64,000 nt of DNA from Harriotta raleighana (Eukaryota). Of the stretch, positions 1-64,000 are shown in pieces; position 1 is the stretch's first letter; the number at the start of each line of letters is the position of its first letter. The stretch is from assembly GCA_050575255.1 (NCBI GenBank), contig JBNZDD010013709.1, positions 2,572,220 through 2,636,219 of the forward strand, read 5' to 3'. Both the position numbers and the translations under genes were made by a program. The notes beneath the pieces were generated by a model. The model was not told the origin of the DNA and did not search any database. It saw only the letters and a list, made by a program, of their open reading frames with translations.

Positions 1-789
1 CTTCTGGCTTTGGCTTGTTTTTCTCTGCTGCAATGTTCTTTGCCGTCCACTCCAGCGAGAACTAGACATGCTCCTTTCCGTGGTCTACTCTGGCGAGAGC
101 TAGACTAGGATCTCTATCTCCCTTCAGAGGTCCGTTCATTTCTGACCTCTTTCATTCCTGCTATAATGTTATACTTCTACCGTCTATGCCACCGTGTTAT
201 ACTTCTCGACATTTCAAAGCGTTCCACCCAATATATAGTGTAAAGTGTTTATTTGCAAACCTTTTCTTGGCATTCTTCCCTATCTTCAAGTTAGTTACTT
301 TGTATATCTTAAGATTTGCTCCATTCCATCTTATCTAGCCTGACCAGACCTCCTGACTTACTTGTCCTTGATGGTCTGAACATTTTCAATAACACATTGT
401 CCTGTCTTTGGCTCTGCCTGTGTGACTTATTTGTCTGAACATTTCTCAGCCCTTTCAGCGCTATTCTCCCAATCCCATTATCTAGTCACATTCAAGTGTA
501 AGTCTATCTCCTTGTTTCTATAGTGAACTGTGTGGGTTTGTTTGTGTGTTCCAAACCACATGGCATCTTTTGTTTAATACATTTGATTATTTACTACATG
601 ATCAATAATGCTTATACTATAATTTCAACTATTTACAAGGTTCTGGATTACGAAGTGCAATTTTAGGATAGGCACCAGCATATTTTTGGAAACTAATCAA
701 GAACAGGGGTAAGGGTTACCAGGGGGGATGGTCAATGCCGGGAAATTAGGCACTGTTTTAGAAAACAGCTTCATGATGTAATGGGAAAA

Positions 790-1030
790 CAACAACAAAT
801 TACACTTGTATAGTGCCTTTTCGCATTAGGAGGCTGTCCCAAGGTGCTGGACAGTCAGAGATCCACATCAATGTTGGTGGTTGGGATCAGGATGGTGCAA
901 GGCAGGGTGAGTAAGGGTAGGAGGGTGATTGAAGGCACTGTTGAGGAGGAGGGCATTGAGTCTGGTCTTGAAGGAGGAACTGTGGGATGCAATCCAGGGA
1001 GATTGAAGGCCCACTTGCCAATGTAGAAGA
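790..1030 (-). mobile_element. L2-clade LINE 3' fragment
   Basis: Reverse copy of the L2 tail (gcaccttgggacagcctcctaatgcgaaaaggcactatacaagtgtaatttgttgttg) plus the end of ORF2. Confidence 0.8.
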
Positions 1031-1685
1031 TGATTAGTATTCTGGAAAATTGGGCAAAATGGGCAAAATGGACTTTATCATCTGAATTTCCCTTGCGAAC
1101 AGCGGGTTTGTCATGAGCCAAGAGAAGTGAAACTGAGAATGAGAAGTGTGATTTGACTCTTGGTCAAATTATATATCCTTCACACCAATATGCTATTGCA
1201 CAAGCCAGTCGTCACAACATTACAAGACTATTTCTTCAACACAGAGGCAATGACTCTGTGAGCTAAAAGTAGGAAAGATGAACAGACAGCTTTGATTTAA
1301 TAATTTTGCATAAAATGTGGGGATTGTGTGGAAAACATGATGTAGTGCAGTTAGATTGTATTTGCAGAATTAACATTTGTCAGCTATTTGAATACATTGA
1401 ATGCCATGAGAGATGGATACAGTTTTATGAATATGAGTAGCAATTCTACTTTGGGATATGCTTTTTAATTAGTGGTCCACATCAAATTTGGTGCAGAAAG
1501 CATTCTACAATTACCTTATGATTTGAGTACTCTGGCATGTTTATTCACCAAATCTAAATCACTTTATTTCATCTGTTAGATGTACTCAGTTAAACCTGAC
1601 TCATTTGGTATCCAATTAAAAGGTGAAAAAAAATCTCTTTATTCTAATGGCAAATTAACGGCTGCAGCATTCTCGAAAGTCTAAC

Positions 1686-2112
1686 ACATAGGAACAAGAG
1701 TAGGCCTTTCAGCCCTTCGAGCATGTTCAGCCATTTAATTACTTCATAGCTGATCTGTACAACAACAACAACAACAACAAAATTACACTTGTATAGCGCC
1801 TTTCACGTCGGGAGAATGTCCCAAAGTGCTGAACAGTCAGGTTGGGACCCAACCAGGGGTGAAGGTCGGGGGAGGGGGAAGGAGAGTGGGAGAGGGGGAA
1901 GAGTCAGGGGGCGGGGTGGGGGGGGGTGGGGGGAGTCGAACTGTACTTCCACTAATCCTTTCAATTCCAATTTCCCACTTTCACACTTCTCGTTTTCCCA
2001 GTATCCCTGAATATCCTGACCAAACAAAAATCTTTCAATCTCACTCTTGAAAGTTTGCATGGATCCACCATCCACAATCTTTTACAGGAGAGAATTCCAG
2101 ATTTCTACCACC
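1686..2112 (-). mobile_element. CR1 LINE 3' end interrupted by an L2 3'-UTR insertion (1761-1940)
   Basis: cataggaacaagagtaggcctttcagcccttcgag is a reversed CR1 3' end. The insert has (CAA)n plus the L2 tail and is flanked by CTGTAC at 1755-1760 and 1941-1946. Confidence 0.8.
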
Positions 2113-4429
2113 CTTAACGCCTTACAGTATAATCAAACACTGATTGCTAAACCACACTGATACTAGTTTAAAAACACGGCAAATTTGGTAATGAATAAAT
2201 ATTTTCAAGTTGACCCATATTTTTTATGCTTTTTTCAAAATTATTACATTTTAGAACTTTTATCGATAGTCCAATGAAGATCAGACACTTACAAATTAAA
2301 ATACTAACAAATATTATAGTAAATGTGTATTTTACAATAAAATCCCACTTTAATGATTTTAACAAAGTACTGTTTTTCTAAACACGTTGCCTGAGCTCTG
2401 ATTCCTCTTGTTGACAGAATAAACCAACTTCTGATCGTTTGCAACAATTTGATTTCAAGTAATGCCTGTGCTTTGAAAACAAAAGTGGGAGGAAATAATA
2501 TTAAATAATTTGTGTTTGTGTGTACACACCAAACTCTAGATAAGTTGTCATTCAAAGAAAAAGACTCAGCAATTAGTTATCCACAGTGGGGAGTTAGGCA
2601 TAGGTCCTCCCGGGTCACAGGAGGATGCAGTGACTGGTGCAGGCAGGTTCAGCGGAGATTGAGAGCATACGCTCAGATGCGTCGCAGAAGCCTCTGGTCG
2701 ATTAAAAGGTAACCCTGTGGCCTCCAATAGACCTGTGCAACGCATCTGAGCATGTGTAACCAACTTCAGCTGAGCTTCCATTTCAGTTACTAGCTAGGGT
2801 TGGAGGCCTCAGTAATGCAAGACACCATCTTATAGGACAAGTGATCTGATCAGTTTTACATTGTAAGTACCTAGAAGAATGTCAGAAATGAGTCTAGTTA
2901 TACATTAAATGGAGTGACAAATGACAACGCAATACAGATGTGCCCAACACATTAAAACGCATTGAATCTGTCCACACATCAGATTTAAAACAAATGTTTA
3001 GTTTGCCTGGAAAAACTAACGCGGATCCAACTTTTCTAAATTGTTATTCCAATTACAAATGTGGTGTGCGGGGGTGGGGGGGGGTAAGTGGAATTGAAAA
3101 TGCAAGACTATTGGTTCACTGTGTTTTTTTAAAAAGTAAATTGTAAATACTATTGTAAATTCCAAGCATTGTTGTAATCAATGTTACACTATTAAGTTTT
3201 CTGTCATTAACTGAAGGCTACAAACATGGTGCTGTATTTAAAATATACATCGTGGGAACAGGCAGCAGTATTTGTTTACTGGATCTCCTCACGCAAGAGA
3301 TTATTCATCACTTCCTCCTCTTACTCTCTGACTCAATGCAAATCCCTTGCTCTCCCATATTTCACATAATACTTAAACCACTCAACCCCTTTTGGATGAT
3401 TTGTTTTTTTTAAATCACGTATCTTTTCTGATGAGAATTGGGGGTTAAACAGAGGCAAAAAGTTAAAATCAAAAGCGATCTGAACAAACATGAAAATACT
3501 CCAATTCCTAAAGACAACTTTATTGAATGACTCTGGAAAGAAACCAGGAGGAACTTAACATCTCAGTGGGATTAAATGCCTGTGAGTTCTGCAGGAGAAA
3601 TTTGATATAGAATGTTCAGAATTTAGATCCCCTCCTTAAACCAGTATAAACTCCAATCATGAAATTTCACCCAGCTCACAGTCACTACTTGGAATAAATT
3701 TCTATGACTGTAATTGCAAATCAATGTGTTTTACAGTGTAGTTTTTAATAATTTATTGGGTATGTTTCCTTGCTCCACACACCTCTGTTTACCGAACAGT
3801 AGGTCTGAGCCAGTTGTTAGTGAATTGGCAGATTGATTTTCCAGGGGTAATAATCACTGCTAAAATAAATATTAATAACTTGATCATTCAATGTTTGTCA
3901 GACACTGCAGTGCACTATTTGCCTGCCGCAATTCTTCCACAAAACATCAAGTCAATTCAGTTTACGGTGTATTCTGTGAAGCACTTTGAGACATCTTGAA
4001 GATGGGATAATATATATATATCTATACATATATATATAAACATGTATATATCTATACATCTATATCAAATGTAAGACACACCTCACAGTACTATTGGTGA
4101 CTCAAGGAGTACTAGCTATATCCGATAAACTGCTTTGTCCCCCATAGCCAGCGGGCTGATGCTGTCCCACTGATCACTCACTCCTGGTCTCAGCGTGCGC
4201 ATTTTAGCTGTTGCCCTGAACCCAGCCTCCCCCACCATCCTAAATATCTCTCCTCGCACCCCTCTCTATCCTCTACTGTCACTAATCTCACTCCGTCCTT
4301 CGTTCCCACTGCCGCTCCGTCTTTTCTCTCTCCTGGACCCCATCACCATTTCCGTCTGCTCCAGTCTGAGCATCCACTGATCGCTCACTCCTGGTCCCTA
4401 CGTGCGCATTTTGGCTGTCGTCCCGATCA

Positions 4430-5040
4430 TGTGCATTCGTCACATCAAGGGTCGATTATGGAAACTCCCTCCTCATCGGCCTTCTTGGTTCTTCCCTTCA
4501 CAAGCTGCAGATCATCCAGAACTCTGCAGATTGTGTCCTCTCCCACACCAAGCTACATGACCATATCACTCCCACCCTTGCCTGGTTCCACTGCTTCCCC
4601 ATCCCCCAGAGAATCAAATTCAAGATCCTCATCATCACCTTCAAGGCCATTCAAGGCCTTGTCCCCTCCTATTTCCTACCTCCTCCTATGAACCTGCCCG
4701 CCCCCTCCGTTCAGCGGGCTCCAGTCTGCTCCATGTCCCCCGCCTGGCCCGCCCTACCATTGGAGGCAGGGCTTTCAGCCTCTCTACCCCCACACTCTGC
4801 AACTCCATCCCACAGTCCCTTCACCTCGCTTCCTCCATTGTCTCCTTTAAGGCTGGTCTCAAGAGCCTCCTCTTCAATCGTGCCTTCTGCTGCCCTCCCA
4901 ACTCTCTCTCTCTCCTCCTAACTCTCTTCCGACCCTCCCCCCATCCCTCTCCCTTGCTCAGATCTCAAACTGACTGTTCAGGGCCTTGAAACATCCTCCT
5001 GACGTGAAAGCCACTCTATCAATGTAATTTTGTTGTTGTA
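4430..5040 (+). mobile_element. L2-clade LINE 3' fragment
   Basis: Degenerate ORF2 C-terminus (..HKLQIIQNSA..WFHCFPIPQRIKFKIL..) ending in the tail gacgtgaaagccactctatcaatgtaattttgttgttg. Confidence 0.88.
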
Positions 5041-5044
5041 TCTA

Positions 5045-5840
5045 CACACTCCCTTTTGGTGTTGTCATTTGGAGACATGGGGTACACATGTATGAGGATG
5101 ACAATCAACTCTATGTTTTCACCTCAATTTGCGACCCCCAGTCCCCTGATGTTCTGTCAGCCTGTCTTTCAGACATCAGGAGCTGGATGAGTGTGAATTT
5201 CCTTCAGCTCAATGTTGACAAGACAAAAACCATACTCTTTGGCTCTCGTCGACATCTTCAATCCCATGCCTCTCACCTCCTACACCTTCCCAGCCTGCCC
5301 CCAAAATTCTCCACACCCGCAATTTAGGCATCAAGTTCGATCCCAATTATCCTTCCTCCCCCACATCCAGTCCCTCACTAGCACTGCTTTCTTCCATCTC
5401 TGACGCATCGCCCATCTCCGTCAATATCTCACCCCAAAGCTGCCGAAACACTGGTCCATGACTTTGTCACCTCTCGGCTGGACTATTCAAATACCCTCCT
5501 CGCCATTTTCCCTTCCGCCACCATTCACAAAATCCAGGATATCCAAAATTCTGCCACCCGCATCCTCACCCGTCCAAATTTCGCTCCCTGATTACCCCAG
5601 TCCTTGTCAGATCACTGGCTCCATGTCTCGGAGCAGATCAATTTCAAGATTCTCACTGTTGTTTTCAAATCCCTCCATTCCTCTGCACCACCCTAACTCT
5701 TTGACCTCCTCTTTCCTCACAACAGCACCTGTTGCGTTCATTCTACTAGGTCTGGCCTCCTCCTTGTTGCCCGAATCCTATGTACCCCCGTCAGCGGCTT
5801 TGCCTTCAGCCACTATATTCCAAGACTCTGGAACACTCCC
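5045..5840 (+). mobile_element. L2-clade LINE RT/C-terminal fragment (second subfamily)
   Basis: HMYEDDNQLY (decayed YADD motif) and ..DIRSWMSVNFLQLNVDKTKTILFG in ORF 5088..5327; similar copy at 51080-52200. Confidence 0.88.
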
Positions 5841-7270
5841 TTGAAACATCCTCCTGACGTGAAAGCCACTCTATCAATGTAATTGATAACTCCCTGCCTC
5901 ACTCCCTTGAAACTTTTCAAAGCACTCTATAGGTAAATGTTCACTAAATGAATTTAATGACGATGTTTTTGTAGGCAAATGTGGCAGTTGATTTGCACAC
6001 AGCAAAGTCTAAAAAATGACCATTAAATGAAAGCTGAACTTATCTGGAGGTTTGTTGGCAAGATATTGGGACATATCCCCATTTAATTTCTTTAATGGTG
6101 TCTTGAAATCAACCAGAAAAGGAAGACAGGATCTTGATTAAACACATCTCATCCAAAGGATGGCATCTACAACCCCGAGTGCTCATTTTGTATTGCATTG
6201 GAATGTCAGCCTGGGATAACTAGTTGAAGTTTCTTTGTTGATTTATGACAGAAGAACTGAGCTCCTGCTAATTGGTATGTCTGCAATGACCTGGTCACCA
6301 GTAGCACATTGCACATCTTCCAATTCAACTACTTTCACAAAGTATCTAGCTAGCTGTTTCAAGATGCACTACTGCAACTGAGTCAGAGCTTGATGCTCTA
6401 CTGGCCCAAACAAAGCCAAACTATTCCATTAATGGGTAAATAGCTGATTTATATCCAACAACCCTAAGAACAATGGAGGTGATGGGAGGCAAGCCTTTGC
6501 CAACTGGTCTATTGTTCAGTGTTCTGATGGTGACCAACCTCCAACAAGCTGTGATTCATTGGACACCTGCCAGACAGCCTAACCAACGTGTAAACAAGTG
6601 AGGTTCCATCAACAGAGAAGATGCTGTGTGCCCTGCAATCCTCACATCGGCTGCTGAGCTGCCTAGCTCAAATCAGTCAAGGTACAGCTATCGAGCTACT
6701 GACAGCCTACTTACAGGCAATGTGCAACTGTGCAAACTGCATTCTTTCCAGCTGAGCTACTGAAACTAGATGCAGTAGGCTAAGGTGTTATGACCACTTT
6801 ATGGCTTATCTTGCATTTGGGTTGTCCACTGATTACTATTATAGTGAGTTGATCTTTCTCCCTAGAGAATCAATCTAGATTGAGTAACAAAATAGTGATT
6901 GTTCAACTTGAATCCGGTCAAAACCTTCAAGAACAACTAATAGTTTCTATATACCTTTTATGTCAAAAACATGTGGAAAGGGCTTCATAGAATGAGATTC
7001 ATTAGAACTTAAGTGTCTGTTCTTATGGAGGCAAACAGCAGGTCCTACAAATAAATAGGATAAACAGAGGATCAGTAGAATTTGTGGGATGAATTTGGTT
7101 GAGGAGGGACCATAACCCAGGATAAAGATGAGGAAAATTCCTTTTTTTTAATATCCAGGGTCAGGGTTGTTTCATTAATATGTACACGGCTCAATTGATA
7201 AAGGGAGTGATTATATAGAAATAAAAAGACAAACATCACATTTGTGTTGCATACAAAATTTACAGAGGCA

Positions 7271-7643
7271 ATAATAATGTATATTAATCCTTGCATTTGA
7301 TATACTGTAGTCTGGTTGCATCTTTTGAGATGTCTCAAAGTGCTTCACAGAATATACTGTAAAGGGAATTGACTGTGTATTTTGTGGTTGAAACGTGGCA
7401 ACCAATTGCACACAGCAGTATCCCACAAACATTTGTGGACTGAGTGACCAATTTTTTTTGGAAGGAATTGTTACTCCCAGAAAAGTGATCTGCCAATCAA
7501 TTAACAATGGGCTCCTACTTACTGCTAGGTAAACAGAGACATGTGGGGTAAGGAGACTTGCCCAACATTTCGCCCTGCCGGGAATTGAACCCAGGTCTCT
7601 CGCTTGCTAGGCAAGCGCTCTAACCACTGAGCAACAGGACTCC
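7271..7643 (-). mobile_element. Full-length tRNA-derived SINE with L2-type 3' tail
   Basis: Reverse strand head GGAGTCCTGTTGCTCAGTGGTTAGAGCG..GGTTCAATTCCCGG has Pol III A and B boxes. Body and tail (..tatatcaaatgcaaggatt..) are shared by many copies in the window. Confidence 0.9.
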
Positions 7644-8099
7644 CAAGGCAAATGTGTCGAATGCACGTATAGGAAGCCAAGCAGATGGTTGAATTGAGAC
7701 ATGCTGTATGATCAGTCATCTCTCTGTGCAGAGCTACATTTTTAAACCACATTAATTTGATTCCCCTGAAAACTATTGCATTTCACATCCAGTTCTTGCT
7801 AACAATCTCTCAAGTAAAATTGGTCATTACTTCATGACAGGACATTGCTGTGCTCAAATTGGCTGCCACATTTACCTAAAACTGCATTCACAACACTTCA
7901 CAGTAAATTCTGTGAAGCACTTTGAGGTATTCTCCTGATACAAAAGTTGCTTTAATAATCCCTGCTTTTGGACAGTGCTTTACATGAAGAGCTTCACATG
8001 ATGACTGAGTTTCATGGCTGAATGTGGCAGCCAATTTTTACACGACAATGCCATGCAAATGGACATGAAGTTAGTGAGTAATTTTATTTGGGGGTTTAT

Positions 8100-9232
8100 C
8101 AGGGTCGGCACAAGGATATTTGGCGCCTAGGCGAGCCTTCAGATGTCCGCCCCCTAGTAACTTTTGATTAGCTAATGTTAATACTAAAAATTCATATCAT
8201 TAATTATCAATGAAAGTAATGGTAACAGTTATACATTTATTTATTTATGAAACATACGTCTGTTATATTTAAGTATTAAGCATACACACACAAAAGCACA
8301 CTTAATATGTAAAGGCACATCATTCACTTGTAGATAAGTGTGTCTATGTCATGTCTGTATGTATATATGTGTGTACATCAATTCATATATGAATATAAAT
8401 GTGCATGTATGTCAGGAACAGATGCATATCCTAATGGGAAAATACGTAAAGTGGAAGCAAGGCTTTGCCCAAGAGTTAGTCAGACAGTCACACAGTCAGT
8501 CACATCTCACAGGGAAACTTTTTCTCATTCCCTCTTTTACTTTTTGTGTCTGTAACATTTGGACACAGATTTTAATAACTTTTATTTAGCGGATCGTACA
8601 AACAAAAAGTATGTATGTGCGATCTGCAATCAAGATAAATTGTGGGTAACAGCAAATATTTATCTTTAATGGAAATTATAATGCTGGAGACCCCCTTTTA
8701 CAACAAACAGAAATTTGTAGTTTCTTTTTTGTTGTATTTTTAAAAATAAAATGGAGTGTGTTGTGATTTTTTTTGGTGTGTGTATGGGGGGGGAGCGTCT
8801 GTATCTGTGTGTGTGGGGGTGTGTGTCTGTTTATGTGGGGGTGAGTGTCTGTGTGTGGGGGTGTGTGTGTGGGGGTCTGTGTGTGGAGGGGGGGGGGGTG
8901 TGTGGGGGAGTGTGGGGGAAATGACCTGACACTGGAGTGCTTTGTCATGCTCTCCCACACCGACCTCCTGGACCCGCCTCAGTGAGTGTTGGCGCCAAAC
9001 TCCGCTCTTTAAAGCAACAAGTGATGGGGAAGCTGATCAGCCGCCTTTCCCACCCACTCACTCACACGCTCACACTCTCTCTCACTCACTCACATCACCA
9101 TCTCCTCGTTATCTCCGCTTTAAATATTCCCTCCAAACCAGCCAATTCTGCCCTAAAAGCAGGGCTGGCGCCCCCCAAAATTTTGGTGTCCTAGCCGACC
9201 ACCTAGTTCCCCTAATGGTAGCGGCAGCCCTG
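8100..9232. mobile_element. Non-autonomous hAT-type DNA transposon
   Basis: Imperfect TIRs CAGGGTCGGC.. / ..GGCAGCCCTG; 8-bp target duplication GGGTTTAT (8092-8099) / GGGATTAT (9233-9240), 7 of 8 matching; no transposase. Confidence 0.8.
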
Positions 9233-9335
9233 GGGATTATTAGCCAAGACACTGAGAGAGACTCTTCTTTTTCAAATACTCTAGTACCAATAGGATCTTG
9301 AAGGTCAACCAGTCAGTTGAGACCTTAGATCTCTG

Positions 9336-9691
9336 TGACCTCCAAACACCCTACTAACCTGTCCGCTCCCTCCATTCAACAGGCTCGGTCCTGCTTCACG
9401 TGTCCGCCTTGCCCGTCCCACCATTGGCTGATGGGCCTTCAGCCTCTCTGCCCCCTACCCTCTGGAACTGCATCCCACAGCCTCCCACACCCCGTCCCCT
9501 CCCTAGCCTCCTTCAATACCCATCTCAAGACCTTCCTCTTCAACTGTGCCTTTGGTCACTCTCCTACCTCTCCTTCCCTTCTGACCCTCCTGTTCCCAAC
9601 CACCAGCTCAGGTATGGATCCCTAACTGTCCAGTGCCTTGGTATGTCCTCCTGATGTGAAAGGTGCTACACAAATGTCATTTGTTGTTGTC
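9336..9691 (+). mobile_element. L2-clade LINE 3' end
   Basis: ..LWNCIP..FNTHLKTFLFNCAF.. then cagtgccttggtatgtcctcctgatgtgaaaggtgctacacaaatgtcatttgttgttg. Confidence 0.88.
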
Positions 9692-12171
9692 TTGTTCGAA
9701 GGATGGTAGCTCTGACAAAGCAACAGCTCCACGTACTGTAGTACTGTAGTATCAGTTTATACTTATTCTCAAGTGTCAGTATAGGGCTTCAACCCACTAA
9801 CTCAGAGGCGAGAGTGCTACCAACTGAGCCAGGCTAACAACAAACTGCTGGATATCAACTGCAAGCATAATTATTATTATTTATTACTTCCAGAACTATC
9901 CATGACTGTTTGTGGGATACTGCTGTGTGCTTTCAGCTGCTGCGTTTTTGCCACAAACCTTCTTGATGTGCAAGACACAATATCAAATTAAGGATTTTTT
10001 AAACATATATATTATTTTACTCAAAACTATTGAAACCCACCTCAATAGCGCTTTGAGACATCGATAAGATGTCAAAAGCGCTATATCAAATGCAAGGTTT
10101 ATTATTATTAAGAAGGGGAAACCAGTCAAAGCAGTCCCTGTTATATATTAAAATAAAGCCGTATTTAGATTTGGAAAAGGCAGAGAATTCTTTACACAGT
10201 CCTGAGTTGGTTATTGTCCACAAGGGGAACCCAAGTCAATATTCTTACATTTCTGTCACAATCTGCAGTGACCAAACATACCATGAATGCAAAATATGCT
10301 GTAAACAAGAATAGCAAGTCAGAACGTCAGGGGAAAATGTTTCTCAGCAATGCGTCTCAAGTTTCAACAAGTGGCAAGGTGAAATAAACTCACAGAACAA
10401 CTGTGTGGAAAAATTGATTGCAATGCCACCTTCCCCCTTATGGGACTAAAGTTTGGGTGATTTTAAAAAACCATCCCATTAAAATCTTCACATATATTTG
10501 TGTTTTGCCTGATTTAGCACTACGCAATGTTCATGTCGATCCAAAATCCTGCTTAAAAAATTATTCCTTTTGAGCAATGTCAACAATTGTTGTTCCAACA
10601 TATTCGAAAAAATTAATAGAGGCAAATTGGGGATTTCAAGGTTAAACATGTTTTGTCTTCACTGTTGAGAAAGAGGCTGAAGGGCAAAACCTCCTCTTCA
10701 ATGTACAAATTTCTTCAAATGTGGTTAGTAAATCTATAATAATGAGTCTCTAAGTACGGGTCACTCTTAACTTCAATGTAGTGACTACAGTATATTTAAA
10801 ACCTGTCCTGAGGAGAAAGTCTTTGCCCATCTGGTTAAAACAAAATGCCTGCCTTCCTTCACATAATGTTTTCATACTCCATTGAACAGAATATGTGCTT
10901 AAACTGTGTTCATGCTGGCAGGGCAAGCCCAAAATGTGCTGAGGTAGCATGTACTTGTAGACATCATCAGGCTGAGCAAAGAGCTTGCTAGGTTAATACG
11001 CAACACCAGATTGCTGGGCAGAGAGAAATCTTATTGGATGACTGGTTCGCTTCTGCCCACTGTATGTAGCCTTTCCAATGATGTGTTAGAACCAGTAAAG
11101 TGAGCAAACTACTTGTTTGTTTTACGACTGCTATTAACACAATGTCATCTAAAGCACACTTTGCATTACTTCCATTGGTACTGTTTTTTGGCAGAAGTAC
11201 AACAATAATGTGAAAAAGAATCTTTTGGGTAGCATTCATTTTCTTCACAAGCTTGTTATATAGAATGCTATAGCGTGGAAGCAGGCCATGTTGCCTAACT
11301 ATTTGCTACCAGACTTGCTTTGTTAAATGGAAAATAATAATAGTCTTTGCACTCATTATAGCGCTTTATCCCATCATTGAGATGTCTCAAAACACTTCAC
11401 AGGATTTACAGGTTAATAAGATCTGGTGTATTATGTTGTCAAAACATCTCAACGTGCTTCACAGGATATAATGTAAAATGGTGTGAATGTGTGTATCTTG
11501 TGGGTGAATGCGGCAGATAATCTGTGCACAGCAATGTCCCATGAATCAAATGATCACTGTTTTCTTTCAGGGGTTGTTGGCCAAGACACTGGGAGAAATG
11601 CTATTTTCAAACAGTGAAATGGGATTCTTTAACATCCATCTGGACAAGCAGACAAGACCCCAGTTTAATTGAGGGAGAAAGGTAAGCTGCTCTGAAAAAG
11701 TAAAGGCCTCTTTGGTTCAGAGTAGATATAAGAATGTTTCATCCCTACTACACAAACATCTGAGCTTAATCAGGAATGGTTCACATAAGGCCTTCACTTT
11801 AACTAGCACCTGAGGATGATAATTGTCTCTTTCCTTTCCCCCTGCTTCAAATGTCTTAATCCCCTGCCAAACAATTCCCTCTATTTTATTATAGATATCA
11901 GGAAAATTGAGAAACGCAGATAGAGCTTCTAATTTGTATATAGAATATCTTATGGTGATTTGACTGTTCAGCGTCTTGGAACATCCTCCCAAAGTGAAAG
12001 ACTCTATATAAATATAATTCTTGATTGATTGATTGATTCTACACTGAGGTTATACTGAGCCCCTTGCTGACCAATATGCACACACATATTTGTTTGTTTC
12101 TGTTGTTCTATAACATTTTTCTTGTCATATTTCTTTATTTCAAATATTGTAATTTCCATTAAGCAAGACAA

Positions 12172-13920
12172 GAACAACAACAAAATTACATTTATCGACT
12201 GCCTTTCACATCAGGAGGACATCCCAAGGCACTGAACAGTCAGGGGTCGGGACCCGAACAAGAGGTTGGGGCAGAATGGGGAAGAAGGGAGGGAGAAAGG
12301 CTGGAGGGCAGCAGAAGGCACGATCGAAGAGGAGGGTCTTGAGACTGGCCTTGAAGGAGGTAAGGGAGGAAGTGAGGCGAAGGGACTATGGGATGGAGTT
12401 CCAGAGTGTGAGGGCAGAGAGGCTGAAAGCCCGGCCACCGATGGTAGGGCAGGTTGGGTGGGGAACAAGGAGCAGACCGGAGCCGCTGAATGGGCAGGTT
12501 AATAGGGATTCAGCAGGTCAGTAGATAGGAAAGGGCAAGGCCGTGAATGGCCTTAAAAGTAAGAACAAGTATCTTGAATTTGATCCTCTGGGGGATGGGG
12601 AGCCAATGGAACCAGGCGAGGGTGGGATTGATGTGGTCTAGGAGCTTGGTGCAAGAGAGGGCACAAGCTGCAGAGTTCTGGATGATCTGCAGCTTGTGAA
12701 GGGAAGATCCAGGAAGGCCGACGAAGAGGGAGTTTCCATAGTCGAGCCTTGATGTGACAAATTCATGGACAAGGTTTTCAGCAGCCTGACGGTTGAGGCA
12801 GTGGTGGAGTCTGGCAATGTTACGGAGGTGGTGGCAGTCAGTACTGGTCATGGAATAGATGTGGGTGAAGAAGGACAGTTCAGGGTCAAACAAGACACCC
12901 AGGTTCCTGACTGGCTTTGAGAGGTTGAGGGTACAGCCTTGGATGCTGATGCTCCTGAGGTGCGGAGGCTCTGACGCAAGCCAATTAAGAGGGTCTCAGT
13001 TTTGCTAACGTTCAGCTGAAGAAAGCTATCCCTCATCCAGGACTCAATGTCAGACAGGCAGGCAGTCAGAACGCTGGTAGTCCTGGAGTTGAGGATGGAA
13101 GTGGATAGATAGAGTTGAGTGTCATCCCCTTACATGTGGAAATATACCCCCTGTCTGCAGATGATGTCACCGATAAGGAGCATATAGAGGCTGAAAAAAG
13201 TGGACCAAGGACCCTGAGAAAAGCCACATAAGATGTTGTGGGGGCTGGAGGAAAAGCCGTTAACAGACACAAAGCGGAGATGGTGTGAAAGGTAAGACTT
13301 GAACCAGTCAAGGACAGAACCTTGAAGGTTGAGGTGGAAGGAGAGGCAGTGGAGGAGGATCGAATGGTCCATGGTATCAAAGATATTTGATAAGTCGAGG
13401 AGAGCAAGGAGGCAGAGGGAGCCCTGGTTACAAATGGTCAAGATATCATTTGTGACCTTGACTAGAGCAGTGACTCTGCTGTGGGCAGCATGGAAACCTG
13501 ATTGGAGGAGCTTGTGGAGGGAGTGGGATTAGAGGAAAGAGAGAAGCTGGGAGGCAACGACTCTTTCAAGGATCTTTGACAAAAAAGGGAGGTTGGAGAT
13601 GGGCTGGTAGCTTGAAAGCTGTGCAGCATCAATGGAAGATTTCTTCAGAAAGGGGGTGATAGTGGCTGTTTTAGTGGGGTGGGAACGGTGCCGGATGAAA
13701 GAAACAGGTTGATAGTGTCAACGAGTAGTGGGGCAAGGAGGTGGAGCTAGAAGGTAAGGAGAGGGGTGGGGATGTGAGACCAAGTAGTAGGTGGTGGTCT
13801 TCATGGTGGTGGCAGAGGAGGGGGAGACAGGTTTGAAGGTGTGGAAGGGGGGATGGGTAGCAGTCAGAGTGTGGGAGTGAGGTGGGAAGGTGGGTTTAAG
13901 TTGGAAGAGCGGTGTCACAT
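12172..13920 (-). mobile_element. 5'-truncated L2-clade LINE with decayed reverse transcriptase (~1.75 kb)
   Basis: Fragments LLALLDLSNIFDTMDHSILL..VLDWFKSYLS, FLQLNVSKTETLLIG and FVTSRLDYGNSLFVGLP..LHKLQIIQNSAA..HWLPIPQRIKFKILVLTFKAIHGLA; frameshifts and stops; L2 tail at ~12172-12240. Confidence 0.93.
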
Positions 13921-16020
13921 GGGGAGTGTCTCAAGGCATTTAAAAGTGACCCAGTTTGACGCTGAGATGGGAAGATGACTGTCGTCACGGTCAAAGAGGT
14001 AGGTCTTTAGATGCAACTTCTAAGACTAGCAAGGAGAGAAAAAGATGGAGGGATTTAGGCAGTGATTTGTGAATTTCCAGAATGGCTGAAAGTGTAACTG
14101 CCAATTGTGAAGCTGAGAGGATAAGGGAAGTGTGGAAGGATGCTCAGCGAAGAGTGTGATTAGGGGAGTGGGTGATAATCCGAGAGGTAGGGAGGTACTA
14201 GAGCCTGAATTGATTTGTATGTAAGTTGTGAGGATCCTCTGTTTACCAATCTGTAAATAAGAACCCGGTTGTTGATCAATTGCACATAATCCCTTCCAAA
14301 AAAATAATAAGAATGTGGCCATTCAATCCACGCCTGTTTGTGGGACACTCGGTGTCCAATTTCTTATAGTAACAACAATAATTATCCTTGCATTTGATAT
14401 AGTGCTTACCACATCACTGAGACATTTCAAGCACTTTGCAGGATATACTGCCATGTGTTTTTAACTGTGTATTTTGTGGGTGACACATGGCAGCAAGTTC
14501 CGTGCACAACAATATCCCACCCACAGCCAGGGAGCAAGTGCCCAATTTTATTTGGGAAATTGTTGGTTAAAATACTGGGTGAAATTGTTTTCTTTTTGAA
14601 TAGCATCACGGAATTATTAAGAAATCTGTTAAGATATACAAGTCAGACCTCAGTGTTTATTCTTAATTAATTATCCAAACAAACATCATGTAAGGGTGTG
14701 TGTAAATTAATACACTGAATAAATTAATACACCTTGTACAATTAACATTAAAGGGGTTGATATTGCTACCAATGGTCCTTGTCTGGTCTCTGTCTAAATT
14801 GTGTGTGTTAATAATCAGGTGCAGTTTATAACATGGAGGAAGTCGATTTTGCAATTTTTCTGAATGGTTTCTTAAATAAGAAATCCAAAGTCTGTAAAAG
14901 CAGCTCCACCTCAATGTATTTTTGAAACGTGTTAATTTGAGTTGGTGTGACATATGTGATACACTTCCAGTTACATCCTCAGCTCTGATATTTTGAATGA
15001 AGACACCCTTTCTTTAATTAGGAATTCAGGCAGAAAAAGCATGGTATTCAAATTTATTACATGAAGCACATAATGTTGCACAAAGTATAAAGACTATCGA
15101 GATACTTTGACTAGTCCATGGGCTACATGTACATGAAAAATGTGTTTTTCTAGAGTGCCTTTCAAGAAAAAGAAACTCTTCAAAAGCATTTTACAGAATG
15201 AGATTAATTAGATAAAGTGAATATTATTGGAGACTAATATGGCAGCTCATTTGCAGTATCTTTTTGCCTGATATGACAGACCGAATAATACCAGAAGCCA
15301 ACTAATTAGAAATTATGAAGCACATTTGAATACAGAGGGGAATATAAGGCAAAATGACAGAAATGGAAATTCCACTCTTCCACCTAATTTGTGAAGCATT
15401 GTAGGTCTAAAATTTAGTCTTAACTTGAGGTCTGTTTTATCTTCACAAAAATTAAAACCAGTTTATTTTTGCAAAATTGTGTGTAAAATAATTTACATTG
15501 AGTCTTATTTTCAAAGCCATTTTTTACAGAAACATTGCAAAACAGCTTTCGAGGTGAGATTGAATTAAGACATATCCTACAATTTTGTCTCGTCTGAAAT
15601 TTGAAGACCAAAGCATTTTGTAAATTTCCGGCCTTGCATTGGTTAGTGAAAAATAATCATGATCTTTATATCCATTGGCACAGAATTGTTCAACTGTCCA
15701 GTATAACTTCCAGCTGGGACACCCACATCACAAATATACAGTCACACCACTTTACAGTATATTCTGTGAAGCACTTTGAGACATCTCAAACACATAATAA
15801 AGCACCGCATCAAATGCAAGGATTATATTATTTTTATTAGTAATATTTGAAAGTGTCCTCAACTGTGCAATTCTCTGCCAAGGCTATATTGTTGTGGTCT
15901 GTCAAGTTGAAGGTGGCTTTCATAGTATAGTTTCACAATCTTTCTCCTGCTTCACTATTTCTTCAGAGCATGGTGGGAATGGGAATTCTGTGATTCTAAT
16001 AATAATAATGTATAATAAAA

Positions 16021-16138
16021 AAGGCAAAATAATACAGTTTCTGGAAGTCTGAGGTAAAAGTTGCTGGGAACACTTAGCAGGCCAGGCAGCATCTATGGAG
16101 AGAGGAAAGTGAGTTTGCGTTTCAGGTTGATACAGAAC
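16021..16138 (-). mobile_element. Short remnant resembling shark Penelope-like element termini
   Basis: gctgggaacacttagcaggccaggcagcatctatggagagaggaaagtgagtttgcgtttcagg resembles, from memory, a repeat common in shark genomes. Confidence 0.5.
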
Positions 16139-16159
16139 AGTTTGTCAGAACTTTTCTTA

Positions 16160-16510
16160 AAAATCTCAAGTTGAGCTCACAGTCCAAACAGACACTCCAA
16201 ATCGGTGCTGTGGGTGTACTGTGTTGGCAGAGGTGCTGGCGTTCAGAGGAGATGTTCAACTGAGGTCTCATCTGCCTATTTGGGTGGATGCTAAATATGG
16301 CACAATTCAAAAATGCAAGGGATTTCCTTCTTGGTTCCTAGCCAACAATCCCCCGGGGGAAAAAAATAGTAATTTGTTTCATGGCTGCTTGTGGGATATT
16401 GCTGTTTGCATATCGACTGTCATGTTTGCCTATATACAAAATGCAGTTGCAACGATTGACATTAAATTCTGTGTAACGCTTTGATTATGTTTTAACAACT
16501 TGATAAGGCA
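16160..16510 (+). mobile_element. Deu-domain SINE
   Basis: gacactcca..gaggtgctggcgttcagaggagatgttcaactgaggtctcatctgcct is Deu-like, followed by the shared gtgggatattgctgt 3' segment. Confidence 0.7.
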
Positions 16511-16977
16511 CTGAATTGAAGGCAAGGAATACTATATTTATTTATTTTTTATAGTTTATCTGGACGATTGTTGGCTGGAATGCGAGGAGTTGCCAGCTTA
16601 GCCACAATGCCACACTGAATGGCTTAATTTCAAAGTAAGTAATTATAGCAGATGAGGTTTTGGAGTCCTGTATCCCAAATTTCCAGGAATTTGCTCTTCT
16701 CTTCAAAGGATTGCTTTTTTCACCATCATTGCTGTAAGCTGGTGCTTGGTGAGTTGTCTACATTCTGTATATGGTATTGCATGCCACACTTTGTGACCTT
16801 GGCTCTGTTTGATAACTTTTATCAGAGCAGTACAAGTTTTTACATACATTATGCTGCTCTCAGAAAAATGTTTGCAGATTTCTTTTGCAGCACTGTAAAG
16901 TCTTTGCAACAAACCAACAGGTTGAATTACATCCTATTATTTCCACCTCCCCTGTCTGACACCTCATCTGGTTAATT

Positions 16978-17335
16978 AGAGTCCTATATCATAGTGGTTA
17001 GAGCAATCACCTCGCATGCGAGAGGACCTGGGTTCAATTCCTGGCAGGATGAAAGGCAATTTTGCTTACTTTACATAAGCCTATTTACCTGGCAGTAAGT
17101 TATTAGTCAATTGGCAATTTTCTGTGGGTAATAATCTGTTCATAAATAAATGAAAATAATAATAATTTGGTCAATCAATCCTTGACTGTTTTGGGGATAG
17201 TGCTGTGCACAATTGGCTGCCGCGTTTTTCCCACAGAATATAGTCAATTTGCTTCACGGTATGTTGTGTGAAGCACTTGAGATGTCTCAAAAATGTGATA
17301 AGGTGCTACATCAAATGCATGTATTATTATAGTAT
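16978..17335 (+). mobile_element. tRNA-derived SINE with L2-type tail
   Basis: A box (tagtggttagagc), B box (gggttcaattcc), family body and tail. Confidence 0.88.
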
Positions 17336-17509
17336 CATAATTTTATATCCTGAGTCCAGTTTACAGCAACCGTCATTGTATTTCTACTTAACAGTAATCC
17401 TTGTACTGTATTTGGTATAGCACTTATCACATTAAGATGTCTCAAAGTGCTTCAGAATATACTGTAAAGTGAATTGACTGTATATTCGCCCACAAATATA
17501 CAGTCAATT

Positions 17510-17622
17510 TTTCCTACTCCTTTTCCTGAGCCCTCCCCCCCTACTTGGCTGTACAGCGCTTTGGGACGTCCTCCCGACGTGAAAGGCGCTATATAAATAA
17601 AATTTTGATTGATTGATTGATT
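17510..17622 (+). mobile_element. L2 3' terminal fragment with (TTGA)n tail
   Basis: cagcgctttgggacgtcctcccgacgtgaaaggcgctatataaataaaattt(tgat)n with CpGs intact. Confidence 0.85.
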
Positions 17623-19368
17623 ATATGGATGAAATATGTATTTATATAGTGCTCTTCACGTAAGGGTAATTGTCTTGAAGAGATTTACAGGGACAGGTTT
17701 GAAAACCAAGAAAAGAGGTAAGGAAGAAGAGGTATGTGGAACAGTCATGAATCAATACAATGCTGTCACAATACAGTTTACCTTTTAGATAGCACCTTTT
17801 GTGTTGAGAAGACGTCTCAAAGTGCTTAACAATAACTGTTCGACACCCAAGCTAGAGTGGGGAAGCAAGGGAAAGATGACAAAAAGCATACTCAGAAGTA
17901 ATGTTTTCAAATGGCCTTATATACATTATGGAATACTTTTATTAAAATACCACCAGTTTCCTGCTTAATAACTTGTGTTTAAAGCTTTTCTAAATTTATC
18001 ACCAAATTAATGCAGTGTTGGCATGCCACTTGGCATTGTGTCTGTCTGTTTGTCAGGTATCATTAAGGTGCCACCTTTTCACAGTAATTGAATAGTAATT
18101 CTACTAATTTGTGTAGGTGGGATTGCACAACATAAGGTCCTGATGCTTGTCTCTAAATGGCTGATTTTAGACAAGTGGAAAATACCACTGCACACTTGCA
18201 ACTGTGGCATTTAAAACAAGTAATAAAACTTATGACTAGTAGTATCTAGATCAGTGTTGGCCGACCAAATATATTTTCTTGATTGAATAAATTCAATTTA
18301 TGCCATAAATCAAATGCTTTCAAAGGGGAATTAGATATTTTTCCAAAGGGAATTGAACAGCTTTCAAAAGGGAGTTGGATAGGTACTTGAAAAGTAAAAA
18401 TTATTATGGGGTCATAATAATCCTTGTATTTGATATAGTGCTTTTCGGGTCTTCTAGACGTCTCAAAGAACTTCACAGAATATATTGTAAAGTGATTTGA
18501 CTGTATATTTGTGGGTGAAACGGGGGGTAGTGGGGCTAGTTGGATAGCTGAAAAAGCCGCAGAGGCAATATATTAGAGTTTTATGAACTCAATAAATATT
18601 CAATCCAGAAAAGATGATTAAAAACTGAAAAACACTATTAATTGAACTATGAGTTACCCAGACTATTACACAGACCATGGGTTGGCCACCACGATAGAGT
18701 TAATATTAGTCCTGAGAATCCACTGTCCTCTTGTGTTTACTCAATGCTACATTCATCTCCAGGGTTGCTGCATTCAGTGCTCTTTATTTACCCAGTTGCT
18801 TAATTTTGTTTTGACTTTTAAGAGAAAAATCTATTGGCGGTTGCTTCATCTTTTAAATTGAATTATAATTGATGTTTCATTTCCAACTTTACTTTTCCCT
18901 ATTAAAAAATGGTGGGATAGTGAACATTTTGGCACAACAGTAAATAAATATTAGGAGTAACAACAATAATAATAGCCCTTGCATTTGATACCTTATCACA
19001 TTGTTGAGATGGCTCAAAGTGCTTTGCAGGATATATTGTAAAGAGTCACTGTGTACTTTGTGGGCGAAGGCTACGGGCAACTAATTCGCCCACAAATAGA
19101 CAGTCAATCCATTTTACACTATATTCTGTGAAGCGCTTTGAGATGTGAAAAGCGCTATATCAAATGCAAGGATTTTTAAAATATAATTTGCACATAGCAA
19201 TGCCCCACAACTGGCCATGAAATGAATGACCAATTTTATTTAGTGTGCGTATGTGGTGGGGGGGAGGTGGTTGCAGAGAAGGTGGCTGGGTTGCAACAAC
19301 CTCAGTGGGACTGCTCAGCAGGTTTTTGAGTGAACTGGGTGCATTTTTTCACCAGCCAGTTGGTTATG

Positions 19369-20174
19369 GAACCGGCTCAGTCCCAGGTGGCAAAGAGCTC
19401 TCTGCTCTGATCACAGGAAAAAGCTGAGTAAAGTTACATAACACTGACCGCTGTGCACAGACAGGTCCGGCGTCCAACAGCAGCTACAGACAGACAGACA
19501 GACAGAGAGAGAGAGAGAGAGACATAAATAAGCTACAGTAATTGAGCTACCGAGGGAGGAGGAGTCGCTGTGGGTACAGCCTATTATTGCCTGTGGAAGA
19601 TTGATTCACGGCTTGTCATCTGTCCCAAGAAGGACAGAGCGAAGAGAGAGAGAGAGAAACACAAGCCAAAGGGGTTGAACTTTCTACCCAGTAGAAGTTA
19701 ATAGAGAAAGTTTTTTTTTCTCTCTCTCTGTCTGTCAGTCTCTCTCTCTCCCTCGCCTCCTCTGTTCAACTCGTGTTCGCCCTGGGAAACGGCTGTACAA
19801 TCCTCAGCAGTGTTCCTGAGACTGTATTAGTCGGCTTTCAGTTGTTTCCGGGTTTTTACTGATCTCTAGCACTTGACTCAACCAAGGACTTTGTTTTGAC
19901 ACATAGAGAAGCGATAAGAGAGAGAACGCCACTGAATCGCAAGCAACAGAAACACTGAAGAGTTCACAGAGAGAGAGAGAGAGAGTGTGAGTGAGAGTGA
20001 AAGAGCGACAAGGGCAGTGTGTGTGTGTGTGTGTGTGTTTGAGGAGGGCAATCGAGAGAAAGTAAGAGAAGTCAAAGGAACAGACAGACAGACTGATAGA
20101 CAAGTCACTTTGAAATATTACCTGATTGAATTCCGACTCTCAACTCGGAACAAAAAAACCCCCCACACATCATC
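19369..20174 (+). promoter_or_regulatory. EPAS1 core promoter and 5' UTR (exact TSS not determinable)
   Basis: 806 nt with no ATG on the + strand ending at the start codon. Raised CpG, no transposon fragments, (AG)n/(GT)n/(ACAG)n microsatellites, TATA-like CATAAATA 19523-19530, pyrimidine tract 19711-19765. Confidence 0.75.
19795..19827 (+). promoter_or_regulatory. Iron-responsive element (IRE) in the EPAS1 5' UTR
   Basis: GTACAAT-C-CTCAG-CAGTGT-TC-CTGAG-ACTGTAT. CAGUGN loop at 19808-19813, unpaired C at 19802 five bases 5' of the loop, upper stem CTCAG/CTGAG, lower stem GTACA.T/A.TGTAT. Nearly identical to the mammalian HIF2A IRE as recalled (GUACAAUCCUCGGCAGUGUCCUGAGACUGUAU). Confidence 0.92.
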
Positions 20175-20200
20175 ATGACTGCGGATAAGGAGAAGAAAAG
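20175..20200 (+). CDS. EPAS1: Coding part of exon 1 of hypoxia-inducible factor 2 alpha (endothelial PAS domain protein 1)
   Basis: ATG ACT GCG GAT AAG GAG AAG AAA AG|GTAAGA translates MTADKEKK(R), the N-terminus of vertebrate HIF-2alpha as I recall it. The 26-nt coding length and phase-2 intron match the known gene structure. A at -3, strong AAG|GTAAGA donor, and a HIF2A-type IRE ~370 nt upstream. Confidence 0.95.
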
Positions 20201-21741
20201 GTAAGAAAGGATAAGAAAGTAACAGAGTGTTTTAGGTGCTGCTGGAGGCTGACAAGTGTTAGTTAAGAAATGACATTTATTACAATGATTCATAGATTCA
20301 ATGATGTATCATGTGTGTATCTATCCCTCCATTGGGAGTCGATTGTTGTTGATGTGTGTACAGTATATATATATATATATATATAGATATATACACTAAA
20401 AGGAAGGGGTATCGCGATTTTATGCAACTGGCTTAACTTGAAGCCTGAGTGTAAATAGATAGAGTAGCTGCAGTTTGAAGCAGAATAGTTGTTTTTATTC
20501 TCGCTGGCTTTTCAGAGTTTGTTGAAACTTTCAGAAGAACTGGAATTCTATTTTGTGCTGTGGATTGATTGATTGATTGATTGATTGATGGATGCCTAAT
20601 GTTATTGGTGTTGTATGTATGTATTTATGTATGTGTTTAGTTGCATTATTAGTATTATTATAGTATGATTGATTACCAGCTTGTAATCAGCCGCTGGTGT
20701 CCCCTGAGCGCGTCGCCAAGGTTAGAGCTGCGATGAAAACACAGTCAATCACCGTCTCCCTCCCTCCCTCCCTCCCTCCCTCAGTCACTCAGTCACTCAC
20801 AGCAGATTCACAGACTCGCTCAGCTTCTCTCTCTCATTGCCTTCGTCGTCTCTTTGCTGTCAATGCGCCGCAGCCACGCGTTGAGAGCAGGTGTCACTCG
20901 TTCTGAAGACAACAGTTGTTTCCTCTTCGGATAGGCTTTGGGACGCGTTATTGCTATTAAATGATCACAGTGAGTGTGAGGTCCCATTCTGCCGAGGCCT
21001 GACTGACTGTGACTGACTGACACAGGCCGGAGTTCAGAGGTGGACTCAGGTGATGTCAGGCAGCCCCAAGCCTCAGCTCCAATGCGAGTGGATGTTTCAC
21101 TGCAGGTTTTTTCAACAACTGTGTGTTTTGCAAACACACTCTGAAACAACACGGGCTTGTCTGTCACTCGTTTAAACTCACAAATTGTCAATGTATGATA
21201 TTATTATTCCTTTTTTTTGGGGGGGGGGGAGGGGGTGGGTGGGGGATGTCGAATATTGGGTTTAATAGGTAAAGGGTTATTGTTAGTAACTGGCATGTTC
21301 TGAGTTAGTTAGTTAGTTAGTTAGTTACTGTATCTTTTACAAGGGAACAAAATACAATTGGGTCATGATGAGGATGATGATGGTGAGTGTTTGAATGTCG
21401 CTCTTTTGTTATCTTCACCTGAGGAGCTGTTCAGCTGGGATTGAAGTCCACAGGGGATGGTCAGCTTGGGACCTCTGAAAGCGCTCAACAGAACATACCG
21501 GAAAGTGAATTGACTATAGATTTTTTTATTTTGAAAAAGAGAAAGTTTTCTTTTTAAATCCCCGGTTTCTTTCCAGTGGGAAAACGGGGGGGGAGGTATT
21601 TTCACACACGCCCCGATTTTTCTATACTGTATATATATACATACATATACATATATATATACACAGTGACATAGATGAGTTGGATTGTGAAATGTACTTG
21701 ATTTTCAGTCATCACCGTGTCCCCTGCGCCTAGCGGTGTTT

Positions 21742-21773
<32 letters not shown>

Positions 21774-21799
21774 GCAGGCGGGGGGGGGGGGGGGGGGGG

Positions 21800-21842
21800 N
21801 NNNNNNNNNNNNNNNNNNNNNNNNNNNNNNNNNNNNNNNNNN
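21800..21842. other. Assembly gap flanked by poly-G
   Basis: Run of N between G homopolymers. Confidence 0.98.
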
Positions 21843-22626
21843 GGGGGGGGTCAAAGCGCTCCTCCACGCGCATATATTTGCAAAGTAGCCGGGACGTTCA
21901 GCCGGGACTAAAATTTGTCGGCAGACACCGGCTGGGAGTNTCCACGCGCATATATTTGCAAAGTAGCCGGGACGTTCAGCTGGGACTAAAATTTGTCGGC
22001 AGACACCGGCTGGGAGTACAACAGTAAAGCCACAAACAGTCCCGAAGACAGTGGAACCGATTTGACACGTCTAAGGCTGCAGCGAATTGTGTGGAACTGA
22101 CTGACAAGCCAGTTTGTGTGTGTGTGTGTGTGTCCCCCCCCCAAACAAAACCTACAGCCCAAGAGATCGTAGCTGTTTGGATTGACAGTAACAATCTGAT
22201 GTGGTAACTGGGAGGCTGGGTGCCCAACNTGTGGAACTGACTGACAAGCCAGTTTGTGTGTGTGTGTGTGTGTCCCCCCAAACAAAACCTACAGCCCAAG
22301 AGATCGTAGCTGTTTGGATTGACAGTAACAATCAGATGTGGTAACTGGGAGGCTGGGTGCCCAACTTGCCGGGAATGGTGTTTGCTCGCTGCTGGATATA
22401 TTGAAAGTTGCTGCTCTTCTCCCCAATCATCTCAGGGTGACCTGGTGGGGTATTAGCAGGTCCTTCGCCAAAGGTTTGATGGCGGCTGCTGATAGCACGA
22501 AACCTGGTGGTTTACGCCCGGGCATCTCTCCTACCGGAGAGACCCTACAGTCGGCTCCTCTTCCCCCCCTTTGGGTGAAGCCGTTCGTTCACAAGTCCCG
22601 TTGACACTAAAAGAAATATTCGTTGC

Positions 22627-22719
22627 ATCGTGCAATATCTCAATATCGTGCAATATCTCAATATCGTGCAATACCTCAATATCGTGCAATATCTCAATAT
22701 CGTGCAATATCTCAATATC
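22627..22719 (+). repeat. 18-bp minisatellite, 5 copies (ATCGTGCAATATCTCAAT)
   Basis: Units start at 22627, 22645, 22663, 22681 and 22699; one T>C change in the third unit. Confidence 0.95.
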
Positions 22720-23414
22720 TGACTCCAACGCCAGCGATCCGCATTCTGCATCATTGCAAAGACGTTTCAGCCGAATGCATTTGATGCAATTACCGTACTT
22801 TCGCCCACATATATACGTACAGTCAATTCACCTTATGGTATATTCTGTGAAGCGCTTTGAGACACCCTTAAAAAAAAGTGAAAAGCACTATATCAAATGT
22901 AGCGTTTATTATTTTTATTATTAGTAGTTTTCAGTGGGTTACTGGAACACGTGAAACTCACCACAGCTTCTAATGTACGTGGGCAATAGACCTGGTGAAC
23001 TGCAATATTGTGTAAATAAATTGATCAGTGCTTAGTAACAAGATCTACTTGATGTTAATTGGAAGTGACAATGTAATTATGATTTTTTTTCCCCTTGCTC
23101 ATAGTTCGATTTGTCACAAGTAATTCAATTTCACTTTCTCTTCAAAGTATTTCTAACCGCATAAATAAATCTGACTTTTCAGATTAAAGGGGAGATGTGT
23201 GTGTGAATAACATTTAAAAGATTATGTGAGAAGATTTGATCATTTATATAAACCACATGAAATTTGTTCCAAATTAAAAGTTCGGTTAAATATTTGTCAT
23301 GTACTACTTAACAGTGTTAATACTGTAACAGGATTATATCCTTTAAAATGATAAATGAAAGGAAGGACTCTTTAAATTAGAAATCTGAATTGATGTCATT
23401 AGTTTTTGGTAGAT

Positions 23415-23960
23415 AATCCTGTAGTTTAGTGGTTAGAGCATACGCCTTGAAGGTGAGAAGACCTGGGTTCGATTCCCGGTCAGGATGAAATATTGGGCAA
23501 ATTTCCTTACTCCACATGACTCTGTTAGTAAAAACTAGGAACTAGTTGTTAGTTGATTGGTGGTTTACTTTTCTGAGGGTAATAATCCCTTCAAACTAAT
23601 AACAATATTAATTTGGTCATTCAGCTGTTTGTAGGATACTCTGCTGTGCGTAAATAGCTTCCTACCTTCCTCCCATAAAATAAATTAATTTTACAATGCG
23701 TTCTGTGAAGCACTTTGATATGGTGCTTTTTACATCTGCTAGACATCTTAAAGCACTTCACATAAAATACTGTAAAGTGAATTGATGTATACATGTGGGC
23801 AAAACATGACATCCAATTGCGCATACAATGTCCCACAAAGTCATAGATTGAAGTGACCAATTTTTTTGGAGAAATTATTAGGCATTTGGAGTAAGAAAAC
23901 TTGTCCAAGGAATTGAACCAGCTGTCTCGAGTGTTGTAACCATTGAGCTACAGGACTCTG
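23415..23960. mobile_element. Two tRNA-derived SINEs tail-to-tail (+ 23415-23720, - 23720-23960)
   Basis: Head tcctgtagtttagtggttagagc..gggttcgattccc on +; reversed head cattgagctacaggactc at ~23941-23958. Confidence 0.82.
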
Positions 23961-26799
23961 TTGCAGGCTGATCAAATCAGTTGTGATTTTTCTGCACCAT
24001 AAAATACCAACCCGACCCTGGTCACAGACATTCTGCTGTGAAATTTACCAGTCAACTAATTACATAACTAGAGTGAAACAAAATTCAAAAGTTAGCTGCA
24101 AAGTGTAATTGTTTTGTGCAGCTATAACTTATTTGTAGAATCTCTCGTTGATTCATTCAGTTGACCCGCATCTTTACATTACAATTATAAAGCACCTTTC
24201 AAGTTCTAAGGACATCTCATAGACATCATTAGCTTGGCACTTGTATCAACAGTGTAAATTGTTTTTGTATTGGTACAGGCTTTTATCTGAACCAGACAAG
24301 ATATTGGTATAGCCCAGCAATGGCTGGTTTGTACATCTATATGAATGTATACTATTGATGCATCTTTCTTTCTTCTCACAAATCCAATGGTGGTTATTTA
24401 AACAAGGCAGAGATTAAGAAACCATTACACATTTTACCCATTGTTAGCAAAGAGATGAAAAGATCAGTCAGTCTATTCTGTAATGCTATAGTTAGCCATC
24501 GCAGATAAATAGGCATGCATGTGTGGGCGTTAGTGTGGTTGCAAACAAACATAATTTTATATACTTTATTTTTACTGAGTGACCCATAGCAAAGGTCCGC
24601 TTTTATTATGGGATTCTCTCTATTACAAAAATCTCAGACTGTTACTCACTCAATATCAGTAACACAATGAAACTTCTGTATACAGTTTACACAACTGCCA
24701 GTTTGTTGTTACAGATATTATAAGAAGTTTGTTTTTAAGCAATATGTTGAAGATCATTCAGGATATGTACCTCTTTTGTGAAATTGTGAGGAAGAATAAT
24801 AAAGAAATTGGTTAACTACAGGGAATTGTGTCTATATGAAAGGGCTAGAGGATGTTTGTGTGCTGAAATCAAATCAATTGTTCTTGACATCTTACACATC
24901 TTTTATTAGGATGAAACCAACATTAACCTAATAAAATCACATCTTTCCAGGAAGTGGTCTCATTGTGAATTAGTTAGGTATCTCAGTGTCACCCTATTAC
25001 AAGTATTATATTTTATTACTATTGGAAATTCATCAACAGCAAGATACATTTATATTAGATCTTTTACATTGGGAAGCGCAAAGCGCTTCACACAACTCAA
25101 GGGAGCCCGGGGGTGATGTAGGCAGGTGGGTGGGGGGGAAGAAGAAATGTGGTATGAAGGACAGTCAAACATAAGGTTTTAGGCAGGTTTTGAAGGTGGG
25201 GAGGGAATGGGGAATGCATGGTGGGGGAACCATAGGATGACATTCCAGAGAGCTAAAAGTTCACTAAACGTTGGTTAACAGATGTAGGGTTAACAAAAAG
25301 GGACATTACATAATGGATTCAATGTAATAATTAACACATTGAAGCTGTTGCTCCTCCATAATAACTGCTTTTGTTTCTCTATGGTTTTATTCTTTGCTGG
25401 GACACACCGGGTGAACAGCATGGGAAATCGTGAAAGGAAAACAGTGTCCATTGCAGATAAAGTAGTGAAGAGGTCTTTGCTTGACCTTGGGAGTACTGAA
25501 TTTTTCCCTGGTCCAGGTGACTATGTTTTGATAAGGCATAAGGATTTTTGGCCAACATCCCTTCAGTAAATCAAATTGAGAGAGATTCCGCTATTCAGGA
25601 GATGCTTGACATTTTCAACATCCAACCATAATTAGATACTTTTCACAAATGAATGGAGTGTTAGGGGAAGGAACAGTATTAATAAAACATTTGTGACAAA
25701 TTTGATTATATTTGTTTGATGTCCCTATCACCCACCATGAGCTAGAAAGGAGGAGCACTGTTCAACTTTAGGATGGGTCTGACAAAATTATTGTACCTTT
25801 GCTGGCCATTCTCATCACTAACACATTGAAAATGAAAAACTACACATCTATGATCAACTGCCTGTAGAGAACATTGCTTGCGATACTTCATCAGATGTTG
25901 TGATACTTTAACATTCAAAAATCAAGAGTGACAATTTATTCTTCGAATCATTTTTTAACATGTGAATTGTGATATAGTGGCACTCCAGATTTTGTTGTTA
26001 AGATGGAAAAAAATGCATGACCATATATGTTTCTCTGCCCAGAGTATAACACAATCTCTTTCCTGTCATCAGTCTCGCTCTTTGGACTTACTTTGTGCTT
26101 TTCTGACTTTTGGAAATATGATTTGCCATTTGTGAATATAGCTACTTCGATCTCCTTTATCAAACTGACAGCAATGAACATTTGTTCATTTCATATGTAA
26201 GTTTTGCCATTTGATCATTGCCCACTAGAACATCAAACTTGCTTCCAGACTACATTTTGTTAAACAAAATCATTATTGAAAACTGTTTACCTGAGGTTTG
26301 CAGAATTATTTTTAGATATTCAGTGACTTGTTTGGAGATGAATATTACCACAAATCTGAGTCCCATACCAACATTTGAAAGTAAATTGGATAAATCTTTG
26401 CTGAAAAATAAGATACGAATTTGACCATTTATATAAACCACATGAAATTTGTTCCAAATGAAAAGTTGAGTTAAATATTTACTATGTATTATTCGGAATG
26501 CAACAGATTACATCCATTAAAATTCCGAATGAAAGGAAGGAAGCTTTAAATTAGAAATCTGAATTAATGTTATTACTTTCTGTAGCTTCGTGCTTAGAGC
26601 ACTCACAATGGACAAGTTTCCTTATTTGCTCACCTAGCAGTAAGTAGGAACTCTGTTGTTAGGCAATTGGCGGATTGCTTTTCAAGGGATAATAATCCCG
26701 TAAAAAAAAAATTGGTCACTGAGGACAATCCACAACTGTTTGTGGGGTACTGCTGTGCGTAAATAAATTGATTGTCGGGTTTTGCCAGTCAACTCAGCG

Positions 26800-27596
26800 A
26801 CTTGCATTTATATAGTGCCCTCCACACCTGGCAGCATCTGAGCGCTTAACATTGGCAGAACTTGAGGCCAAGCAGGGGGAAGGGGAAGGTGACCTTCAGA
26901 ATGGTTGAAGGGAAAGGTTTTCAGGCATGACTTGAGGATGGCGAAGGAGAGGTTGAGGTGAAGTGGTTGAGGGAGGGAGTTCCAAAGTTTCAGGGTGTAA
27001 TGGCAGAATCTGCCGCTGCTGGAGCTGAGCATTCGGGCGACAAATAGGAGGCTGGACCCAGTCGTGTGGAGGCAGCGGGCACTGCTTTAAGGAGAGAGGA
27101 GATTAGAGAGGTAGGTGGGTGCCAAGCAGTGGAGGGATTTGAAAAACTAGAGTGAGGATCTTGCAGTCAATCCACTCTGACAGGGAGCCCGTGAAGTTTG
27201 GCAAGGACTGGGGTAATCAGGGTACAAAGTTTGGTTGGGTGAGAATGCAGGTGGCAGAATTTTGGATGAGTTGAATTTTGTGAATGGTGAAGGAGGGCAG
27301 ACTGGTGAGGATGGTATTGGAGTAGTTCAGCCGACAGGTGACAAAGGCATGGACGAGGGTTTCGGGAAGAGGTATTGATGGAGAGGGGCAATGTGGCGGT
27401 GATGGAAGAAAGTGGTGCTGGAAAATATATGTGGCAGGAAGGAAAACTGGGGATTGAACCTGACCCCTAAATTGTGCATTGGTTCACAGAGTTTGAAGGA
27501 CACATTGGGTAGGTTGAGAAAGTCGGAACCATGGGATAGAAGATTTTGACAGGAGCCAAAGTATATGGCTTCTGTCTTGTTGAAGTATAACTGCAA
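26800..27596 (-). mobile_element. L2-clade LINE 3' fragment
   Basis: QLYFNKTEAIYFG..NLGVRFNPQFSFLPHI and ..LWNSLPQPL.. in the reverse ORFs; terminal stem-loop near 26805-26850. Confidence 0.85.
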
Positions 27597-30399
27597 TATA
27601 TCCAGTATAACTTGACAGGATATTCTGTGAGGCGCTTTAAGGCATCTCTACAATGTGATAAGACGCAATATCAAATGCTTATTATTGTTAAGATTAAATG
27701 GCACAAAGAAAGAATAGATAACTCCAGCGGGAAAACTGGCATCAGCACAAATGAAATGGACCAAATAACCTCCTGAGCTGTAAACGTTCTATGATCTCAG
27801 GCTAATATATACAGTGATACAAGCTGCTTTGTTACACATTATTTACATATATTGAGGGTCTTGCAGAGTTTTTGTGTTAGAGTGTGATTGCTTTTAGGCA
27901 GGGTTCCAGGTTTCTTTGAGGGGAGATTATTGAGAGCTGGCTTTGGACCACTGTTAGTCATTTTCCCAGGCTGTCCTACAAAGTTCTAGATGTTTAGCAT
28001 TATTTACCACAATAAGAGTCGCGTGTAAAGGAAAGTCATGGTTTAAATTTGGTCTGTAGGGACATTGTGGCTTTGGAATCTGTTTAAAAGAATGCTGCTC
28101 TCTCCAGCACACTTTGCTGCCAAGGTTTTAAACAACTGCTAAAATAGTAACAGAATAAGATGAACATTTAGCTGTATGTTGAGTGCCATAGTGCGTCACC
28201 TGGAGGGAATCAGGGTGCTCCTTTATAAAGGCTCTATAATTTTGATAGCGTATTTTCTCTCGTTATGGGACATGGTTAGCAACAAAGGCCATTTGGAATC
28301 AGTGATATCATGGTTTCAACACGTGGAAAATAAAATTGATTATTGGTACCAATTGGTAGAGTTTCTGCATTGAGTTGTTTGGGGTTGGTGGGGGTGGGGG
28401 GAGGTTTGGGGGAGTGAAAGAGAGAGATGGGGGTGAAAGAGAGAGATGGGAGGGAGAGAGAGTGTGGAAGGGGGGAGGGGGAGAGGGGAGAAAGCATCCA
28501 GCAGAATCTGAAGTTTTTCAAGTACCACCGAAAGTATAGACTAATTTAGGTTCTCCGAGATGCTGTTCGGTATGAAGGGCACTATATTAAATGGAAGTTG
28601 TTGTTATTATAGGTGCTTAACTTACATATGAAAATGTCCAAGTCTTGTTGAGCACTTGAAGGAAGATAAATGCATTCCATAACAAGGAAAATAACTTGAG
28701 CCGAAATAATTAGACTGACAGGAACGAAGCCAAAGCAAATGTTATTGTGGATTCATTTTCAAGTAGTAAACTATAGCTGAGTAGGATTTGGTTTTGATAA
28801 AAATCCTTGTGTTTGATAACGGGGCTTATCACACATTCGAGATGTCTCAAAGCTTCACAGATTTTGGTATAGAGCATAGGTACTGTACTGTATTTTGATC
28901 TTCAGAGCAAGAGAAGGGGGGAACAAAAGCCAAAGCAGGTCATAGCAATGAAAGAATAATCATAGCTAGAATGTATTAACTAAACAGTTTACACATAAAC
29001 ATACCTTGGTTCACAAACTGTTGACTTTTTAGCATTTTTTTCATCATTATTATTACCTCTGTCGAGATGCATACATTTGCTTGATATCAAACTATGCAGT
29101 GAATGCTCTGTTAATTTGATCTTAATTATAACAATAAAGTAGCTGGCACATGAAGCAGCAAAAGCTGCAAATTCAACACTGCAAAAGCTCATCAGATGTT
29201 TTGTTTGACATGAAGCAAAGTTGCTTTAGTTGAATTTTTATGTCTGATCTTTAATAAAAGAGGTGCCCTGGTTCTGACCTTCACTGTCGTGGCAAAATAT
29301 GTGTAGTCAGCAATTTTCTTTGATTTGCAAAATGTTTAGGGTGTTCCCTTCAAAGGATCCAGACAACAATATTCAGAACCCTACCACTGTTTAATTATTC
29401 AAGCCTCTGCGTAGAAGATTGGTATCTAATTCCTGCAGCTTTTTGCATTTGTTTTCGATTGTCTGCAGGCAGGTACTTGTTCAGTTTCCCCCGAAAGTGT
29501 CCCCCACCCACCCGACCCCCACCCCCACCATCCCCTCAGTGTTGCTTTGAACCACCCCCTATTAATAAACGTTCTTTTTTAAAAAAAAGATCAAAGACGC
29601 ATCCCACTGAACAGAAGTATTCCTTCCATTCTTGCAAGGGAAATTGACGAACAACTACGTATTTTTGAAGAACAACACATTTGGCAGGGTGGGGGGAGAG
29701 GGGGGTGGAAAATGGTATTTGCTTTGTTGGAGCAAGTCTTTTGTTTCTTGAGTTTGGCCTGACCCTGGTTTGAGGAAACCTGATTAAAAATAAGTGTGGT
29801 AGGAGTTGACCTGGCTGCGGCTTTTTCCGCTTTTTATTTAAAGAATACCATTTCCTTACTCTCTTGCCAATATAGGGGAAGTGAGGTGGGATGGCTTGGG
29901 AGAGGGAGGTGTTCAAAATACGGTATTTGCTACAGGATTCGCAAAGGATTCGTAAATATAGTCAAACCATGTCTGCAACAATGCCTCAGGTGATTTGGCC
30001 AAATTGACCTTTAGTAAGGATGGCCAGTGAGCAAGGGTTCATTGATGTGCCATGTACACTTGTAGTATTCTGCAAGGAACCATGAAGTGAAATGGTCAAT
30101 TTTATTTAGAGAATTGTTAGCCTGGACACCAGGATAAACTCCCTACTCTTTTCGAATTCTGCACAAGACCTCGTTTTAAAGTTTTATCTGAAGGGCAACA
30201 CCTCCAGCAAGGCAACATATCCCCCATTTCTACTTTACTATCAGCCATTGTGTTAGTGAGTGGACAGAAGGAAGTGCAGGCTTAGAGGTCATGGGGTAAA
30301 GAATCGCTGTTGGCAAACTCAAGCAAAGCTGGCATTTGACAAATATATTCTACAGTTGTGTTTTACAATGCTGACGAGCCGGAGAGGGTGGTGATGTAA

Positions 30400-31035
30400 G
30401 TATGGTCAAAGAGGATGTTTTCCAGGCAGGATTTGAAAAGGGGGAGAGAGGGGGCAAAGCAGAGGGATTAAGGGAGAATGTTCCAGAGTTTGGCAGCATA
30501 GTGACTGAAAGTGTGATCTCCGATGGTGGAACGGAGGGTGTGAGGGACGAGCAGGTAACCAAGCAGGATGCCAGTGCCAGTTGAATGGAGGCTCCAGGTG
30601 GTGGTTTGGGGAGTGAGGAGGTAGGAGAGGTGGGGACTTGCCAGGGGATGAATGGATTTGAACACGAGTGTGATGGGGAGCCAGTGGAGCCTGGGCCAGA
30701 ACTTGGTGAGATGTGTAACGGAGGAAAGACAGCTGGGAGTTGAACTGAACATCGGACTCAGATTACTGAGTCGGAGTCCCAGGGAGGTTGAGGAGTTTAG
30801 AACCACAGGATTGAAGGCGTTGATGGGAGACAAAGGCTTCCGTCTTGTCTATGTTCAGCTGCAGGAAGTTTACACTCATCCAGGCCTTGATGTCTGCCAG
30901 ACAAGCTGATAGAACATCGGTGAACCTGGAGTTGCTACTGGATCAGGCAAAGTAGATTTGTGTTTCATCCGCATAGATGTGGAATTTTAACCCGTGTCTG
31001 TGGACGACATCACCCAAAGGGAGCATATAGAAAAG
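30400..31035 (-). mobile_element. L2-clade LINE fragment
   Basis: Reverse strand reads ttccacatctatgcggatgaaacacaaatctac (FHIYADETQIY) and ..RLHWLP..LWNILP. Confidence 0.8.
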
Positions 31036-32394
31036 GAAAAGAAGAAGGCCAAGCATATCCAACAAAAGAACAGAATTACTCCAGAGTCCTGATAAATACT
31101 GTCCAAATTAATTCGCCATTGCTGTTGGTAGGATCTCTGAGCATAAACCGCTGTATTTACGTGCAAGATAAAGTTACAACACTATAATAATTTTCTTTGA
31201 TCTACAGAGTATGAATGTGAGTTCTTTTTACTAAACTCTATTCTCAATCTACACTTTCCTCATAACATTAGATTATTTTTCTTCAGATTGGGACACAATT
31301 CTGTTATTATTCCTGCTTGTGTGTGAGCATATTTTGTTGCATTCTGGTTACGCGGAGCGCTTTGTTTTGTTTTTGTATCCTGTTCACTCCTCTTGCGAGT
31401 TGTTTGCTGACGTTGGCAGTAAAGCTGATTTGCACACAGGATGAGGAGATATCAATGAATTTAAGTCATTCTTGACTGTCTGGATTTTACTCTTGACCTG
31501 ACGTACCAGAGGCATAAAAGAGGAAAGACAACCAAATTGTTTCTCCAGCCATGCCTTTTCAATCGTAGTCAAGATTAGACCTACTGAAGATAAAGAAGCC
31601 TATGCAAGGGATGTGAAAAATTCTGAAATGGTTTGTGTTGTGAGTTGATAGGTAATTGTTTATGACTGCTGATCATATCCCTGTTTGGTATACGATAATA
31701 ATAGTAATTTCAAATAAGACCACATCATATATAGTGGTTGAGAAACGTGCATTTAGCATGATTATTGAAGATAAAGCTCTCTTCCCAAACAGTAAATTTG
31801 AGTGGAGAATAACCAGTATGTTTTCAGTCATCAAATCACTCAACAGTGTTTGTAGTAATCAGGATTTTAAAAAAATTCTCTTCAACACCTCTCTTCGACA
31901 TCCATTTCACGTTGTTATACCAGCTGTCCTACCTTTTACAGCATTTAGTGCCTTTTATCATTCACGTTGCAGACTTGATTGCTTTTGTGTTTCTTTTGAA
32001 AAGCAGTCATTTTTCCATTGCAAAATGGCAAAGTTTGCCATAAAATTTTCCATCGTTTTTGACGAGAGGAATTTTAAAAAAGAATAGTAATGGATCTGCG
32101 GTAAATTAAAACTCGCACCTGTGAAAAGAGAGAAGTGGCAACTCTGTTCGATAAGAACAGTACACCTATCCTCCACCTCTGTTCCTATTTGACAAATATG
32201 GCGTTCTGCTCTGTGTACAACACATTCCTTCATCGGGCTCAACACTATTCTCCTCTCTTGAGTTTGCAAATGGCTTATTTGTAACTGAAAATTATACCAT
32301 TTGTAAGAATGCTAGAGGAACACTAGATTTAGGTCACAGAAACAGATGTACCATAGGGTGGACCAGGTTTATCTCTTTGGTTATTGATAATAAT

Positions 32395-32805
32395 AATTCT
32401 TCAATTGATCAATATAGCACCTCTCAAGTCGGGAGGACGTCTCACAGCGCTTCTCAGTGGTATACTGTAAAGTGGAATGACTGTGCGGTTTTGTGGGTGA
32501 ACTAGGGAAAGAATTTATGCATAGCAATGGTGCACAAATGACCTTGGGGTAATTGACCAAAGTTATTTTGGGGGATTGTTGGGCGGGAGACCAGAAGAAA
32601 CTCCCTTCACATTTTGAATAGTTTCATAGGATCTTTAACATTTGCCTAGGTTTAACGATTCATTCGAACAACAGCACCTTCAACAATTTTGCATAGCTTC
32701 AGTCATTTATGTCTCCTTTTAGACTATAAATAAGTTCCAAATCTGGATGATTTGAATGCACAACCTTCTCACTTGGAGGTGAGAGTTCTACCAACTGAGT
32801 TGAAC
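32395..32805 (-). mobile_element. Deu-domain SINE, near full length
   Basis: Reversed head (caaccttctcacttggaggtgagagttctaccaactgag), Deu core (ggtttaacgattcattcgaacaacagcacct) and L2-like tail. Confidence 0.75.
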
Positions 32806-34034
32806 TGACAAGTGGGTCAGCATAGAAACAATGTCAAGCTTGCTCAACTACTTTATGGGGTTCAATGGTAGGGCAGTATGCTTTCTCTCAAACTTTATTC
32901 TAATTTGTCTGCTAGAGGGAATAGTCATCGTCCAATACATTATCTTTGAATTCATTGACTTAAACACCTCTTTCTGATCACCACTCAACCTCTTTAGATC
33001 TTGGGAACATAATCCAAGTTTACACAGCTTCTCATCATAGCAACATCCCCTCATCTTGTGTATCATTTCAGTGAATCATTGTTGGACTTCCTTCAAGGCT
33101 TGTATATCTTATGTTAGGTAGAGTGCAAAACAATTGAACACAATGCTACTAATCTGTCTGGCTCACATGGGTAGTCCTAGCAGGAGAAGTCAGCTTGTCC
33201 AGCCTAGCTCACCCAAGTGAGTCATCAAAAGACTGTCAGCACCCTGCAACTGAAGGCTGATGATGCTCAACTGTTTCAGGAGGGGAGCAGAGGAGAGAAT
33301 TGCGCCCCCCCCAAAGAAAAATTACCAGGTAGTGCTCCTAATGGCAATCTAGACACTCAGATGACCAGATCTACCCCCACCTACCCATACACACAAACAA
33401 GTTAGAACAAATTATTTAAAGTGATATGAACAATGAGGCAACTTTTCAGATCTCCTCCTATGGATAATTTGACCTGAAAACTTTACAAAGGATCTAGTAC
33501 AGACCTATTTGTGCATCTTTGCTTAGAATTGTGTGGAACATTGCCCCTCTGGTTGAAGGTATGAAGTATTAACATAAAGTAGTATGGTGGAGAAAGGCAG
33601 TCAATGCTTGCAGTCTAACTTCATCAATGAAACTTGGCTCACTTATTTTTGAGCAAAACTCTTCATAGAAATCCATTTATATCACTATTAAAGAAAGCCT
33701 CAGAGTAATTGCTGTTTTTTTCTTTTTGCTATAAAGAATCAAATTCTAGTCTATCTCAATGCTAACTTTCTGATAGATTTTTAAAAATAAAACGTGATAA
33801 CAATATTCTGAGGTCTAAAGTGTCCTTCTTGCCTTGCGGGCTGCCAAATAGTTTTAGTGTATAAGAGAGAGCCTTCATTCTCAAACCAGAATAAGTGTTT
33901 CCTGTATATCAATATAAACACGCACCATCAATAAGTCATTTTTCAGCCATAAATATTTACAGTAGATTAGAAGTGGTGCTTTTTATACAAAGTAGATTTT
34001 GTTTTCCAAATTAAGAGCATTCCAATTCTCTCTT

Positions 34035-34335
34035 CACTGGCCCAGTGTGGAAATGGCCTTGATAGACCAGGAAGATCCCAGGTTCAGTCCCTGGCCTATG
34101 CTGAGTTATCTGATCTCATTTTGGTGCCAGTCGGGGTATTAGAACTGGTCTCACTGTTCCCAGGCTAAGGGATAGGAGACGAGATTAACCGCTCCTGATC
34201 ACTATCTGCTGTAGTCATCTCTATGGGAAAGTTACCACGAGGGAGAGAGGAGGGATGGACATTTGGTGAGGATAGTATCAGACTTAACCCTGACAACTCA
34301 ATAGCCTGTCTCCAATCTGGCTTCACATAAGGAGC
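34035..34335 (+). mobile_element. Old tRNA-derived SINE-like repeat of a third family (second copy ~59285-59525)
   Basis: gatcccaggttcagtccctggcctatgctgagttatctgatctca contains a B-box-like motif and matches gctcagttagctgatctcag at 59291. Confidence 0.55.
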
Positions 34336-36364
34336 ACAGCTATTGCTTTTCAATACTGTATTTCTCAAATGTGGGAAGCTCCTTGTTCAACCTCCCAAAA
34401 GGAACAATGATTGTCATATGAAGGATTTGCAAAAGAGTTGGATTCTACTTCCTTTTCTTATTAAAAAAAACATAATAATGGAGTAAACAAGTATTTTTTA
34501 AAGTAAATTCAATTGTTTTGTAGTAAAAAAAAACTACATTTATTTAGCACCATTCACGTAACCAAACAGAGCATGAAAGCACCTTCACAAATACAATTGG
34601 ATAGGAATGAAAGTTAATGGCGTATGATCACACATGGAGCTAATCTTCATCAGTGAAGTTGCATTGACAGCAATCAGTTCAATAATCGATTACAGGACAA
34701 CTAGAAGCTTGATTATAATGCAGGTTCAATTATTGCGCAGTTGAGTGGCCGGGGTGGGGTCTGGAGCACGATATTTACATACTTAAAACCATCCAAAATA
34801 TCCACACCCAAGCTTCATCAGCATTCCCACGTCACCAGATCACTGCACAGTCACTTTCTGCGCAATATGTACAGGAAATGCTGTTGCTCTGACCTAATCT
34901 CGGAATTCCCCCATTTTGAGTGGCTGTCAGTGTTTCACTCACACCCCACCCTCCCCTCCTACTGCACTGTAATAGGCTTCGGCATATAGGGATCATTTTA
35001 TATTAGGAGGGGAGTATTCATCAGGATAAGGGATGTATAGGTGTGCGTGTGGGTAAAGTTGTATCAAAATTAAACTGAAAGAAGCAGTGTAAACTCGTTC
35101 AGTTTTGAGAGGGCACACGCAGCAAAGCTTCTTTATGACATCAATCCCATTTTCGCTTAGGTAGTTGATTGGTAATGAACACTTTAGGATATTATAGAGG
35201 GAAGCGGTGACAAAATCAACTTGCTATCATTCCCTGATCAATTACAGAAAGTTCTGAAATACAACCCGGAATTTGTACGTGTTGTGAATCCCCTCCCAGC
35301 AATAGGAATCAGTGCTACTGAATTTGACCCCTGTGGCTGAACTTTGCTTGTTAGTTGAAGTTCACACAGACTTTTTACCAGGCCTGCCCAGAAAGCTGTC
35401 TCCTCTAACTTCCTGTGCACTTATATAATGTTTCCTTGCCTCTTGCGTAACCGGTCTTTGTCTGGGTTGGAGCTTGAGTTGTGTTTGTGGATTGCAAAAG
35501 CTGTTGTGAAAATGTAGCCAGCAGTAAACATTGCAGCATATCACAGTACACATCATATCGTATCCGATTGTACTGATAAACTGTACTAGCAATTCTAAAT
35601 AGTGTTTCTTGAACAAAGAAATAAGTTTGATGTCATCTAAATGCAACGTTATATTTGACACGTACTATGTTGTTTGTTACTGAAACCATGTTTTGAAACT
35701 GGCAATCAGAGGACCACCAGTTTGTATTGTGTTGCACAAAGATGCTTCACTGCATGTAAAACTTTACACAAATGCACTCATTTCTATTTTCATCCCACTG
35801 TTCTAAATTTTTGAAGCTAACGGAGGTTGTTTGCAATTTCCCATCTTCAATAGAAACAGTAGCCCATTTAAGTTCAAGCTCCCCCCACCCCCTTCAGCTC
35901 ACACACAGACACACAGAAACACGGGGACTTTCAACTTGTAAGACAAGAATGACACTCAGGTATAACACTGGGGGAAGTGAGACGTTTCTGGGGTACAATG
36001 CAAAACGAAAAGGGAGTTTCTCCCAGTGTGCTGGTCAACAATCCTACAGATAAAAGAATTGTTCATTTAATGGTTGTTTGTAGTTCCTTGCTGTGCTCAA
36101 GTTATCCGCAGTTCTAGAAATTCAGTCACCACACTTTACAGTACTTATCTGTGAAAGGCTTTGAGATGCTTTGCATGTTATAGGCAGTATAAAAAAGAGT
36201 GATGTGTTAAAAATGTATAGGGGTTGAAAGTGCAATGTTCTCAAACAGAAAGTTTCTGCACTGATAACAAGTTGTGACTTTTGAGTAATAGTGTGCGAAT
36301 CACTACTCAATTCAACTAACATTTTAGGTTAGTTATAGATCCTGCAATTTCCAGGAACTTTGAA

Positions 36365-36740
36365 CTCGCAATCTAGGCTAGACACTCAAATACCATCCTG
36401 GGGGAATGCTTTGTCGTCAGATGTTGCCATCCTTCAGAAGAAATGTGAAGACATGTTCTTGTCTGCCTATTCAGATGGCCATCAAAGATCTTAAGGCACC
36501 ACTGAAAAGCGAAGAGAGTTTCTCCAGGTTTCTTGGCCAACAATCCCCCAGATAAAGTTGATCATTTCACCTTATGACTATTTGTAAGACATTGCCGTGT
36601 GCAAACAGGCTACCATATTCACCTACAAAACACTTTTAAATCAATGCACTTTTAAGTATTTTATATCCTGTGAAGCGCTTTGACATATCTCAACTATACA
36701 TAAAGGCATCATATTAAATATAAGGATGCTTATTATAATG
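36365..36740 (+). mobile_element. Deu-domain SINE
   Basis: aatctaggctagacactc..gtcagatgttgccatccttcagaagaaatgt..gtctgcctattcagatgg, then the shared 3' segment and tail. Confidence 0.72.
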
Positions 36741-36800
36741 ATCATTATAAAAAAGACAAAAGTGTCTGGTTTGTAAAGATGTGTTTATGACCAGTATTTT

Positions 36801-37114
36801 GGAGTCCTGTCAGTGGTTAGATCATTTGGCTTACAAGTGTGAGACCTGCGTTTGAATCTAGGAAGGTCAGAGCAAAACCTTGGGCAAGTTTCCTTACTCC
36901 ACACGCCTAATAATAATCCCTCCAAAAAAAAAACAATTAAAAAATTGGTCATTTCAATCCACAACTGTTTGTGGATACTGCTGTGCACAATAGGCTGCTG
37001 CATTTCGCCAACAAATACACAATGTATTCACTTTACAGTATATTCTGTGAAGCACTTTGAGACGTCTAGAAGATATGAAAAGTGCTATATCAAATGCAAG
37101 GATTATTATTATTA
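36801..37114 (+). mobile_element. tRNA-derived SINE with L2-type tail
   Basis: Closely matches the copy at 60440-60767 in the opposite orientation. Confidence 0.9.
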
Positions 37115-37944
37115 ATAAAGATACAAGTACCTTTAATGAAACCCTCAGCCCTAATGGCCAAATAACCACAATAGTTTTTAACTAGTTACTTTTCTGAACT
37201 TAACGGAGTTTCATTTGAGATATTTGCCAAAGTGTATTTGTTGCATTCATTGTTACTCCTGTTTTGGGAATAATAGATTGCAAAATAACACATAAATACT
37301 GTACACATCAAACCTACATGGTCATGCACCAAACTGACTGGTAGTCTGGCTGTATTGGAGATTCATTTTCTAATGCCCATCCCAATGATCGGGCCACATG
37401 ACTTGCATGAGGGAGATTGAGAGAAGCACTCTTCCCTGATACATATCAATGGTTTTCAAGGGTAGCCATCGCAGTGCATCATACACCAATAATACTATGT
37501 CAAAATGTACTTTGTTAGCCTTCTGAAACTTTTTATAACCAGGTAGGCATGTCCTTGAATTTAGTGAATGCTTGCTCATCACTCTCCAATGACACCTACT
37601 TGACCATATAAGGACAATTTCTTTGAAGGTTGGCAAATTTATGGACATTGATCAGAAGACTATCTTATTCTCTGTTGCTCCCACCATTTATGGAATATAG
37701 TGATGCAAATGTTTCCGTTTAAGAACTCACACGGCCAAAGTTCAGCTGCCTAAACAATGCATTCCACATTCCCAAAGCCCTCGACAGCTACAATGTTTTG
37801 ACTTTAGAATCAATATAAACTCAAGCAAAGATACTTCCAAAACATGTAAGCTGCTGTTTTGGCACTTAAAAAGTTGAATTCACAGTGTTTCATAATTGGT
37901 TGCTTGTGGCAAGAGGTATGTTATAACATATCACAAACTTTACC

Positions 37945-38416
37945 TCATCCTCGTCCTCACTTTCAAGGTCATTCATGGCCTTGCCCCCACCTATCTCTCT
38001 GTCCTGCTGCTTCTCTATCAGCACCCCCCCTCCGTTCAGCAGACTCAGGCCTGCTCCGCGTCTAGCTCCCTAACCGCCCAACCATCGGCAGCTGGGCTTT
38101 CAGCCTCTCTGCTCCCACACTGTGGAACTCCATCCCGCAGCCCTTCCAACTTGCTTTCTCCTNTTTCAGCCTCTCTGCTCCCACACTGTGGAACTCCATC
38201 CCGCAGCCCTTCCGACTTGCTTTCTCCTTTTCCTCCTTCAAGGCCGGTCTCAAGATCTTCCTCTTCGAACGCGCCTTCGACCCCCCCATTAACTCTTCCC
38301 CCTCTCCTTCCCCCTACCCCGAACCACTGCTCTGGTCGCGACCTGACTATTTAGCGTTTTGGGACGTACTCCCGACGTGAAAGGCGGTTTAGAAGTCTAA
38401 TTTTGTTGTTGTTGTT
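37945..38416 (+). mobile_element. L2-clade LINE 3' end
   Basis: ILVLTFKVIHGLAPTYLS.. and tail agcgttttgggacgtactcccgacgtgaaaggcg..(ttg)n. Confidence 0.88.
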
Positions 38417-39110
38417 TATGTGAATATCCGAAGGAAAACCGTGAGTGACATTGATGCTGTGGGTGTTTCGTCCACAAGTTACACAGCCAAAACACTTCAT
38501 AGTATATTCTGTGAAGCGGTTTGAGACGACTCAACGACGTGATGTGATGCTATATCAAATGCAAGAATTTTATTATTATAATACAGTTTCTGTGTTCTAG
38601 GGAACTTTAAAACCCTAGCATTTGACAACACCAGTGGCCATTTAACCTGTGTCACTCTAAACACAAAGTGGGAAGTTCCTGTTTCTCTGAAAATAAAATG
38701 TTCCTTGTTTTTACAACAGCCAACATAGAAAGGCTGTGCATGTCAGCCTCAGACACTGGCAGGCTCCCATTCAAAATCTGATAAGCTCTTTCTCTTGTAC
38801 TTATTTACAAACTGATGGGACAATCAAAGGCATCGGTAGCGGTTCATTGGAATTGCTGTCCGAATTCTAAGTCAGATCAAGGTGCCTCAGCCTCCCTAGG
38901 GTGAAGTGTTCTGTAAAAACCCAAACTCAAATTACTAGCAAAGGTCAGACTCTGTATCAATAAATGCCATTCGTGTTTTTATAAAGTAGAAACTTTTCAA
39001 CATGTATTTTTTAAAAAATATTTTAACATTTTATCTTTAACCTTTTATCTAATCCTAGTTGTGCATCAACTATTTTCAGGTTTAAAATGCTCCAAGTGCT
39101 ATCCCACGTG

Positions 39111-39320
39111 AATCATAGAACTTTGGAGCACAAAAGGAGGCCATTCAGCCCATCGAGTCTGTGCCGGCTATTTGAAAAGAGCTATTCAAAGTCAATCCCA
39201 CTCTCTGGGTCTCTCCCCATAACCCTGCAAACTTGTCCTCCCCAAATAACCATCCACCTCTCTTTTAAAAGTTGTTATTGAATAGCTCACCACCACCCTT
39301 TCAGGCAATGCATTCCAGAT
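39111..39320 (-). mobile_element. CR1 LINE 3' end (another copy at ~39648-39875)
   Basis: aatcatagaa..gcacaaaaggaggccattcagcccatcgagtctgtgccggct is the reverse complement of the CR1 end at 56320-56381. Confidence 0.82.
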
Positions 39321-40924
39321 TTGAATGCATGTACAGAAATGTTGGACTGCTATAAATCCTTGGATTCTATACAGTGCTTGGAACTTTGAAATACTGTATC
39401 AAAAAGTGCCTACTGGTTGTTTCTGTGAAGTGTAGTGACTGTATTTATAGGGTGTATGGGGCAGCATATTTGCAGATATCAATTATCCCATAGTTGCGCA
39501 TAAAATAAATGATCAATTGAAATGGAGGATTGCTGACCAGAATACTGGGAAAAGCACCCTTCTCTTCAAATAGTTTTTATGAGAACTTAGAGCCCAACTG
39601 GAGCAGGGAATCGGGTAAAACAGGGAGTATCCATAGACTCATTGGATATTATAGAACAGAAGGATGCCGTTTGGCCCATCATGCCTGTGTTGGCTCTTTG
39701 GAAGAGCTACCCAATCAGTCTCTCCCTCACTTCCACCCCCGCCACCCTCAACTGTTTCCCCATATTCTTGCTAATTTTTCTTTTGTCGCGTATCTAATTC
39801 ACTTTTGAAAGTTGTTGTTAAATCTGTTTCCACCACTTTTTCAGGCAGTGAGTTCCAGACTACAACACCTCTCTTAGATAAAGAGTCCTTTTTCCCACCA
39901 TGACTGTAACCAAGAGTGAAATATTCTGATACAAAAGCCCTGAAAAACGAAACAAGTCTTTTTTAACAAAAAGTTGAATAGAACAAAATCTACATTGGAT
40001 ACAGATGTCAGCATAAACTGGTGTGACTTGCAGCAAGATCTAAACTCCTCTGGTGCGTCTGCAAATTTTAGCCAGTGTTGATTGATTGCATTTTGTTTGG
40101 TCTGTTGTGTGGCTGGTACACACGGAAACCTAGCGCCATGCTGAAGCACATCCAGTACAGATGATTGTTCTACATGCCTGCCCACCCACGCATGGAAATT
40201 TCGCTTTGATTACACAACAAGAATAGGATGAAAATTGTGACATGTGATGTTATCACGGTAATAATTATTTAATTATTGTGCCAGTTCAGTAACTGAAGAC
40301 GAGCTGCCGAAGGCGGCCAGTTACTATATCATTGGGCTTGCTGACGGCAGCTTTCGTTTGATGGCAAGCGAGATCCTGGATTTCCTCAAGATAAAAATCA
40401 AAGCTCAGCTGGTATCCTGCAAACTGGCATCCCAACATGAAATCTTCCTGATCAATTGCTCCTTCACATTGTTGCCGTTTATGGGAGCTTCCTCAACAAC
40501 AACTTTCACTTAGATAGCCCCCAGCACTTTCTTCTGTGCAAAGTGGCTTGACGTATCACTTACACTTGGCATTAATTACTGCAAACACGTGGAGTATTTT
40601 TGCCCACAAAATATACAATAATTTCACTGTACTGTACAGTATATTCTGAAGTGCTTTGAGACAGCTCCATGACCTGCTAATGCACTATATCAAATGCAAG
40701 GATTATTATTTTTATTTACTAAAAGCACATTGTGAAGCTTAACCATGAAAAGATGCCATGAAAATGCAAATAATTTTTCACCATTTATATTTTCTCATGG
40801 AATTTCTGCTTCAAGCTCTATTTTTCCTGATTTCAACTTCAATGAGACTCTCCTTTGTGTGTGGCATTTATTGTTATTCAAAGAACTAAATGCTTTCACT
40901 CTGAACAGAAGTGTGATGTGATTG

Positions 40925-41236
40925 TAATAATATAATAATAATCCTTGCATTTTGATATAGCGCTTTTCATGTCTTATAGACATTCCAAAGTGCCTCACAG
41001 AACGTACTGTAAAGCAAATTGACTGTATATTTAAATGCAGAAGCCAATTGCGCACAGCAGTGTCCCACAAAAGTCGTAGTTTGAGATGACCAATTTATTA
41101 TAGGGTGTTTTTGGGCGGATTATTATTAGGCGTGTGGAGTAAGGAAAACTCACCCAAGGTTTCGCCCTGACCTGCCTGGATTCGAAACACAGGTCTCACA
41201 CTTGTAGTGCTCTAACCACTGAGCTACAGGATTCCA
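40925..41236 (-). mobile_element. tRNA-derived SINE with L2-type tail
   Basis: Same family as 60440-60767; reversed head ends ..ctaaccactgagctacaggattcca. Confidence 0.9.
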
Positions 41237-44200
41237 CTCCATTGTGGACTGTGATGATCTTTGTGGTTTACTTAGTTTTTTAGTTGTCCCGGCAGAATAA
41301 CATCATCAAACTCTCCACAAGAATTAAGAACGTAGGAAAATAGGAACAAGAGAAGGGCAATCAACCCATTGAAACCATTTTATTAGATTCTTTATTAGAT
41401 TAGTGGATTCCTTTATTAGATTATTAGATCATTTCAAGTGTTCTGGGAAGCTACCTGGTGTGGAGAGCACTACATAAATGCAAGTTGTTGTTCTTATTGT
41501 TGTAGATTTTGGCAGATCTTTTACAACAACAACAACAACTTCAATTTATATAGCGCCCTCCGAGCCGGATGGCGTCTCAGAGCGCTTTTAATCCCAATGC
41601 CACACTCTAACCATACCTACTTTGTACCTCTACTACCCATATACTCTATTTACGCTACTCATGTGTATGTCCATCCTTTTAAACATCCACATTGATTCCA
41701 GTCCTTCAATTTTACATGCGAGCTCTCACTCGCTCTGCTTTCCCTCATTTCCGCAATGTCTCCTGCCTCTGTCACCACAATCCCCATCCCCTCAGGCTGT
41801 TGAAACCCACATCCACGCTTTCATCACCTCTGTGCTTAATCACTCTTCATGTCCTGTTCACTGGATTCCCCAGTTGCTCCCTGCAGACCATGCTAACTGC
41901 TGAAGGCAATGTCCTTCTGCCCCCTGAGCCCTGGAACTTCATGTTGTAGTTCCACCAACATTGCTCCTCCCTCCCTCTACACCTTTAAGATCTGGGACAT
42001 TGCTGTCTGCAAACTTGCTGCTATGTTTCACTCACGCAATACACAGCCAAATCACTCACAAAATACACAGCCAATGCACTTTACAGTATATCCTATGAAG
42101 TGCTTTGTCAGGTTTCATCAATGTTATATCAAAAACAGTATAAGGATTATTATAAACATGCCTCAAGATCCATCTCTTCGACCATGCTTTCAGGCAAGCT
42201 TGGGCCCCAGTGAGTTACACAAAGCATTTTGGGACAATTTCCCTACTTGATATAATAAATGTTTGCCTTGGCCCTGATGTAAATTTATTCCTTCTTTGTA
42301 TTGGATCACTCTACCAGTGTCATCCATTGTTCAATTTGTTGATTCCTTTTAATATTTAAAAACACCTCAATCAAATCATCTTAGCTATTTTGCTCTAATG
42401 ACTCCAACTCTGAGGACTACAGCCCCAATTAAAGCTAAGCCTTTTCAACTCAGATATTATTGTAGGTTAATTGCTAAGCTCGATGTTCTACTCCACCAAG
42501 GCTCTTCGCAGGTTGTTCAGATTTTGGCATTTCCCTTCTTTGTTTTACAATCCACCATCAAGTTTTAATCTCTGTGTTTGTGGTGGCTTTCTGCCTGCTA
42601 TCTGTGGTAAAATTGAATAAAAATGTTTCACTTATGCTATAACAAAACCACTAAAAGCAGCAGCAAGATGAACTACCTGCAGTAGACTTTAGGAGTTTTA
42701 AAATGTGGTTTATACCACATATTGGAGGGCTGTTTTCATAAAGCATATTTTTCTCCTCTGAAATATAAAGTAAATTCTCCAATACATGAGTAGAAGGTAT
42801 CACCTGGATGCTTTGAAACACTGTGTGTAAAGAAAAATACTTCTGGTTGGTGTGAAGTCTGGGTTCAATTAAACAAGCATTACTTTTTGCTGAAAGTATT
42901 TGAAAGAAATGTTTCTGTAAAAATAGGGTGCATTGGATGGCTTCCTGAAATGTCTTTTTAAGGAGAAAACCTATTTTGGTGCTGTGCCTGGCAGGAACTC
43001 TTGAGTGTGGGCTCAAGGGACTGAGCAATTCCAAGATTTAACCATCTGTTTAGTTTGTTGAACTACCATGTACCCCATGGCAAATTATCCCTGAGAAAAT
43101 AGCAAGAGAAACATTTTGAAAGCAAAGGCCAGCACTGAAAAAGCCCAGCAACTGATTCTCAGTGGATTTGTCAGCAAGCCAACTATTTGTATTTATTTAT
43201 AAACAATGTTTTCTAATGTACATAAAACTCACGAGTAAATTTATGGGGGATGGGGGGATGGGTGCGCAGAGGATCATGGAAATCTTGACTAATTAAAGTA
43301 ATAGATGCAACAAACTGTTTCAAGATGTGAGCCTTTGGGAGCTTCCTTCCTGCAATTCCTGATGTGATGTGATGTACCCTTTTGCAGGTTTTCAACTCTT
43401 AAAAAAAAACGCCGAACCCCAGATAAGCAGCAATCTTTGTGTTTGGTGGTGTAGCAAAAATGTTTGCGTCGTGAAGCTATAGGATTGAGCTTAATAAAGG
43501 GCACAGATAAAACTGCTGTTGTTTCATTTGCACAAAGTAATAGAAGACATATGTATTGTATTAAATTAAAAGATGAACTTTAATGAAAGGAGCAAGATCT
43601 GGCACACATCAGATTCCCCCTCCCCAACCCCACCACCCTTTGTAGAAAGTGGTTGATGGAATTATCATATATTTCCTTTGCCCTATGTCTTGTGGATGGC
43701 TTGTTGATCTGTAGTTCTGATCGTTCACCTTTGATCAGCACCGGTTGTGATTTCTGCCATTGTTAGTGTTCATAATAGAATCTAAATCTAGCTGCTTATG
43801 CTGTAGGTTCAAATGAAACCTTGAGCAGGGGGTGGAGAAGGACTGTTCTGCTCCCTGATTTGCTGGAGACTGATTCGCTGGTGGTGAACTGCTATTTTCT
43901 GCTCTCTGCGGTGCAGTATGTTGCAACAAACTGACCCGGTGAGACCAGAAAGGCAACTGCAATCCAATTTGAATATGAATAACATTGCATTATAAATGTT
44001 TAAAAAAACTCAAATACTATATAAAAAAACTTTTTTGCATTTATTTTAGCACCTCATCAAGCCAAATGCCTTGGAAATTTATAGTAATTACTGAAAAGTG
44101 TATTGACTGTTTTTGTAGGCAAACACAGGAGTCATTTTGTACAGGGTCATAACCTGAATGACTGACTAATTTATCTGCAGCGGTGGTCGGTTGCAATTGT

Positions 44201-44439
44201 ATTAGAATTGTGGGCTGAACGAGAATCATTTAAACTTACTGAATGGAGCAGCATAATGTTGATGCATTGTAAGATTTGTAAGATCTGTCGACATTCACAG
44301 GAAAAGAAGCTGGAACTCTCCTGCTCTTCACAAATCAGAGGTGTAAGTGAACATCACTTGGTTTAAAAGTACTGTAGTTTGAATTTCCTTTCCTTTATCA
44401 CCACTGCATGATGGAGGAAGTTCTACTTCCTCTGTCTTA

Positions 44440-44830
44440 ATAATAAGCCTTTCATTTGATATAACGCCCTATCACATTGTTGAGATATCTCAATGGCACT
44501 TCACAGGATATACTGTACAGTAAAGTGAATTAACTGTGTATTTTGTGGGTGATGCATGGCAGCCAGTTTGTGCACAGAGGTGTTCCACAGACAGCTGAGG
44601 AGTGAGTGAACAATTTTATTTGGAGAATTGTTGGCCAGGACAACAGGAGGAACTAGCATCTCTTTTCGAATAGTTTCATGGAATCTTTAACATCCACCTG
44701 AACAGGCAGATGAGACCTCGGCATTAACATCATGTCCAAAAGCCAACACCTCTAACAATGCATCTCCCCACACCCTAATCCCCCCCCCCCTCCTCCCACT
44801 GCATAATTGGAGTATCTGCTTAGAGTATGG
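44440..44830 (-). mobile_element. Deu-domain SINE
   Basis: ggaatctttaacatccacctgaacaggcagatgagacctcgg..aacacctctaacaatgc Deu-like core preceded by the reversed tail. Confidence 0.75.
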
Positions 44831-45599
44831 AGTTTTTCCATAACACTTACAACTGCAGCAGGCACCTGTCCGAGGATGGGTAACAGGGAGGAAGGCTTAC
44901 CCGGGGATTGAGGAGCAAGCTGATTTTAACACTTGGAACTATAATTTGTGATTGAGTCTGTGTACTCTGTTTGTCTCCAAATGTCTTTGTGGTGTGTGCA
45001 ATACTCTGTGGTAATATTGATATATAATATTAATGTTTGCATTTGATATAGTGCTTTATTATTTTGTTGAGACGTCTCAAAGTGCTTCACAGAATATTTT
45101 GTAAAGTTAATTAATTATATATTTTGTGGACCTAACATAAATACAGTATATAGTCAGAGAATTCTTGTTACTCCTTTCCTTTATAGGCTAACATGCAAGA
45201 ATTAATTCAGGTGCCACCAGATTTTTTTTGAAAAAGTCAAACCAAACTCATTGCCAATCTCCTTGTATTTAAACTCACATCACATTTGTTTAGCTTCACT
45301 CAGTCATTGACGTTATTCTCTCCATTCCCCTTGGTATTAGTCAAAAATCAATTGACCTTTGGTGATGTGGAATTGTAGTGCAAAAAGTCTTTCAGCAAGA
45401 GAAAATATCAAACGTTTGTAAATATTCCAACCATCAGAGAATAGGAGAAGAGGAAATGGGTTTGAGTTGTAAAAGGCAATTTCAGGACAGATACAATACC
45501 AGGAATTATTTATTTACCTAGAGGCTAATTGATGATTGGAACAGGTTTCAAGGATGTTTGAGATGAGGATGTTGGACTTGTATGTGTAAAAACAGAAAG

Positions 45600-46345
45600 A
45601 AAAACAACAACAAAATTACACATGTACAGCACCTTTCATATCGGGAAAACGTCGCAAGGAGCTGGAGTTATTATTTCAAACCAGAGCTGAGATTGGGGAT
45701 GGGGAGGGTGGAGGGAAAGGGGGAAGATTTGGGACCGTCAAAGAGGTGGGTCTTGAAGTGGGACTTGAAGGAGGCCAGAGAGGAGGCGAGCAGGAGGGCC
45801 TGCGGGATGGAGTTCCAGAGGTTAGGTGAAGAGTGGCTGAAGGCTCACCCACCAGTAGTGGGGCAGGTGGATTCAGGGACATGGAGCAGATTGGAGCTGG
45901 CTGAGCAGAAGCAGCGGAAAGGGGGTAGGGAGTTAGAAGGTTACAGAGGAGGGTCAGGCGAGGCCATCGAGAGCTTTGAATGTGAAGACCAGGAGCTTGA
46001 ATTGAATCCTCTGGGTGACGGGGAGCCAATGGAGTTAAACAAGGATGGGGGAGATAGGGTCACGAAGTAGAGGATAGGGTCACCACAGAGTCCTCGACTG
46101 TTTGCAGCCTATGGAGGGAGGAATTTGGAAAGCTGACAAGTAGGCGTTGGTGTAGTCAAGCCTGGATGTGATGAAGCTATGAGGGTTTCAGCAGCCTGAG
46201 GCGTGAGGTAGTGGCAGAGTTGGGCAGTATTGCGGAGGTAAGAGAAGATCATGGCTTGAATGTGGGAGAGGAAACCCAGTTGAGGATAGAACAAGACACC
46301 TAGGGTCCTGACTGGCTTGGTGAGGTGGAATTTGATACTGCCAGT
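45600..46345 (-). mobile_element. L2-clade LINE 3' fragment
   Basis: Reversed tail (aacaacaaaattacacatgtacagcacctttcatatcggg) and ORF2 C-terminal remnants. Confidence 0.87.
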
Positions 46346-47796
46346 GCCTGAGAAAAACTAACAACAACAAAAAATAAGCTTAATGATGCAATGGAGTAGA
46401 GTGATTATTCTGGAAGGATGAGATCAAATGGGCCAAAAAGCCTTCTTCATCGGAATGCTCCTGTGAATTATTTCTCAGCAAACCTGCTGAGAAGTATGAT
46501 CTCTCCCCCAGGGTCAGTGCTGATTAGTAGACCTGAGACCAGAATAAAGGTTTTATTGCACTGTACCACAATTACATGCGTTGATCGAAAGCCACAGTAA
46601 ATGTATTTCTGGTTCACTTTCAGCATGTTGAAGAAAGTTCAGTTACATCTTTTTGCGTTTTGATAAATTCAATCATTGAAACTGTCAACCTGTTGCTAAT
46701 TGCAATGTTTTTCTTCTGACGAACAACTACTTTAATCTCCAGTGATAAGCACTTTAATATCCAGCAGCCTTCTAACACACATTTCAAAAAGTACAGATGC
46801 ATTCTGTAATTGGATTCATGTCCTGCATATGGGTTGTTATATAATGTCCACTACAGGCTTAAGATACTGGGCAAATGCAATTACAAATACTTAGTTGGTA
46901 TTACTCAGTCATGGTTGGTTTCTGACGCAGGTTAATTTAATGCANAAATGTATTTCTGGTTCACTTTCAGCATGTTGAAGAAAGTTCAGTTACATCTTTT
47001 TGCGTTTTGATAAATTCAATCATTGAAACTGTCAACCTGTTGCTAATTGCAATGTTTTTCTTCTGACGAACAACTACTTTAATCTCCAGTGATAAGCACT
47101 TTAATATCCAGCAGCCTTCTAACACACATTTCAAAAAGTACAGATGCATTCTGTAATTGGATTCATGTCCTGCATATGGGTTGTTATATAATGTCCACTA
47201 CAGGCTTAAGATACTGGGCAAATGCAATTACAAATACTTAGTTGGTATTACTCAGTTTCTGACGCAGGTTAATTTAATGCATTTTTTTTGGTATTTTGCC
47301 AGTTGCAGAATGACATTTATCAAATTTGACATAGCCTTTCTTACTGACTCTGTGTGTGTGTCTGTGTAAAATAAATTAAATAAAAACATATTGGAAGAAG
47401 TGCTAGTTTTCCTTGAAGGCGAGTTGCCCAGTTGGTTGGTAAAACTTCTGCACAGCTGACTTTCCTTTCATGTCTACCTGCGGGGACACCGTTTGAGTGA
47501 AATAAAGTTACTATGGTTGGAAAACACACTGATTATACAAACAGATTAACTGCACAAATAGGGTCTTCAAGTGCGGGAAAGTGGCAGCTGAATGTAGATG
47601 GAATTGAAGCATTTGTAGAGTCCTGTTCCAAAAAANCTTTCCTTTCATGTCTACCTGCGGGGACACCGTTTGAGTGAAATAAAGTTACTATGGTTGGAAA
47701 ACACACTGATTATACAAACAGATTAACTGCACAAATAGGGTCTTCAAGTGCGGGAAAGTGGCAGCTGAATGTAGATGGAATTGAAGCATTTGTAGA

Positions 47797-48167
47797 GTCC
47801 TGTTGCTCAGTGGAAAGAGAACTTGCCTCACAAACGAGAAGTGTGGGTTTGATTCCCACTAGAGTGAAATGTTGGACAAGTATCCTTACTTCACGCATCA
47901 CTATTTACCTAGCATCAAGTAGGAAATTGGTTGTTAGACAATTGACAGATCAATTTTCTGGGGGGTAATAATTCCTTTTTAAAAAGAAAATGAAATGGTC
48001 AATTCAATTCATGACTGTTTGTAGCTACTGCTGTGCGCAATCGACTGCCGCGTTTTGCCCACAAAATATACAGTCAATCCACTCTGCAGTATATTCTAGG
48101 AAGTTCTTTGAGATGTCTCAAGAATGTGACAAGGCACTAAATCTAATGCAAGGATGATTATTATTAT
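47797..48167 (+). mobile_element. tRNA-derived SINE with L2-type tail
   Basis: gtcctgttgctcagtgg..gggtttgattccc head, family body and tail. Confidence 0.85.
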
Positions 48168-48289
48168 TTCAGAAAATTTGGCACAATCTTAAATTGAACT
48201 ATTTGAATCACATTCTTGCATGAAGATGGATTATAAATATGTAAGCTATTATTATTTTTAAGCATGAGGAATTTTTGTCCAATTAAAAC

Positions 48290-49430
48290 ACACTTTCAGC
48301 TTAATCTTTATGGACCTTCCCTTGCCTGGTTTGACCTCTCCACTTTGTTGCCAATAATGGCTTCTCCTCTAGCCCATGCACCATCAGGTGTGGTGTCCCC
48401 CAGGGCTCTGTCCTTGGCCCTCTCCTTTTCAACATCCATATGCTCCAGCTTGCTGACATCATCTGCAGACAAGGGGTCAACTTCCACATGTATACAGATG
48501 ACACTCAACTCTATCTTTCTGTCTCCACACTTGATTCGAGGACCACTACTATCCTGACAGACCTCCTGTCAGACATCAAGTCCTGGATGAGAGCTAACTT
48601 TCTATAGTTCATTGTCAACAAGACCGAGACCCTCCCGATAGGCTCACGCCTCCGCACCTCAGGCACTGGCAGCATCAACCTCCATGGATGCCCACTCCAT
48701 CTCACCAAGCCAATTGGGAACCTAGGAGCCATGTTTGATCCTCAACTGTTTTTTCTCCCCCACATCCATGCCTTGATGGATGCCTTACCTGCTCTGCTTC
48801 CCTCACCTCTACAACATTACCCGACTCTACCATTATGTCACCCCTCAGGCTCTCATTCATGCCTTCATCATATACAGGTTCGACTATGCCAATGTCCTGC
48901 TTATTACCCTTCCCAACTTCTCCCTCCACAGGCTACAGATCATCCAGAATGCTGTACCCGAGTCATCTCCTGCACCAAGCTCCACGATCCTATCACCACT
49001 CATTCAGAGAATTCAATTAAAGATCCTGGTCCACACCATTAAAGCTCTCCATTGCCTTCCTCCATCCTACCTCTGCGACCTCCTAACCCCCTACCAATCT
49101 GTCCACTCCCTCCGCTCAGCAAGCTCTGGCCTGCTCCATGTCCCTCGACCCACCTGCTTCACCATTGGTGGCCAAACCTTTAGCCACTCTGTCCCCAACC
49201 TTTGGAATTCCATCCCACAATCCATCCGCCTTGCCTCCTCCCTCATCTCCTTCAAGCCCAGCCTCAAGAATCTCTTCTTCGACCATGCCATAGGTCACCC
49301 CTTCCCCTCCCTTCCTTCCACCCTCCCCTGTCCTGACCCCAGCTTTGATCTGAAACACCATCTGTCGAGCGCCTTGGGAGGTCCTCCCAATGTGAAAGGC
49401 GCTATACAAAGTGTAATTTTTTTGTTGCTT
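48290..49430 (+). mobile_element. 5'-truncated L2-clade LINE with decayed RT
   Basis: [17 protein letters not shown] (48392 onward) and [10 protein letters not shown]; the 235-aa ORF 48780..49487 is the ORF2 C-terminus; tail gagcgccttgggaggtcctcccaatgtgaaaggcgctatac. Confidence 0.93.
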
Positions 49431-51079
49431 CTTGTAAATCTGCATGATTCCCTGGAGGCAAGGTGTAAACATTTCACCACCAATTAAGTTGTTGACCAAA
49501 TAAAGCTGAGTTTATGCAACCGTATAAATCAGAAGTGAAACAGTTGTATTGCTGAGGTTATAGTTGTACAGTATTGTACTCATGGCGAGCTAAATCTGAT
49601 CAATGAAGTCAGGTGTCAACATGTTGTCACAGTCTGATCTCAAAGTAGAACAATAATGTATTTGCCAACATGGCATACTTTACATACCGTTGCCTGCAAA
49701 CATTTGCACAAGCACTTTATCAGATCTTTCACACCACCAGGTTTATTTTACATCATGTCATCGTCATTGTTTGTGGGACACTGCTGTGCACAAACTGGCT
49801 TTCATGTTTCACTCACAAAATGCGGTCAATACACTTTACAGTATATAGGGTGAAGCGATTTGAGGCTTCTTGGAGCTGTGATAAGGTGCCATAACCAATG
49901 CAAGCATTATTATTATTATATTATCATCATCTCTTGAATGTGCAACCGATCACATCTCAGTATACGTTTCAAAATCCAGCTGCCGGTTTAATGTTTCTCT
50001 CACTTTGGCTTCTTCTATTATCTATTAACTTAGAAATACAGTAGTGTCAACCACTGCCCTCATAATATTAACATGCAAGTACAGTTCCTGCAATGCAAAT
50101 CAATTTTCTACAGAACAGCATTCTTCCTTTTGCACAGTTTAATGTTCCTAATGCTAATTGTAAGGAAGGATGCAGTGATGTGTAACATTTTTGCTGTTCA
50201 CAATTTGCTGTAGTTGGGAAGGTTGTAAAGATAATAGACATCACCTCACACATTGTACAGATAGTCGGTGTATTATTAAGCGTCTAGACATGGTTAAAGA
50301 CTATAATGTGGTCAAAAAATGTATTATCTTAACGGTAATTTGCAGCAAAAAAAATTAATTTAGCGTGAGTTGATGCAACACGGGTGGATGGAAATTGGAT
50401 TAAAATTTACAATTTGAATTCGCCTCACAAACCGTCATTTGCTGGAGGTAGACATCAGTGGAGAACTCTCGTTAAAGAAAGAAATTCAACGTAGTGGTTA
50501 ACACTTTCTACAATGTGTTTTTAGTACAACAAAATATGTATTGTCTTGGAATTTATTGCAGGAATGTTATTTTGTTCAATGTATCCAACTTTAACATTCC
50601 TCACTATCTGATTGTGGTTTCCCAGTTATAGATACATTTTATTGCCAGTAGTATATTGTGGCTGAAGGCAACATAACTTGTAAACTCCCATAATATATTT
50701 GACTTGGTTTTACACCTTGAGATCAGAGCTAATGTGCTTTGTACCAAATGGTTCAAATGCCAGGTTAGGTCGGCATTTATTTCCCCACATCTTGATTTTT
50801 CTTTTTCTTGGATTTTTTTTGATAGATTGATTTCTACATAAAAGGATCTTGGTTTCTGAATCATAAATTGACAAGGTTTTTTGATTGAACTTGTAATGTA
50901 AAAACCCTAACCAAATGGAGTGGGTTGAATCCCAGAGAGTTTTTTGAAACAAATAGATCAGATTTTCAGGAGGGGCCTTTCTACTAATCACAACCTCCTG
51001 GATGGACAAGGTCAAAAACCAAGATGCACTACATCTTCCTGGTATTCTCCCAGTGTGTGTATGCGCTTGTGTGTAGTTT

Positions 51080-52325
51080 TAGAACCCGTTGTTGACAATC
51101 AACTTTGCACACACCTCTCCTTCTACTCCCTTTTTGAACCTCGCCAGTTTGGTTTCCACCCTGCCCACAGTATCCTCTCTATCTGTGAACCAGAGCTCCC
51201 TCTGCCCCCTTGTCCTCCCGGTCTCCACCGCCTTCGACACAGTCGATCATGCCATCCTCCTCCACCACTTGTCCTCCGTCATCCACCTCAGTGGGACTGC
51301 ACTTGTCTGGTTGAAGTTCTAATTCACTAACCTCCAGCAGCACATCACTACTAAGGCTTTTCCTCTCGCTTTCACCCAAACACCTGTGGGGTACCCCAGG
51401 ATCCATTCCTTCTCTTCCTAATCTACCTCTTGGTGATGTTATCCACAGACATGAGGTACACTTCCACATTGTTGTGGTTGACACCCAACTCTACTTTTCC
51501 ACCTCAATTTGTGATCCTCAGTCCCCTGATGTTCTGTCAGCCTGTCTGTCAGTCATCAAGAGCTGAATGAGTGCAAATTTCCTTCAGCTCAATGTTGACA
51601 AGACAGAAGCCATATTTTTTGACTCTCATTGATGTCTTCAATCCCATGGTTCTCACCTCCTCCACCTTCCAGACCTCCCGCTAAAACTCTCCGAACCCGT
51701 ACACAATTTAGGCATCAGTTTCACCCCCATTTATCCATCCTCCCCCACATCCAGTCCCTCAACAGCACCGCTTTCTTCCATTTCAATGCATTGCCAATAT
51801 CTCACCCCAAAAGTCACCAAAACATTGGTCCAGGCTTTTGTCACCTCTTGGCTGGACTATTCCAATGCCCTTTTCACTGGTCTCCCCTCCGCCACCATTC
51901 ATAAAATTCAGGTTATTCAAAATTCCGCCACCCACATTCTCACCTGAACCAAACTTTGTTCCCCGAATACCCCAGGACTTGCCAGGCTTCACTGGCTCCA
52001 TGTCTCGGAGCTCATTGATTTCAAGATCCTCACTCTTGTTTTCAAATCCGTCCTTTCCTCTACACCCCGCTACTTCTCTGACCTCCTCTCTCCTCATAAC
52101 AGCATCTGTTGCCTTCACTCTACCGGGTCTGGCCTCCTCCTTGTTCCCCGAATCCTCCATTCCATTGTTGGTGGCCATGCCTTCAGCCACAATGACCCGA
52201 GGCTTTTGGTCAACTTTTTTCCTCTCCTCCTGGCTTGGCCCCAGGTTCCATTACTGTGAAGCACTCTGAGACACCATCTGGCATGGGAAGCGCTATATAA
52301 ATCCAAGTTGTTGTTGATGTTGTTG
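51080..52325 (+). mobile_element. L2-clade LINE fragment (subfamily of 5045-5840)
   Basis: STAFDTVDHAILLHHLS..GTALVW, FLQLNVDKTEAI, and a tail ending gcgctatataaatccaagttgttgttg. Confidence 0.9.
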
Positions 52326-52820
52326 GCGGTGAGGCAGAAGTAAGCATTAAACATTCCCTCGGAATGGAGTGGAGTTGAGCTTGCTCCAATGTGACTTCCT
52401 TAGCAATGGGATGTTGGAATTGAATCAACCACCTGTGATAGCCTTGGTCATTTGATTCCTGAGCCACAGGATTTCCATTGTCCTCCAAGACTCTGTTCAT
52501 TGACAGGCCTTTCGCTTTGACAAGTTTTGGATGAGCAGGTCAGAGATATTTCCCACTTTGCTTTGTTAACCCTGCAAGCCAAAGCCCTAACAGCTAGGGT
52601 GGTCCTAGCTGCTTTAGCTGGTTAAACTCCAACAGTACCCCAATGGACACTCTGGCATCCTGAGACTTGGCTCTTGACAGATTTACACCTAATAAACTCC
52701 ATAATAGCCTCGATATGTCACTGTGTACCTCCAGAAAGAATGTGTGCTTTCCATGACAGACAAGGGTAAATTTCCATGCATTGGTTACATACTTATTTGG
52801 CTCTGTGTCTGGTTGAAATA

Positions 52821-53481
52821 CAGGCAGTCCTCTAGTTACGACGTTCCGAGGTACGACAATTCGAAGTTACGACGCTTAATATCAGTAAAATTACGTCCGA
52901 GTTACATCCAAAGTCTCGAAGTTACGACACTACTATGTAAATACTTTAGTTGCCCCACGCGCGATAGAAAACTGGAGTCGCCGCTCTCAACACTTACGGG
53001 ACCACGATACGCGTTCAGGAGGCGAGACGCGAGTGTGTACTGTACAGGTACTGTGTGAGTCTGTGAGCTCGGCGGTACAGTACTCTCGAGCCGTTAGACT
53101 GCGCTACGTCACCTGTGATCTGCGTTGCGCTACGTCGCATGTGATCTCCTGCGTTGCACTATGTCGCATGTGATCTGCGTTGCGCTACGTCGGGTGTAAT
53201 CTCCTGTGTTGCGCTACGTCGCGTGTGATCTCCTGTGTTGCGCTACATCGAGTGCCAGATTCACAATGAAGCCATGTAAGTATAGTAATATTTTATTTTA
53301 TTTACAGTACTGTACATATTAGGAGGGGTGCAGGGGAGAGAGGGCAGCCCACTATACACTACAACCAATCACTGTATGTTACTGTAAGCATTATAGGGGG
53401 GTGACTCGACTTACATACAAATTCGACTTAGGAACCTAACATTTTAGGAACCTAACCCTGACGTAACTTGAGGACTGCCTG
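52821..53481. mobile_element. Tc1/mariner-superfamily (Tigger/pogo-like) MITE
   Basis: TIRs CAGGCAGTCCTCTAGTTACG / CGTAACTTGAGGACTGCCTG (19 of 20 match) with TA on both sides (52819-20, 53482-83). CpG-rich, non-coding, with an internal 26-29 bp tandem repeat at ~53098-53250. Confidence 0.93.
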
Positions 53482-56068
53482 TACTCGTAAGCTAAGCATA
53501 GGGTTAAATTTCCATACTGTCAGATATCGGTTGACCAAACAGAGAGTGAAATGGAATGTTATATCGTATCCTCAATAACAGCCTCCACAATGACCTCCTG
53601 GGACCAGTCTTTGAGCCATACAAACTAGAAAGTTGTAGGTTCCAATCACAGTCTCTCCAATATACAGTGGAATTGGAAATTTTTTATATGTATTTTCTTA
53701 AAGTTAGTGGGATTTATGAACACAGGAGTCTCAAAATCCTGTTAAGAGTACCAGCCAACTGGCGGGTTCCCCATTAGATTGTATCAGAGTAGAAGTCTTG
53801 ACATGTATTCAGTTATCGGAAGGAGTCCCAGAAGAGAAGATTCCTTATGAAATCATCCCCAAAGAAACTCTGAAATTAGGTCTGAATGCCAATCAATTTG
53901 ATTGAGAAAGCAAAACCAATAGACTAACAGTAACTCTATTAAAATGATCTGTGTCAGAGTTTACTTTGGACCCATGGATGTTAGCTAAGCAAATAGTCAG
54001 GTGTGGTTTATTATGTCTTCTCTTATAAAGCATAAACCTTTGTGAAGAAGAAAGGGCCAAAAAACCTCAGGTCAAAGTCCACGTCTACATATAGATAAGT
54101 GCTTAAAATAGCTGTTTGGTCAACCGATATGCAAACAGTCAGATTAATAGCACTGAGTACATTTTTGAAAAACACTGGATACCTTTTTTTTTCGTATTTT
54201 ACATGCTGAACAGTTGTAGAATTTTAATATATAAATATATATATCTATGTGAGCAACACAGTTTGTAGAAGCAGAATTCGAAAGGCATCAAATTAAATCT
54301 AACAAAATGAGGTGAAATTGTCAATTCTAACAGACTTATTATCTAACATGTTATGGAACAGATCTCTAGTAGATCTGCATTTCGAGCCTGTCAGGACCAT
54401 TGTCTGACTATGAGATAAGAGGTTTGTTAGATAAAAAGCCATATGTAATTTCCTGAAATAGGATCTGAAAGACCCATCTGCTGATTCAGTTGATGGTGTG
54501 GTCAAAATTTATTAATTTGACTGCATTGGGGTTAAATGGGCACATTTAAAAACAGAAATCGCTGTGCTAATACTGGAGGTGTATTTATTTGTCAACCACA
54601 AATACAGTCACTACACTTTGGGAATGATCTGTGAAGACCTTCAAAGATTTTTAAAAAGCACACTGAAGCACCTTTAATTAAGAAAATGCCAGTCCTTTCT
54701 TTAAGCTTGTCTGTACTGGTTTGCAATACAATTATAGCAACTTGCATTTATATAGCAACCTTCAAATAGGATTGCATCTCAGAGCGCTTCATGGGTTAAT
54801 ACAATTGTATGTTTGTACTAATATCTACAGTATTAGATATTACTAGTAATACAGTAATACCTACATTCTCTTAAACATGTCCTCAATTGGTATAGTTCGC
54901 ACCTATGGCTAATAAGTGAACCAGTTTCACTCTGCTCAAGCCAAGCAAGTATCCTAATGCACCCATCTAAACTTACATACTGGAGGATAAGAAGTACAGT
55001 ATTTTAAAAATGTTAGTCATTTACCGACAGTCATAATTGTAGGGCAGCATCCAATTAAAGAAGGAAAATAAAAGAACTTGTGTTTTTATCGTGCTTTATC
55101 TGGTAAATTTTTTGAAATACTTCACCGGTAATTTTTGAGGTGAGAAAGCACTCCTCAGGAAAGTAGTTGTTTAACTGGTAATTCCTGTCATAAACCACAT
55201 CCACAGCAAGGATCTTCATGTGCTTAACACTGGCTCACAAGATCCCAGCTTCAAAGTGATTGTGGGTCAGAGCTGACGTTTAGCAAATTGGCAAGTCCAC
55301 CCATGTTGGTGAAGTTCCCTGGAGGAGATGCAGTTTACAATGCAAGGTATTTTTTTTCATCCACAAATCTACCATTATCCTAGTGCCCCAATATCGAGTC
55401 AAGTGTCAAAGTACTAAAATTGTTAAATATCACTTGCATTCACAACGGTGTTTGGAATGAAGGCTTCTGTGAAACAAGCCTTGTTTATTTATGTTATATT
55501 TTTCTCTCTTCTAAACAAGTTACCGTTATAGAAACTTGTGTTTCTCCCCTTCATGGGAAGCACTCTCCTCTCCCTCCCTCTCCCCCCCACCCCCACGAGC
55601 CAAGTAAGTTTTGTGGATCTATGTGATATTCTTTGCCTAGCCAACAACGGTTAATCTTACAACCTCAATTTTGCAGTGAAAATGCTTTTACTTTTCAGGT
55701 GAAGCTCAGCACCTCTTCCCTTTCACCTCTTGTCAAGAACAGATTACTTGGGATGATTGCCATACACACACAGCTCGGCTAGTTTTCATTGTCTGATAAA
55801 AATGTTCCATTAGATCAGAATTCATTTCCAGATTAAGTTTGTGATTGTTGGCCAGATGGCCGCAGTTGGCATTTATCTCATTTATATTATTTAACCTGAA
55901 TCACAAGATGTGTAATTTTTATTTCACCCACAAACCATAGTCATTGGTGTATTCTAGTATATTCTGTGAAGCTTTTTGATATATTCTGTGAAGCGCTTTC
56001 AGACGTCTCGAAGATGTGATAAGGCACTACAGCAAATGCAAAGGATTATTATTATTTAGAACCACAAT

Positions 56069-56381
56069 AGGATAGGGAAAAGCTGTTGCCTTTGGTAGGT
56101 GTGTCTAAAATATCTACCAAAAGAAGCAGAGGGGAGGTTAGAAGAATTTTTTTTACTCAGCGAGTTGTTCGAATCTGCCTGAAAGGGTAGTGAGGTCCGA
56201 TTTGATAACAGCTTTAAAGAGAGAACTAGATAGGTATCTGGGGAAGACGGGTTTGTAGGATTATGGGGAGAAAGCTGGTGATTGGGGTTAATAAAAATGA
56301 CATTGCTCTGTCAAAGAGCCGACACAGACTCGATGGGCCGAATGGCCTCCTTCTGTGCCGTAACATTCTATGATTCTATGA
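56069..56381 (+). mobile_element. CR1 LINE 3' end
   Basis: ..RRIFFTQRVV..FKRELDRYL.. then gatgggccgaatggcctccttctgtgccgtaac and the ATTCTATG repeat tail. Confidence 0.9.
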
Positions 56382-59354
56382 AATATTTTCCCCTCCACTT
56401 TCCTAGCTTCTAACCTGCACACTGCCCTTCCGTTGGAGGTTATAGTTACACCAGTATAGAGCCTGGGCTGGAGCAGTTATTTAGTGCTTTCCCCCAACCC
56501 CACCATCAGATCTCGTTTTCACAGGGCGAAGGAGGGCAGTGAAAGTAGTCTGGCTATCAAGCCATTAGTAATTAGTAATTAGTAACCATTAGTAATAATC
56601 TTTGCATTTGATTTAGTGTACTGTATATAATAAAAGTAATAAGTAGCACTTGAATGGGCTTTCATGCAGCCAACACTTCCAAAATACTTATCAAATATAA
56701 CTGATTTGAAATGAAATGAAATGTTATGTCGACAAATTTGGCAGCTAATTTGTCCCAATTAAAGTCCCGCAAACAATATCGAGAAACTTAACCAATTAAT
56801 TAGAATTTTAGGCTAAATTTGGATTTGGGAAGGACTCTCATTTCTTTATTAATAATACCAGTAATAATCCTTGCATTTGATATACAGTAGTGCCTTTCAT
56901 AACAGGTAGCTATTTATTGGTGATTTATTGATCAATTTATTGGTACATTTGTTGGCCAGGGCATGGAAATTCACTTCTCTTTACAAGTAATGTCAAATAA
57001 CAAAGTAACTCTTTACAAATAATGTTATGGAATCTTTAACGTCCACCTGAACAGGCAGGCAGGGCTTTGTTTGTTCAATGATTGATAAGTTGTGTAAATA
57101 GTAATAAAATAGTAAAGTCTGTGTTCTATCTAACACATTTCTTTGTTTCGCTAAAAAACAAGGAACTGAGAAGCATTACAAACGTGACTATTATGTACAC
57201 TGCTTTATGATGTTTTGACGTTACAAGATGGAATGTTAAAAAAGTTTTATTATTGTAAGTAATCTTTTCCTTGTTATTTTCACCTTTTTAATGATAAGCA
57301 GGCACAATTTGTGATTTAAGTAACAATGTAAAAGTTGTATTTAAATTTAGCAAAGGTTTGTTGGCATGTTTTATTATACAATGTATATAATGTGGACTGC
57401 TTTGATTGGAATTATGGCAGGAAGGTTTAAACTATTACTGGCCTTGTGTGGATATGTTACGAGTTACTTCACTTTATGTACAAATATACCCAATGTGTTT
57501 GTGAAAAGCTTAAGTTTCCTGTTTCACAGCTTGTTAAAATTACAGTAGCTTACACAGAGGCCTAAAGAGAACTTGATTATTTTATAGCACCTTGTCACAA
57601 TGTTTTTAAATGTTTCATCAGTAATTATGGTCACACTGGGAGTAGGGATTCTTCCCATTCAACTACTGTTAACCCTGCAAGCCAAAACCCGAACGTGAAG
57701 CGTGATCCAAGCTTAACAAGCTGGGGGCAGCTGTTAAACAGTGTTCTCAATGGTTAGCTATGTAGTTTTTTAGCTTATTAAACCCCAGCAATATCCTTAC
57801 AGACACTCTAGGATTCCCAAGTTTTAGCTTTTGGCAGACTTGCACTTAAGACTCTCTGGAAATAGTTAAGCTGGGTACATTCCTCCAGGGAGAGAGTCTG
57901 TATTCACTTCCAGACACGGGGAAATTTCCATGCTTAGGTGGCAAATCTGGTTTGGGTTTTTGCTTGTGTCACTGGCAGCTTGTGCCTGTGGTATGCACAA
58001 TCCTATGTTTGTACCTGCAGTGTACACAGTCTTTTGCTTATCTATTACAAATAATAGGTTAACAAGGAGATTGGCAACAAGTTTCAGTGAATTTATGAAC
58101 AGAGCCTGTGACGCAGTCAAAGAACTTGTGCAAATGGTTTGTGTGTGTTCAGCCTCCTACTACCATCACTGTCTTCATTAATGTTATATAAATGCTCATG
58201 AAACAGATCACCACCCACTACAATAGGCTTGAGAACCAACAGGGCAGCTAAATAGATAGGGAATTGCTCCCAGAAATGCAGGACTCCACCTTCAGTATAT
58301 AAGGACTCCACCTTCAGATGAATCACTGAACCAGGTTTCAAAAGATCATTACAAGATTGGTTTGGATAGTTTTTAAACAAATCCAGTGTCTTGGTTTGAG
58401 CCACACGTCCTGGCAATAGTTTCCAATCATTAATTACCCTCTGAGTAAAGAAAACTTTCTGGTGTCTGACCTGAAATTGCGCTTTGCAACTCTAAGCTGC
58501 TTATGTCCTTTTGTTCCATCGTTTTGTTCCATCCCAAGTATTGTTCTGGGTTTACTTTGAATCCTGTTAAACATGTTATGTACCTATATGAGTTCCCTTC
58601 TTTGAGACAACAACAAGATAACATTTATAGAGTGCTTTTCACGTTGGGAGGACATCCCAAGACCCTGACATCTTCTCCCAAGTTTGAAGAGCCCTAGCAT
58701 GTCTAATTGTTAGCCACACATCATTCGTCTAAAATTTGGGGGGAGTGGGGGGGAGGGTGCAGTCGTGCTTTTATGAGAGTCTGCAAGGTACAATGTTACC
58801 CTTGGGACACAGCACTTAATTCATATGAATTGAAAGACGATTGCTGCTTCTTCCATCGTGAATCACAACTTTTATCTGAATGTTAGTAAATATGTACCAA
58901 GTAGGTAATTGAATAGTGAGATTTATCCTTTGATAGAATTGTGAGGGATCTATGTTATGCTCAGCAGCAATGAAGATCTCAACTTTGTGTTCTAGGGATG
59001 TGTAACAAACTGCTCAGAATGATCATTGTTACCGTATATTGTACCATCACCTGTGTGAAGCCGACAAAAAACCTTTCATTTACAACCACAAAGCTCATCT
59101 ATGAATGCAGTCACTACACTTTGCAGGATAAACCATGAAGTGCTTTGAGACGCACTCTTGATGTAAAAGGCAATATACCAAATGCAAAGATTTTTAATGC
59201 TGCAAAATTATTTGAAAGGGATTGCTGCACTGGCTTGATTTTTAGGTGTGACACTGATCCACAAAAGTTTCCGATTGTTTTTCAGTCAACGCTCAGTTAG
59301 CTGATCTCAGATGAAGCAGTAGGTAGGGGAGGGAGATTACAGTTAGTGGTGATG

Positions 59355-59406
59355 TCAGCGCCTTGGGACGTCCTCCTGACGTGAAACGCGCTCTATAAAT
59401 GTAATT

Positions 59407-59440
<34 letters not shown>
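59355..59440 (+). mobile_element. Minimal L2 3' terminus with long (TTG)n tail
   Basis: cagcgccttgggacgtcctcctgacgtgaaacgcgctctataaatgtaattt followed by about 11 TTG units. Confidence 0.88.
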
Positions 59441-60439
59441 AGGTTAGAGAGGGCAAAATGTAGTCTGAACATTTACAGATGACATCTGCTGGAAAAGTCT
59501 GTGTGTGTGGATGCTGGATTGAGTTTTGCTGTAATGCTTCACATGATTGAGCCACAGTCCGAACTCATTTTGATAAAGTTCCAAAAATGTTCTATATTCA
59601 GGGGCAACGAAGCCAGAATCCTTAGAAGAGGAAGAAATTTTTTTTAATGGTAAAACAAACGCATCTTTGATAAGCACAAATACCATTTACTCACAGGTGT
59701 TTGTTGCCCTTTGCACAGAGAATAGTCCATTACATTCTGTGTGTAAAGTTCATGTTGCTATTATGGTTTCTTCCTCGTGACACAGGCAATATCAATGAAC
59801 GTGTCTTCAGCTTGATGATGACTGAGCAATGTACGATTAATGGGAACCTTGCCCTTTCAGTGGTTAAATATCACCATTGTATTCAGCATGGAATTTCACC
59901 AAGAAGTGCAACTCTCTTTGTACTGACCTGAAAGAACTGAATTCATTTGCAATACTCTAGTCGATCTTTACAAAATGCAATCGGGGTGATTCAGTTCTTC
60001 CGTGGACACGTTTGGAATTAGATCGGTTTCAATAAAGTCGCCTGAACATAAAGTGACAGTTCCCGTGAGGTAAATGCTTGGACATTAGTGCATGGGCTGG
60101 TTGAGCGACATAAAATGCAGAGAGCTCAAATCCCTTTCAGTGTTCCATGTAGTGGCAGTGATGTGGTCAGCTTCTAATGGGATTTCTCCTATTTTGCAGT
60201 ATATTCTGCCACCACCAAAAATCAATAGTATGGAATGAAGATCAGCAACTTTTAACCCTTGGATCTACTAATGTGCAGTGCACCAAGTTCACCAGAGAGA
60301 TCCTGATTTGAATTATGGATTATTATTGGGTGTAATTGAATGCTGCATTTCACCCAGAAAACATAGTCAATTCACCTTACAGTATATTCTTTGAAGCTCT
60401 TTGAGATGTCAAGAAGATGTGATAAGGCACTATACCAAA

Positions 60440-60767
60440 TAATAATAATAATAATAATCCTTGCATTTGATATAGCGCTTTTCACGTCTTATCAACGTCC
60501 CAAAGCGCTTCACAGAATATACTGTAAAGTGAATTGACTGTACATTTGTGGGCGGAACGCGGCAGCCAATTGCGCACAGCAGTGTCCCACAAACAGTCAT
60601 GGATTGAAATGACCAATTTTATTATTGTGTTTTTTTTTGGAGGGATTATTATTAGGCATGTGGAGTAAGGAAACTTGCCCAAGGTTTCGCCCTGATCTGC
60701 CTGGATTCGAACACAGGACTCATGCTTGTAAGGCGAGTGCTCTAACCACTTAGCCACAGGAGCTCCA
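60440..60767 (-). mobile_element. Young full-length tRNA-derived SINE with L2-type tail
   Basis: Reverse head TGGAGCTCCTGTGGCTAAGTGGTTAGAGC..GTTCGAATCC; CpGs largely intact; (TAT)n tail. Confidence 0.92.
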
Positions 60768-60773
60768 CTAGTA

Positions 60774-61154
60774 CAGTAAAACACCGATTATCTGGCACGC
60801 TTTGTGGGGAGAGGGGCGATCGACTAATTGATTGTGCCGGATAAATGGAGGACAAGTTGCCGAAAACCCAACATTAAAAATTTACTTATTTTAAAACTAG
60901 ACTACATAGTAACAGAATATTGAACGGATACTTTCCAATAAAGCATTCCAGAACAGTTGGTAAAAAATTCAGTAAAGCAACATTTTTTACCAATCGGTAA
61001 AAAACCCAAGTTCGTAAGTTTAATAAGTGCGCATGCACACGCATTGCACGCATGCGCAAAATGAGCAAACTCGCGATTGCTGGAATGGGCAATTGGCCCG
61101 GGAGGGGGTCGAGCAATCTGGTTGATCGGGTCACGGATAAACAAGGTTTTACTG
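60774..61154. mobile_element. Tigger/pogo-like MITE (second family)
   Basis: Imperfect TIRs CAGTAAAACACCGATTATCTG / CGGATAAACAAGGTTTTACTG, preceded by TA and followed by TG; CpG-rich interior. Confidence 0.75.
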
Positions 61155-62614
61155 TGTTATTATTATTACTATTTCCCTTTCTTCTCTCTATACCCTCTCA
61201 ATACTTTTATTGATGGGCAGTGTTACAGAGTCACAGCCAGAGATCTACAGTGCAGTTGAAGCCGCTTACCATATCTCATCTTGAAATCTAATCTGCAAAA
61301 CTATGGAAATAATTTCATGAGATAATTGTGTACAGAGCAGTGTTGGCATTTGCACATAATTTTCTCTTGCTTTTATAATTCTATACTCAGTGATCTGAGA
61401 CACCACCCTGCATGAAGTATGCTACACAAATGCAAGGGTTTGTACTTTTATTGTATTTTAGCTCTGATAAAGCAAACTTCCTGGCTGAATGCTAAGGGGA
61501 TGGGGAGAAGAATCTGTTACAGGTTAGGTAGTTGTAGTATTTTGTGTCACCTTGGTTTGGTTGTCAACGCTCTTATTTCTCATGGGTCAGAAGTTCATGG
61601 GTTCAAACCCTCTGGACTTGAGATTACAATACTAATAATCAAGTTCCTGCTCATCTTGAGCTACTTCATCTGAGGTCCTGTCCTTTGAATGAGACAGTAT
61701 ATCCCAAAAAATGAGACATCTCGACGATGTGATAAGGCACTATATCAAATATAGGGATTATTATTTATAACACATAAACGTTCATAAAATCATAAGCATG
61801 GAACATGAAAAGGCCGTTTGCTTTCCTTGTGTAAAGCTCCAGGACTGAATGACCGAGGATCTGGATTCTCTGAGTTTACCCATCGCAGGCCCCTTTCTGA
61901 TATCCTCTTGCGTTGATGTTCCCAATACCAGACTGATATCTCTTGGCACAGCAGGAGAGAGTTTCCTTCTTTTAATTACGCTCGTACTTTCTGCTGGTGA
62001 AATTAGCAAGCGCTGAACATAAATGGAAAGGCTCAGCAGCAGGAAGAGAGGCCGAGTCGAGAGGGTTGTTTACATTGGTGTTAATTGCAGCGATCATTTT
62101 CTATGCTGTCATTATGCGAGTGATGTTTGTCAGGCGTTATATCAATCTGCTGTCAACCAGGAAAAATTAGAAAAAGAAAGTGGCAATGATTCAAATTTGA
62201 AATTAAGGAGTGAAATTCATGACCATTTCCTTAAGATGTTCAGTGTAATATTTATAGATATTTGTCATATCAAACACATTATGAACTGTGTTCATAATCA
62301 CCCCATAACTGTTGGAAACACCAGAGCTCTCACCCTCACCGTCAACCTCTGTGTTCCTTCAGATTTTTTTTGTACATTTTCAGTAATTCCTGTTTTTAAA
62401 TTGGTGAATGATATTACGGTATTAAGATCAATTTAGGGGTGTGTTTGATTTGTATCGCATAATTTTCACCTGCATGTCCTGCACATAAAATCCTTACACT
62501 CAAACACACCTCAAGACTTCTGTGATGTTCTCAAAGGTAACATTCATTGAGATCAAATTTGGTCACTCAATCTACATCTGTTTGTGGTACACTGCTGTAT
62601 GCAATTGGCTGCCA

Positions 62615-63176
62615 TCAGAGGATCAAATTCAAGATACTCGTCCTCACTTTCAAGGCCATTCACAAATTGCTCCGCCTATCTCTCCGACCTGCTGTCTCCC
62701 TATCAGCTGGCCTCTCCCCTTCCTTCAGCGGGCTCTGGCCTGCTCCATGTCCCCTGCCCAAGCCATCCAACCATCGGTGACCAGGTTTTCAGTCTCTCTG
62801 CCCCCACACTCTGGAACTCCATCCCGTAATCCCTTCACCTCGCTTTCTTCCTTTCCTCCTTCAAGGCTGGACTCAAGACCTTCCTCTTCGACCATGCCTT
62901 CTGCTTCCCTCCTGGTTTCCCCAGAACAGCTCAACTAACTCTCCTTTTTGGGCAGCCAGAGTGAATTCTGTTTTATGTTAAACGGAAGAAGCAGGAAAGA
63001 GTTTTCTAATGGCCGATTCCTAAAAAAAAATGGTCTCCCCTTTTCTACTCTCCTGCCCCGGCCACTACTCCGACCCTTCCCTGCCTGCTCAGGTCCCGAC
63101 ATAACTGTTCAGCACCTTGGGACATCCTCCCGATGTGAAAGGCACTCTATAAATGTAATTTTGTTGTTGTTGTTGC
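62615..63176 (+). mobile_element. L2-clade LINE 3' end carrying a 108-nt insert
   Basis: QRIKFKILVLTFKAIH..LWNSIP; tail cagcaccttgggacatcctcccgatgtgaaaggcactctataaatgtaattt(tgt)n; sits within a SINE body. Confidence 0.88.
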
Positions 63177-64000
63177 CGCGTTTCACTCAAAAACATAGTC
63201 AATTTACGTTACAGTATATTTTGTGAAGCACTCTGAGATGTCCAGAAGACGCAAAAAGCACTATATCAAATGTGGATTATTATTTTATCTGCAAAATTGA
63301 AATACTGAATGCAATGTTAAAGTTGACCCCATTGTTTTCCTGGATCTGCTCCATTATAATTTTACATTATTAGCCCAGGAAATCCCTGTAACAGATGGAG
63401 GAGCTAAGATTCTTATTGCCTTTTTCAATAGCCTGGATTTTATTTTTCTTTAAAAACAAAAACATTTTGGAGTGATTCTCGAGTGTATGTAGTGCAGAGA
63501 TAATGGGAAATCCCTCTATAAACTGAGTGCCCTGAATTTATCATCTTGTTGAGCCCATGTAACTGACGCTTGTTGCAATGCCTGCTACCACTGCTCTCTC
63601 GTGGTGCTTTTTCACCAAAGTAAGTGTAAGATCGCTTGTCAATTAATCCCTGTTAATTATTTACTTCACAGGTCTCCCCCTACCCCCCTCCCACCATCCC
63701 CCTTCCCTCCCTCCTCCCACCAACCACCCGCACCTTCCCAGGGCCATCCAATTCTTCACAGAGTTCTGTCTGTTCACTGCGACTGGCTTAATACTTATCA
63801 TTGAGACTCAGGCATAATAACCCTCCCACAGACACAGCACAATGTACTCTCAGTGCACCTCGGCCATCAATGGCGTGAAACTAGGTCAAACTCCGTGAAT
63901 GGTGATGTAATGGTTTGGTGGGGGCATTTCCTACACAGAGATGAAGATAGACACAGATCACAATCCATTTACAGTATATCAGAAAAATGACCCCATTCCT

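What the first reader, a model, noticed from the sequence alone, without database searches (positions are those of the whole stretch)
19795..19827. HIF-2alpha iron-responsive element with an atypical loop/upper stem in a probable cartilaginous fish
Seen: C-bulge + CUCAG + CAGUGU + UC + CUGAG. Known: the mammalian EPAS1 5' IRE binds IRP1, links iron to HIF-2 translation, and has a single 3' bulged U (CUCGG/CCUGAG). Here there is one extra nucleotide and a G>A change. It can fold as a perfect 5-bp stem with an 8-nt loop (CAGUGUUC) or as a hexaloop closed by G-U with a 2-nt CC bulge. Inference: iron control of HIF-2alpha may date to the jawed-vertebrate ancestor, and this variant could be missed by strict IRE pattern searches or differ in IRP1/IRP2 preference.
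Basis: partly seen in the sequence, partly recalled or inferred. Interest (0 to 1): 0.7.

Follow-up and report, generated by a model that had tools for sequence, protein, structure and literature searches.

The report
Chimaera HIF-2alpha IRE with enlarged loop
A chimaera (cartilaginous fish) keeps the RNA hairpin that puts HIF-2alpha translation under iron control in mammals, with one extra base that is predicted to enlarge its loop; this likely dates the hairpin to the first jawed vertebrates, but binding of the iron regulatory protein is untested.

Summary
The element is real. Window 19795-19827 is the single-copy orthologue of the EPAS1/HIF-2alpha 5' iron-responsive element (IRE), 348 nt before the start codon of an EPAS1 gene from a chimaera (90% identity to Callorhinchus milii, 69-74% to sharks and a ray). 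It matches a fish EPAS1 IRE at 34 of 36 columns, while the flanks are at chance. A contig of one run and raw reads of a second sample support the extra base. Only the 1-nt insertion is unusual. The predicted fold is an unbroken 5-bp stem under an 8-nt loop; the hexaloop/CC-bulge form costs 6.3 kcal/mol more. My version of the SIREs rule misses it. Rfam scores it under its cut-off, but also the ordinary fish copy. The genome has IRP1 with the tested contact residues, IRP2, and canonical ferritin and TfR1 IREs. Most likely it is a working, perhaps weakened, IRP1-bound translational brake (0.62). No RNA data, binding data or second chondrichthyan UTR could be obtained. New variant of a known element; interest 0.35.

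The parts
19791..19826 (+). Conserved island holding the EPAS1 IRE
   Evidence: 34 of 36 columns identical to L019; flanks at chance
19795..19801 (+). IRE lower stem, 5' strand (pairs with 19821-19827; A19800 opposite C19822 is a mismatch)
   Evidence: pair probabilities 0.62-0.96
19802..19802 (+). C8, the bulged cytosine; it competes with C19803 for G19820
   Evidence: P(19803-19820) 0.66, P(19802-19820) 0.32
19803..19807 (+). Upper stem 5' strand CUCAG; A19806 (A12) is shared with frog and zebrafish
19808..19813 (+). Canonical loop CAGUGU (C14, A15-G16-U17, G18, U19)
   Evidence: sequence; Rfam alignment
19814..19815 (+). Two unpaired bases 3' of N19; the five listed bony-vertebrate copies have one here. 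The inserted base cannot be placed exactly within the U/C run
19816..19820 (+). Upper stem 3' strand CUGAG
   Evidence: pair probabilities 0.97-0.98 for four pairs, 0.66 for the basal pair
19821..19827 (+). IRE lower stem, 3' strand
19369..20174 (+). ATG-free stretch before the start codon, inferred to hold the 5' UTR; transcription start unknown
   Evidence: 0 ATG against a mean of 7.3 in shuffles, 0 of 1000 shuffles with none; longest ATG-free gap on the + strand of the window
20175..20200 (+). EPAS1 exon 1 coding part (MTADKEKKR, last codon split), followed by a GT donor at 20201
   Evidence: same nine residues as C. milii isoform X1, P0121; in phase with exon 2 at G000:C13709:2644180
20201..64000 (+). 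EPAS1 intron 1 (about 51.8 kb, runs past the window end)
   Evidence: no further HIF-like exon found in the window; exons 2 onward at C13709:2644180-2684959

Best explanation
This is the chimaera orthologue of the EPAS1 5' IRE, and it likely still lets apo-IRP1 repress HIF-2alpha translation when iron is low, through a predicted unbroken 5-bp stem whose extra bases would be pushed out beside N19. Shown: orthology, position before the start codon, the real 1-nt insertion, and IRP1/IRP2 genes and canonical IREs elsewhere in the genome. Predicted: C8 bulge, CUCAG/CUGAG stem and 8-nt loop. Inferred: on binding, C14 pairs with G18 on top of G13-C, A15-G16-U17 enter the usual pocket, and three bases (U, U, C) bulge out on the solvent side, so the C8-to-AGU distance is unchanged. 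Affinity is likely lower than for ferritin. The element was likely present in the common ancestor of cartilaginous and bony fishes.
For: 34 of 36 columns kept against a fish EPAS1 IRE, more than the coding exon (29 of 33), with flanks at chance. C14-G18, A15-G16-U17, U19, C8 and a 5-bp upper helix, the five features of Volz 2021, are all present in sequence. N19 is solvent-exposed with no protein contact in the IRP1 crystal structures (Volz 2021), so the insertion falls at the site least likely to touch the protein. SIREs 3.0 lists an in vitro motif with two extra bases after N19 (motif 22). The ordinary fish copy also folds best with an enlarged (7-nt) loop, -7.0 against -3.9 kcal/mol for the textbook bulged-U form. 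The stem holds in longer contexts (four upper pairs P 0.76-0.97 at 37 C, 0.88-0.99 at 10 C, five assumed 5' ends). IRP1 keeps R269, S371, K379, S681, P682, R780, D781, W782 (residues named); IRP2 is present; four IREs lie behind a TfR1 last exon and two before ferritin starts. Mouse IRP1 controls HIF-2alpha translation (PMC4112806).
Against: No binding or iron-response data exist for this sequence. All five published EPAS1 copies and the six ferritin/TfR1 IREs of this genome lack the second extra base. Motif 22 has U8 and CA, not C8 and UC, so it is not this motif. The pseudotriloop form with three extruded bases costs 3.8 kcal/mol over the open loop in the model, though the fish copy's textbook pseudotriloop form costs 4.6 (the model lacks the 1-3 kcal/mol bonus cited). 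Volz 2021 stresses that mild losses of binding can abolish regulation, and EPAS1 is already a lower-affinity IRE. C8 is bulged in only about two-thirds of the ensemble. The insertion could not be dated: if recent, conservation says nothing about present function. The transcription start is unknown.
Confidence: 0.62

Rival explanations
1. The insertion is a recent, lineage-limited lesion that weakens or ends IRP binding. The rest looks conserved only because little time has passed, so HIF-2alpha is largely free of iron control in this chimaera.
For: No natural 8-nt-loop IRE appears among the EPAS1 rows read or among this genome's other IREs. The element fails the SIREs rule and loses 4.9 bits in Rfam against the fish copy. 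Loop length matters: deleting N19 lowers affinity 100-1000-fold according to Volz 2021. Recalled, not read: Jaffrey 1993 found that loop changes lowered affinity.
Against: No other damaging change has accumulated: the only substitution (A12) turns a G-U pair into A-U and is shared with frog and zebrafish. A yeast three-hybrid study found no loss on deleting N19. The insertion leaves the 5-bp spacing intact.
Confidence: 0.25
2. IRP binding forces the canonical hexaloop (G13-U20 closing pair) with a 2-nt CC bulge in the 3' upper stem, a widened form of the human bulged-U fold.
For: It keeps the six-base loop seen in the solved complexes; single 3' bulges are tolerated in EPAS1 and DMT1.
Against: -0.8 against -7.1 kcal/mol; probability under 0.001 in the free RNA. 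It leaves a lone G-U pair above a 2-nt bulge.
Confidence: 0.06
3. The hairpin is not in the main mature mRNA: transcription starts downstream of it, or most transcripts use the alternative first exon 47 kb downstream, which has no IRE motif.
For: A candidate alternative first exon at G000:C13709:2639057 matches the start of C. milii isoform X2 at 5 of 7 codons, has a GTAAGT donor in the right phase, and no C-N5-CAGWG motif in the 2 kb before it.
Against: The IRE lies inside an 806-nt ATG-free stretch running to the start codon. In the five published orthologues it lies at positions 70-180 of the mRNA record. L019 shows the same IRE, start codon, donor layout.
Confidence: 0.05
4. The extra base is a sequencing or assembly error and the true element is the ordinary fish type.
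For: The assembly has other local flaws (an N-adjacent duplicated exon), and read depth in the test was only 3.
Against: Two samples from two studies agree with the assembly (contig X1, reads of X12); at most one can be the assembly's source.
Confidence: 0.02

Closest known systems
EPAS1/HIF-2alpha 5' IRE of bony vertebrates (human, Xenopus, Takifugu, Latimeria, Danio; Volz 2021 Table S1)
   Same: Same gene and position, same lower stem with its A-C mismatch, C8, CAGUG loop and 3' CUGAG; A12 as in Xenopus and Danio.
   Different: One more base between the loop and CUGAG than in any of the five; a cartilaginous fish.
Rfam IRE_II (RF02253)
   Same: Full-length model match at 19795-19827.
   Different: 21.5 bits, under the cut-off of 30; needs a 2-nt insertion. 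The fish copy scores 26.4.
SIREs 3.0 motif 22 (in vitro IRP1 binder, after Meehan and Connell 2001)
   Same: CAGUGN loop followed by two extra bases, N19i and N19ii.
   Different: Motif 22 has U8 and CA; this one has C8 and UC and is natural. I saw only the SIREs description, not the original paper.
DMT1 (SLC11A2) 3' IRE
   Same: Also carries extra 3'-side sequence in the upper part.
   Different: 3' UTR, one extra base, weak upper stem.

Membership tests
EPAS1 5' IRE (orthology) | Lies before the start codon of an EPAS1 gene | tested here: met
EPAS1 5' IRE (orthology) | Sequence conserved with other EPAS1 IREs above its flanks | tested here: met
   34 of 36 columns; flanks 11 of 37 and 22 of 100; table rows compared by eye
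Classic IRE (Volz 2021) | C14 and G18 able to pair across the loop | tested here: met
   C19808 and G19812 present; the pairing itself is inferred
Classic IRE (Volz 2021) | A15-G16-U17 triplet | tested here: met
   19809-19811
Classic IRE (Volz 2021) | Six-base loop with a single U/C at N19 | tested here: not met
   U19 is present but the predicted loop has 8 nt; the hexaloop form is 6.3 kcal/mol higher
Classic IRE (Volz 2021) | Bulged C8 | tested here: met
   C19802 is bulged in the register with P 0.66; the rival register has P 0.32
Classic IRE (Volz 2021) | Five-base-pair upper helix | tested here: met
   CUCAG/CUGAG, no mismatch and no G-U, in the 8-nt-loop register
Classic IRE (SIREs rule) | Hexaloop with at most one mismatch or one 3' bulge | tested here: not met
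   My script of the published rule: no pass for the window, pass for L019. The server itself was not run
Rfam RF02253 | Score at or above 30 bits | tested here: not met
   21.5 bits; the ordinary fish copy also fails at 26.4
Functional 5' IRE | Inside the mature mRNA, near enough to the cap | tested here: inconclusive
   ATG-free stretch and orthologous layout favour it; no RNA data were obtained
Functional 5' IRE | Binds IRP1/IRP2 and confers iron-dependent translation | not testable with these tools
   Needs EMSA and a reporter; the proteins are encoded in the genome

The most novel reading that the evidence does not exclude
EPAS1 IREs are an enlarged-loop subclass. The base drawn as a bulged U pairs with position 12 (A-U in chimaera, frog and zebrafish; G-U in human, coelacanth and fugu) in an unbroken 5-bp stem, and the spare bases sit next to N19: one in bony vertebrates, two in this chimaera. 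The chimaera element would then be a natural, functional C8-type IRE with an 8-nt loop, a form outside the SIREs rule, and IRP targets of this shape would be missing from current catalogues.
Probability: 0.3. Interest if true: 0.6.

Novelty: new variant of a known kind. Interest (0 to 1): 0.35.

Why it matters
It moves the EPAS1 IRE from the ancestor of bony vertebrates (already implied by published tables) to the ancestor of all jawed vertebrates. It also offers a natural test of how much loop enlargement IRP tolerates and of which base is really unpaired in the HIF-2alpha IRE. If it binds, IRE search rules need a 7-8-nt-loop option. If it does not, a chimaera has loosened the iron brake on HIF-2alpha. 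Either answer is useful to iron and hypoxia specialists but modest in reach.

Tried and rejected
Expression: no RNA holder listed. Pattern scans for EPAS1-type IREs gave 1 locus in metagenome contigs (L019, a fish-type copy) and 0 in prokaryote and viral contigs, so no second chondrichthyan UTR was found. Three look-ups of earlier findings were empty. The bacterial promoter scan was uninformative. Rfam microRNA-family hits around 19620-19770 come from AG/CT repeats and are far under their cut-offs. Folding z-score as proof was rejected: z -1.59, and the reverse strand folds better. Genome-wide Rfam searches did not return this element, but scored only 87 and 82 candidates, so that is not a clean sensitivity test. 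Published orthologues from Volz Table S1 were compared by eye only, not folded or scored, which leaves the register argument unquantified for them. Not held and not read: Sanchez 2007, Piccinelli and Samuelsson 2007, Goforth 2010, Jaffrey 1993, Meehan and Connell 2001, Anderson 2013; these may already treat the register question or list a cartilaginous fish.

Full report
Observation. The simple loop motif is not enriched in the window (43 found, 44.3 expected) and the hairpin is only mildly stable (-7.1 kcal/mol, z -1.59). Rfam IRE_II aligns to exactly these coordinates at 21.5 bits, under its cut-off of 30.

Gene and animal. The first ATG after the element is at 20175 and opens a 26-nt coding exon, MTADKEKKR, with a GT donor at 20201. 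The window is G000:C13709:2572220-2636219. HIF-1 and C-TAD domains lie on the same contig and strand at 2676055 and 2684852, and tblastn places exons 2 onward at 2644175-2684959, so intron 1 is about 52 kb. The best named hits of a variable exon are all EPAS1, led by C. milii at 84%. Over seven exons identity is 89.8% to C. milii, 69.0-73.5% to three sharks and a ray, and 58.7-63.4% to five bony vertebrates. The animal is therefore a chimaera other than C. milii (inference). Three other HIF-alpha loci exist, but the EPAS1-IRE pattern occurs once in the genome.

The extra base is real. A contig of run X1 matches 19809-19960 from its first letter with no difference or gap, and three raw reads of X12 span the element at 99% or more with no indel listed. 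These are two samples of two studies. X13 laid nothing and X2 did not reach the element. Depth is too low to exclude a second allele.

Conservation. A pattern scan of metagenome contigs returned one locus, L019, with a fish-type EPAS1 first exon. Against it the window keeps 34 of 36 columns at 19791-19826 (E 3e-9), better than the coding exon (29 of 33), while the flanks match at 11 of 37 and 22 of 100. Volz 2021 Table S1 lists EPAS1 IREs for human, Xenopus, Takifugu, Latimeria and Danio. So the element was already known across bony vertebrates, and 2 of those 5 (Xenopus, Danio) have the same A12. All 5 have one base fewer between CAGUG and CUGAG. The insertion is the only unusual feature.

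Position in the mRNA. No RNA data were obtained. The 806 nt before the start codon hold no ATG, against a mean of 7.3 in shuffles (0 of 1000 had none), and this is the longest such gap on the + strand. The IRE-to-ATG distance is 348 nt here and 215 in L019. This fits a 5' UTR; the cap position is unknown.

Fold. The 8-nt loop over an unbroken CUCAG/CUGAG stem is the minimum-energy form. The hexaloop with a CC bulge is at -0.8, a 7-nt loop with one bulged C at -2.6, and the pseudotriloop with three extruded bases at -3.3 kcal/mol. C8 and C9 compete for the same G (0.32 and 0.66). The stem persists in 430-600-nt contexts at 37 and 10 C. The fish copy in L019 likewise prefers a 7-nt loop (-7.0) to the textbook bulged-U form (-3.9). 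By eye, the textbook register would set A12 against C in frog, zebrafish and chimaera, whereas pairing position 12 with the U works in all six sequences. A single bulge directly under the closing pair also fits the five bony copies; only the enlarged-loop register fits all six without a stem bulge. This is inference from sequence and nearest-neighbour energies.

Search tools. My script of the SIREs rule (PMC2896125) passes L019 and fails the window element; allowing two extra loop bases it passes with no mismatch and is the only such site in the 64 kb, both strands. SIREs 3.0 motif 22 has two extra bases after N19 but needs U8 and CA, so it does not cover this sequence. Rfam scores L019 at 26.4 bits: the insertion and the other differences cost 4.9 bits, but both copies fall under the cut-off.

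The machinery is present. Four IREs (36-43.6 bits) lie about 3 kb behind a TfR1 last exon, and two (43.6, 45.4 bits) precede ferritin-like starts (the ferritin label rests on my recall of the N-terminus). All six have six-base loops. IRP1 exons keep R269, S371, K379, S681, P682, R780, D781 and W782 by alignment to PDB 2B3X (chain numbers one lower; residues named). Other contact residues were not checked. An IRP2 gene is on another contig.

Mechanism. In mice IRP1 represses HIF-2alpha translation through this IRE and so limits EPO and iron absorption in iron deficiency (PMC4112806). I infer the same here (0.62): C8 and A15-G16-U17 stay five pairs apart, and the extra bases lie next to N19, which is solvent-exposed and contact-free in the crystal structures. 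Against this, no natural precedent was found, EPAS1 is already a lower-affinity IRE, small binding losses can abolish regulation, and the insertion is undated. A weakened or dead element is the main rival (0.25). Evidence on loop length conflicts: N19 deletion is said to cost 100-1000-fold or nothing; I read no test of insertions.

Beside the finding. A candidate alternative first exon lies 2.8 kb past the window end (C13709:2639057). It matches C. milii isoform X2 (P0001) at 5 of 7 codons, has a GTAAGT donor in the same phase, and no IRE motif in the 2 kb upstream. If expressed it would give an IRE-free HIF-2alpha mRNA, like the non-IRE ferroportin and DMT1 forms.

Literature seen. PMC8466369: parts 1-4 of 5 and eight Table S1 rows. 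10.1101/524991: parts 1-2 of 3 (its supplements not requested). PMC12230718: parts 1-2 of 5 and a supplement search. PMC2896125: part 1 of 3. PMC10351883, PMC8599799, PMC4112806, PMC4693282, PMC3836196: passages. Ten searches showed no paper on a chondrichthyan EPAS1 IRE or on this sequence; I saw listings only, several were cut at 25-30 rows, and the key subscription papers are not held, so absence from print is not established.

Verdict. A real orthologous IRE with a real 1-nt insertion. It works like an IRE by inference and fails the strict hexaloop membership tests. New variant of a known kind, interest 0.35.

Noticed in passing
L012:3057-3085 (G000:C13709:2639057): Candidate alternative first exon of EPAS1, matching C. 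milii isoform X2 at 5 of 7 codons with a GTAAGT donor; no IRE motif in 2 kb upstream. It would give an IRE-free isoform.
   Followed up: partly
L015:6277-7090 and 7452-8265: A stretch of about 0.8 kb holding one EPAS1 exon occurs twice, 1175 nt apart (215 of 216 exon bases identical), next to a single N; probably an assembly artefact.
   Followed up: partly
G000:C13371:303187-303520 (L020): TfR1 3' UTR with four canonical IREs found, two with CAGAG and two with CAGUG loops; mammals have five. A fifth was not sought beyond this locus.
   Followed up: partly
L024, L025: Two ferritin-like genes, each with a canonical 5' IRE.
   Followed up: partly
G000:C13671, C13274, C13354: Three further HIF-alpha loci; C13354 showed no C-TAD match. 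Their 5' UTRs were not read.
   Followed up: no
L033 (G000:C13627:2442938): A second, diverged copy of one IRP1-like exon on another contig; possibly a gene fragment.
   Followed up: no
window 21690-22500: Tandem repeat with N runs in intron 1; also opposite GC skews at 4001-6000 and 12001-14000, perhaps inverted repeat copies.
   Followed up: no
window 20690-21100: CpG-richer stretch early in intron 1 (13 CpG in 250 nt against a window mean of 3.7), a possible regulatory element.
   Followed up: no
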